Shown here in pieces: positions 1 to 64,000 of a stretch of 64,000 nt of DNA. A model generated the notes under the pieces. That model was not told the DNA's origin and made no database searches. It saw only the letters and a program-made list of their open reading frames with translations. The stretch's first letter is position 1. Every line of letters starts with the position of its first letter. This DNA comes from Ascidiella aspersa (lineage: Eukaryota): NCBI GenBank assembly GCA_963924565.1, contig OZ004613.1, positions 13,454,001 through 13,518,000 of the forward strand, written 5' to 3'. The position numbers and the translations under genes were made by a program.

Positions 1-3000
1 TGAGATGGTGTCAATATATTTATAGTGGGTTTTGTGGCAAAGTTTTGTCCAATTAATACACCGTTGCGACATTTGTTTCGCAATTGAAAAGTTACCCTTT
101 TTAAACGGGGAAACTATATGGTCTCAAATAATCTTACATTAAATTAAAATATTGTTTGCTGATAATTCTATTAAAGCGTACCTCGGCCCTGCAGAAAACG
201 GAATAAAGACAAATGATGGCCGTCCAGCAGATCTTTCGGGGCTGAATCGATCAGGGTCGAAAACCTGCAATATGTAGTTTTTAATATAAATTTAATATTT
301 TAATCTCTGGCGGAAATCAGGTCAGTTATCTCTTGGCCTTCATGAGCTTAAGTTTCACGATTTTTTATCTAGATTGGCGCAAAAATGCCTATACTTTCTA
401 CACAAAATAGAAAATAGAAAAAAAATAACAGCAAATTAAGCTACATAGTTTTGAATATTATTAAGTAAAATTCTCTGCATTTTTAAATCCGGAGTATAAC
501 TTTCTGTTACGTTCTACCATTCGAGCGCCTTTCACTTTGGGGTTATTCAGGCAAACCTAAATAATTCTTGGTCTCAGTAACCTCGGGATTTTCCCATATG
601 TGAGGATTCCTGTGCATGGCGAAGATGTTAATGCCAACGAAGGTCCCGCTTTTAATTGCGATTTCCTTATAGTCGTTAAAGCGATGCGACAGTGTGACAT
701 CTTCGGTAATCTCGCGTGCTGTCGCGAGCAGAACCGGCATAAGACGTTGCGACTCTTTGATGCATTGGGTTAGATAGGCCAAATTCGGCATGTCGTTCCT
801 TAAGGGGAAATAATTGGTCATTAATTTTATTAGAAAAGGGAATCAATAAATCCTATTTCAATGCACCGAAACTATATGCACATATTAATCTCTAAATGCA
901 AATTAAGACAATAAGAAACTACATAATCTAGATTACGTGGCCCATACTTTGAATGATTTTAAATGTTTTTTGAATCGGTGTACTCAACAATTTGTTAGTA
1001 TCAATGTTTTTGCCGACAACTAATTGATGTAACGTCAGTCGAATATTTGTCATATTACTAGCGAAAACAAAATCGAGAACAGTTTATTGCAACGCCGGAA
1101 TTGTTGTTTGAACTCTGTTTTCTAACCTTCCTAGTTTTAATAATAACCACGAAGTGAGGCGGAAAGTGGTTTCCCGTAAAGTGTGAGGTAAAGTTGTATT
1201 TCGTAACTCAGCCTTATCGTTGTTGGCTTACCAGCATATTTCGGAACTCGTTCCAACAGCTTCCATGATCTCATCGCGACACTTTTGTTGAATCGTTAGG
1301 TGGTTGGCCAAATAATACAAAACCCAGCACAAAGCTTAAGAGTATATATGAGTTTGATTATACGTATTATGTTCTACTGCATAGATTTACCACTTTTTGT
1401 AACAGCAAAACGTGGTACACAACCCTTTGGCGTCTTTGTTGTCAGTCTCGGTCTAAAGATTTAGGACGAGCGATCTGTCATATATGCGTTAAACAAAATT
1501 GATTGATTTGTTATGGAATAGTAAGATGTATAATTTTATTTCCAGCCTGAATCTAACAATTACACAACCAACTCAAGCTTTGTTTTCTTTTAAATTATTA
1601 ACATAATCATATTTACAACATTGGACTTTTTTAACAGCTATATGTACAGGAGCAAAAACGTACCGTTTCATTACTATAAATATTAGTTTGAAGTAGATAT
1701 TCTTCTAAAACTTTTTTCTATCTGTTATTCAAACAGTGGTGTACAAATATCCTAATGTTCAAAGAAGATTTTTTTTATTAGAACGATTTACGTTAAAATA
1801 TCGATTTACGTAAAAATATATATTCGGCACACCAGCAGTAGTTTCAATTACATGGCCGCATTTTTATTTTATTTTTTAAATACATTTTTTTATTATGGAT
1901 TACTGTAAAAGTTAAACTAATTATAATCAGTAATTAGCGTACTTTTGTAGTTTAATAAGTAAACTTACTGTTTTTTTTTCTGTTGCAATAATGTTTCTAT
2001 ACCTTTCTAAAGAAAACACGCTGATATGGAAGTCACATTGGTAGTAAATCTCCGCCAAACATAGCGTCGTTTTAGGAAACACAATAAAATTAATGTCGTA
2101 GTGATATTATGCAAACGTTAAATGTAGAACTGGTAAATACCAAAATATCGTATATTCTCCCATTTGTTTGTTAAAACTTTGAAAACAGCTACTCTGACGG
2201 TTAATAATTAAAAATAAAAATAGAAATATTAATCGCAAGGAAGAATCATAACAATCATGGTAAGATTTTTACAGTAAACACAGCAACGATTCATTTGGGA
2301 AACAAACGGTCTTTTACATGTTAAACTAGGATGAAATAAACATGTTATTTTATCTCTCTCAATTTTAATTTTAGTCCATTCGCAGGCTGCAAAGTGATTC
2401 CGGGCAAAGGAATTGGTTCCGGTGTTTCGCCGTCCCTGTAGAACTCAAACCTTCGCAGTATTTGGCCAAGCACGACCCTCATTTGATGCATGGCGAAGTG
2501 CTGACCGATGCAATTCCTGCGACCATTTGAAACGAACATGAAATGTTTTACAATATTTTGTACCATTTGAGATGGTGTCGATATATTTATAGTGGGTTTT
2601 GTGGCAAAGTTTTGTCCAATTAATACACCGTTGCGACATTTGTTTCGCAATTGAAAAGTTGCCTTTTAAACGGGGAAACTATATGGTTTTAAATAATCTT
2701 ACATTAAATTAAAATATTGTTTGCTGATAATTCTATTAAAGCGTACCTCGGCCCTGCAGAAAACGGAACAAAGGCAAACGATGGCCGTCCAGCAGATCTT
2801 TCGGGGCTGAATCGATCAGGGTCGAAAACCTGCAATATGTAGCTTTTAATATAAATTTAATATTTTAACTCTTGTGGAAATCAGGACAGTCATCTTTTGG
2901 CCTTCATGAGCCTAAGCTTTGCGACTTTTCATCTAGATTGGCTATACTTTCTATACAAAATAGAAAATCGAAAAAAAAATATAACATCAAAGCTATTGTT

Positions 3001-4030
3001 TTGAATATTATTAAGTCAAATTCTCTGCATTTTTAAATCCGGAGTGTAAGTTTCTGTTACATTCTTGCATAAAACCTAGTTTGGTATTCTGGTATACATT
3101 GACTGTTTGCGATAACGATATTCACAACCCAACCATTCGATCGCCGTTCACTTTGGGGTTATTCAGGCAAACCTAAATAATTCTTGGTCTCAGTAACCTC
3201 GGGATTTTCCCATATGTGAGGATTCCTGTGCATGGCGAAGATGTTAATGCCAACGAAGGTCCCGCTTTTAATTGTGATTTCCTTATAGTCGTTAAAGCGA
3301 TGCGACAGTGTGACATCTTCGGTAATCTCGCGTCCTGTCGCGAGCAGAACCGGCATAAGACGTTGCGACTCTTTGATGCATTGGGTTAGATAGGCCAAAT
3401 TTGGCATGTCGTTCCTTAAGAGGAAAATTTTGGTGATTTATTTTATTAGAAACCGGCATCAATAAATCCTATTTTAATACACTGAAACTATATGCACATA
3501 TTAATCTCTTAACGCAACTTAACGAAATAAGAAACTACATAATCTAGATTACGTGGCCCATACTTTGAATGATTTTAAATGTTTTTTGCATCGATGTACT
3601 CAACAATTTGTTAGTATTAATGTTTTTGCCGACAACTAATTGATGTAATGTCAGTGGAATATTTGTCATATTGCTAGCGAAAACAAAAATCGAGAACAGT
3701 TAATAGCAACGCCGGAATTGTTGTTTGAACTCTGTTTTCTAACCTTCCGAGTTTTAATAATAACCACGAAGTGAGGCGGAAAGTGGTTTCCCGAAAAGTG
3801 CGAGGTCAAGTTGTATTTCGTAACTCAGCCTTATCGTTGTTTGCTTACCAGCATATTTCGGAACTCGTTCCAACAGCTTCCATGATCTCATCGCGACACT
3901 TTTGTTGAATCGTAAGGTGGTTGGCCAAATAATACAAAACCCAGCACAAAGCTTAAGAGTATATATGTGTTTGATTATACGTATTATATTCCACTGCAAA
4001 TAGATTTACCACTTTTTGTAACAGCAAAAA
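1..4030. repeat. Segmental tandem duplication, period ~2.6 kb (1-~1410 matches ~2568-4030)
   Basis: Shared anchors tgagatggtgtc at 1 and 2568, and gatttaccactttttgtaacagcaaaa ending at ~1410 and ~4028, with small indels in between. Confidence 0.9.
182..1334 (-). CDS. Tandem duplicate of CYP4 exons 8-10 (exon 11 copy expected before position 1); alternative 3' cassette or young partial pseudogene
   Basis: Copies at 1334-1232, 798-582 and 264-182 have the same lengths (103/217/83 nt), intact splice sites and open frames. Introns are also homologous to 2568-4030. Homology stops at ~1410 and no copies of exons 1-7 are present between 1410 and 2345. Confidence 0.75.
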
Positions 4031-7000
4031 ACATATTTTGGCTAATTAAAGCCTTAATATCGTATAATGCCAAAACTTATAACTCATTGCGGGACAAAAT
4101 GTTTTGTTATGCCTACATACTCAAGATAAAATACGTGCAGGTTTTGGAGCTAATTGGCCTATTAAGGCTATTAAAATGCTTCATAAGACCGTGGGTCGCA
4201 GTATTGAGCGTCCTTCATAATGAGTCAACAATCGACGCCGAACCCCTGACAGCTGTTAGTTTGTTAGAAACACTTAAACCTACAAGACAACGCGATTTCA
4301 AATATTTATTTTTTAAATATAGCCACTATGCAACAAGCTTTGTGACGAATTAACAATGTTGAAATGGAGCATTATTTTGTGTCTTTTGGTTTAATAGAGT
4401 TTTCTTTTGTGTCTTTGGCGTGCTAACAAAATGGTATTTTTGACTAATATATGTTATTTTACCTTGACTTGCATCAAATGAATCACCTGTGATATTGGGG
4501 ACAAGCGTTTAATTTTAAAACAAACATCTCTTACCACTAGAAACCGTGTCATGTCCTGCACTAAAGAACGTAGTGACTTCATCACTGATTTCGTCATCAG
4601 TCAATCCGACACCATCTTGGTCCTTCAATAAAAACACGAATGTCAGTACCTTAGCTTTTATTTGATATGGTTTCAAGTTGCGCAAATCGATGTATTATGA
4701 TCATTGTTTCTTTTAATGGTAGGAAGTCAAACTAACGCGGTGTACTTTGAATATATGAACGGCAAAAAGTAGATCAAATGATATACAACCTAAATCTATT
4801 AAATTTTTACTTATTACTCCTATAGGATCACCTTGGTTTGAATTAAGATATCAAGGAAATCAATGGATTTTCCTTTTCGCTTTCGGAATGTTAAAGTCTT
4901 GTTTCCATCATTCAGTTCGGCAATTTCACCTTGCTCGAAATCATTTGGCAACGAGGCCAATACCGCCCTCCGCTCCTGAATAATCTGCGCAATCATAGGA
5001 CACTTGCATTTTTAATTAATCCGGAAAGTTATTACGGTTTCAAGTTACACACGTTATTCTCAACCCGTATAAATGTTTTAAAATTTCCAGTTGCAATTTA
5101 ATATGAAATAAATTATGTAATTTGAATTTTTTTTGGGGTGATTATATTTAGTTTGATCATATGATTTGATTTGGTACACATAAAAATTGTTGAATAGGCA
5201 TTTGCTGTAAAATAGTCAGGAGTACAAAACATTTTATGTTTACCTTTTCAGCTTTGGCATGAATGAGTTTAGTGAGTCGGTAAAATCTTTTTCCCCGTTC
5301 GATGTTCTTGAAAACGATGTCGGGCCAGATGAGTGGAGAAAACATGCGATCGAAGATTATGGTTGAAACTTGCTGGACGCACTTAATGTACATGTCGTCG
5401 TTCCTTTTTAGCAATAAAAGGTGAAACGTATTAGTTCGAACGTCAACTTTCTTAATTTGTACTTCTTAAATATTTTGGACATGAAGTATCGCGATCCGAC
5501 CCGGTAACAAATTACGTCATTACTCTGCTCGAACAAGCAAGTTACATGAAATTAAAATATTAAAGGTAAATTTCAGTTCGTTACGTACAGATTATCCGGA
5601 GCGTTAGAAATTTGTGGTATTTGCAGTTGTTAATTTAAAGGGTGAAATCGTGGAAAATATATAAAGCAGAACAAGTTGTAAAAAATCTAAATCGTTTTCC
5701 TTGTAGTGCCGAATCCCCTATTGGAATTAGATGCATTTTCTTTTAAAGAAAAACAGCATGACTGAACAGAAAAAGTGCTATTAGTTTGTAAACAGTGTAT
5801 TGGCGATTTAATATGCGAGACGACCCGCGTGTTTGTCGGGATGCATGATCTTCGGTTAATTTCTTTATGGCTGAATTTTTAATTTCTTTCATTTTTAATT
5901 TCCTAATTTGTTTATGCCAGAATTTTGGATGGGTTTCTCTTTCAAGGTAGAATCACTGCGTTGTATGGCAAATCATGGCTAAAATTCCTATAATAACATC
6001 CGATCGGATCGGAACCGATGCTGCCCTATAGTATCGGATCAATTGGCATTGGGTATCGGCGCCGATCCGCCATCCCTACCCAAAACTAGTTTTCACAAAA
6101 TAAAGTGCGTGTAAAAAAAAACAACACGAACCGTAAAGTTTTATGTTTAAACTTACCAAACCCTAAATCAGGAGTTTTAGAAGATAAACAAACATTGTAA
6201 CTTTCACTTACTCCGAGCCCTTTTTTGTCTTTTGTGACATAACACACTCCAGCATGTTGGTGTACGACAAGTGAGAGAGATCGACGCTGACGTCATGAAC
6301 GCTCTCGTTACGCGCCGCTGATTCGAAATTCTCGTGTATCAGCCAGCAGTTCTTGTTGAACACCTTTATGTGTCTATATTTTGAAATATTCGATGGTTGT
6401 ATTGTTGTATTCACTATTTTTAGCGTATCGTATTTCGTTTGTGTATAGACCTAATTAAACCTTTGATTTTGAATAAATTGCCTTTTGAAAGATATTAGTT
6501 TTTTAAATAACTTGAGTAGCTGACTCCAGACCTGTGTAATGATTTAAATTCGATATTTGTTTGCAACAACTTTTTTGCGAATAACTTAATGTAAATTTTT
6601 AAGTTTTTTTTTTTTTTAAATTACTTGTTTTCAACACTGTCGCTTTGTATGTAAAAATTTCCTTTTGAATCACCGTTGAAGTAAATCGGTGTGGAAAATT
6701 GGCGTGATGAGGCGTCGATGGCGTTTCCATACGTTTCCCGCTGACGTAACAAGTCCTTCTCTCAAAAGCGGGCGAACGAACCATGTGTAGCCGAAGCTTT
6801 TTGGAACTGAACAAATGGTTAAAGAACTTTAAAGCATAAAAATCAAATTATTATTACGTACGCAGAATTATAGTCAAAACGGATGCTTTGTGGCTCGTAT
6901 TAATCTAACATAAAAAAACAATATTGTAAACGTACAGACTTGTTTTATGATTTTGCAGAGCAACCAAAACAAGTTTAAGTTTGTGACAATCTTGAAACTT

Positions 7001-7532
7001 ACAAGGTTTGGTAAAAACCGCCTTCACTACATCTGGATGGTGGAGGAAGATAGTCAAGTGAAGAGGACCCAACCAATTGGCGGTCATGGCCGGCAAGTAC
7101 TTAGTTCTTTTCGCCGTGTTTTCTAGTCCTTCGAAGTGGTTCAATCCGTACTAATCGTAGCATTATCGTTAGTTTTATTACTTTTTTCAAAGTTCAAGTA
7201 CGTTTGATAATAATACATAAGATTTGAACCTTACCGCCGAACTCATAATCTATATTTTTTTATAAAACAATATACAATACGCTTTGTAGCTTAACGGAAA
7301 CTTCTGAATCGATTTCAAAGTTAAACTCGACAAATTTTACCTTGTGAGTATGTCCCCAAAGCCAGTGTCGATCTTCATTGCCACCAACATCATTCGATAT
7401 CTTCCAAAATTCCGACTGGCGTTTAACAAAAGGAACAACTAACTTTACAACAGTGACAATCAACGCGGTGAGAGCTATAATGTAAGTTGACCAACCGCCA
7501 TGTAAGGACTGAGACATTGTGTCTGGTAACAT
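2345..7532 (-). CDS. CYP4: Cytochrome P450, CYP4 clan (CYP4A/B/F-like), 11 exons, 536 aa
   Basis: Exons 7532-7341, 7150-7003, 6806-6674, 6373-6212, 5403-5244, 4984-4832, 4622-4535, 3951-3849, 3414-3198, 2829-2747, 2516-2345. All introns are GT-AG and the 1611 nt join in frame. Motifs: N-terminal TM anchor, [19 protein letters not shown] (C-helix), DFLDIL, I-helix [13 protein letters not shown]-helix ESQR, FDPDRF, heme motif FSAGPRNCIG. An alternative start ATG is at 7517. Confidence 0.93.
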
Positions 7533-10269
7533 TTTAAGCGTTGCTACTACTTTCCTAAACAACTGTGAAATTTATTTCGTAATTAGAAAACGTAACTACA
7601 TTAAACGCGGAAGAAATAGCAAACCTGTAAAAAAGGTAACCATGTTCCTGATTTTAAGTAGTGCTTTTCAACAGAGATCTACGAATCCTGAAGGTCCGTA
7701 AAACATTTGCATTGAACTTGATCTGGAAACTGGCCGAAATTTAAAATGTTTAAAAATATTTGTTGAATGCAAAATTTAATAGCTGTGTTCAACCCTAGTA
7801 TACAATATGTTTTTATGTTTAATTGGACTACAATATCTCTGTTGTTGTAAGATTTTAATTTGACTATAAGATATTGTATTTAAAAGTTCGCTGATTTTGG
7901 TGAATTTAAGTGTCTTTTTAAATTTTATAACGGCTAGTCTCTACAAATATAGTGGTGTTAAGCTTAATCAATGATTTAAGGGGCTGTAACTCAAATATGG
8001 CTTGTAAGATTTGTTTGAAACGTTTACAGAATGTTAACTTTTCAACTGTGGCTTTACGCTGTACCTACTACAACCTTTTCGTTAGACCTATACTGCAATC
8101 TAAAGGTTACATCCACTATTCGGCTTGTCTTTCACACAGCGTAATGGATAAAATACGCTAACTAAATAAAAAAGAATATCATGTTGGTCGAAAAAAATGA
8201 CATTAAATGGCAGACAAAATTGCTATTAATTCGCCACATGCAAACAATGCTTTATAAACCCTTACTGGCATAATAGCAGTACAAAATTTTGATTACAGAC
8301 CTTTACAAATAGGGATCCCTAGGTTGGCGTTTATACACAACAATAAAACTCGAACTCGACAATAAAATATACGTTTATTTTCGGAATCTATAGTAGCCAT
8401 TAGTATAGTCTAGCTTAAACTATCCAAGGCGCATTATTACATCTCTGTGGCATTTATACAACGAAAAAATTGAAAAAAAACAACTGTGTACGGTACAGCA
8501 ATAGACTCACATCTGACATGCAAACATTTTTAACTGCAAAAATTAGTAATGGTTTATTTCAGAAGTACATCCTAAAAACTTTTATTCTAAATAATACCTT
8601 ACAGTCAGTAAATACAGATCAATTTGCGGTGTTACACACTTTGAGGTGGAAATTTTTAATAGACGCTTACGACGTGTTTTGACGTGGTATAGTTTAATAA
8701 CGACACGATAGTTCAAACAAAGTTCTGTGTGTGTTTGTCAAAAGTAAACAACTGCTCTTTTAAAACTTTTTGAAAATTGGCACGAAATAAATAACGCAGC
8801 TGTTTGCTTCAAACTTTTCCAGCATCCGTACCCAGAAAATGCCAGAATTATTAGAAACGAAATTGTTTGGCGCAATCCATATTGTGCGGTCTTTATTGCT
8901 TAATTGCTTAATCATAAAACAAGGTTTTAAGGTTAATGTAGCAATTTCTTTAGCGTTTCAGTTGATCATCGGTGAAATAGAATAATTTTCTTACCGAAAC
9001 GATAAATATTTAGAGATCACGTCAGAAAATTACGTCACAACGGGAAGTCTTAAATATATGTAACCGGAGGGTATCGTTCGATGAGATGCACAAATATGCA
9101 ACGGAAAACCCAGTTGTAATGCATTTAAGGAGATGGCTCGCTCGACTGGCGAAAAAGGACACGGCCTGGCAAAATGAGGGCATTTTTTCTTGTTTTATCC
9201 TTAAAAAGTATTTCAACGTAACGCCGCTTCGGCAGCTATTTTTTACCGCCGTTCTGGAACTCTTCGGCTTACTTGCACCACTATAAAAAATAAATCATGT
9301 TTTGCCGCGATTACTGATAAATTCGCTGTGAGTATAACAGAAGGGCATTAAATATTCTGAAAGAAAATGTTATATGTTAAAGTGCGTAGATCGCGAGCAC
9401 TTTTAAGTATGGGTATATGTACTGACTTATGTGTGTTTAGCGCTTTGATTCCTAAACTGTAGTGGCTAGCAGGGCTGCGGAATCGAAGTCGGTCTCGAGA
9501 AACGGGATTCGGGACTCGGGACTCGAGTAATACTACGTAAGGCTATCCGAGCCCCGAGTCCGACGTGCACATGCGCAGTACCAGATTTCAAAACTTAATA
9601 GACCGCAAAATGAGACGCAAATTTCTTCGTAAACTTGAAAAATGACCATGTCGTATTAAAATGCCAACTATATAAATGGATGTCTTACAATTTCATGGTA
9701 TTTAAGCACTTCCTGGTCTATTTTGAGGTCGATTGTCAAATATGATATTAGTATTATGTAGAAAGTGTCTCGCGATTTATTTTTAAACTTTGAGTGTTCC
9801 GCTGAAAAAGTTTTAAAACACTGATTTAGCGGTTTATTGTTGACCTGGCTAGTTTTGGCTAACACACAATTCAACATTTCAAAGGGAATACTGTATACAA
9901 TAATCGGAACGCACAGAACACTTAATAAAGGCGTACAGCGATTGGATTACCCCCTTTGTGCATTTCTGCGAGTAAAATTACCAAGAAATGAAATTAGAGC
10001 AAAATATGAAAATAAGTTATTAATTTTCCGAATAGATTTTAATGCACATTATTTTTGTATCATCAAATAAAAAGGTTATGTGACGGGTGACTATTGCGAT
10101 ATACCTGGTTTGCCTGTAAAACCTGTAATATCAGAGGGCAATTTATATTATATCTCTAAGTATTTACAAGCACTGACTATAGCTAAGGTGTAGTTTCATT
10201 TGCAACCTTAAGCAAAAGTCGTTTCCTTGACAAATACATTTTTGCGGGTCCTGTCCTTTGCAGGAGACC

Positions 10270-10476
10270 TATAAATACTTCGTTTCAGAATTGCAAAACA
10301 CAAAAAAATAATTTTGGTGGGCATATTTTAGACATATAGTTATTTAGCAATTGTTCTCTAAATTGATTTCGGTTGAGCATTTAATTTCAACCGGTTCACC
10401 GCTTTTCAAACACTTGCAATTGTGGTGAACAGCTTCAATATCGTAAAGAAGGCCACTGAAATGACTTTCCAGAAAA
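10270..10476 (+). promoter_or_regulatory. Candidate TATA box and upstream first exon of the JmjC gene
   Basis: TATAAATA at 10270 and a consensus donor AA|GTAAGT after 10476. ATG at 10461 (MTFQK+A) joins in frame to AG|TG at 11390/11391, giving MTFQKMMGLLALL. The acceptor has a poor pyrimidine tract. Confidence 0.35.
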
Positions 10477-11392
10477 GTAAGTGATTTAAAGTACAACTGG
10501 CGATTATGCAGAACAGGAAGTGGCAGCGCTGAAACCAGTTTTCTTTTCTGCTGCTTTCACATCCGGTTTCAGCACAGAGGTTACGCCACTACGCCAGCAG
10601 CTGTGTAGTGCTTTTTTCAGAAGGCCAGTATTGCTACATTTTTGGTTGCTATATAGCTGGCGTGTTGCGTCACATGCGAGCTAATGTTTTAAGTTTACTG
10701 GAAATCTTTATTAAATGTCGGTGTAAATAATTTACATATGAGTTCAGCATTAGTTATGTAGACATATCATGGATAACTCACATATTGTTATTTGGTTAAG
10801 CAGGCTGATTTGACAAACTATTATGTAGAACACGACAGTTGGTATACATCTTTTTTACTATATTATTTTAAGATAGATGACATGCGGTCTAGGATGATAT
10901 CTGAGTTGCTTTAATTTCCAAAGAGTGTGTGAATGCTGTCAAGTTGTTTCAGTGTTGCTTCTCAAGAAAAGATGGTTTAGTTGTCGTGTTATTCATTACA
11001 AACAAAAACGCGCAACCTATGCACATTCAAAACAACAAACGTGGCAAATTAACACGCCGGGTACATGCAGACACAATATAGGTTAAAAGTTTTTGAATTT
11101 AAACTTCTTTGCACAAAAGATGTTTATCATAATATAAAAGTTAGGTTTTGTGGAACAATTCGGTGCCACATAGCTTGCAGCTTACTTTGTCTAAAAACGT
11201 TGTGTCTCTTGGTTTTCCACTTTTTTGTATTTTATTACTGTATAGGAATTCTGATTAGGTTTAGTTAGTGTGCTTGCATTTTGCAGTGTATGGAATGTTT
11301 AGATGTCAATTTAGTCGCCGTCGATTACATCACATGCTGTTGTTACAAAGCAACAACATATTAGGAGCTGCAACCTCGCGTGTGAAACAGTG

Positions 11393-14326
11393 ATGGGACT
11401 GCTTGCCTTGCTAGTTTATGCTGTCTTAACTTTGGCCTGGCAAGTCCAAAGTGTAGAATGGGCTATCTTGGGTAGCGACCACGAACCTTTCGAGCAAGTG
11501 GCTGAAGTAGATGACATCACTTCGTCCAATTTTCAGCAGCTGTACGTTGCTAAAAATACCCCTTTGATCATTCGAAAGGCGCTATCAGGAACTAAACCCT
11601 TGGCTTTATGGGACGATCAATACCTGACAAGGGTACACGGCGATGTTGAGGTGAATATTGACCCGACCAAGTACGAAGACCGCTCGAAACCGAGTGTAAG
11701 CATGTCGCTTGCTGACTTCTTGACAAAATACCGCAACAAGGAGTATTATCTTATCGACACTCTACCCGATTCGCTGCAAATGGAATTCCCTATCCCGGAT
11801 ATGTTACGCTGCGATGGATTTCTAGACAGGCTGCAGGTAAATTTGATTTTAGATAAGCCCAGTTTTATACAACATCTGACGGTCTAATTTAAGAAAGAAT
11901 GGCTTTTACATAAAAGTAAAACCATCCAAAAAAATTAAAACCCAAATTCAAAACAAACCCGGTATTTTCTTGGGTGAAACAAGCAAATCAGTAGAACGAT
12001 AAGACTATTCGTCAAGTTAAAAGCAAAAGGTGTGGTTTGAGTATTTACTAACAATTATGAAAATGCGCTGTTATGCTGGCAAATAGGCTTTTGCATTTGG
12101 AGTAGGCCTACACCTAAATTATTAGAAAAAAAAACTAAAAATGAAAAGATAACGAGAATATAGAACAATAAATACCAAAGTACATATAATACAACCCTTG
12201 AAAGAAAACCGCTTAACAAACTCGCAGTAATACAAGGTTAACAATAAAAGGCAAAACCCCTCGAAATCAATTTCCTTATAGACTTCTATGAAATTGTAGA
12301 ACAACCACACAAACACCGAACTTTATTTTATGTATTTTGTACTATATTTGAGTTTTAAAATTAATTTCATCTATAATTTTAAGATAAGACGAATTGACAG
12401 TTTGTCAAATGGTTGACCATCTTACTCCAAATTTTGAACACAAAGTAGTAAAGTTGGCCTCGATCATTTGACAGAAAACTTTTTGCTAAAAACTTACAAT
12501 GCTTCAAATGCTCTAATTTCCAGGATTTTGTTTGGTGGTTCAGCAGCGGCGGAAGCTTGTCGACTCTTCACTTCGACAATGTGGAGAACCTATACTGTCA
12601 GATATCAGGAGAGAAGAAATGGATATTCGTCGATCCGGTCAATGGCTCCAAACACATTCCTCTGGACCATCCTGAAGGTCTGGCAAACCTGAAACGAGTA
12701 AAAATAATAATTTATTTATAGAAAGTACGTTGGTCAACTCATTTACTATAAATCTCCATAGGTCACTACTGCGGCGTGAACGTTTCAGCCGTTGATTTCA
12801 ATTTATACCCAACTCTTAAGGAGATGCCCTACAGGTCTGCTGAAATAAACGCAGGAGATTGTCTCTACGTTCCACTGAAGTAAGCATGCCCTAATACAGG
12901 TGTAGCCATCTTATGTTTGATGTCGATCGACTGAAATAAATTTTTAGAGACCCTCAAACGACTGCTTCGGTAAAAAAGGCACAGAAACAATATTTTGAGA
13001 GTTAATTGCATTCCAAGCCAGCGATGGAGGTTAATTTGTTACGCCAAAGAACATATTAGGCTTATTAGGCTTACCCAATGGCGTAACACATATTCGACGC
13101 GATCGACCAAGTGGAATGCGGTCGATCGCGATCGACGTGTTGGCTACCCCTGCCCTAATAGGTTATTTTATTTTAAGTTTCTCAAATGTGTCATTTGTCA
13201 ATCATTTCGAATCACCGACATTATGCTTGAACGAAGGATTTTTCCTATTGTTATTTTTAAAAATAGTTTAGGCCTACGTAAACCTTAAAAATAAATTGAT
13301 ACTTAAATAGAAACCTGGGGTAACACCTTTGGTGCAATATCAGAAATTTGTCAATGCATAAACTCAGTTCCGCCATTTTTTGTTCGTCAGCTGGTGGCAC
13401 CAAGTACGCAGTTCCCCGGACCGCAACATGGCGGTCAACGTTTGGTGGGCTCCCAGTCTCGACGCAGCAGTAGACGACTTTCCATGCGAGATGCGCAACC
13501 AAAGCGAGCTCAGCCTCTCCGACCTAAGCTTCACTTACGGCGAGTGGATTCGCTTCAGCCTGGCGCAGCTGGCTGGGCAAAACGGTGGCAAGCTTGACTA
13601 TGGGACGATGCGCGAACGCGTGGTGCACGAACACACTGGACAGAAGCTGGTGACTAGGCGCTCGTTCGAATTGCTGGATTCAGACAGAAACGGTTTCGTC
13701 GAATTGGGCGAACTGCGGCAACACACTGCCAGGACAATACACGACGCCGTTCAACAAGTACCAGTCGGTAAGTAATGGTTTGTACTTAGGAATACCGAGT
13801 AGATTTTCACGCCTTAAAACGTTAAAATATAATTAGTTTTAAATTACGACGGTCGTAAGATTCACACACTGAATTTTAAATGGGCGATTCGTTTTCTGCC
13901 TAGTGCAGGTATTATCCTTAGAACTTATAGCGGATCCTGAAACTCGTTGGGGCTCAACAAAAGTATGCATCACTACAGAGTGTCATTTTACGGTCTTCCT
14001 TATGTATATTAGTTTATATCATTATCCTACTCTATTGGCATTTCTCTTCCACTAAGAAAAATAGCAAAAATCACTCGACTATAGTCGAAATGCACATATA
14101 CCACTTTAGATGTGTAATCAGTTTCCAAAACTTATTCTTAGGCAGGTTAGTAAGACTTTAATACACTTACACAGTTATGGTAACAATGCTATGAATGTTT
14201 CCTCAGCAAACCAAAGGCCGTTTCCGTTTAGGTGCAATGAACATTAATGGAGAAGGGGGACGGTCGGGCGAATACGATGAAGCAACGACCAAAGATTCGT
14301 GTGAAGGCAACGGAAAGTGCGGATAA
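11393..14326 (+). CDS. Secretory-pathway JmjC (cupin-8, JMJD7/TYW5/FIH-like) 2-oxoglutarate dioxygenase with C-terminal EF-hand, 395 aa
   Basis: Exons 11393-11836, 12524-12677, 12762-12879, 13391-13767, 14232-14326 (1188 nt, in frame, GT-AG). Hydrophobic N-terminus MGLLALLVYAVLTLAWQVQS. Motifs TPLIIR, WWFSSGGSLSTLHFDNVENLYCQISGEKKW (HxD plus 2OG Lys), AGDCLYVPLNWWHQVRS (distal His), EF loop DSDRNGFVELGE. Confidence 0.88.
12897..13152. mobile_element. hAT-type MITE in JmjC intron
   Basis: TIRs CAGGTGTAGCCA / TGGCTACCCCTG (1 mismatch), perfect 8-bp TSD CCCTAATA (12889-12896, 13153-13160), subterminal GATCGAC repeats. Confidence 0.88.
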
Positions 14327-17300
14327 AGTACCTAATTGCCAGCATTGTCGAAATGGGAACCGGAGGCAGATATAAGCCTGTAAAAATTATGCTGAGCATA
14401 AGACGTTGTAAAACACCCAGTGTGTTTTTGCTTTAAAGTCCACAATGCACATTTTTAATCGTTTTAAAAATCGGAACGTTTTTATTTATAACATCTCTAT
14501 TTGAATTTTTGCTTTACGTGCTGGTAACATTTTATTGCACGTGTTTGTGGTCGGTTCATTGGTTTTAAACTAGATCGAACAACAAAGTAAAAAATGTTGA
14601 GTGAACACCTGGTAATATCCCAGGTATGTGTGCCATAAAACACCTATAGTAGTTCAAAAGAAAGGAATTATACAAAACCTTTTCACCATGTTACGCTGTA
14701 ACTATAGGCTGACAACGAAAGCCATTGTTTTGACCTTTGTATCGCACGCAGTTTTTAGTTGTTTGTCGTAACACATCGAACTAAGTTTTATGTGCTGTTT
14801 TAAAATTGAAATAGCATATATTACTAATATGTCAATCCTGTATGTCGCAACAGGTCTTCTTCTTAATATAGTTTTTACACAAAACTGTATTTTTCAGTAG
14901 CTATAGAACAGGTTGCATTATTTTCTCTTGGAGGAGCATCAATAAACAGAATGGCCATACTTTATTACTTAAAAAACGGCTAAGAAAAAAAATGTGTACC
15001 AATTTAAAAAGAACGATACACATTTAACACTCCACCTTTAGGTTTCTTACCGCGATGGGTGAAGGATGTAGTTAAATTGTTGGTTTTCCTTGGTCCCTGT
15101 ACACCGAATTTCTGTTTTCTGTTATAAAGTTATCAAAACTTCGACTTGGGACGTTTTTGCAGTAACGAAACTGTATTTGTCGGGCCTATATAATCCCGTC
15201 TCGAGTATATAGGAAAGTAACAACATCACAGTACATTGACAAAAAAAATACAACCCAGCATTGGCACGGAAGGGTCAGTTAAGTTAGAGAGCACACATTA
15301 TAACGGAGAGTCGTTACTGGTTACTGAGTATTGTACTTAATATTCTGCATACCCGCGTACAAAAAATAACACAATAAGACTGCGAAACGGTGTACATCGC
15401 GCAACACACCAACACAGTACCACTTGAAGCAAGATAACTTACACAAGACGCAAAATGTAAAAATGCGTACAAAGAATGTCGACATATTAGGACAAGCTTA
15501 AAAAGTTGTGGTAGCCTTTTAACTAAATGCGGTCTATTACTGCTAGGTGTGATTACTCTAGTTCCACCGAATCAAAACACTGGGAAAAAGCCTTTATAGT
15601 GGAGAATAACAAACAGCAACACGCGCACAAGACAAGAGTGAAAAATTCCCAAAGTGCACAAACAAGAAGAGTAAACGGTGAGCCGAAAATTTGCTATCAA
15701 TTAAGGGAAAATTGTGACATGCAATAAACGGTGCATAGCTGTAATATGGCATGTGGGGTTGGAGTCGAAAATTAAAACAGCGTGTTTTGTGGGCTTAGGA
15801 CTTGCGTTTCTCAATTTTCGGCAGCCATAATTACCGAATATTGCAATAGGCGCATAAGGTAATTGATAGTCAAAGTGATTTAAAGAAGAATTTACTTCAA
15901 GAGGATAGTTTATAAATTAAAAAAAAGTATTTTAGGTTAAAAGTAATTCTTTCTCAGAAAAGTTCTTAAAACACCACGCAGCTTGATTTAAAAAGGTACT
16001 TTTTGTTCAGAAATGGATTTTTAAATTCTGATCAAGGCAAACCAAACCAAGCCAACAAACGCTACCATTGTAATAAAAAAATTATACAAAGCGACACAAG
16101 GCATACAACATATATACATGGCCGTTTTGAGAACTCCTGACACTACCACCATATGTAAACTATGCACCAGAAAGAGATCGGTATTGGTTAAAATAATGTA
16201 TTTACAAGCCTAGTCTTCAAAAGATGTATTACACTTCTCAATTCTTTGACAAAAATACTACTACAGTTTTCAATGAACACGTTACTTAACGAACCGAAAA
16301 CAGATATGGAAAACTTTTTTTGCAAATTAAAGATGTTTTGGTGTATAACGTTGCTAAACCAATCACGCAGCACATCGCAGCTAAATTATGGCGATGCGTA
16401 GCGCTCATGAAAAACAAGCAATAACGGTAGAACAAAACAAAAATTTCTATAGAGAAGCTCCGGCTAGGTGCATCCTTCACAAAACTTTATTTCTCAATTG
16501 GAAAAATGAAAAATATCTTTTGACACCAAAAACGAAAATGTAATTGACAACTAACTTGACCGAAATCATACCAGCACATTAAAAATGTTTGGTTTGATTG
16601 GGCATTTTAAAGCTAACCTTAAATAGGTCTCTTGGTTTAGAACCTTGAGTTTATTGATACATCCCGCAAACAGAAATTGTAGAGACCAGCTCCCAAAGGA
16701 AAGTCACAGCTGCCTAACACACCAATAAGGTAAATAAATGCTAGTAACTCAGTAAAAGTTTCCGGTTATTATTAGTGCTACAGGTTAAATCAAGGTTAAA
16801 CTAGCTGGCAAGATAGCATTGCTAAGTTTATCATTTACGCGCAAGGTAACCTTCACGAAAGAGTTGACAATCACAGAGAATCTACCACGCAAGTGCAGTA
16901 GGTAGCGTGTTGATTGATTAGTTAGTCAGCGTTTGAACCAATAAAAAGCAAGCACAGCGCTTCACATTTTAACAAACAGAACTCAGTGATCAAGGTTGGG
17001 AAATCACAGTTTGGTACACGGAAACTGTTAGTTGGTCGAATGGTGTTTAACAAACCTTTTTGTCAATTTAAATCGTTCCGATTAATAAGAAATATCACAG
17101 CTAAAATGTCAGTAATGCTAAAGAGGGGTTTTCCTTTGTTATTTTTATAAGAGCACCTGCCATTTAGTGGTCGAATGTAAAAGTGTAAGGTGACATATGG
17201 AGTTTCAATTTGTTTGACTAGTTCGAAATGTGGGCACCAACAACGACCATACATCCTAATTTAGATAGAAGGCTTTGCTCACTTGAAGCAACGCACGTTG

Positions 17301-17852
17301 CGGAAGTGTGGCAATAAAGCCGGATTTTTCACTGCGGTAATTATATGGGGATTAGCCGACATGAGAACGAATTTTTTGGCCAAATAAAAGGCGTAACCAA
17401 CCTTGCGAACTTCGGGGGAGCAAATTCAGTGCTACAACACCAAACGAACAGTCAAGCAAGCAAGAGCAAAACGAAAAGCTTAACACAAGGGATTTCTCAT
17501 ATAAAGTACCGACGATAATACGCAAACGAGTGTTTGAAGAAACAAAGGTAAAACCGAACGAAAAAACAGCGGACGCAGCCGACACGGGTATGTATGGAAA
17601 GAACGTGACGCAAAAAAAAAGAGCGGAACCGCGTATTTTGGAGTTTTCAAGTGTCTTCGACCTGACGGACTTTGTGGAACAAACAGGCGCAGCAGAACTG
17701 TTAATGAACAGGCGGCGGGTGAAACTTTTCTTTTCGTAGAGCGCCCGCTCCACTGTATAAAGACCGCCTTCGCATAAAGTCGAGCGAAGAAAGGTTAGGT
17801 GAATCGCCGCGTAGAAACGACGCATGGGTGACGTAATTAGACGATTCTGACG

Positions 17853-20800
17853 TCAGACCCGCGATCCTTCGTTGGCCTGCGCGCAAACGTCGACCACCAC
17901 CACCTCGTCCCTACTGCTGGCCGGAGCCCGCTGATCCTCTTGTTGATGTTGCTGGTTTGAAGTGGAAGGTAAACGATCGTGGCTGTCGGGCGAGACTGGG
18001 GAAACTGGAAAGAGAGCAAATAAGTTGGCGAGAGAAATGAAGGCACTGAACATAGGTCAAGCGTTGTTATTTGATGGTTGGACCTTTCCCAAGGAAATGC
18101 TCCGTTTGAAAGCGACTGTTTGGTTGTGGAAAAAACCTTTTTTGTTATTGCAAAATTATAATACATATTATCTTTATTGGTACAAGTTCGCAGTGAAAAA
18201 TTTGATATCTCGAAAATAAGAATTGTCGGGCTTCAAAATAATATCGACTTTTCAATTTAAGGGTGTATTTTTACTTTTGGAGTATAAAGAGTGGCTTTAA
18301 TATAGAATAATTAAGATGTAAACTATCAGTTTAATCTGGCCAAACACACAATTTAGGCTATACTATCATGGCAGTGCGAAATGTTAAGCATACAACCAAA
18401 CCATAGGAGTATATGTCTACTTAACAAGTAGGTTTATAGGTGAGTGCAAGTGTTAATGATATAGGTATTTTGAGAGAACCCGTTCATTTTATAATTCCTG
18501 GACTAAAAACTTGTATAACCAGCAACATTTTTACATTAAATTAGCAACATTTTTACATTAAATATACCGCAACATTTTTACATTAAATTAGCAACATTTT
18601 TACATTAAATATACCGCAACATTTTTACATTAAATTAGCAACATTTTTACATTAAATATACCGCAACATTTTTACATTAAATTACATATAAAGATAACTG
18701 CAATCTGCAGATTAAAATTTAGGTCAATAATAGTGGGTAACATTTCGCAATACAATAAACTTTAAGTAACAAATAACAAATATCTATATAATAAACAGTC
18801 GTTTCCAGTTAAACGAAACATGCTTACATTTTTTGATAATTTATTACAGATTATTACGTAAACTTTCTTAATTTTATTCAGTATACAGTACTAAGGCATC
18901 TAAAAAAACAAAAAAACTAAGTAAATTTTTTACAAAAAAACTAAGTAAATTCACTCTGGTTTTATGACGTTATTGTTACGTCACAAGCGAATTGATACAA
19001 TGGATTTTTTAAAAGCCAAGTCTTTCGGAATTTTTAGTTACTCGTTTATTGTCTTTTCAAGTTAGATGAGCGAGCCAGGTTTTTTATTCGTGTCGACTCA
19101 AAGCTGTTTTCTACCTTTGACGAGATTTTATGCTTCAGTTTTCAACCGACCAGCTTGCAAACTACTTTCAGGTGCTGCAAAAGTGTGCAGTTCACTTCTC
19201 ATTGGAAAAACAGGTGACCAACATTGTCTCTGATATGGTTATGTGGTTGGACATTGTCATGGCTTGAAGACGGATGCTTCATCGCAAAGAGTTAAGTATA
19301 ACTTAAGAAAGAATCGGTACGAAGGGAGCCTTTATTAAAACTTTACCACCTATCTGCAAAGGGTTGTACAAGCCAAGAAAATCGCTTCTGGAGGCATGCA
19401 AAGCATGAATTATTACGTTTCGTTTTTTATCAGAATATAGTACATACAATATTGTTTTTTCTAACACGCACATAAATTTTAGAATACTGTTTTTATTTAT
19501 TGCAAAAGAGATTGCTTGCATTTCAGGTATGGTTGTGTAAAACTGCCAGTGCTGTAGATAGTTTACTTAAAAAAAGTGAAAGATGGAGTACAAGCCGACT
19601 TGACAACATGCAGCTCGTCATTCCAAAGTGCTTTGTTGTATTTTGGACAGCTTCTGTTGAACAGAGGTTTTGCTACTTTTTTACAAAACCGTCACCCTGA
19701 CATTTTTTATTACTGTAATTCATTGTGACTGCTGGACAGTCAAACCTTTTTTGGGACATTCCGGGTGATACCAGCGTTCTAATCTTAATAAAAAAACAGC
19801 AAAGGCACGAAACCTTTTTTGGGACATTCCGGGTGATACCAGCGTTCTAATCTTAATAAAAAAACAGCAAAGGCACGCAAGCCACCACACTTCCAGCAAG
19901 GTCTTGTCGTACTCCAAAGAAGGCAAATAAAACAAATAAACCCTCAATAATCAATAATTAATTGCAAAGAAGCAGTGCAATTTCCTGTAATAGTCGCGTA
20001 CAGTCATTACAGCATACAGAGATGGGACTGAGGGGAAAGCTTGCACCTGTGCATTAATACTGGTTTGCCAAAAGTGGCCCAGGGGGAAGCTCGGTTTTGT
20101 AAAAAACACCAAATTTACCGATATAAACGGTTCCAGAAGAAGATTGGCTGCGTTATTAGGAAGAGAGGTTAGTGGAACAAGCTCAATTAGAAGCAAGGCA
20201 AAAAATGATCTAAAGGTACAAAATAAGCCACTTCTTCCGTCCTCGAAATGATCAATAAAATCCCGAAGAAGAAAATGTTCGTCAATCACTGACGGAAGAA
20301 AATTGGCAGCGTTACTATGAAGAAAAAATAGCAAACCAAAAAGCACAGAGAAAAATGCAGTGGGCAAGATACAACCTAAAAAGAGGACACGTCTTACTGC
20401 AAAGGCAACAACCAAAGATGGATCTCACACCAAATTGAGGGAACCAAGCAGCTTTGAGAAACCCGTGAAAATGGGTTGCCCTAAAAAATCCTTCACAACA
20501 CTCCGGGCTCCTCAACCTGTAGCTCCCAGCTACAAAGTGAAGTCAACAAATGGCCTTAAGGCGCCGGGCAAAGTTTTGTTTGCCTCAAAACTACTTGCAC
20601 CTATCAGTCTTACGGCGCCTGAACGCAAACAGTCCAAACTGCACCAACCAGGCCAACCGCAACAATCGGCAGTTTTTACACGTTTTCGAGGGCATCAATG
20701 ACATAAATATAAAAGATTTAGCGTTCGCGCTTAAAATGTTATTCCCGGAAAATGCGGCTTCGATGATGAAGGCGATTCAACTTTCCACGACAACCGAGCA

Positions 20801-23800
20801 AGAAAATAGAGAATCAAGACGACGGGATTACAAAGATGGAAAGAGCCTTGACGAGGCAGAAACTGTCGCGGATCCAGGACCGTGAGCATCCAAGCTTTTT
20901 ATCCTCGGTCTTCAGCAAGATGACAAAGTCGACAATAATGCGGAGGAGCATTTCGGAAGAGGACCACAACTTGTCCCATGTGTGTCAACTCAAAACGGCA
21001 TACCGGTAAATTGCTGTCATTTTATAGAGTTACGTTTAACTATATTTTATTGAAACTCTTGGTTGTGTTTATAGGTAGACGATAACAGAAATTTCGACTT
21101 AGATCCAGAGGTACTTTTTTTTCGTGGACGAGTTTCCCGACCACGTCTTTCCGCTGATAATAACCATCGAAGATGTCGGCCGGCTTTTCCGTCCTACTAT
21201 TTGCAAATCAAGAAAAACAAAACTTGCAGGGATGAAAAAGGGACGAAAAGCTTCCCGACATCAAATGGGTCGCATTATTATTTTTTTACTTATTATTGTT
21301 TGAAATAAAAACGTGTAAACCTTGTATGTTGAGCACGTTAGAGCATATACGTATTTTCTGTCGCAAGTCCAATGCGTAACTTGCGGTTGCAGCCGTTAAA
21401 ACGAGACTAAGTACTCCAAATTAAATCAATACAAGCTTATCTCAAATGTACATCTTCTAGTTGACGATAAAGTTCACAGCATGTTTTAACATTCTAGTTT
21501 TTTCACAAAAAACAGTCATTAATTTTTATACAGATGTTGGTAGCAAACTAAAAAACATTGCAGCGAAGCAGGGCAACATTGTGTAATCAACCTAATGATA
21601 GCTTTGCTTTGCGTCCACGATTCTAATAATCTTGCGTTCAGTGAAACGGTGGCTTGCGTGCCAATTATTACAATAAAAAATATCGCTGGTTATTAGTTGA
21701 TTTTGCGTATACGTAAAAACGAAGCCGTTCAACAAAGCACGACGTATAGTGTAAAGCTTGGGAATATCGTGCTAACAAAAAGGACCTCTGGGAGATGTGA
21801 ACTTTACACTCAAGGTTGGAAAGCAAGCGCCAAGCAATTTTATCAACACGGGACTTATAAATATCATGCGTCATTTACGTAATCGTACATCTGGTATTTT
21901 ACTTGACATCAAGCTTCGTGCATAATAGACAGGTAATCGTGTTTGCAGTAATTCAGAATTTAATTTAGGAAAACAAAAATGACAGCCCGACGACTTTCTG
22001 GGAGTTTTACACTTTAGTTTCGCAAGTTTTGTCACAATGCCTTGGATTGGACGAAGAAAGTTATAAAAATCAGTTATTACCACTTCTACAAAAAAATTAC
22101 TTCTCATATATAAAAGCGGCGCCAGTTGTACATAAGACGACACTAATATTTTAAATCTATTACTTTCAGCATTCTAACAATGCACTGTAATAAAACAGCA
22201 GAAAGCGTTAATAAACTAAAAACTTACAATGGTCGAACAAAACACTCTGCTGTTCGAATCAAAAACCGCAAAGCTGAAAACTACAAGCTACAAGCCTATG
22301 GGTAATTTTTGGGGTGGAACACCAAACGTGTTTCGACATATAACCAAGCAAGTACTAAAAACAGGTTAAAATTAATCTGATGTGTTCGGATAGATAAGTT
22401 CTGTCCCTTTGATGTGACGCAGCCAAATAAAAAACGGCCTTCGCGCTTCGCCAGCGCGGAACCGCGGGTCTCTCGAAGGTGATAAATTATTGAAGCAGAG
22501 GTTCCCGCCGCGGTAACCTTCTTTAACAAACGCCTAACTGACAGAATAGACGCCCTGCTTTCGAAAAATCTATATTTAACGAGATCTAGGACTTCATGGT
22601 TGGTTTTTAATATAGCTTGTCGGATTTTGTTCAGATTTAAAGGGAAATAAATCAGGCGATTTTTTTATTCTTGCGCAAAGCTGTCAGCTGTAATAACAAG
22701 TTAAAAACATCGTGAACATAAAACGAGAGTGTTTTAGAAAGTTTTTTGTGATGGTCAAAATAGATTTTACGCCATACAAAATAATGCAACTGCATTCTGA
22801 AAGAAGCGTTAAAAACTAAGCCAGATTCACCTTAACTAAAGTTTCTACAGCCAACACGATATCTTAACTAACTAAAATGCGTGCAGGCAATACGATCTCC
22901 TGACACACAGGGCTCTGCAGTGCCAAGCAACTGTTGAATAAATTATCTTTAACAAAATAGCCTCCACAATCGTTTCACGACAACTCAAAGGCAATTTCTC
23001 GCTTATTGCGATCGGTTTCAAATTACCTGGAGTGATCATCGGTTGGTCCTGGACATAAATTATTCGGTTGAAAGCTTTCAGTCGTTTCCAGAGCTGGACG
23101 TACACCTGCGTGAAAAAAGGTCAAACAGTGGGTCAGCATTTGTTAGAAAACTATGGAGGCATGTTGACGTCATCGTGACGTCAGGTGTCTGCGGTTTCGA
23201 TAGGGGCGGCTTTAGATCGCGGCCGATTGGAAGCCAAATGTAATTCGTGGAAACGAAAGTAGGCTTTGGCAGAAGTAGCGAAACCGGATAGTTAAGTCAA
23301 TTTACGCCACTTTTTCATTAGAAAAAAACTTTATATATGCAGCTATAATTAGATTCTAGAGATCGACCGTGATCACCTTTTCAGACAGATACCGATTTTT
23401 TTATGTTTTGCCAACCTATATCCGATAACGATTTTTTTGTATTCCTGGGATATGGTTATAAATTAAGTTATTAAAAAACACATATTATCGGTAACCGATA
23501 TATCGGACTATATCTATTGGATTCTAAATCAGTTTATCATTTTTAGTGTTTTTGTCGTATAGTTAACAAAATCAAATAAACGTATTGCTAGAGTTTCATA
23601 GTCCGACGTATACTCATACGACATACGTAATCGTAATTAATTAACAATGAGGGGATTAGGAAAGAAAAATATTTAACACACTATGGTACGACTTGGTTTG
23701 ACTTACCCTCAATAATACCACAAGCCAAGATGGGCGCTTTAATTATTAAATATGTTTAGAGCTCTTTTTTCATATTGATAAGATGTACACAAAAATTGGT

Positions 23801-26800
23801 TTAAAAAGTTTGACCTGTGGCTTTCGAAAGGTTTAAAGAAGCTTTATTTTATTTTTGTTAAACTATGGAGCCCTTGGATGCAAGTCAGTGCACAAGCCTA
23901 CCTTGCATTGAACGTACATAAACACCATTCCGCCGGTAAAACCGATGGCAACTACAATCAACTTGGTCCAGAACGGCCACTGCAGCTTGCCTATAGAAAA
24001 AAGCCGTTGAAATTTCATTTTAGGTTATTTGGAACAGTGTTTTTAGTTGAACGCGACAAACATAGGCTGAGAGGCAATGAAAAAGGCAAAAATTTAAAAT
24101 TGCTGTACAGTCAGCGTGATTAATCCTTTACATTAGCAATTTAAAAAACATGTTGCCTGTTTCGAGCGTGGGCAATTTATGACGCTTTTGTCCTGTGATT
24201 TTATTAACCACAATGAAGTTCTGTAAATCGATAACAAAAGGCCGACCTTACAAAGTTACATGCCATAACAAATAAAATTTACTATCTAGAAATGCACGAG
24301 AAAACACACAAGAGCCGTTTGGTTTATTCTTGATGTAAATTGAAAACATTTCGGGCCGATCTGTCGTGCGAACTGGATTGACAGCTATTTTTTTTATTAT
24401 TTTGAAATCGATTTTTTACTGTGTTATTTTTTCATTATTTTGTTAGGCGAACTTTAATAAAAAATGATTGTTACACTTACAGCGTGGTCTTTTATGTAAT
24501 TTGTGAAAGACTAACTATCTGTTCTTTAGATGTAAGCAAAAAAAGTTAGACACACTAAAATATATTAAAAACAAGAGGCACTTTTATCTATTCTTTAATA
24601 CGGCAAACACGGCTGTTAACCAAAATTTATTAAAAATATTTTTTTTAACAAAATAATTCTCACCATAGGATTCTTTTGTTTAGTTTTGTTAACGTAAATT
24701 TTATTTTCAAAACTTTTCAAAGCTGAATTTAGAAGGCTCGTTCCTTGCGCAGTTTGTAAGTTCGTATTTTTCGGTCGGGCTAACAAAAAAATCGGATTTT
24801 TTTACCGTCTTTAAATTCGGCGGCAGTCCTTTCGATGAGAACGTAGAGCGACCAGACGACGCAGGTGATGGCGATGACGTGGAACATCACCGAGCAAATT
24901 ATTTTTCTTCGCTCGCTCGTCGACATCGACAGCTTTTCCCACTGGGACACCAAAAACGTTTTTCGTATTGATTTTCGCCGCGTTTTTCAAATGCACAAGC
25001 AACTGGCGAAGGTGCTTTGCGCGAACGAAAGTTCGGTGATTTTTGCAGCATGTACTGTACACTGTAGTATACAGCCAATTCAAACAATACACGCACTTTA
25101 ATATACTCAGAAAAAAATAACATACACACTCTTAACAATAGTACAAACCCTGATAAAAAGTAAGCGGTTTTTAGGGTTGGGATAACCCGAACACAAACGT
25201 TAGGTTTGAGAATTAATCGATTGAATTAAAAAGGTTATAAAAATTAAATTTTATTGTGTAATTTTAGGTAAACAAGGCAATGAAATGACTGCGATGTTTG
25301 ACGCTGGTGCCGCGAATTGAAAACACTCAAACAAGACAGAATTGTATACCTTTGTGATTGGCTTGAGCTTCGAATTCATGGCAAAGTGAAAACCGCACAA
25401 CTCACAGTGCTTGTAATCTGCAGAAATAAATGCACGCATGTCACCGAAATATTCGTCACAGTGCTAAAAGCAAGATCTTCCTTTGAAAATTTAACATTAT
25501 TTACTAAGCCAATCATTTACGTTCACAAAATTGAGATTTAAAAAGTACAAATGTACAGCCAAGAGAACTAAGAAAACAGTTTTAAACCCCCTTTTATGGA
25601 AGTTGAACAAAATGCATTAGTATCCAGTTGAACCATACTTTTGATGAAGGCAACACTTGCTTTTTTAAGTAACATGCTTTTCCAAAAATCAAAAGATTTA
25701 AAGAAGGCTAAACGATTGTAACCTAATTACATTATAGTCATATAAAAACGTGCTACATTGTGCAATGATGAGAACTAGCTAATTTGCTTTAAACACCGTG
25801 CTTCCTCAAAATCACGCGTTTCAGATGGGCGGTGAATAAAACATACAAAATTAAGGGTCGACGACCCGAACTTCTCGACAGAGCTACATAAGTTATACCT
25901 GAACTTTTGATCCACTGCTGAAGACAGGACTGGTGAACGAACTCCAGAGAGCCTTTGCAGCGGCAGGGGGCAATCAACGGACCGGACTCTGGGTTGCTAT
26001 CGCAGTGACAAATACGACACAAACTCGCCTGGTAAGAAAAGGTTTGACGTCAGATCGAACCGTCCATCGGTCAAGTAACTACTGGCATCGGGTTCGCAAA
26101 TAATGCGCATTTTAAATGCGTGCGCCGTACATTCATATCGGATTGCAAGTCGTGTAAAACAATAACCGAGCAAACACCGCCAATTTGTTTTAAGTTCGTG
26201 TTTTGTTTGGATTTTTGCAATAAATGGAGCAATTCAAGTTTAGAACAAGTCGTAACGACAATAATAATGTGCAAATCTGATTTTTTCGCCAACTAGATTT
26301 TTCTCTTTTTTGTGAAAATACAATATCTCCGTTTTAAATGTTAAGTTTTCTTGCATGATATTTTAATCTATTATTGAAAGGATTGAAAACGATTTCGCAC
26401 TAGGTAAAAATACTAAATTGTTTCATAAGCGTCCACTACTTATTATAAATACGCCGTTTAGAAACTGACCCATATTTTCCATAACACATTAAACGGCTTT
26501 AAAATGAAAATAATACTAGCAGCCAGCAAAAATGCCCAACCGTATAAAAAGTCTTGCACCTAGTCCACCCACGTGGACAACACAGTGGTTCTTAACCGCC
26601 AGTCCGCATCAATTTTACTGCCGATCCGCGTATTATATTACAATTTTAAAGTTAGAACTTCGCCAGTTCCGTAATTTGCAGCATTGTGACGTAACATGGC
26701 GTAAATGAACTATGTTTGACTCCATCGTTCGTCACAATGCAGCAAGTGTTGTGGCCAAATGTTTACTAGTAGGCTACAACTCGTTTAAGTCCTAAGCTTT

Positions 26801-28372
26801 AAGACCAGTTGTATGCGAAAGCGAAGAAGACTTTTAGATACATAGTTTTGTCTCAATTACATTTTGGATGGATTTTGATTTTTGAAGATCCACCGGTCCG
26901 CAAATTTGTTTTGAAATTTTACCGGCCTGTAAGCTAAAAAGGTTCCAAACCATTGGCCTATAACGCGAATATAACCAGCGCAATATCACACAGGGACAAC
27001 AATAGAGCGTTCAATGGCATCAGCAATCACCATTGAGTATTCGGAAGGCGACTTTTCCAGTTCTTCAGCTTTGATCTGCTTGTTAGCGGCGGCGTTCAGC
27101 TCCTGGCCGCAGTTCTCGCACGTATTCGACCTTGGCGGGGGCGGGTTGGTCATCTCGGCGTCCTTGGCCAGCTTGACCAGGCGCTCTTTGGTCAGTCTCT
27201 TGGCCGGAGCGTCGTCGTCCGCGCTAATAGCGTCGCCTTCCCGCGACACTTGGGGGTTGACGCGCACGCCCTCTGAAAGGTGTGCTTCGTTCTCACAGTG
27301 GAACTGTTGTTGCGGTCCAGCCTCGGTAGACGTTACGATTTCGTTGGCCTAAATGTAGCAGAAAGGGGTTTAGGTGCGGTTCGGAGGTCATAGGGAAAAG
27401 TCCAAAGTTTTCTCCAGTGTTGTAAACTATTTTGAAATGACCTAAGTCGTAGACGAGTCACTTGAAATAATTGTCAAAGTTAAGTCCAAGTCCAAGTCTT
27501 TTCACTACAAGTCAATTCCAAGTCAAGTCATTTGCATCAAAACAAATCTAAAGCGGTAATTTCTTTTGCCCTAATAACTTAAGTTCGTATCAAGCCATTT
27601 ATCTAAAACACTTTAAATCCTTTAAAAAAGGTGCACTTAATTTAGATTATGCACTTTTCCAACACTGGATTTCTCACGAAAGCAACTCATCGCTCTCCGC
27701 GTTGAAATTTGAAACTAACTGGAAGTCTTGTTTAAATATTTATTTTTTGTTTTTTTATGCATTATTGGAAAACGTTGTTCTGTCCACGAAACTCATCGGT
27801 AGTCTATCGACGCAAAATGTACAAACAAAATCGTTAATGAGAAATGAAAAGCATGGCAAATTTAAAGCGACCATGCAGTTTTATAGGTTTGGAAGTTAAA
27901 CAATACACAGTTCCTACGTTGCAAATTGTTAAGAATAACATTTTTTTTCATAAGACTCCATAATAATAGAGAGCCATCATTCGAGTAAAAAGTTTTGCGG
28001 CTTACGCGTAAAAAAGGGTCGTGGCAAAAAGTTTAAGTTTTTCCAAATCGACTTGGAAAAGAAAAAAGCCCGTTGAGCGCGCGCCGTTAAGTTCGATGTG
28101 AAACCTGCCTTGTCACTGTCGGAGTTTTCGTTTTGCGGCTCTTCTGCCAGCAGCCGCGACTCGGTGCTGCTTCCCTTAGTCACATGAACGGCGAAGTGGC
28201 GCAGTTCGACGCCTCCGTCCAACGAGGAGGGCGTCTCTTCCCGCATCCTTAGCGAATCGACGAGCTGACGTCGCTCCTGGTTTGGCGAATCGCTGCTGTC
28301 TCCGATCAAAGGCGTTCGGCTGCTGGATGCGCTTGGGGGAAACTCGTCGCAGGCCGTTTCGGCATTCTGCAT
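17853..28372 (-). CDS. MARCHF8: Membrane-associated RING-CH E3 ubiquitin ligase, MARCH1/MARCH8 co-ortholog, 8 coding exons, 411 aa
   Basis: Exons 28372-28109, 27348-27031, 26028-25899, 25417-25350, 24941-24806, 23990-23902, 23105-23027, 18004-17853 (1236 nt in frame). RINGv [30 protein letters not shown]; TM1 [36 protein letters not shown]; TM2 [26 protein letters not shown]; [19 protein letters not shown]. The first and last exons are less certain, and the frame is open upstream of the ATG to the acceptor at 28394. Confidence 0.88.
18522..18684. repeat. Minisatellite: alternating 22- and 25-bp monomers (47-bp higher-order unit x3.5)
   Basis: GCAACATTTTTACATTAAATTA (A) and GCAACATTTTTACATTAAATATACC (B) in the order ABABABA, perfect copies. 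Confidence 0.95.
19170..21309 (+). pseudogene. Decayed intron-containing gene of unknown family, antisense within MARCH intron
   Basis: Frame 19994-20701 (~236 codons, Lys/Arg/Ser/Pro-rich) is interrupted only by TGA at 20249 and 20318. An overlapping frame continues acidic to ~21005. Exon-like blocks follow AG acceptors at ~19171, ~19526 and ~21074, and AATAAA is at 21304. Confidence 0.4.
19742..19877. repeat. Perfect 68-bp tandem duplication
   Basis: aaaccttttttgggacattccggg...cagcaaaggcacg at 19742-19809 and 19810-19877. Confidence 0.95.
23357..23516. mobile_element. hAT-like MITE (TAGA termini, CCGAT/ATCGG subterminal repeats)
   Basis: Imperfect TIRs TAGAGATCGACCG / CGGACTATATCTA; 8-bp TSD TTAGATTC / TTGGATTC (7/8). 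Confidence 0.7.
26583..26955. mobile_element. Degenerate hAT-type MITE
   Basis: Starts CAGTGGTTCTTAACC and ends AAAAAGGTTCCAAACCATTG, with GTCCGC subterminal motifs. No TSD recognisable. Confidence 0.45.
27415..27540 (+). mobile_element. End of a dispersed DNA-element family with CAGTGTTGTAAAC terminus and AAGTC repeats
   Basis: CAGTGTTGTAAAC followed by repeated (C)AAGTC. The reverse-complement terminus GTTTACAACACTG, preceded by GACTT repeats, is at ~45200-45352, and a degenerate copy is at ~42711-42790. Confidence 0.55.
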
Positions 28373-31300
28373 GCTAACGCCACTTCCCTTATATCTAAAA
28401 AACAAAGAGAAGAACTATGCGTTATACCAAAGACAAAGCGGCTCCCTGTTCGTTTCGCCGAAGCAATTTTACTGCGAGTGGGCGAAGCTCGGAAACATTA
28501 CAACAGCGCCAAAAACAAACCACAAGCACTAGAAATGCTGTTTTCAAGTTTTTTTTTCGTTGACAAATGGTCTCACAGAAATTTAAACTAACTGTTGCTT
28601 TGCTTGAGACTACTCACTAGCCTGTCCTAAAATTACAACTAATATATACATAAAATTATTGAGCTAGACGGTAGAAGCGTGTTCAAACTTAACACTGCGA
28701 TGCATGTTCCATTGCGACAATTTTAATTTTTTGCTCTTAAGGTTCATAACGTAAAAGGTAGTTTCTTAACCATTTGAACGCAAGAGAGATTACAAAGGGA
28801 ATGCATTGTTTTTCCTATACTAGTACCAAACGACGCACAAACACTATTCTAGAGAATTTCAACGTGCCATTTTCGGGGCTCATATTGCAATCGATTTTAA
28901 CGAATGTTCGCTGTTCACGTAAGCCAACAATACAGCCCTGCACTGCAGCACCTATAACCTCATTGTGAATAGCAGTAAAATACCAGATCGCAATGTAACA
29001 GCAGGAAATGACAAATCGAGTGAATCCAGCCCGAGCTGATTTCCACACAACTGGGTGACGAGAAATACAACCTAAAAACGCGACAGACTGTCGGAGACCA
29101 CATGAACAGAAGCTGCCGTTATTTTTTACAGCAGTTGAATAAAAAAACAATTGAAACGCAGTTTGCGCGCTTCTGTATTTGGTTGATAACAGTTTGTCAC
29201 AATTTTGTCACGTAACTTTATGTTTATGTATACGATGGCCACCATGAAATCACTAGACCGGTATATGACTTCGTATATCCTCGAAAACTAGGTCCATACT
29301 ACTATAGACGAAGCGACCGAATATTACACCTAGCTCAATAGAACCAATTAAGCCAGGTTGTTGCCAATGACCGGTTAATTTTAGAAACACTGTTTTCGTG
29401 CATTGAAAGTGCGTGCTCATTTAGTGAGGAAATCGATTACGCGCATTTCATGTCAAGGTCAATATGGGCTGGTGGTGGTTTGCACGGGTCAGCATATGTC
29501 GGGCGCTTTAGAACCGGCGAAATGACGGCTTAGGTGAGATGAAAGAAGCTAGCGATTCGAATTGAAAATCATAATTATCCCCGAACAACATTACAGGAAA
29601 GCCAATCAAGTTAATTTGTCGGATTCGCAAAAATTATCTATTTACTGTTTTGCGGTCTGTAAATCGTACGTATTTTTCTGCGACTATAGTGTGTTTGATT
29701 TTTTATTGCAAAAATTCCAAACAGATTATTTCAACTTTTACTGTTAGCACATGCATACCAGGCGTATCTAACCAATAGCAAAAACACACTCTTCAACATT
29801 TCGCAACCTGTTCGTAATAAAATGACTGGCCGCAATTAAAAAATGCAAAATATTCAAGCCTTTCTTTGGCACTGTTCGTTTGTTCGTAATCAAGATAAAG
29901 TAGCCTAAATTGCGATATGATTAGACTAGTATTGGATAATAGACTTGCATTAGTCGGTTATTTTCCAAACAACATTTCCAGCGAAGGCAAAAGAAACGCT
30001 ACACGCCACATTAGCACAAAAAAAACATGATTTGCAGCTGGCAAATTCGCACTCCTGAAATAATGTTATTACAGCACGACCTTTGGGGGTATCTATACTG
30101 GCCCAATGTGACAAGCAATAAACTAATGTGACCAACCTTCCTCGAGGTAAATATCTGTCTATTTACATGCTTGACATGTCACGGAAACGTCCAACTCGAA
30201 GGGTAACGAAAACGCGGCTTTCAGAAGTACAATCGCTGCGGGTGCACAGCCAAAAAAGCCTGACGCAGCCAATTAAATCGAAAGCCGGCAACAGTCGCCG
30301 ACTTGAATAGCAGGATGCACACCAGAATACAACGCAGCTGGAGAGTGTTAGAACTGATAAACAATTTTTCTGTACATTTTACAGCAGCTAACGTGACACT
30401 CTGGAAAGCACAAGCCTCCCAAATTAACAAAGGCTGCAGATTATTTTGGCAAACATTAAACAACTTGAAAACATGGACACTTACAAAGCTTAATCCTTTC
30501 GACCTTTTCGTGAGCCAGTTCTTGACTAAACAGGACTGGCTAAAACAAAAGCGATCTGCGCTGCCTAAATTTCCTGCATTTATCCAGGCGTTTCATTCAG
30601 GCAGTCTCAATTTCGGGGCCATTCTACCGAAGACTTCGATGCGGTTGAAAGGCGCGTAGGTGACACGGCTTGTTTATGCCAATGGAAAAGCGACTTGGCT
30701 GTGACTTGCATTCCCCTGAGACGAGAGTTCGTTAGGTCGTGCATATTGCCATTACAGTTCCCGAACGCAACAGGAACAATTGCAAGTCGATCGGTTCCCG
30801 GCTTACTATAACACTAGAACGTTGTTTTTACTAAGTGACTGACGATGGCGCAAAACGGCGATGTAAATTTCCCGTAAATATCCGCAAAAATCACATCACC
30901 GCCACGGCTGCCTTCACTCTATCCAGTGTTAAATTAATATTGAAAAAAAACTAGTTAGGCTTGCCGAAAAACAACACCAGATGAAGGAATAGTCTCACAC
31001 AGCAGGGTAAACTTTAAGCATTAGTGTGGCCTTGTTTGGCTTTTCAGAATGGTTAAAACATGGACAAAACTTATTCCGCATATATTGGATTGCCTGAAAG
31101 TCAATTAGTAACACAAATATATTTTGTTAAAAAAGTAATTACAAATAATTGCTGCACACTTTAAAACCTCTCAAAATACGCTGTTGTGCCGCTGTGCACA
31201 GTTTCAACAAGGACTGGTCTATCTTATACGGCAGGTTTGGAAGATCTATTTTAAAATAACAGTACCACTGTCATAAACTGTTCTTTCAACAAAACAATAG

Positions 31301-34300
31301 GCTGTGACCTTCGGCAGTTACTTCAGTCGAAATCAGTGGCACCAATAATCGACCACCTGAGCTAAACGCGTTATAAACTCGCTTGCAGCTCAATTGACTT
31401 CGTTGTTACGTACGGTGACGTCATGGATCGGTGGGGAAGGGAGGACACAGCGATCGATTAAAATCTGTCGTCGTCGCGTGTCGCGGACGTTAATCCCGTC
31501 GCCAGGGCATTGACGTGTGTCGCGGGGAGGAACTACTACAGGCTTAATTTAGGTAATGAAGGCGCACGATGACCATTCAGCGGTCTCGGTAAGGTCGGGC
31601 TAGCAGACTGTACAGCTTCATCCGTTGACATGGACACCTTAAGGTTAAGTCGCCGAAAATAGCTGTCGACTATGTATTTACGGCGCGAGGTTAAACTCAG
31701 AAATGCGATGTTTATCAAAGCAAAGAGCGCTTTATTTTCGCTCAGACTTTTGAGGAAGTGCCGGCCTTCGTTTGACCAAGAGCGAAATGCGATCATAATT
31801 AATTAATCATTGGACGCCGAATGTGCAATCCATCTTGTTGATCAGAATTGAAATTCGGCGACTCACACCCAGGCATTTGTCGGGTTTGTATTTCCCTCTA
31901 TTGCCAATGTACGGGGTGATCCTGCGGTCGGACGGGTCGTCTTTTCTAGGACTTCCTTTAACCGTTACAACGGACTTTAAAACCTAAGAACAGAACAAGA
32001 GCCTCTAATGTTTCTCTGAACGGACTGCTATCTTGCCGGCCCAGCGCATTATTACAAACTACTTGGAAGATTTTAACGATCTGTTGTTTCAGCCGGTCGG
32101 TCAGACGTCAGCAGTGGAACCTCAGGTCTAAAACAACGGGAGTGACGACTGAACGAATTCTGGTTGCAGACTGTTGCAGTGGCTGTGTTATACCACAACG
32201 TGCTAAACTATTTCTCGGAAACGTTGTATTTCTGTACTTTAACAACATATGTCCGAACCACAGGCCGAACAGCAAATATCACCAACAGCAAATGAAATAC
32301 ATGCAAACCAAACAACGCATTAAAGGCATGTACCCAAATAAATTTGCAGCAGAATATCAGTTTAAAACGCTGGAAACTGCCTGTAGAGCAACGCCAGTTA
32401 GAATACACACAAAACACACAAAAACACGCATATCCAGTACAAGGTCACAGCAACCCTTTTCGCAGCTAGCGTAAACAAATCGACGAGGTTATTGGCGATG
32501 CCAATTGGTGCCTGCACACAACTGAAGCATATGCGCTTGCTTGAGATACGTTTACGATGGCCATATGTCCTGTCTGGCTTGTATACCTCACTTACTGGCG
32601 GCGGGGTATAACAGACTGATTAAATTGTCGCCGTAACATAAGCCTGGCAGTTACAATCCCGGCTGATTAACACTTCTGCTAAATAAGCGTTTTTTTTCCT
32701 TTTCGGATGGCAAGCGATAGACTGACAAAACCTTTGCAAAGTGAGTGCAGCTTTCTGCGAGTTTCCTTCAAAGCTGGTAACGCAAAATGTCCAATTGACT
32801 CTCGAGCGGCTAAATTCGGATTAACGCAGCGCCGGGGCGATCTCGGCCAACTGAATTATTCATGCCGCGGGACAGGAGCGGCGTGGACCCTCTGTCTCTC
32901 CCTTCGCTCTCTTTACCGACCATCGATCGCAGAACTGCTGTTGCCTTTGGTTTTCGCGCGGGGCGGGACGACGGGTCGCCCAACTCGCCAGACAGAAAGA
33001 AAGACAGTTGAACTTGCCCGTCCACTTTTTCCAAACAATTAGGGACCTATCGCACTGGATGCTCATCGGTTCTCGTCTAATATCAAGTTCACTTTGAGGT
33101 GTTATCGATATGATACGAAATTAACTTGAGTTAAGTTAACCAAGATTCCTAGAGCGCCAAAGCAAAATTTGGCTAAACAAATTGTTTAGGCACCAGATAA
33201 AAATATAAATTCTACCAATTCTATGCGCGGGTTGAAAAAAAAAGAGAGCTTGCCATTTTCTACCTTCTAAACCAGCCGCTACAGCCGCTGCGTATGTCAG
33301 CCTTCGCTCGGTGACCAGCTGACTTGAGAGTTAGGGCCAAGGCAGAATAAGCGCGTGTACATCGGAGCCGGTGCACAGACGAAAGTCACCGTTTATAAAT
33401 ATTTTTTCAATTATTAACAAGGTTTTTCGAGGGTGGGGTGAAGGCGTTGAGAGTTGCTGGCGAAATTTGACACAGATGTCATACTTAAAACAAACGGTTT
33501 CAGAGCGCCATGCCGTTTTCTTTTTGCAAGGAATGTTTAAAAGTTTTGTTATTACTTAAGGAAAACAATGACAAAAATGTAAATATGAAAAAGTCGTAAC
33601 TACGCATAGAAATTATACAGCAAAAAAACTAGATTAATCGACAAAAGTCAGTGAAAATCCGTAGTGACTCTGCAAAACAATCAAAACCATACAGCAAAAA
33701 AACATTGCAAAATCAGAATAAGAAATAACTTATTAGGAAAAAATAATACACTTGTGTGTTCCGTCTCGTTGAATAACATAAAATGACAGACTTTTAGGGA
33801 ACAAGGATAAAATCGCAGGAGCGTGAAACAGTGCTTGTTCACAATATCAACAGTTCGTGGCCTGTAATATATATTGAGGTACACTAGTATCCTTCATTTA
33901 TAGCGCTGTATAACCATAGATTAGGATCAGGCTTTGGTCGAAGTGCGGCCAGCATTGATGTCAATTTACGAGTTCTATAGCCCTATCGATTTGCCGCAAA
34001 ACAGGGTCAGGACTGACAATTACGAGTATGCGGCAAGTAATACAACTGCATGACAGGAACCATAGAACACTTTTTCGAAGAAATCGCGTTGTTTCTGTCT
34101 CGTTGCATTTTTTATCTTTCGTCTACTCTTGCTTGTATGAGTCAATTTTGCGGACGCTTGAGTTTCGAGGCTCTCGGTATATTTTTTCACTTTTGTTGGT
34201 CCGGATGCTTAACTGCTTTATGCAAAGCAGCTAAAAATAGTCGACAAAGTGTGGTGTAAATAAGGAACCTTTGAGAAAGGAATAAACTGGCCCTAATAGT

Positions 34301-37300
34301 TTCGTGATTACGTCACTGTTAAGGTCTTACGTTTCACAAACTGTGTGGCGGCTATGTAATGTACTTTAGCGCCGCGACGACTCTTCTTTTCTGGTGATAC
34401 TCGAAGCTCTTGTAATGTCGGTGAGTCCTGTAGAGTGTAACTTCTTCATTCAAAGAGATGATGGTCGTACCCAGCCGATAGGTTCAACAACATTTGATTA
34501 AATATGCATTTTTTCACCGGGTAGATAGCCCAATTGAACCAACAACGAAAAAAATCAATTTATTATTGCGGGGAATGCATATGCTTCTTCTGTCCAATGC
34601 GATCGATACTGGACCCTAGTCTTGCTCATGGCGCTGATCCCGTAATAAATTCGCGCATGACGCTGAAGGCATATATCGGAAAGCGCTGTTTCAAGTGTAT
34701 AGCTAAGCGAAACTAGGTGTAAGCTGCAGTGGTTACTGCTGCTGAGCACGAGCATCGATTAGTTTGGGCGCTGCGAAGCAGTAGAGGGTTCACGCGGGTT
34801 CGCGCGGATCACTAATCGTGGTGATTGGTTCGCGACCTTCAGTCCGGCCGGTCTACACGAAGAAAAAAGGCGATGGACAGAGGCAAGGTCGACCTTTGCA
34901 TCGCCAATAGTTGGAAGGAACTATAGGCCCGACAAGGATTCTTGTTGTTATTTTGTAAAAATTGTCCACCTCGAAACTAATACAATATTTTGATCAGCAT
35001 AGAATGATAAGGAGAGACAAACATAATGGTTTATGAACGTCTTTCTGGTTATTACTAATAACATATTAGGCATTTATCTTTCAATAAATTTTTAACGCTT
35101 TAAACTACATTCGTTGTAACATAATTAGCATATTTTGTCTTCCTGACAATTAGCATAAGCCTAAACGCTTAGCGGCGCAACTGTTGTATCAAACATAAAT
35201 GAAATTTAGCAATAAAGCCTTTATTTATTCTTTATTTGAAAAAGGCCGTGGGTAAGATTGATCACAAAGACGTCGAAAACTGAAAACCTAAATATAGCCG
35301 GTTTCCGCTGTTTGTATCTTTTGAGAGTTCAGTGTGATAGTAGACTTTAATACGAGCAACCTTTTTTCCAACTTTTATACACATGGTTTTAAACAACACA
35401 AAACAAAGTGCCTTTAAAAAAAACATCAGACAGAAAAATGGACTTTCATAACGGGCGTTTTAAAAGTATAAATTAGCTTTAAAGTAAGCATTTACGTATG
35501 ATCCAAGAAAATGGGAAACCAGTATTCGTGTGAATGTTTTTGACGACGGACTGCATGAATCACACCTGTGGTCTGTGGCCGGAAGTAAATTCTGCGGCAA
35601 ACTGTGTTTGTCAAGTCTCAAAACTATCTTGCTTGTACGGTAACCAAAGGTTAATGTTTGCTATTTCGTAGTACGTATGGGCAGCTTTACTATGAGCTAC
35701 GTCATCCGTTACTTAGCTTCGTACACCAGTTCTCAGCGTTCGAAATATTGGCATAGGACACTGCAACCATCAGACGCTGTGATTTTCGAGCCATGCGATT
35801 GCGATGAACGCTATACTTGTGCTGCAAATTTTCAAATCGCCCAATTCTATAAAAGCAAAATAAATGCCTTTAACGTTCATTATCGCCCACTACTGCACCT
35901 TTTTTTAAATCGGCAGCGTAACATTGACGGAGACACTTTTTTGGTAACCTGGTACAAACCACAAACCGGGTGCAGATTTAAATCTGTTATCTGTGCAGGC
36001 CTGTGCCCAGCCAACACTTTTCCTGGTACTGGCATTATACTGTTTCATTCATTTCTTGTGGGCAAATCTAAGCTGCCGTTCAAGCATTTGCATTTCTTCG
36101 GCACCATAAGCAATGGTTCGCTGTAAAACGTTTAGCACAACAGATGCTTTACTTTTAAATGCGGTCTGAACGAATGCAACATAAAAACATATTCACTGCG
36201 CAAAGCTGTCGTTTCCGTTCAACGGTCTGGCCTATACGGCTGACAGGCAATTTTCAGTGCCGTTTTGCAGTTTTATCGACACCGATGTGAAGACTTGCAA
36301 CCAGCACAATAAATGATGACATACAATGCTTGTCAGCTAGGCGTAGGTTTATCAACAAATTGCCAAACAGAGACTTGAACTTCTAAACCGCTGTAAATTG
36401 AAATAAGGTGGCACAGTAGGGCACTATCGATATTCCAGCTTCAGTAAATTGCTTAGCAAGGAAATAATCTGCTTGTGTAATCATTAAAAGGGTTAAGCGC
36501 ATTAACACAAAACGCTTCTTACGCCCATGTTTCTTCGACTGCCGATTGATTGCGTTGGAACCAAGGCGGTATACATAATGGCTTGTTGAACCTCCATGGC
36601 AACATTGGGCTTGCTTTTAATTCCAGTCGAAAATGCGAGTGGTCGTCTTTATGCTGGCAGAAAATTTAATTTTCGGTCCAAATCCTGGTGTTTCGCCGTT
36701 AAGCCTATTTTACAATGACTTATCCTGTTGTTTTCGTCGTTAAAGCCTATTTTACAATAACCTCTTAAAAGTGGCTACAAATGCGGAAAAGCAATGGAAC
36801 AAATAACAGAGTTAGCTCAAAAGAGCGATCCAGTGTGACATTTTAAGCCACTTTTCTATAGCTTATTTATCACTAGAAACGAGGGGTTACCAATCAGCAC
36901 TCACCCGGACAAACTTAGACTCGCCCATAAAGTGTATAGGGACGGCGTGTGCTAATTTCAGTCGTATTAGCTTGAGTAAAAAAGTCAACCGCCTTTTTAT
37001 TTTAGACCCTTCTATATAATACTGGCAATGCTGTCCAAGAATGTTTCGCAAACTATTAAATGCGTAGGAATTTCAACCATGTGCGATTTGCTTGTTAAAT
37101 TCGTTGACGAAGTTGTGCAGGCGTTTATCGTACGTGGTTTATCCAATATAATTGGCTTTCGATATTTGGCGTTTTGCATGGCAGATCAGAATATTAAGTC
37201 CAGTAGTTTCTGACACTAAACTTATTTTACTTTTGAGTGCTAGCCAGGCATGAGAATTTTTGCCAGTTGGACTAGTGGGTGTCAGCACTCGCCCGGAGTG

Positions 37301-37596
37301 AATCGCACTCTCAACAGCGGTCAAATGTACAACCCAAACCTAAATGGGCAAAATCGCTCAACCATTGCGAAGGAGAACGAGCAGCCAATAATAGAACATG
37401 TTTTCGTTTTGGCAACCGGCCGCGAATCGATTCCGAGCTTGCCATTTCCCAGTAGGCAATCACGGACGCCCGTCAATTTGCGGTTGAAAAAAGAACACCC
37501 GACAAATGTGGCTATATGAGCGAATCAAAGAAGTAAAATATTTTATATATCCGATCGTTTGGGAATTAAAGCATAGTTTTTGCACTCGGAACGTTT

Positions 37597-37775
37597 TTCA
37601 TCGGAAATCTGTATTTATTAGAAATGTCGTATGTAGGATATTTTTTACAGAGAAAATAAGAATTTACAAATCACTGACTTATGATTCATCGGAAATGTGT
37701 ATTTATTAGAAATGTCGTATATAGGACATTTTTTTTACTAGAGAAAATAGGAATTTACAAATTACAGACATATGA
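37597..37775. repeat. Imperfect ~88-bp tandem duplication
   Basis: ttcatcggaaat..tatttattagaaatgtcgtat..gagaaaata.gaatttacaaat..tatga starting at 37597 and 37685. Confidence 0.9.
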
Positions 37776-40700
37776 GGCTTCAACCAACCAACGCTCAAGA
37801 GAACTATGTTTAACATTTATTTAATTAAAAATTAATTTGTACTTTTTGTTGCACTTTGTTGTACTCTGACTGTTCGGTGGTAACTCTTTTTTTAATCGTG
37901 CAACAAAGCAAAATGCGCAAAATCCATTATTATGTTGTAAAAAGCATACGAAACGTTGGCAACAAAACTTTACCTATTCAAGAAAACCAACGACAATACA
38001 CTGTTTGATCTGCGTGCAAATTAACAAGATGTGGTTTACGTTCAAGTCTACATGAAAAGCTGCTGGTTTTGCATTTTTGAAACGCCAAAGTTAGTTTGCA
38101 CCACAGCATCGTGGAAAAATAATATGTGACTGCACTTAAGCGACGAAATATCATTGTAAAGGAAAAGAGTACTGGCCCGTGTGGTGTCGAAAACCGTGGC
38201 GTGATTAGGTTAGAATAGTAACGCGACACCTGTTGTTTCAAAGCTGAACTGATGAGGTCAAATAAAGGAGTCTCGGAATGTGACGAGGGGCAACGTTGGG
38301 CAGACGGGGTCGGATCGGGTCTCAGTATGTCTGGCTTAGTATAGAAGTTTTTCACTTTAAACTAAAACAAAATTGGATGCACAAGTCTTAAAAATTAGGA
38401 GCACTGTTTTACAGTGTTACTTTATAAATACCATTCAATCAACAATAGGAATGTTCTATAATATTGAAAAGAACATCCGATGCTATGTTAGTATCCGGGC
38501 CGATCAAATATTAAATTATTTTTGCTCATCAACAACCTAATTAAGCACCGAAGCATCGTTTTTTAACTTAAAAAAATCTTAAAAATAGTAAATTAGTGGT
38601 CGATCACTTGGTATCGGATCAGACTGCACTATTTTTTGCCAACAATAAAGGGTTTAGAAATAAAGTATTAGACAAACCCAAGTGCGTTTTTTACTCAAAC
38701 AAAGTTCTACAGAAGCAACGTTACATTGGCTGGACGTTGCTGCCAGCGCCATGGTCATGAACAAAAACAAGTTGAACGAACATAGGACACCCCCATCGAC
38801 CAATGCCAGGTCCATATTATCGATCAGGTCTCCAGACCCGAAAGTGTTTTTCAGCTGGACTGCCTGCCGAGCGGCAAATAGCAATATCGCGCTTTCGGTG
38901 TAAAAACCCAGTTCGCGGTTTTGGCGACGGAGGCGATACGGGCGCTTCCCAGTAACGCGCGACCGGCCGAGTTCCGAGGAAAGCAGGATGGTGTAATGCA
39001 CACGCGGATTGCCAGGGAAACCGCTAGCGAATACGCGCCAAGCTGAACTGAAAGCTAACGGAAGGTCGGCTTGCCTCAACGCCTTAACAAATGTTTCTTT
39101 TTTAGCAAAGTTGAATCGCAAAAACTTTCAGCCCGTGAATGTGTCAAAAACTTCGCTTGTCGGCACCCAACTTTTTTTAAACTGCACTGTTTTTACCAAA
39201 CCTTGTCCAGTTTTCTTGGAAGCTCTAAATCAGGGGTTGCCTACCCCTGCCGTAAACGTTAAGGACCATTGCTTTTTTCCATAATACTTTTACGAAAATA
39301 AAGGTCTAAGCTATAAAAACATTCAAAAACAGTTTGATCAGCAACTTTGTAGCTTTCTCATGCTCTCCAATCACTACAAACACTACATTTATAAATTCAC
39401 ATTGATCTTTAAATATACAACGTTTTCAGATTATGAAAAAAATACTTGCCAAACCAAAAATTATAGTAGTTTCAAAAGTTTTGAGGGGCACCGCCAGTCT
39501 CTATTTTCCAATTTTTTTTAAATATTAGCTTTAATGTCAAGCTTAAAAATAACTCTTATCATACAAACATATTGGTGTATGATCTCTTTTTATGTGCCAT
39601 TGCAGATTTCAGAGATGTGTTTTGTTTTGCTTTACTTAATTTCAGCAAACAATCAACAGTACATGATGAGCTAATTTAAGTTTTACATTTTATGTTGCAG
39701 CATTGCTTTTTGCTAGTGAATCTCTCAACAAGAGAATGAGTTTTCTGAAATGTTTTGAACCAACAGACAAACATGAACTACATATGCACACCAAAAAATT
39801 GATGCAAGTTAATATGCTATGATCTCAGTACATAGTTACAATCCAAGCCATTGATAACATTTATATTTTGTCACAATCTGCTTAAACTTTTTAAACTTAG
39901 TGAGCTGTTTTTTATACATATATATATACACAAATGGAAAATGTTTTAGGAGGATTATACTTTACACATGCTAGGTTTGTTAGCTCAACCTAATTTTGAG
40001 GTGTAGTAACATATAGGAAGCAAGCTAGAAGTCATATCTAATATTACTTGCTGTTGGTACTATAAATTTATTTAAAAAATAACCATGCATGATGCAAAGA
40101 TGCATGTATAAATACCTATTTGATTACACTGTGTGCCATTAGCAGTAAAAGTGTAACATTCAGTTTTTCAAACTATACAAACATGAAATACAATAGCTTA
40201 ACACATTATATTATTCATATACTAGAAAATAAAAGGCTAATTTCAGCAAACATGAGAAAAATCTGAATAAAAGTTGATTATTTTTTGTCAAAGACAGTAC
40301 TCTAGAATTATGATCCATATTCAACAACTAGTATTACCTTCTTTGTGAAGAAAGTAGTTGTTTTGCACTGTGCGTTGTAAGGCACCAAATAATATATCCA
40401 TCTAAAAACAAACAATCTGGTATAGACAAATAGGGTAACAATTGGGTATTACTAAGTAGCATTATATGTGTGTAATGACACAAGTTTTCAAATAAAAATG
40501 GACTGAAATAAAAATACATTCCATATAAGAAACTATTTTAAATAATTACTAATGTTTATATCATTCCTGAGAAGCAAAATGCAAGTCCTTAATAAAACAG
40601 GCTATTATACATGCAGTTAGGTACCAAGTTTTGAATCACAGAGCAGGTACACTTTGCTTTACTTGAGCTCTCCGGATACTTTGCCTGCACATGACTGTAC

Positions 40701-43508
40701 ACTGATGCCTTCCTAATTGCCCACTCATATTTATCTGCTGCTGGTTGGACAGAAAAAGGAAAATTTTCCAATAATTTGACCATGTTGATTAGCGATCAAA
40801 AGCAAGTCAAAGCAAAACTGCAGCAACTTCACATTACGTTATGCAGCAATCTGCCATGCATCAGGAGGCCGAAATCATGAACGGATGCCTTTAGGCATGA
40901 CCATATTAGACTCAACTTTAAAGTGATACTGTCCATATAAGGGTACGTTTATTTGAACCGCCATCCACAAAGTTTAGATTTACAGAATAGCCTAAAGGCT
41001 TGATAGTAAAATGTTCTGCTCACTGTGCCACAATGCCAGTAGCCTGCTTATGAGGTAATCCTACTGAAGGCAACGGGATATTTTGCAGATTGCATCACTA
41101 GTTGCAGTGGTATTACATAGTGCAAATTGGTTATAGAAACAAATTGCACAGGTGTAATTGGTATTGACAGTTTTGGGTTTTAAATTTAAATTAAAAACTG
41201 GTTAGCTTTGTTTTCGTATGTCACATTGCTATACTGTAACTATTCCTTCACCATATGACAATTCATGCTTAAGCACCTTTAAACCTAACATTCAGACCCT
41301 TAAAAACAAATTAGGAAATTCACATGGCAAGACAAACTGCCCCTTTTATAGTGTTTTGCATTTATTACCCATAAACAGTTCACATTCATCATGTATTTAC
41401 TTTTTCTATAGTACATGGATACTACTACGTTAATTTTGCTGGTATCAGAAAATAGCAAGTGTGGCGAAACAAAACGTATGTTTCATTCAGTTGAGTCAAG
41501 GCACAGTTTCGTTCGTAACATATTCGAGTATATTGTAGGAGCTCTAAACGATTTATACAGCTGACCATTTACCACCAACCTGTTTGAAGTTTATAAGTGT
41601 GAAGGCCCAAGTTGACTGAGCTGGGTTTCTTAGCATAGACGACTGTTATTCGCAAATAACGAAGTAGAAAGGACGTCGTTGTCAATTGTCAAATAATCAT
41701 CTCGTCGCAATTTGCACCTTACGGCCGACTCATGTTTAATGACCCGAAACCCCGACAACAGAAAGTGGAGGTCACCCAACGACATCTAGCGTTCCCAATA
41801 TTGGTGATATAAATAGCAGTGTTCACAGCTATTTTAAAATCAAGGCATTTTAAAGTCTTTGTACAATATTATTTAAGACTGTGGAGCAACTTTTTTTTAG
41901 AATGTGATCAACCCCCCCCCAATAAACAAATAAAATAGAAAAGAGCTAGGCAACTACGCGTTTTTTGCCTGGATTGCATTAAAACAAAAAGAATATAATC
42001 TCTTTGCCTTCTTAAACCAATAATACTAAACAACGACAGAATACCAGAAGCCAAAACCGGCTTGGTGTTTAAGTCTAACTAAAAGCTTGAAATTAACAGT
42101 GACGGAATTTACACAAAATCCATCCCTGAACAAAATACAAATCACATAAGGGATTCCTAAACATTAGACTAAATATTGCAAATAATTTCACTTTTTAATA
42201 GATTAGAATTAGAGCAAACAGATATTATAATCTCTTCGATCAGAGTTACTATCGTGCCAGTAGAGTGGCTGCGGCTAGCGTACTTTTTAGTTTTTCCCAC
42301 AAGTCAAAAGTATTTGGTCTACTAAACTAACCTTGCAAGTTATCATTGATATTTAGCGCAGGCTTGTCATACGTTCATGCATCAAAAAATGTCCGGACTT
42401 TTTTATGTCAAGGAATAAAACGGGATTATAAATATAATAACGAAACAAACATCGTTTCCGATATTTATCAATCCTTAAACTCATTTTTACTTATTTAAAA
42501 GAAGTATCACGTGATTCGGCCTTATCCTGTCACATCTTTATCTCGTTTGTTACGTTTTATAATATTTTAGTCATTCGGATTTCGCTCTTGAAATGTTGTT
42601 ATCAAGAATTGATATGATTACAAACACAAATTGTTGAAACAAAGATTTGACCCCTACCAAAATTTAGGCCAATTAAAGTTACTGTTCTGTAACCTTACTC
42701 GGCCTTACATCAAGTGTAGTAAACAATTTCAAATCACGTAATTCCAAGTCAAGTCATTCACAAATAAACTGAAGTCCAAATCATGTAATTTTCGAAAAAT
42801 ACATTGTAAATTTAATAAAATTACTCAAACTTTGTCGATCCGGAAGGTTTTATTCAAATATTTTACAAGAAATTGGGGTAAAACTTGGAAAACTTTACCA
42901 AAAAAAAAGTTTAAGTCAAAACATTGGACTCACAGATGTAAGTCCAGTAATTTACGAACAGTGAGTTATTTGTTAGGTGCATGTTCGATTTTTTGTTTAA
43001 CGTGCTTCGAATAACTATGAAAAACATAATTTCAAGTTAGTTACTTAACTCGAATAACACAACTCCACTAAATTGCCTCGGGAATCTTAACAAAAGTGTT
43101 CTTATGTATAATATCCATAGTTTATTCCTTTGAATTTAAAGAAGCAATTAAAATTTCGCAAATACGCGAGGCAAAAGAAGTATTATTGTGCCACGCCGGT
43201 ACACGCCGAAGAAGTGATTAGCTAATCGTGTACACTGTATATGATGGCGCGAAAATATACCGCCGGAAAATGACGTAGCGTATACACAGCAAAAAAAAAC
43301 GCCTCAACGGCGGGGTTTCAAAGGAAAAAAATCAAGTGCTATACTGTACAAGGACACAAGTACACAGTAGTACGATATTGCTATAGTCTATGGAGTAGAG
43401 AAGAGATGCAATTGGTGAGAACGCGAGGGGAAAATTGGATGAAATCGTTATGTACAGTATTGCATCAGAATACGATGAACTTGTGGCTTGGTCGCGGAAG
43501 CGGAGCGA

Positions 43509-46500
43509 TCACTCCCACACGTGGCGGCTGCAATGCTCGAATGCCTGTAAATTGATAAATTTATACGCAACCACGACTTGAAGCCGCCTAGGCAGAAGAA
43601 CGTCTGCTGATCTCGGTAAAACTCTTTACTGACGAATTAACGCCGCGAATTAGAATGAAAAATATTATATTTGTTTTTCAAAAGAAAGGCTCCTTAAACT
43701 TTATGGGTAAAACACGTACCAAGTGTAAGTTTGTAGCAAATCTTTCCCTCTATAGGCACTATATGGATAGATGTTGTATAGCTATTTGTGGCGGTAAAGG
43801 GGTAGAGTTGTTATAACTTAGACACAACGTAAACAGTTAAACGTACAAAGTAATAACATCGTTTTAGGTTGTCAATAAACAAAGAGTTTCAATAAACAAA
43901 GGGTTTTAAAATAATTTTGTTACTGTTATCACTGATCTTAGTTATTTATCTTACAGGCTGCTGCAGTAATAAAACAAACTTCAGACAAACACTATGGAAG
44001 CCCATGAACCATGTTGTCTGCTTGCAAAAATATATTTCGGAAATCACCAGTATTGACAATTTTGTTCTAAAAATTAAATATCACGTCGCACTGCGTTAAA
44101 TTACTCGCCGCTAAACGCGGGATTGTGTTGTCTTGGAGCATGTCAAGCCTAACTTAAACCTAAAAGCAAATTTAAAGATAAAACCTTGAATGTCTATGCG
44201 TCAGGTCGGGTGAAATAATCTCGTTTTACGATTCACTTACGTTGCATTCGCGGGCGGCCTTCTCACTGCTGCACCAGTAGGACGGTCCGTAGGTACATGG
44301 ATTAGCACCGATGATCACATGGGCACTAGACGAACCGCAGACGCCAATTTTCTGTGGACAAAAATGTACGATATATGATATATATATTAGAAAAATGAAT
44401 TAAAATTTTAAAATAAAGTAGATGCAGCCAACATGACATCAAATTAATATAATAGTGCATTTAGTAATTCACACAATGATATCAATTACTTATCTAAAGT
44501 TAAAAAAATGTTCTAAAAAGCCATTTTTCGTACAAAACAGCCCAACAAATGTTGTTGAAATGTGACATTTGTAGCATGACTACTCACTTTTTTACTGCAA
44601 AGCAGGTTAATTTATGGCTATACAATTGCAAAGCAATGCAAAAAAAGAAGAAAAAAATTTTTTTTAGGTGAAGGACAATTAATTTTTTTCAAAATTTTAG
44701 CCCAAATCTGAATTTTCAAATTGACGTAGCACGGTCAATACTGAACCAAACGTGCTCAGATTTGTTTTGTGGGGTTTTTAGACGTAACCTAACAATTCCA
44801 GGGGGTCCACACTAAAATTTGACAAAAAAGTGTTTTTTTGAACAACCCTAATATATATATATATATATACTAAAGGCAAATAATTAGAGCAAACTGCGAC
44901 GATTGTTTAAATTATAATCTGTCCTCTAATTCTGGTTGCAATTTTTTTTTTCTTTATCGAGAAAAAATTGTTTTAGAGTATATACAACGATGAGACGATA
45001 AAGAATTTCATAAAAATACTCTTTAGTGAATTCTACGGACTTAGAGCAGAGGCTATGCTAAAAAATACCAAAAAGCATTTTTGCTAATTTATCTGTATTT
45101 TTGCCTTGAAACAAGTTGATTGGTATACGTTGCGTTTACAATACATTTTACTTAAGTTATTTTTCATAAATACGAGTTTATAATTAACGTTCTATTTTAT
45201 GACAAGGACTTGGTTTGAAGTTGACTTTCTCTAATTATGACTGGACTGGGACTTGACTTAAGCAACCGATGACATGGACTGGGAATTGACTTGTCATTTA
45301 TTTAGAAAATGCTGGACGTAATTTACAAATGACTGACTTGTTTACAACACTGCTATGTTATTTCAGCCCACAAGAAAACAAGCTTCTTTTTAAGTGGCCT
45401 ATCCAAAGATAAAGTCTACTTTTGAACCACCTCTACTATATTTACCGAGCACACGACATCGGGCTGCAGATCGTTTTCCAGCAGCTTGATGATATCTGGA
45501 GTGTATTGCTTCACCAAGTCGTCGCACTGAAACAAAGGCAAACATTATTTTACCGACGAATATAACACAGGTGTTTAAGCAAAAATAAATAAGGTGCAAT
45601 TGCAAATTTTGGATAAGTGAGACTACTTTTTTTCTGGGTTTAAATCCGCTACAGCGGAATTTTGAAAATGTTTTTCGATTTTTGAGGTCATTATAGCATT
45701 GGTAAAAATAGCAATTGTTAGCATTTTTCCTTATAAGAGCAACAACCTGCGTACTACAATGTTAGATTGACGAACAATTCAATAAAACACGAAAAAAATG
45801 TTTTTAATAGGAGGGAAATAATTCGGTCATGACCCGGGGACGACCAAGCACACTATAACCTTTTTTTATCTCATGTTTTACCATAGTGGAATCAGTATAT
45901 TTGTTAAAGTCGTCCTCGCGTCTTAATATTACGTTGTTATATGAAACATTTAAGGTGTAGGCAGAAAAACGGTAAGTCTTTACCGTGGATTTAAGCGGGC
46001 TGGGAAGCTCGCTGCAGACGTTCTCGAGAGCCTGTTCCACTTCCTCTGTAGTGGCGTTTGCTGACAGCTCCTGGTCAACCCACTGCATTGCGATCTGACA
46101 CACTTGGCACAGTTCACCGCTGGCCACTTGCGATTTGTCCACCTGTCGGAACGTTACAATGTTGTTGGTGGGCAACCGCGACATGCAAGGCGTATCGCGG
46201 CGTTTTTGGCGCGCATTCGAAAAGTCAGATCGTAACTCAAACGCTTTTAACTGTTAAATCTGAGCAAATCCGCAAGCGGAACAGCAGGAACAGCAGAAAC
46301 AGCAAATAGCAAGTAAACTGCATAAGCGCATTGTTAGAACTTCGCCAACAGCGGTTATAAACTTAAACATTTATTACACTTTGAAACTGTTTAGTAAAAC
46401 GTGGAGCGTCTAAGAAAGGCCACTATCGAGTACATGTTGAACTTATCTTGATGTTTAGCTTAACGCCTAAAGCGAATCCACGCAGAGATTTGCATAATTT

Positions 46501-49500
46501 ATGTGTACACAACTTTAGTGGATTTGCTAAACAGTGTTATGAAGACTAAAGTTAACAGATTCTGACTTAAGATAGTTATAGTTTATATATTTCACTTAAC
46601 TAAAGTCATTTGGGAAAATTACTTCGTTTTGACAAAAAAGAGCTTTTGTTTAACAAAAATTTATTATTATAATTATTATTAGGTTGTTGAACGAAACTTT
46701 GTATACGTAAAATGGTTTGGATACATGTTCACTTTTCTGTGACAAACGACTTCACTTGTACTAAATCAGGAATCGAAAACCTATGTTAGTATTGCCGGGA
46801 CGCGCAGATTGCACAAAATAACATGGACATAAAAAAATTTTTTTTTAATTTGAAGTTAAAAAATATCACATTCATATCATAAAAAATTAGCAACATTTGT
46901 ATGATAAAATACTTTTTAGTGCTAGTATTCTATTTACTTGTAAGTAGCAAGCATTGGAGAACCAAAGCAAGGAAATAATTACGCACAAACATTAATTGAT
47001 AGATCTAATATGCCTAACGGTGCAACATTAGATTGTCAAGCAAGGCGCATGTGGCACGCGGAGCGCTGCACGGATCTGTAATGTGCTTGATAACGAATTG
47101 CAAAGCCAAAGGTCGAGTAAATCGACTATACTCTAGATTTCAGATTAAGACGTTTCGATACGTACTTGTATCATCTTCAGTTAATGTGACTGAGATAAGT
47201 GATGCTTTGACTTACTTCTCAGTCACACTAATTGAAGATGACACAAGTTCGTATTAAAACGTCTTAATCAAGATGATGTCGATCTACTCGACCCTTTTGG
47301 CTTAAAAAAATATTGTTTTTGACAATGTCGCAGGTCAAGAGGCGCTTACCAAAGCGTTCGAGCAGAGTTTAAGTTCCGAGCAGAGTGCATTAGGTGAGAT
47401 TTGCTGAATGAGCAGTTGGACAAGCGCCTCTCCGTTGGTGGCAAGAAAGTCAACGCACTGGGCTTTGAGATCTCCTGGTAGAATGTCGCACACCTTCTCT
47501 ACCACAACAACGATCTCGGCCTAAAAAACGAAATGACGGATTTCGTTGCAGACGCAGCGTGTGGAAGTGACGCACAAAATAACGAGTTTTTTTGTTAAGT
47601 TAGAAGACATTTCATTGATATATAGCTTATGTAAAGTTTTAATTGTTTTGAGTACCTTTTTTGCCGTATTTTTTTATTGATTTTGCTTTTATTTGTAGCG
47701 ATAATTTTGTTGAAGCCCATCATTTTTTAACATAAATTGTTTTACTCTCCTTATTTCTTTAGTTGCTATACTATTCCTATTTAGAGCATTAGCTGGTATT
47801 TCAAGCATCGAGTGATAATTGGCATAAATAGTTAATTAAATTTAACAATCTTTTCTAAACCTATATAACAAATTTTGCTTAAGAAGTCTACAAATAATAG
47901 GCTAAAGTGTATTTGTTTATGTGCTTTCGTCTTGTGTAATAGATATTAATTTGTACTTTACAGGTACGATTCTTGAAGGGTTATAGGCTCTAAGAGTTAA
48001 ACACGGTTCGTTACCACTTTGGAATGTTTAAATATTTCATCTAATTGTGTTTGAATTTATATTTTATTCATTGAAAAAGGGAGAGCTCAGTAGTTTTTCT
48101 GTGGGTAAAGCAGATATACTGAATAACATACTTTGGTTGAGTTTTCATTCAGCAAATTGTCGAGTTCTGTTGCAATCAACTTGCAGATATCGCATTCGGT
48201 GGTCGACTTCACTGGAGAGACCTGTACACGTAAACAAGTTTAACATAACTAGATTCTTTAAACCAAGCCATTCTTAACTTTTGAGTTCATTTCTTTTTGC
48301 AATTTTCATCCATTACACATCCAAGGTTGTTTAACATAAACCCTGCCCATTAGAGCAGCGGTTCCCAAACTTTTCTAAAAATTTTGCCTGGATGTCCCTT
48401 TGCATTGATTTTGATATTTCGCGGCCCTATAAAACAAGGGTCAGTTGACCCATGTTTCTTGTACTGGTGCAGTCACGAATCTTTCTAATGTAACAACTTT
48501 CTGAATAATATGAACGATTCGCTGAGACATCATAATAGATGCTTTAGATGTCACAAGAGACATCATAAAATACGCGTTTTTATCTAATAATAAAGTATAA
48601 CTAAAGACGAAGAATAATGACAGATAAGGTTTAAAACATTGACTAATGTCTAAAAACTTAAAGACTAATTCTCTTTGCGGACCCTCTGAAACTGCTGCAC
48701 GGACCCCAGTTTGGGAACCGCTGCATTAGAGCCTTATGTAAAACAAATCGTTAATTGTAAGGGAGGTGTGTGTTGTAAAACGAACTCCTGTTACAACCTC
48801 CCGCGAATGGGGCTGAACCCGCAACTTTTGACTTACGGCAACTCCTGAGCAAAGGCCAAGTTTAGAGCAGAGTTTGGGCGGGGGCACAAGGCTGACAAGA
48901 AGTTCCACTATGGTTGATCCGTATTTCTCGATGAAGCTGTCGCATTCGGCTTGGTAGGCTGCAGGCAGAATCCTACAGACACTTTCGACTACCGCTTCGA
49001 TTTCCTTCTGTGAAAAAGTCGGTTGGCTTAACTTAACGTTGACACAATACGCACCGTTCTATATTGCGAGTGGCATATGCAGAAAAAAAGGACGTATGCA
49101 GAAAACGACATACCCATGTAAACTTAAAACAAGTGGTGGTTTTAATCTATTGGCGTTAGGTGAGTGCACAAGAACTTGGGAAAATCACTATGGTCTCCAA
49201 GGGTATATGTTTATCATAAATTCAAGTAAATCAATTCATATAAAACAATGTTGTTACAAAAGCATCAGCGTCAGCAGTGTTGCAATACATAAACAAATAA
49301 CTTAGGTTAGCTCGAATGATAAGGACAATTTATTGAAAATTAACACTATCTAATGCGACTTTTCTAACAACTAGATTTTAACCCAAAGAAAACCTATAAC
49401 TACTCTGAAAAACGTTCAAAACGCTACCACTTTTGTTGAGATCGCCGTTTGATACACTTGATTATCCCACATTAAAGCATAAAATAAGTACAATAATTTC

Positions 49501-52500
49501 CCTATTTATTATTTAATTGCAAAAAAATCAGTGTTTTAAAAGCTTCAGCGCCTTGCATAGTAGGCAGAAACGTTTCCGAACCTCGGTTTGCCCAGCTTCC
49601 AAAAGGTGCTCCAGTTCTTGGACGATTATATCGCACAGTTCGCAGGAATCTCCCAAGCTGGCCTGGAAGCAACACAAACAAAAAGTAAGTTAGAGCTATA
49701 TTGATTTTACTTGGGTCGCAGCAATTTGTGCTTTGTTCGAATTACTCCTAACTTTAAATTAGCAACTTTTATTGCACATGGTATATGTAATTAATAATCA
49801 TGCTTCTCTCCAGGCATTAAAATAGCGTTAGCCTTATACAATTAAGATTCATATTGCACAAAAACAACAGTCATAATTGTATTTGCTATACGAGTCTACG
49901 AAATGTGCAATTGAACTTTATTAAATTAAAATTGCAATTTGGCCATCTAACGGAGTCAGTTGGAAAACGCAGCCTGGAACTAAAGCTCTACGCACTTTTC
50001 CTTTTATTTTTAGGCAAACCTGAAAAATCTTGTGAATTTACCTTGTGATATGAAGTACAGAGTTTGAGCTCCTTGCAAATGGCGGAAGGCGTGAGTTTAT
50101 TGATCAACAGTTGGATAATCTGGTCACCGTAAGTGTCGATCAGTGTGTCGCACTCCGACTTGAGTGTACTTGGCAACAAATTGCAAACCCCTTTCACCGC
50201 TTTAACGATCTCTTCCTGAAAATACCGACACAACATGTATGTTTACTTATGGGCAACACTTCGGTTGGTTACAACGTTATTCGTTACCATTGACGAATAA
50301 TTGTGAATGATACAACGGAAAAGCATAGCACCATGCATCACACCCTTAAATGTGATTTTAAGTTTTTGTTTAGGGCCGTAGGGGTGAATTTTAAACACTA
50401 GGTGAAATTCAAATATATGTTGTGCTAGCTAATATTAATATCCGATAACACCTGATCGCAGCAAACAATCAAAGTCTTATGGTAGTATCGGTAGTCAACA
50501 GATAGTAGGGTGGTATCGGACAAAAAAGTTCTTGCGTATTTCAGCCATGGTTTGTAATCCCATAAATTTTGTTAATTTGTGACAGTAATGAAGTCATTTG
50601 GTATCGGTTCGTATGGCCGTAATTACGTACATCGGTTTCGAATTAAATACAAAGAATTTAATAAACAATAAGATTTTGCCCTAATGCCATGCCCGAGAAA
50701 GTATTCCGAAATTCGTGGCGAAACACTTACCTCCGTGCTGTCTTTGGTGATCAGCTGTTCGAGCTCAGTAGCTACAGCCTGGCAAATGGTGCACTCCTCG
50801 TCTGACGACACGTGCTGAAACCAAATGGAATTATCGTTATTTGGAGGCGGTTAAAGTTTCAATTGTCGGCATACATATTTATTCCAGAACATTGCAAAAA
50901 CAGTTTATAAGCGTGTTTCGAAACAATGTTGAATATGTTAGTAATAAACATAATAGGTAAAAAAGCGGAAAGCCGCGACCTATATCATATTTTTTAAGTC
51001 ATTCTTTACACAAAGCCATTCTTAACTTTTGAGTTCATTTCTTTTAGCAATTTTCATCCATTACACATCCAAGGTTGTTTAACATAAACCTTGCCCATTA
51101 GAGCAGCGGTTCCCAAACTTTTCTAAAAATTTTGCCTGGATGTCCCTTTGCATTGATTTTGATATTTCGCGGCCCTATAAAACAAGGGTCAGTTGACCCA
51201 TGTTTCTTGTACTGGTGCAGTCACGAATCTTTCTAATGTAACAACTTTCTGAATAATATGAACGATTCGCTGAGACATCATAATAGATGCTTTAGATGTC
51301 ACAAGAGACATCATAAAATACGCGTTATTATCTAATAATAAAGTATAACTAAAGACGAAGAATAATGACAGATAAGGTTTAAAACATTGACTAATGTTTA
51401 AAAACTTAAAGACTAATTCTCTTTGCGGACCCTCTGAAACTGCTGCACGGACCCCAGTTTGGGAACCGCTGCATTAGAGCCTTGTGTAAAACAAATCGTT
51501 AATTGTAAGGGAGGTGTGTGTTGTAAAACGAACTCCTGTTACAACCTCCCGCGAATGGGGCTGAACCCGCAACTTTTGACTTACGGCAACTCCTGAGCAA
51601 AGGCCAAGTTTAGAGCAGAGTTTGGGCGGGGGCACAAGGCTGACAAGAAGTTCCACTATGGTTGATCCGTATTTCTCGATGAAGCTGTCGCATTCGGCTT
51701 GGTAGGCTGCAGGCAGAATCTTACAGACACTTTCGACTACCGCTTCGATTTCCTTCTGTGAAAAAGTCGGTTGGCTTAACTTAACGTTGACACAATACGC
51801 ACCGTTCTATATTGCGAGTGGCATATGCAGGAAAAAAGAACGTATGCAGAAAACGACACACCCATGTAAACTTAAAACAAGTGGTGGTTTTAATCTATTG
51901 GCGTTAGGTGAGTGCACAAGAACTTGGGAAAATCACTATGGTCTCCAAGGGTATATGTTTATCATAAATTCAAGTAAATCAATTCATATAAAACAATGTT
52001 GTTACAAAAGCATCAGCGTCAGCAGTGTTGCAATACATAAACAAATAACTTAGGTTAGCTCGAATGATAAGGACAATTTAGAGCCATTGAAAATTAACAC
52101 TATCTAATGTGACTTTTCTAACAACTAGATTTTAACCCAAAGAAAATCTATAACTACTCTGAAAAACGTTCAAAACGCTACCAGTTTTGTTGAGATCGCC
52201 GTTTGATACACCTGATTATCCCACATTAAAGTATAAAATAGTACAATAATTTCCCTATTTATTATTTAATTGCAAAAAAATCAGTGTTTTAAAAGCTTCA
52301 GCGCCTTGCATAGTAGGCAGAAACGTTTCCGAACCTCGGTTTGCCCAGCTTCCAAAAGGTGCTCCAGTTCTTGGACGATTATTTCGCACAGTTCGCAGGA
52401 ATCTCCCAAGCTGGCCTGGAAGCAACACAAACAAAAAGTAAGTTAGAGCTATATTGATTTTACTTGGATCGCAGCAATTTGTGCTTTGTTCGAATTACTC

Positions 52501-55500
52501 CTAACTTTAAATTAGCAACTTTTATTGCACATGGTATATGTAATTAATAATCATGCTTCTCTCCAGGCATTAAAATAGCGTTAGCCTTATACAATTAACA
52601 TTCATATTGCACAAAAACAACAGTCTTAATTGTATTTGCTATACGAGTCTATGAAATGTGCAATTGAACTTTATTAAATTAAAATTGCAATTTGGCCATT
52701 TAACGGAGTCAGTTGGAAAACGCAGCCTGGAACTAAAGCTCTACGCACTTTTCCTTTTATTTTTAGGCAAACCTGAAAAATCTTGTGAATTTACCTTGTG
52801 ATATGAAGTACAGAGTTTGAGCTCCTTGCAAATGGCGGAAGGCGTGAGTTTATTGATCAACAGTTGGATAATCTGGTCACCGTAAGTGTCGATCAGTGTG
52901 TCGCACTCCGACTTGAGTGTACTTGGCAACAAATTGCAAACCCCTTTCACCGCTTTAACGATCTCTTCCTGAAAATACCGACACAACATGTATGTTTACT
53001 TATGGGCAACACTTCGGTTGGTTACAACGTTATTCGTTACCATTGACGAATAATTGTGAATGATACAACGGAAAAGCATAGCACCATGCATCACACCCTA
53101 AATGTGATTTTAAGTTTTCGTTTAGGGCCGTAGGGGCGAATTTTAAACACTAGGTGAAATTCAAATATATGTTGTGCTAGCTAATATTAATATCCGATAA
53201 CACCTGATCGCATCAAACAATCAAAGTCTTATGGTAGTATCGGTAGTCAACAGATAGTAGGGTGGTATCGGACAAAAAGTTCTTGCGTATTTCAGCCATG
53301 GTTTGTAATCCCATAAATTTTGTTAATTTGTGACAGTAATGAAGTCATTTGGTATCGGTTCGTATGGCCGTAATTACGTACATCGGTTTCGAATTAAATA
53401 CAAAGAATTTAATAAACAATAAGATTTTGCCCTAATGCCATGCCCGAGAAAGTATTCCGAAATTCGTGGCGAAACACTTACCTCCGTGCTGTCTTTGGTG
53501 ATCAACTGTTCGAGCTCAGTAGCTACAGCCTGGCAAATGGTGCACTCCTCGTCTGACGTCACGTGCTGAAACCAAATGGGATTATCGTTATTTGGAGGCG
53601 GTTAAAGTTTCAATTGTCGGCATACATATTTATTCCAGAACATTGCAAAAACAGTTTATAAGCGTGTTTCGAAACAATGTTGAATGTGTTAGTAATAAAC
53701 ATAATAGGTAAAAAAGCGGAAAGCCGCGACCTATATCATATTTTTTAAGTCATTCTTTACACAAAGCCATTCTTAACTTTTGAGTTCATTTCTTTTTGCA
53801 ATTTTCATCCATTACACATCCAAGGTTGTTTAATATAAACCTTGCCCATTAGAGCAGCGGTTCCCAAACTTTTCTAAAAATTTTGCCTGGATGTCCCTTT
53901 GCATTGATTTTGATATTTCGCGGCCCTATAAAACAAGGGTCAGTTGACCCATGTTTCTTGTACTGGTGCAGTCACGAATCTTTCTAATGTAACAACTTTC
54001 TGAATAATATGAACGATTCGCTGAGACATCATAATAGATGCTTTAGATGTCACAAGAGACATCATAAAATACGCGTTATTATCTAATAATAAAGCATAAC
54101 TAAAGACGAAGAATAATGACAGATAAGGTTTAAAACATTGACTAATGTTTAAAAACTTAAAGACTAATTCTCTTTGCGGACCCTCTGAAACTGCTGCACG
54201 GACCCCAGTTTGGGAACCGCTGCATTAGAGCCTTGTGTAAAACAAATCGTTAATTGTAAGGGAGGTGTGTGTTGTAAAACGAACTCCTGTTACAACCTCC
54301 CGCGAATGGGGCTGAACCCGCAACTTTTGACTTACGGCAACTCCTGAGCAAAGGCCAAGTTTAGAGCAGAGTTTGGGCGGGGGCACAAGGCTGACAAGAA
54401 GTTCCACTATGGTTGATCCGTATTTCTCGATGAAGCTGTCGCATTCGGCTTGGTAGGCTGCAGGCAGAATCTTACAGACACTTTCGACTACCGCTTCGAT
54501 TTCCTTCTGTGAAAAAGTCGGTTGGCTTAACTTAACGTTGACACAATACGCACCGTTCTATATTGCGAGTGGCATATGCAGGAAAAAAGGACGTATGCAG
54601 AAAACGACACACCCATGTAAACTTAAAACAAGTGGTGGTTTTAATCTATTGGCGTTAGGTGAGTGCACAAGAACTTGGGAAAATCACTATGGTCTCCAAG
54701 GGTATATGTTTATCATAAATTCAAGTAAATCAATTCATATAAAACAATGTTGTTACAAAAGCATCAGCGTCAGCAGTGTTGCAATACATAAACAAATAAC
54801 TTAGGTTAGCTCGAATGATAAGGACAATTTAGAGCCATTGAAAATTAACACTATCTAATGTGACTTTTCTAACAACTAGATTTTAACCCAAAGAAAACCT
54901 ATAACTACTCTGAAAAAGGTTCAAAACGCTACCAGTTTTGTTGAGATCGCCGTTTGATACACCTGATTATCCCAAATTAAAGTATAAAATAGTACAATAA
55001 TTTCCCTATTTATTATTTAATTGCAAAAAAATCAGTGTTTTAAAAGCTTCAGCGCCTTGCATAGTAGGCAGAAACGTTTCCGAACCTCGGTTTGCCCAGC
55101 TTCCAAAAAGTGCTCCAGTTCTTGGACGATTATTTCGCACAGTTCGCAGGAATCTCCCAAGCTGGCCTGGAAGCAACACAAACAAAAAGTAAGTTAGAGC
55201 TATATTGATTTTACTTGGATCGCAGCAATTTGTGCTTTGTTCGAATTACTCCTAACTTTAAATTAGCAACTTTTATTGCACATGGTATATGTAATTAATA
55301 ATCGTGCTTCTCTCCAGGCATTAAAATAGCGTTAGCCTTATACAATTAAGATTCATATTGCACAAAAACAAGTCTTAATTGTATTTGCTATACGAGTCTA
55401 CGAAATGTGCAATTGAACTTTATTAAATTAAAATTGCAATTTGGCCATCTAACGGAGTCAGTTGGAAAACGCAGCCTGGAACTAAAGCTCTACGCACTTT

Positions 55501-58500
55501 TCCTTTTATTTTTAGGCAAACCTGAAAAATCTTGTGAATTTACCTTGTGATATGAAGTACAGAGTTTGAGCTCCTTGCAAATGGCGGAAGGCGTGAGTTT
55601 ATTGATCAACAGTTGGATAATCTGGTCACCGTAAGTGTCGATCAGTGTGTCGCACTCCGACTTGAGTGTACTTGGCAACAAATTGCAAACCCCTTTCACC
55701 GCTTTAACGATCTCTTCCTGAAAATACCGACACAACATGTATGTTTACTTATGGGCAACACTTCGGTTGGTTACAACGTTATTCGTTACCATTGACGAAT
55801 AATTGTGAATGATACAACGGAAAAGCATAGCACCATGCATCACACCCTCAAATGTGATTTTAAGTTTTCGTTTAGGGCCGTAGGGGCGAATTTTAAACAC
55901 TAGGTGAAATTCAAATATATGTTGTGCTAGCTAATATTAATATCCGATAACACCTGATCGCAGCAAACAATCAAAGTCTTATGGTAGTATCGGTAGTCAA
56001 CAGATAGTAGGGTGGTATCGGACAAAAAGTACTTGCGTATTTCAGCCATGGTTTGTAATCCCATAAATTTTGTTAATTTGTGACAGTAATGAAGTCATTT
56101 GGTATCGGTTCGTATGGCCGTAATTACGTACATCGGTTTCGAATTAAATACAAAGAATTTAACAAACAATAAGATTTTGCCCTAATGCCATGCCCGAGAA
56201 AGTATTCCGAAATTCGTGGCGAAACACTTACCTCCGTGCTGTCTTTGGTGATCAACTGTTCGAGCTCAGTAGCTACAGCCTGGCAAATGGTGCACTCCTC
56301 GTCTGACGACACGTGCTGAAACCAAATGGAATTATCGTCATTTGAATGCGGTAATAAGTATTATATGTCAGAATACACACTTATTTTAGTATTATTGGTA
56401 AAACGTTTTAAAAACGTTTGGAGAGAATGTTAAAATATGTAAAGCTAAGTGAATAAAACAAAAACTGTTAAATAACTAAATTTCGGGGGTAAACGGACAA
56501 GATCATTTTATTAACTAGGATACATTTTTAATATATTAGGAAATCGTTGCTTATGTTGAACGAGTGAGAAACAAGGTAAGTTTATTAAGTGCTGCGTTGA
56601 CGCTAATTCACCATGCTGTGCATGCTTAACACTTGATGCAACACATCAAAACATACTGTGATTGGAAAGCTAATCAAGCAGTAAACTAATAGGACTTTTT
56701 GAAATTTATATTTTACACAGAGACAAGTCAAAAGGATAGCTGAACAAAGTTTGCGAAACGCTGAACTAAATTAAGTATACGTAATCTCTTTTCCAATCAA
56801 AACAAAAACTCAGTTAATTTTGTTTATAGCAAAACTGAGTCAAATAGTAAATATCGATTACAAATACTTTCAGAATTTTGTCATTAGTTCTGTAGGTAAA
56901 TACCTTGGATATTTAAAAAATTATACAATAAACTCGGTTTGGTCGCTCTACAAAGCAATAAGTAGCATCCAGTCTTCAAATTGATCATTTCAATTTTTAT
57001 TATTAACCTTTCTAATGTTGTTTACTTAATAATTGATTTCAGGTCAATGCCTTAATTATGTAAAAAAAGAAACCAATTTTAAAATGAAAAAACGTTCAAA
57101 ACATAAGGTATTTCAGTCCGTTAAATGCTTCAGAGAGGTAGCGACACTAAAAATGTAAGAAACCAATGATATATACGTACAAGCAGGGTACAGTGTTTGG
57201 AAAGAGGTTTCTCCCCTAACGTCGGTCACATTAAAATAGAGTAAAACAAACCCTAATAGACGACGAACAGAGATTGATTAAAGTGCACAGTTCGCTGGGT
57301 GTAAAGCCGTTTGCGAGGGCCTCGATGATTAGGCGTCCGTACTCGTCCACAAGGTTTTCGCATTCGGTTTTTATGGTTGAGGGTAGCAGGAAGCACACCT
57401 GCTCCAACGCACTCACAATCGCTGCCTGAAAGATGGGAAGAAAATTTGTCAAAATTAGTTTGACGCGACGACTCGGGTAGAATTGATTTTCCAGCGTGCG
57501 TTTGAGATGATTTCAAAAATAAAACTACATGAACTGTTCTTTCTGGCGCTTGTTGGCAAATTCACAGTTTTGTGACCCATAGAATTCGAGGGGAATTTGC
57601 AACAACAAATATTTGTACAAAACACACACGACAATCGTTAATTGCAAGAAACATTTTTTGAATAAAAAGGCGGTACAGACAAAGTTTGCTTAAAAAGTTA
57701 GGTAATGAAAATATGGCCTCAGTTATATGAAGTGTAATGCAGTCAAGTTTTAAAAGGCAATATATAAAATTAATCGATATTGCTTCGGTTACTTGCCCAA
57801 GTTTTTTAAGACTATGGTACACTTCAATGCGCTGGAGTAATTTTATTTTATATTTTTTGCTAAAAGTTAACAAATCAACAAAACCCTGACCCCTAGTGGC
57901 CTCGCACGATTCACCACAAATTCGGCTTGAACCTATATTATTGATTTTGCAATACTTATGTGTTCACAAAGTAAAAGTTGGGATTATATAAGCCTACGCT
58001 GACCAACAGGCTTCAAATGTAAAGGCCAACACCGTTTTAGCAAAGAATTAACAAATCAACGGCGCAGCGAATTTAAATTGCTTACTATGCCTCTTACAGC
58101 TGGCTTCAACAAACCTGCGCTTCGATTAGGGGGAAATGCATTTTGTAAAGTTTTTACGGTGTTACAAAACGACAAAAACGCATGAAAATGGAAAGACAAA
58201 TTGATGCAACTTAAAACACGAAACAAATAAATCCAGTATAACTAATAACCTGGAGTTATTATAGTGAGTTATACAAATACAATATTAACGAACCTCAGTA
58301 TTGTTGTCCTTCAAAATATTCTCCAGTTCCCCAGCTACGGCTTTGCAGATGGTGCACTCCGTGGAATCGCTAACCTGCGCACAAAATACAGATCAAATAT
58401 AGTTTCTTAAAAAAAATTTTTTTTGGCCGTCGGGCATAATTTTTTGCATATTAAAAGATTTAACCTTGCAATGTTTAGTTTTTCGTAAATCTAAGAGGAA

Positions 58501-61500
58501 AACTTATTTCCTTTTTTAAAGAACTATATTTTAGTCCAGTGCTTCCCAAACACTGGGTCGCGACGCATTTATAAATGTTACAGTTGTCTGTTAGATCTGG
58601 AAATATTGCATTATCGTTACGTAACATTGCGTTTGAGCTTGTCTCCAATCAAGTCTCGACTTAATCTTATAATATCCAATATGCAAGCTCAAGTTTCGCA
58701 TTAATTTGTTTTTCATTCGTTTGGTCAAATCTCATTGTGGGTCGCACAACACAACTTGCATTATAAGTGGGTCGCGAACTGAAAAAGGTTGGGAATCACT
58801 GCTAGTCATTTCGCAAGGCAAAATTATTGAATTTTATTTCTCAGGAAACAACATTTCACCACTTTTCAGGCTACCTTAATAAAGGAAGTGCAGAGTTTGA
58901 GCTCCTTGCAAATGGCGGAAGGCGTGAGTTTATTGATCAACAGTTGGATAATCTGGTCACCGTAAGTGTCGATCAGTGTGTCGCACTCCGACTTGAGTGT
59001 ACTTGGCAAAACATTGCAAACCCCTTTCACCGCTTTAACGATCTCTTCCTGAAAGTATCAATCATTATTATTTAGTCATTGACCGACATTGACTGGCGAC
59101 TTTCCACGTTATTTTGGAACAACGTTTCAGGTTACACGCGATAATTGATCGTTCTAAAAAAAAGGGTGGATGCACGGCGAGAATTGAATAACGTTGCGTT
59201 AGAATTTGTGTACCCCAAATGCACCATTGCTAACAAGTCCTTTTAAATTTAAGTCTAAGTTATTGCCATAACAATAGTAATTCGTTTACTTATTAGCACC
59301 ATAAAAAGTAAACTTTTTAATATTAGTAAACTTGTACGACCCTAAGCGGTATATCGATTAGCAAACATCAGAAACGTAACACATAGCGCGCAAACTGATA
59401 TAAAAGCAGAAGTCAGGGTAAAAAACTAAGCTAGCTTTTCGAAAAACATTTACTTGGAACACCTAGATAACTTTGTTTTTTTAATTTATTTCATTACAAC
59501 ACTGTCGAAAAGTTTGAAAATTACGAACGCAATTTTGACCAGATTTAAATATTCGCAATTTTTTTAACCGAAAATATAGGGAGCGTTGGTAAAGTTTTCA
59601 ATAAATCCGATTTTTTTGCTGTTGATAGTCGAGCATTTTTTTTTTAATCAAAAATTAAAATTAAACGCTTTAAACCGAAAGTGAAAGTGTCATTGGCTTT
59701 ATAGAAAACTTTGAGTGTATGTTGGACTCGTTAATCAATCCAATGGAACTGAACGGCATAGTTTATTTTTCTATACAATGCTTAACACCTACCTCCGTGC
59801 TGTCTTTGGTAATCAACTTTTCAAGCTCGGTTGTTATGGCTTGGCAAATAATGCATTCCTCGTCCGACGACACGCTCTAAAACAATATAGGGTTTTTGGA
59901 TTGAAATTCTAAAAGGTCGAGCAATTTAAGCAAAAAAAGTAATTAAAACATAGCTACAAATCACAACATGTGCAATTTTCTCCATTTCATTCGGAAATAT
60001 TCTCATGCTTTTTATCCTAAAATGTCCAATTTTATTGCTGAAGAGTACGAGATATCTTCGAAAGTTCTTTTGACCTCACGGTATATAATGCGTCACTTAT
60101 ATGATAGATAGCTGTTTGCACTCATTAAGTAAACGGTTGATTAGTTGATACCATAGCAGTTTATGCTAAATTTACTGGGGCGTTTTATTTATTAATTACA
60201 TCATGCCTAGCCTGTTGTATTACCGACTTTTGGCTGTCTAACAGTAAAACATGTAAGCCAAACCCACTTAAGGTAAATGGGTTTTAGGCATGATGTCGAG
60301 TCTTTTAGAAAATACAATGATTTCATTTTAGGATCCTAATGTGGTCAAGAGCCCTTATTTGAGAAACTACGGTTAAGAGCAACCGATATAAATAAAGGTA
60401 TACAAGAAAACAGCAGTGGACTCTCACCTTTACCGTCATTTCGGTGCAAAGTCTTAATTGGGTGCAGATAACCTGGGGCTGAAGTTCCTTTTTTACCAGG
60501 TCGATCAGCTTCTGGCCGTACAAGTTGATAACGACCTCGCACCCTCCCTGGGCCTCTTTGGGAAGTTTAGTGCATTCGTTTTCCAGTTCTTTAATGATCT
60601 CTTCCTGCATGTACGCAAAAGACAGGAATGGAAACGTCCCACACTTTGTTTATCGCGATACCTAAACCGGTTATCTTTAACAAAGTCTACTGCCGCCCTT
60701 TCCGATTGAAATTAGTTTCGAAAGTAAAATCAGATTGGCAAAATAGGTTAAATTAAGAAAAGAAAGCCACACCAACTATATAACTGAACCATAAATTGCT
60801 TTCCATGTGTAAGTATAGGAAAAAAATATATTGTTAACCATTTTACTGACGTAAAAATTGCTTTAGGGTTAAAACTGAATTTACCTTCAGTTAAAACTAC
60901 CTAAGAAATTAAGGCCGCATAGGAGAGTGAATTAAATGCTTATAATATCGATGTGACCCATTATATGAAGTATCGGCTGCTATCTAATTCTATCCGAAAC
61001 ATCTCCCAAAATCAACGTCCAACGAAAAGGCAAAATTTACCTATGAAATATTTGCCGAAACGTAGTCTTAATCTTTACTCACAAAAAAACTTTTAATAAA
61101 TAGAAATGGTAGCAAAAATTACATAAAAACTTAGGTAGGGGATTTTTTGTTCTAGCGAGTGAGATATCCTTAAAGTGACCTCACTTTACAGTTTGGCCGA
61201 GTAAAGTCATAATATGTGAAACGACAACAGTGATTTCAATCCTTCCTCAATAGACAAAGCGTTATAAAGGTCAAATCAAGCTACACGTCTGCCTCGATAA
61301 TGAGTTTACTTCCCTTTAGTTGCGCTTACAGGCGCTTACAAGATGATTATAACAAACCAATAACGCTGTATATTACGCCAGAAGACTAGCACGACCTGTC
61401 AACTAGATAATTAACACGAGTGAATCTAAAATGATATAATGGATCAGGTTTGAAACAAATAATAAACAAATTTTAAAAATTCAATATAAAAATGGCGAGC

Positions 61501-63806
61501 ACAAAACGGCTTTCAAGTTGCCGTTGGTTGTTGGAACTTTTATTTAAATTTCTGTGTGAGAAACTATTAATATATTAGCAAATTTAAAAGTTCGAAGGTC
61601 AACAGAATACGGGCATTTCGATGTTTACAGTTAAGTTTAACACATAGGACTACATACATCGGTCATGTTGTTGTTGAGAAGGGTTGACACCATGTAGGTA
61701 AAGAGGTTGCATAATTCACACTCAATGGTGGGGGAATCCTGAAAAAAAAAGACAAGTTTAAATAGTTTTAGTCAAAGAGTCGCAACCCACTTGAAATTTT
61801 TAAACAGTTTCGGTCGAACCTTTATCGCGACGGTGCTTTTGCAAAGTCCGATTGAGCTGCAAAGCTGGTCAGGCTTCAGACCCTCTAGGAGCTTTTGGAT
61901 CAGCAAGGGACCGTACATGTCAATGAGGGTATCGCACTCCGTCTTGTAATCTGAAGGCAGCACCGAGCAGACTTTCTCAATCGCCGCGACAATTGCTTTC
62001 TGCGAGGTGGTGGCAAAACATTTACAGTAAAACTTGGGCACTGTCGCAAAGTTAAACGGTAAGGTTCCCAAATACAATACCCTTCTTAACATTTATTTAG
62101 ATAATACGAACTGTGTTAAAAAATAGCCCTATGCCGGAACGCCATCTTAGCCAACTATCAAATAGTATTAATCAAGATACCTCTTCTGGTAATTATTTTT
62201 GTTCCCTTCGAGGTGAAAAACAAACAGTTACCACAGTCTATTTTGATTAATATTATGCCTAGCTGGTGGGTTCCGACACAAATTTGGTATCCACACAGTT
62301 GAGAACTACATTACGGTTAAGAGTTTTTAGAAAGTCTGCATTACAATAATTATACAACATGCAGCAGAGAGTACACCGAAAGCCATCGCATACTCGCCGA
62401 ATCTGTCGATCAATGATGCAAGTAAGGCAAGCTAGAAACACAACTAGCCTGCAGCGAGGTTCGAACACACGACCTCCGGTCAAGCCGAACCTCGCTCTAC
62501 CAGCTGAGCTATACAAGTATACAGGCTTAAAGAGGAGCGAGTCGACAAACAACCATACGCCAATGCTTGCTACATTCTGTTAGTACAAGCAACTTCCCGT
62601 TGAAGGAGATGTACAGTACCATAAAATCATTCAACGAAAAAAATACACACGTAGGTGTTCATCAACAGTGATCAAAGCCCTTCTCAAGGTGCTTTTAAAA
62701 AAGACAGCTTCGGAAGGGTTCGATCACAGATGTTAAACACATATGTGTGACTTGTGTGTGTATCGTTCATTGAATGCAGCAGAGAGATTTCCACATAACG
62801 TACCTCGGTGCTGTTTTCCTTGAGCAAGTTTTCCAGTTCGGTGGCCACCAACTCACAGAGCTCGCAGGCGGTGTTGTCGCTGACCTAAAAATGTTTTGTC
62901 GTGAATCGACTTCAGTGCGAGACATTATTTTCGTGCGCAATTTAAATGCCAAGGTCAACTTGACCACTCATTTGGACTAGCTACTTCTTAGGTTACGCAA
63001 ATTACGCGATTCGGAAGCTATGGGTTTTCACGGATTTTTTTATAATGCGTGTGTGCAGCATGAGTTAGTGCTGCAAGCGTGCCAAAACATTAGTTTACTT
63101 TTCTTCCTGTTACTCTGGAAGCGCTACTAGACTTTACCTAAGATTTTATATGCATAATGTATTACAACTTGGCTCAACTGTCAGTTAAGATTTGGATGTC
63201 CATCGTTTATATACTATTTAATTTCACAAGGTGATTTTATTCTGTTGAATAAACAGAAGTTTGCCTGGGCAGAACAACATACGCCAGAACTACTTCATTT
63301 AAAATTATTATGAACAACGTTAATAAAACAAAACGTTATACTGTGTTCAAATTGTTTCCCTATAAAAATAGTTTGCTTGATGAACGTGTAGCTTTTACAT
63401 GTTGTGGTGACGACTTGGATACAAAACTGAGTAGTTTGAGATGCATTGTTATTTTAAATCACCAGGCAAATGAGAAGAAAACTACTTAACTCGGACTATC
63501 GTCTTTTCTAAATTACTTGGTAAACTATAGGAAAACCACAGAGATTCGTCAAAACGTTAGCTTAGCAACAAGTGTAGTTTGCTGAAACATTCGTTTAGCA
63601 ACAAATGCGTAGCAAATATAACGAATTTTAACCTTTACAGCACTACTGGTGCACAGCCCGAGTTCCGAGCAGATTTCTTTGGGTGTTATGGTGTCGAGAA
63701 GAATTATGATTTTTTCTCCGTACATCGTGATAAGCTGGTCGCACTCCGACTTGAACGACGAAGGAAGAATCTGACAAACTTTTTCGACTGCGGCTATTAT
63801 CTCTGC
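43509..63806 (-). CDS. PSAP: Prosaposin with expanded saposin-B array (5' part outside window): at least 13 SapB domains plus C-terminal SapA
   Basis: 27 exons, all GT-AG and phase 0: 63806-63633, 62884-62804, 61999-61820, 61738-61658, 60604-60428, 59876-59793, 59048-58875, 58374-58294, 57425-57252, 56315-56232, 55717-55544, 55166-55086, 54506-54336, 53565-53482, 52968-52795, 52415-52335, 51755-51585, 50814-50731, 50215-50042, 49662-49582, 49007-48837, 48221-48132, 47520-47350, 46142-45984, 45526-45446, 44351-44241, 43544-43509. Each complete domain has the six saposin cysteines. The C-terminus KIGVC..GANPCTYGPSYWCSSEKAARECN|AFEHCSRHVWE* matches the prosaposin SapA tail. Confidence 0.95.
45200..45352 (-). 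mobile_element. Second member of the CAGTGTTGTAAAC/AAGTC-repeat family
   Basis: Ends GTTTACAACACTG at 45352, with GACTT/GACTGG repeats upstream. Confidence 0.55.
47103..47303. repeat. ~200-bp imperfect palindrome (foldback element) in prosaposin intron
   Basis: Left arm aagccaaaggtcgagtaaatcgac...gattaagacgttt...tgtgactgagataagt mirrors right arm acttacttctcagtcaca...aaacgtcttaatc...gtcgatctactcgacccttttggctt around a ~9-nt loop. Confidence 0.9.
48356..48723. mobile_element. hAT-type MITE, 368 bp (copy 1)
   Basis: Perfect 16-bp TIR CAGCGGTTCCCAAACT / AGTTTGGGAACCGCTG and perfect 8-bp TSD CATTAGAG. Confidence 0.92.
51104..51471. mobile_element. hAT-type MITE, 368 bp (copy 2, duplicated with the tandem unit)
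   Basis: Same TIRs and same TSD CATTAGAG as copy 1. Confidence 0.92.
53855..54222. mobile_element. hAT-type MITE, 368 bp (copy 3, duplicated with the tandem unit)
   Basis: Same TIRs and same TSD CATTAGAG as copy 1. Confidence 0.92.
58537..58801. mobile_element. hAT/Charlie-like MITE
   Basis: TIRs CAGTGCTTCCCAAAC / GGTTGGGAATCACTG, subterminal GGGTCGC repeats, partial TSD (TAGTC on both sides). Confidence 0.7.
62446..62526 (-). pseudogene. tRNA-derived sequence (tRNA pseudogene or SINE head)
   Basis: Minus strand reads GCCTGTA-tacttgta-TAGCTCAGCTGGTAGAGCG...GTTCGAACC..TGCAGGC. A box, B box and acceptor stem GCCTGTA/TGCAGGC are present, but there is no canonical anticodon arm and there is an 8-nt insertion. 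Confidence 0.7.
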
Positions 63807-64000
63807 CTGCAAAACGAATATTGAACCTTCGATTCAGACCAATCGCCGATGCAACGTGGAAAGCTCCCGCAAGTTAAAAACAAGGGCGAAATCCGGTTTG
63901 GTTGCTTAAATATCGTCTTACACGTGAAAGACTTTGAACTATTCTAAAAGAAAATGTGTGACAGAGAATGCTGTACATTTATCCACCGCAGTCGCTTCAA

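Follow-up and report, generated by a model that had tools for sequence, protein, structure and literature searches.

The 64,000-nucleotide stretch of Ascidiella aspersa DNA analyzed here (the window) carries a long row of saposin-like domains on its minus strand, and the question it raises is whether these belong to one giant prosaposin gene and, if so, which saposin has been multiplied. At positions 43509-63806, we found 11 complete two-exon C-type SapB domains, one three-exon D-type SapB domain and a C-terminal SapA domain, together with the second half only (exon 2, 63639-63806) of a further C-type domain, a count that agrees with the 12 complete domains and one partial domain of the preliminary description. 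All exons in the window are in phase 0 and bounded by AG acceptors and GT donors. The features are as follows.

63639..63806, minus strand: C2 exon 2; exon 1 sits 155-235 bp past the window end
61820..62884, minus strand: C3, exons 62804-62884 and 61820-61999 (Pfam SapB_2, 1.2e-12)
60428..61738, minus strand: C4, exons 61658-61738 and 60428-60604 (Pfam SapB_2, 4.3e-09)
58875..59876, minus strand: C5, exons 59793-59876 and 58875-59048 (splice-site/frame model)
57252..58374, minus strand: C6, exons 58294-58374 and 57252-57425 (splice-site/frame model)
55544..56315, minus strand: C7, exons 56232-56315 and 55544-55717 (repeat unit 3; Pfam SapB_2, 8.8e-15)
54336..55166, minus strand: C8, exons 55086-55166 and 54336-54506 (repeat unit 3)
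52795..53565, minus strand: C9, exons 53482-53565 and 52795-52968 (repeat unit 2)
51585..52415, minus strand: C10, exons 52335-52415 and 51585-51755 (repeat unit 2)
50042..50814, minus strand: C11, exons 50731-50814 and 50042-50215 (repeat unit 1)
48837..49662, minus strand: C12, exons 49582-49662 and 48837-49007 (repeat unit 1)
47350..48221, minus strand: C13, exons 48132-48221 and 47350-47520 (Pfam SapB_2, 2.7e-09)
45446..46142, minus strand: D-type SapB, exon 1 45984-46142 (159 nt) and exon 2 45446-45526 (81 nt) (Pfam SapB_1, 7e-12; SapB_2, 3e-11)
44241..44351, minus strand: D-type exon 3, 111 nt, with Cys6 (KIGVC) and the start of the C-terminal SapA (Pfam SapA, 6.6e-09)
43509..43544, minus strand: terminal coding exon, 36 nt, 11 codons plus stop, ending AFEHCSRHVWE* (AG acceptor, phase 0)

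The preliminary description had proposed a single gene running past the window edge, with at least 13 saposin domains. When 21 kb of upstream sequence was added, the gene did continue, and its total rose to 21 SapB domains. The full model has 59 exons with AG/GT at all introns, one stop codon and a predicted coding sequence of 5,895 nt (1,964 aa); it spans ~41.6 kb of the minus strand from the ATG at 85070 (window numbering continued upstream) to the stop at 43509. The back two-thirds of this gene fall within the window. Its layout is a signal peptide, a SapA domain, one first SapB domain, six B-type, 13 C-type and one D-type SapB domains, and a second SapA domain. All 21 SapB domains show the six-Cys pattern, spanning 73-75 aa, and the 136 Cys residues of the model are accounted for by 21 × 6 in SapB, 2 × 4 in SapA and two in the signal peptide. 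Single exons match Pfam SapB_1, SapB_2 and SapA far beyond chance, with E-values down to 9e-15. Besides the 59 modeled constitutive exons, we recorded one probable linker exon and eight candidate alternative exons; the lengths of C1.2, C2.2, C3.2 and C4.2 are uncertain by 6-12 nt, as each of these exons has an in-frame alternative donor at that distance. The closest protein matches are ascidian, and because a Phallusia protein aligns over model residues 72-1096, crossing the B-to-C junction, and a Styela protein over residues 65-1923, the locus is one gene rather than several. The 308-Mb assembly contains two SapA hits, both in this gene, and 15 SapB_2 hits, 14 of them inside it; as the sole SapA-bearing gene, it is therefore the prosaposin orthologue. 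We thus consider it likely that this gene is the single PSAP orthologue of the ascidian genome, encoding a predicted secreted or lysosomal polyprotein of ~1,964 aa with 21 SapB domains.

Each C-type domain is encoded by a first exon of 81-90 nt, which leads from a short linker into the CxxC motif and helix 1 and ends in T-E, T-D, T-K or T-Q, and by a second exon (168-180 nt in the window) that starts with xEI or xAI and carries four Cys residues; Cys6 is followed after 10-16 aa by Cys1 of the next domain. The two-exon layout and the first-exon length had been described correctly beforehand, but the second exon had been given as 171-180 nt and the spacing as 10-14 aa. The different layout reported for the last domain (159 + 81 nt, running into the SapA exon) was confirmed by the exon model, in which the terminal exon completes the C-terminal SapA and ends with the stop codon at 43509-43511; AATAAA/ATTAAA motifs lie at 43126, 42854 and 42816.

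The B and D slots are well supported as orthologues of vertebrate saposins B and D, respectively. The B clade includes vertebrate saposin B (support 100/98), and among saposins of solved structure the B-type exon 1 profile matches saposin B only (E 0.014). Likewise, the D clade unites this D-type domain with the last domains of Ciona and Clavelina, amphioxus domain 6 and vertebrate saposin D (95/83), and human saposin D is the best solved-structure match of the first D exon. The first domain clusters with its counterparts in other tunicates and was not grouped with vertebrate saposin A in our trees; its best solved-structure match is saposin D. For the C slot, which the preliminary description held to be a multiplied saposin C, the data are compatible with that origin. 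We assign the repeated module to the saposin-C type because of (i) its two exons; (ii) its position between B-type and D-type domains; (iii) its exon 2 profile, which scored 62 bits against human saposin C (D, 55; A, 37; B, 25); and (iv) a constraint tree joining all tunicate C-type domains with vertebrate saposin C, which had a likelihood slightly above that of the free tree (p-AU 0.49). In contrast, no C clade was recovered in the free trees, and groupings with saposin A or D stayed acceptable (p 0.27 and 0.21). C1 alone joined vertebrate saposin C with any support, in a quick tree only (SH-aLRT 86). C4 is the most divergent C-type copy, with a long branch; C8 groups with Clavelina domains 6, 8 and 9 (98/92), and C13 with Ciona domain 9 and Clavelina domains 7 and 10 (99/89). 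The array has at least five C-type subtypes in common with Ciona, Clavelina or Phallusia, and much of the C array is therefore old.

The saposin-B slot, which lies beyond the sequence available to the preliminary description, has likewise been amplified, to six copies of four exons each, and the introns of these modules hold eight extra AG/GT phase-0 exons, which are conserved and constitute candidate mutually exclusive exons; one pair is 83% identical to Phallusia protein residues 233-273 (E 4e-33). Transcripts might accordingly use subsets of the locus by exon skipping or exchange, yielding fewer or chimeric domains, and the 21-domain protein would then be the maximal model rather than the main product. 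All introns past exon 2 are in phase 0. In the Styela clava homologue, 17-19-aa exons and a 40-aa exon pair within B-type modules are exchanged between NCBI isoforms, one of which skips an entire 88-aa C-type domain; in hemichordates, the difference between isoforms is one complete SapB domain. However, the longest isoforms annotated in relatives retain nearly all domains (Styela, 3,148-3,236 aa), skipping in relatives concerns one module at a time, and a search of the C array for alternative exons found none. We therefore regard predominant use of subsets as possible but somewhat unlikely.

If the product follows vertebrate prosaposin biology, the full-length precursor would enter the ER and then acidic lysosomes or secretion, cleavage in its 10-38-aa linkers would release ~9-kDa acidic saposins, and these would lift sphingolipids and other lipids from membranes for hydrolases. 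With the B and C arrays enlarged, the dose would be higher and the lipid or enzyme specificity broader. Since the introns past exon 2 are in phase 0, duplication, loss, skipping or exchange of exons is frame-neutral, which explains how the arrays could grow. Alternatively, in line with the function suggested in the preliminary description, the C-type array could be a library of secreted effectors for extracellular lipid digestion or membranolytic immunity instead of a lysosomal activator precursor, comparable to the multi-peptide amoebapore, naegleriapore or NK-lysin systems. Saposin C is the membrane-perturbing, fusogenic member of the vertebrate saposins, the old C-type copies are diversified (28-58% identity among themselves) with rapid recent amplification besides, and presumably independent expansions occur in filter-feeding or grazing invertebrates. 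Moreover, the six recent C-type copies have all lost the conserved N-glycosylation sequon at Cys1+17, which is missing in a total of seven of the 13 C-type copies (B4 lacks it as well). Yet every domain is strongly acidic (pI 4.05-4.6, net charge -5 to -10), as are the vertebrate lysosomal saposins analyzed alongside and unlike cationic NK-lysin- or granulysin-type peptides; both SapA domains and the conserved PSAP C-terminal tail are retained; and, as the only prosaposin of the genome, the gene must also fill the housekeeping role. An effector library is thus an unlikely account of the array, and we favor the lysosomal or secreted saposin precursor.

Amplification within slots was partly ancient and partly very recent. 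Six C-type domains derive from a two-domain unit that is present three times at 97-99% identity:

48253..56440, no strand assigned: tandem array, 2.98 copies of a ~2,750-bp unit, with four exons (two C-type SapB domains) per unit

The preliminary description had proposed serial amplification of a two-exon module, but the latest unit of duplication is a four-exon, two-domain block of 2.75 kb. Introns included, neighboring copies are 98.7% identical and copies 1 and 3 are 97.4% identical. The C11 core (Cys1-Cys6 plus two flanking residues per side) is identical to those of C7 and C9, and C12 shares 96-97% protein identity with C8 and C10. C5 exon 2 is 98.2% identical to exon 2 of C7, C9 and C11, yet the flanking introns are unalignable. 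Because reading frames are intact (no frameshifts, no stops) and exons diverge less than introns (0.4-0.8% versus 1.1-2.3%; ~1/3 to 2/3 of the differences expected from the intron rate), the recent copies look maintained.

Such similarity, extending to introns, could also mean that the assembly has inflated the count, the units being alleles or a collapsed or expanded repeat and the real gene having 17 or 19 SapB domains. The divergence of 1-2% between units falls in the range of allelic heterozygosity in ascidians, so a haplotype-derived false duplication is conceivable. On the other hand, the window has no gap and no N base, the units line up in perfect register and keep their splice sites intact, and Styela has similar near-identical runs (domains 13-16 and 21-25). 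Divergence is also graded, adjacent units being closer than the outer pair, and therefore fits successive duplications better than two alleles. We hence judge inflation quite improbable. That some array exons are decaying pseudo-exons carried along by recent duplication is highly improbable: sequons are missing and the recent copies are too young to judge selection strongly, but stops, frameshifts and broken splice sites are absent from all 59 exons, all 21 domains keep six Cys residues, and exon differences fall below the intron-rate expectation.

Compared with known systems, the gene shares with vertebrate PSAP a signal peptide and a SapA domain at either end, acidic six-Cys SapB domains mostly with a sequon at Cys1+17, B-type and D-type domains orthologous in trees, a nearly identical C-terminal tail motif (AFEHC..HVWE here) and a single gene per genome; a two-exon C-type and a three-exon D-type running into SapA are common to both if the human introns lie as reported (Rorman et al. 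1992). It differs in having 21 SapB domains rather than four (B slot × 6, C slot × 13), in-array linkers of merely 10-16 aa, a first domain outside the saposin A group, and B modules with candidate mutually exclusive exons. Its ascidian homologues (Styela clava LOC120347581, XP_077973904.1, 3,236 aa; Ciona intestinalis LOC100176110, XP_026692830.1, 1,145 aa; Clavelina lepadiformis LOC143470198; Phallusia mammillata CAB3260857.1) follow the same slot order, can be paired domain by domain as orthologues for B1, the two B subtypes, C1, several C subtypes and D, and carry the alternative middle exons of the B modules too. SapB counts range from ~10-11 (Ciona, Clavelina, the partial Phallusia entry) through 21 (here) to 31-33 (Styela), and each lineage has its own recent near-identical domain runs. 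These entries are labeled "uncharacterized" or misnamed "pulmonary surfactant-associated protein B", and our literature search found no paper on any of them.

Arrays as long or longer (~18-33 domains) thus exist as uncharacterized entries, which makes the novelty moderate: besides Styela clava, they occur in gastropods (25-30 domains; Aplysia XP_035826565.1, 2,813 aa; Physella; Bulinus; Elysia "proactivator polypeptide", 3,138 aa) and in a sea cucumber (18-22; Apostichopus PIK44812.1, 2,051 aa, with 18 full six-Cys domains by pattern count). The gastropod and holothurian proteins have 22-30 matches to the C-type second-exon profile in tandem arrays and are merely 27-32% identical overall; as hemichordate, amphioxus and vertebrate proteins carry 4-6 domains, these are presumably independent expansions. 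Protist SAPLIP precursors, such as naegleriapores and the prosaposin-like Apl proteins of Dictyostelium (PMC11542183), likewise yield several saposin-like peptides from one precursor, but they serve as antimicrobial or pore-forming effectors, are not built on the SapA-flanked PSAP architecture and are non-orthologous. Drosophila Saposin-related (Sap-r), the loss of which leads to lysosomal sphingolipid storage (PMC5483003), is likewise a single prosaposin orthologue in which the SapA-flanked SapB domains exceed four; they number eight. A SMART survey in that study placed more than five domains in arthropods and two sponge proteins only and called the expansion an arthropod autapomorphy (PMC5483003), a generalization that the arrays in Ascidiella, Styela, gastropods and the sea cucumber contradict: against four SapB domains in vertebrates stand 21 here, with comparable unstudied giants recorded for further sea squirts, for snails and for a sea cucumber.

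We appended the upstream 30 kb (loci L004, L005 and L006, which correspond to window numbering 63001-73000, 73001-83000 and 83001-93000) to the window (G000:C7:13454001-13518000, plus strand), which contains no N and belongs to an assembly of 308.6 Mb in 75 contigs. Six-frame reading of the minus strand revealed that two exon types, a short CxxC exon and a longer four-Cys exon, alternate regularly. Splice-site inspection inside the window gave sizes of 81-90 nt for the C-type first exons and 168-180 nt for the second exons; all in-window exons are bounded by AG on the acceptor side and GT on the donor side, with phase 0 at both ends. At four donor sites, another in-frame choice lies 6-12 nt away, which leaves those exon boundaries provisional. 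The preliminary description, which was based on the window only, had counted 12 complete SapB domains plus a partial one between 43509 and 63806. Splice-site inspection and Pfam showed this count to be exact. The sizes it gave for exons and linkers were exact too, as were the end coordinates, and its expectation that the gene continues beyond the window edge was borne out, as the same exon types were found upstream, bringing the total to 21 SapB domains. The resulting model has 59 exons, starting with an ATG at extended position 85070 (i.e., counting onwards from the window's last position, 64000) and ending with the stop at 43509, with a CDS of 5,895 nt encoding 1,964 aa and a single stop. 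All of its introns are AG/GT, and each intron past exon 2 is in phase 0. Exon 1 encodes the leader MMKFTVLCLLLCSLQ, which on direct reading is short and hydrophobic, begins at the first ATG past an in-frame stop and directly precedes the SapA exon.

Features of the gene model in N- to C-terminal order (from the gene model unless another source is given)
Model start, exon 1, minus strand: signal-peptide exon (direct reading)
L006:1474-1602, minus strand: N-terminal SapA exon (Pfam SapA, E 4.5e-16)
Three exons, minus strand: first SapB domain, preceding B1
Extended 82056-66174, minus strand: B1-B6, B-type SapB domains of four exons each
Extended/window 65607-47350, minus strand: C1-C13, C-type SapB domains of two exons each
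159-nt and 81-nt exons followed by a 111-nt exon with Cys6 and the SapA start, minus strand: D-type SapB domain
Window 44241-44351, minus strand: the same 111-nt exon, starting the C-terminal SapA (Pfam SapA, E 6.6e-09)
Ending at 43509, minus strand: terminal exon of 36 nt

A six-Cys pattern, C-x2-C...C...C...C-x5-C, spans 73-75 aa in all 21 SapB domains, and Pfam SapB_1, SapB_2 and SapA all match on single exons. Linkers measure 10-16 aa within the C array, and the others range over 12-38 aa. Outside the 59-exon model, a further candidate linker exon of 90 nt in phase 0 (extended 83155-83066, L006:66-155) lies in the stretch separating the first domain from B1; it matches the Phallusia protein weakly (67% over 15 aa, E 0.2) and would probably add 30 aa to that linker. 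Single exons served as queries in external searches, and the joined model was used only for length and cysteine counts, local comparison with fetched proteins, and domain trees. The window also holds, on the plus strand at 11390-11887 and 13380-13775, two exon-sized open reading frames of a neighboring gene that match the start and end of Cupin_8 (JmjC-like) followed by an EF-hand, with Pfam E-values of about 1e-4 that fall under the curated cut-off.

Prosaposin is the textbook four-domain lysosomal precursor, defects of which cause Gaucher-like, Krabbe-like and MLD-like disease. Searching the whole assembly with the Pfam SapA model returned two matches only, namely the two ends of this gene, which rules out a second, canonical four-domain PSAP elsewhere in the genome. 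Likewise, 14 of 15 genomic SapB_2 matches fall within it, no internal signal peptide, SapA or stop occurs inside the 59-exon model, and homologues bridge the slot boundaries, the Phallusia protein covering model residues 72-1096 and the Styela protein residues 65-1923. Thus, the gene is the genome's prosaposin orthologue rather than an extra paralogue. The closest proteins are ascidian (i.e., Phallusia mammillata at 46.6% identity, then Ciona, Clavelina and Styela), which marks the genome as probably that of an ascidian. The one SapB_2 match outside the gene (G000:C1:737574-737663, minus strand, 27.6 bits) is presumably another saposin-like protein.

Tunicates are the sister group of vertebrates, and their single orthologue keeps recognizable B-, C- and D-type slots in vertebrate order, with the slots acting as expandable arrays. 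In vertebrate PSAP, as reportedly mapped by Rorman et al. in 1992, saposin C is encoded in two exons, saposin D is interrupted ahead of Cys4 and again between Cys5 and Cys6, and the last intron lies inside SapA. Exon 10 is listed as the site of two saposin C variants, one at residue 349 and one at residue 382 (PMC12864279), which lends weak, indirect support to intron positions shared with the present gene. When compared with solved structures, the C-type second-exon profile scored highest with human saposin C (62 bits), followed by D (55), A (37) and B (25), and the exon begins at the KEIL position of saposin C. The top solved-structure match of the D-type first exon was saposin D, and the only saposin matched by the B-type first-exon profile was saposin B (E 0.014); the exon that opens the first domain matched saposin D better than saposin A. 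We then built a bootstrap tree of 61 domains from this gene, Ciona, Clavelina, amphioxus, Ptychodera, a fish, platypus and a bat. B1-B6, the tunicate B-type domains and vertebrate saposin B formed one clade (100/98), and the D-type domain, the tunicate last domains, amphioxus domain 6 and vertebrate saposin D formed another (95/83). No resolution was obtained among the C-type domains, vertebrate saposins A and C and the first domains of tunicates, which make up a comb, about 78 columns being too few for the A/C/D-like backbone, and the first domain did not group with vertebrate saposin A in the domain trees. In AU tests, holding the tunicate C-type domains with vertebrate saposin C scored 0.23 log-likelihood units above the free search (p-AU 0.49), and holding them with saposin A or saposin D cost 6.8 units (p 0.27) or 12.7 units (p 0.21), respectively, neither of which was rejected. 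The assignment of the repeated module to saposin C, made in the preliminary description, therefore stands as the best-supported label on the basis of exon structure, position, profile match and likelihood, although phylogeny gives no proof of it.

Our domain trees also revealed orthologous C subtypes in other ascidians. More specifically, C1 groups with Ciona domain 5, Clavelina domain 5, Phallusia domain 7 and Styela domain 12; C13 with Ciona domain 9 and Clavelina domains 7 and 10; C8, C10 and C12 with Clavelina domains 6, 8 and 9; and C5, C7, C9 and C11 with Phallusia domain 10. An array comprising at least about five C and three B modules is therefore old in ascidians. A more recent layer was detected by repeat search and self-BLAST, its period exceeding the Tandem Repeats Finder limit of 500. 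A unit of 2,750 bp, comprising four exons and two domains, is present in 2.98 copies at window 48253-56440 and is the source of C7-C12. Identity is 98.7% between neighboring units and 97.4% for the outer pair; differing sites amount to 0.4-0.8% in exons versus 1.1-2.3% in introns, and none of the copies is disabled. C7, C9 and C11 are identical over the domain core, and C8, C10 and C12 are mutually 96-99% identical, with the remaining C-type copies sharing 28-58% identity among themselves. Thus, the latest amplification step was of a two-domain block, rather than the serial duplication of a single two-exon module that had been proposed initially. Styela has near-identical domain runs of its own in the trees. 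Over 170 nt, the second exon of C5 (window 58885-59054) shares 98.2% identity with its equivalents in C7, C9 and C11; this identity stops within a few bases of the exon borders, the flanking introns are unalignable, and between the first exon of C5 and the corresponding exons identity reaches only ~80%. By its sequence, the C5 second exon looks like an exon-sized gene-conversion tract.

A homology search combined with a splice-site scan identified eight further exons in the introns of five of the six B modules, all upstream of the window, in phase 0 and bounded by AG/GT.

Candidate alternative exons of the B modules (homology and splice sites)
Extended 79185-79120 (L005:6120-6185), minus strand: B2 alternative exon 2
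Extended 78901-78845 (L005:5845-5901), minus strand: B2 alternative exon 3
Extended 76454-76398 (L005:3398-3454), minus strand: B3 alternative exon 3
Extended 72665-72600 (L004:9600-9665), minus strand: B4 alternative exon 2
Extended 72267-72211 (L004:9211-9267), minus strand: B4 alternative exon 3
Extended 70280-70224 (L004:7224-7280), minus strand: B5 alternative exon 3
Extended 68177-68115 (L004:5115-5177), minus strand: B6 alternative exon 2
Extended 67297-67241 (L004:4241-4297), minus strand: B6 alternative exon 3

The B2 alternative pair matches residues 233-273 of the Phallusia protein (83% over 41 aa, E 4e-33) and also Styela (80% over 25 aa), and the "standard" B4 and B6 pairs match Styela segments at 68-70%, one such segment occurring in isoform X3 only. 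We compared the annotated isoforms of relatives, namely Styela clava (P0005 versus P0151-P0156), Ptychodera (P0170 versus P0063) and Glandiceps (P0171 versus P0172), and found that they differ by swaps of 17-19 aa, by a 40-aa pair, or by a single complete SapB domain of 87-92 aa. In the Styela gene, the NCBI isoforms swap the 40-aa pair or single 17-19-aa exons, and one omits a whole 88-aa C-type domain. The cross-species support for alternative use at the exon level concerns the B slot rather than the C slot. Since both versions in one module would make eight cysteines, we infer, by analogy with the relatives' annotations, that the B-module versions would be used mutually exclusively. A broader reading, which we put forward as speculative and rather doubtful, is that the ascidian B slot is a combinatorial cassette system (mutually exclusive exons in five of six modules) that, together with a fast-evolving and probably copy-number-variable C array, would constitute a diversifying lipid-recognition repertoire derived from a housekeeping lysosomal gene. 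If so, one gene could give rise to up to 2^5 = 32 different B arrays.

A profile search over 1.84 billion cluster representatives retrieved 3,323 SapB proteins, the top matches of which contained 25-33 matched stretches each.

Long proteins among the top matches of the profile search
Styela clava LOC120347581: 3,236 aa, 31-33 domains
Aplysia: 2,813 aa
Physella: 2,806 aa
Bulinus: 2,678 aa
Elysia "proactivator polypeptide": 3,138 aa
Apostichopus: 2,051 aa

Long SapB arrays are therefore already in public annotation, uncharacterized or misnamed, and the length of the present array is not novel, equally long or longer ones being in the databases (e.g., the 3,236 aa of Styela). The giant prosaposin-like proteins of Phallusia (P0070) and Apostichopus (P0008) are auto-named 'Pulmonary surfactant-associated protein B' in UniRef, a misleading transfer. 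In the literature searched, we found no description of the giant arrays of Styela, gastropods or Apostichopus, and publications on prosaposin or saposin in Ciona, ascidians and tunicates left domain arrays undescribed, yielding just a Ciona proteomics table entry. A survey in the Drosophila Sap-r paper found SapB counts above five to be confined to arthropods (typically 8) and two sponge proteins, treating such numbers as an arthropod peculiarity (PMC5483003). With 21 domains here and 31-33 in Styela, amplification that is recent and ongoing, and B modules bearing candidate alternative exons, the locus offers a natural experiment in B-type and C-type specialization and in the growth of a housekeeping gene through phase-0 exon modules, and it draws attention to the giant homologues that public databases list as uncharacterized or under a wrong name.

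All 21 domains are acidic (pI 4.05-4.61, net charge -5 to -10), and vertebrate saposins A-D gave pI values of 4.05-4.79 in the same analysis. An N-glycosylation sequon at Cys1+17 is found in 13 of 21 domains and is missing from B4, C5 and C7-C12; at window 48132-59876, KDSTE or AGQTE stands in place of the conserved N-x-S/T behind helix 1 in C5 and C7-C12, precisely those copies that were recently amplified or homogenized. Together with the single copy and the SapA-flanked architecture, the acidity shared with vertebrate saposins argues for the canonical prosaposin mechanism as the most likely one. By analogy with vertebrate and Drosophila biology, the precursor would enter the ER and then be delivered to acidic compartments or secreted, linker cleavage would release individual ~9-kDa saposins, and these would singly solubilize lipids or activate hydrolases; the larger B and C arrays may bring extra dose and specificity. 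A secreted role in digestion or membranolysis would be a purely conjectural function on top of this canonical mechanism. Identity as a cationic antimicrobial peptide is ruled out by the negative charge of all domains. When scored against the C-type profile, NK-lysin-type chains gave much lower values than saposins C and D did (20.9 bits for granulysin). SAPLIPs of the NK-lysin/granulysin type are cationic and derive from a single-domain precursor; in contrast, the protein described here consists of net negative domains in a SapA-flanked, multi-domain precursor.
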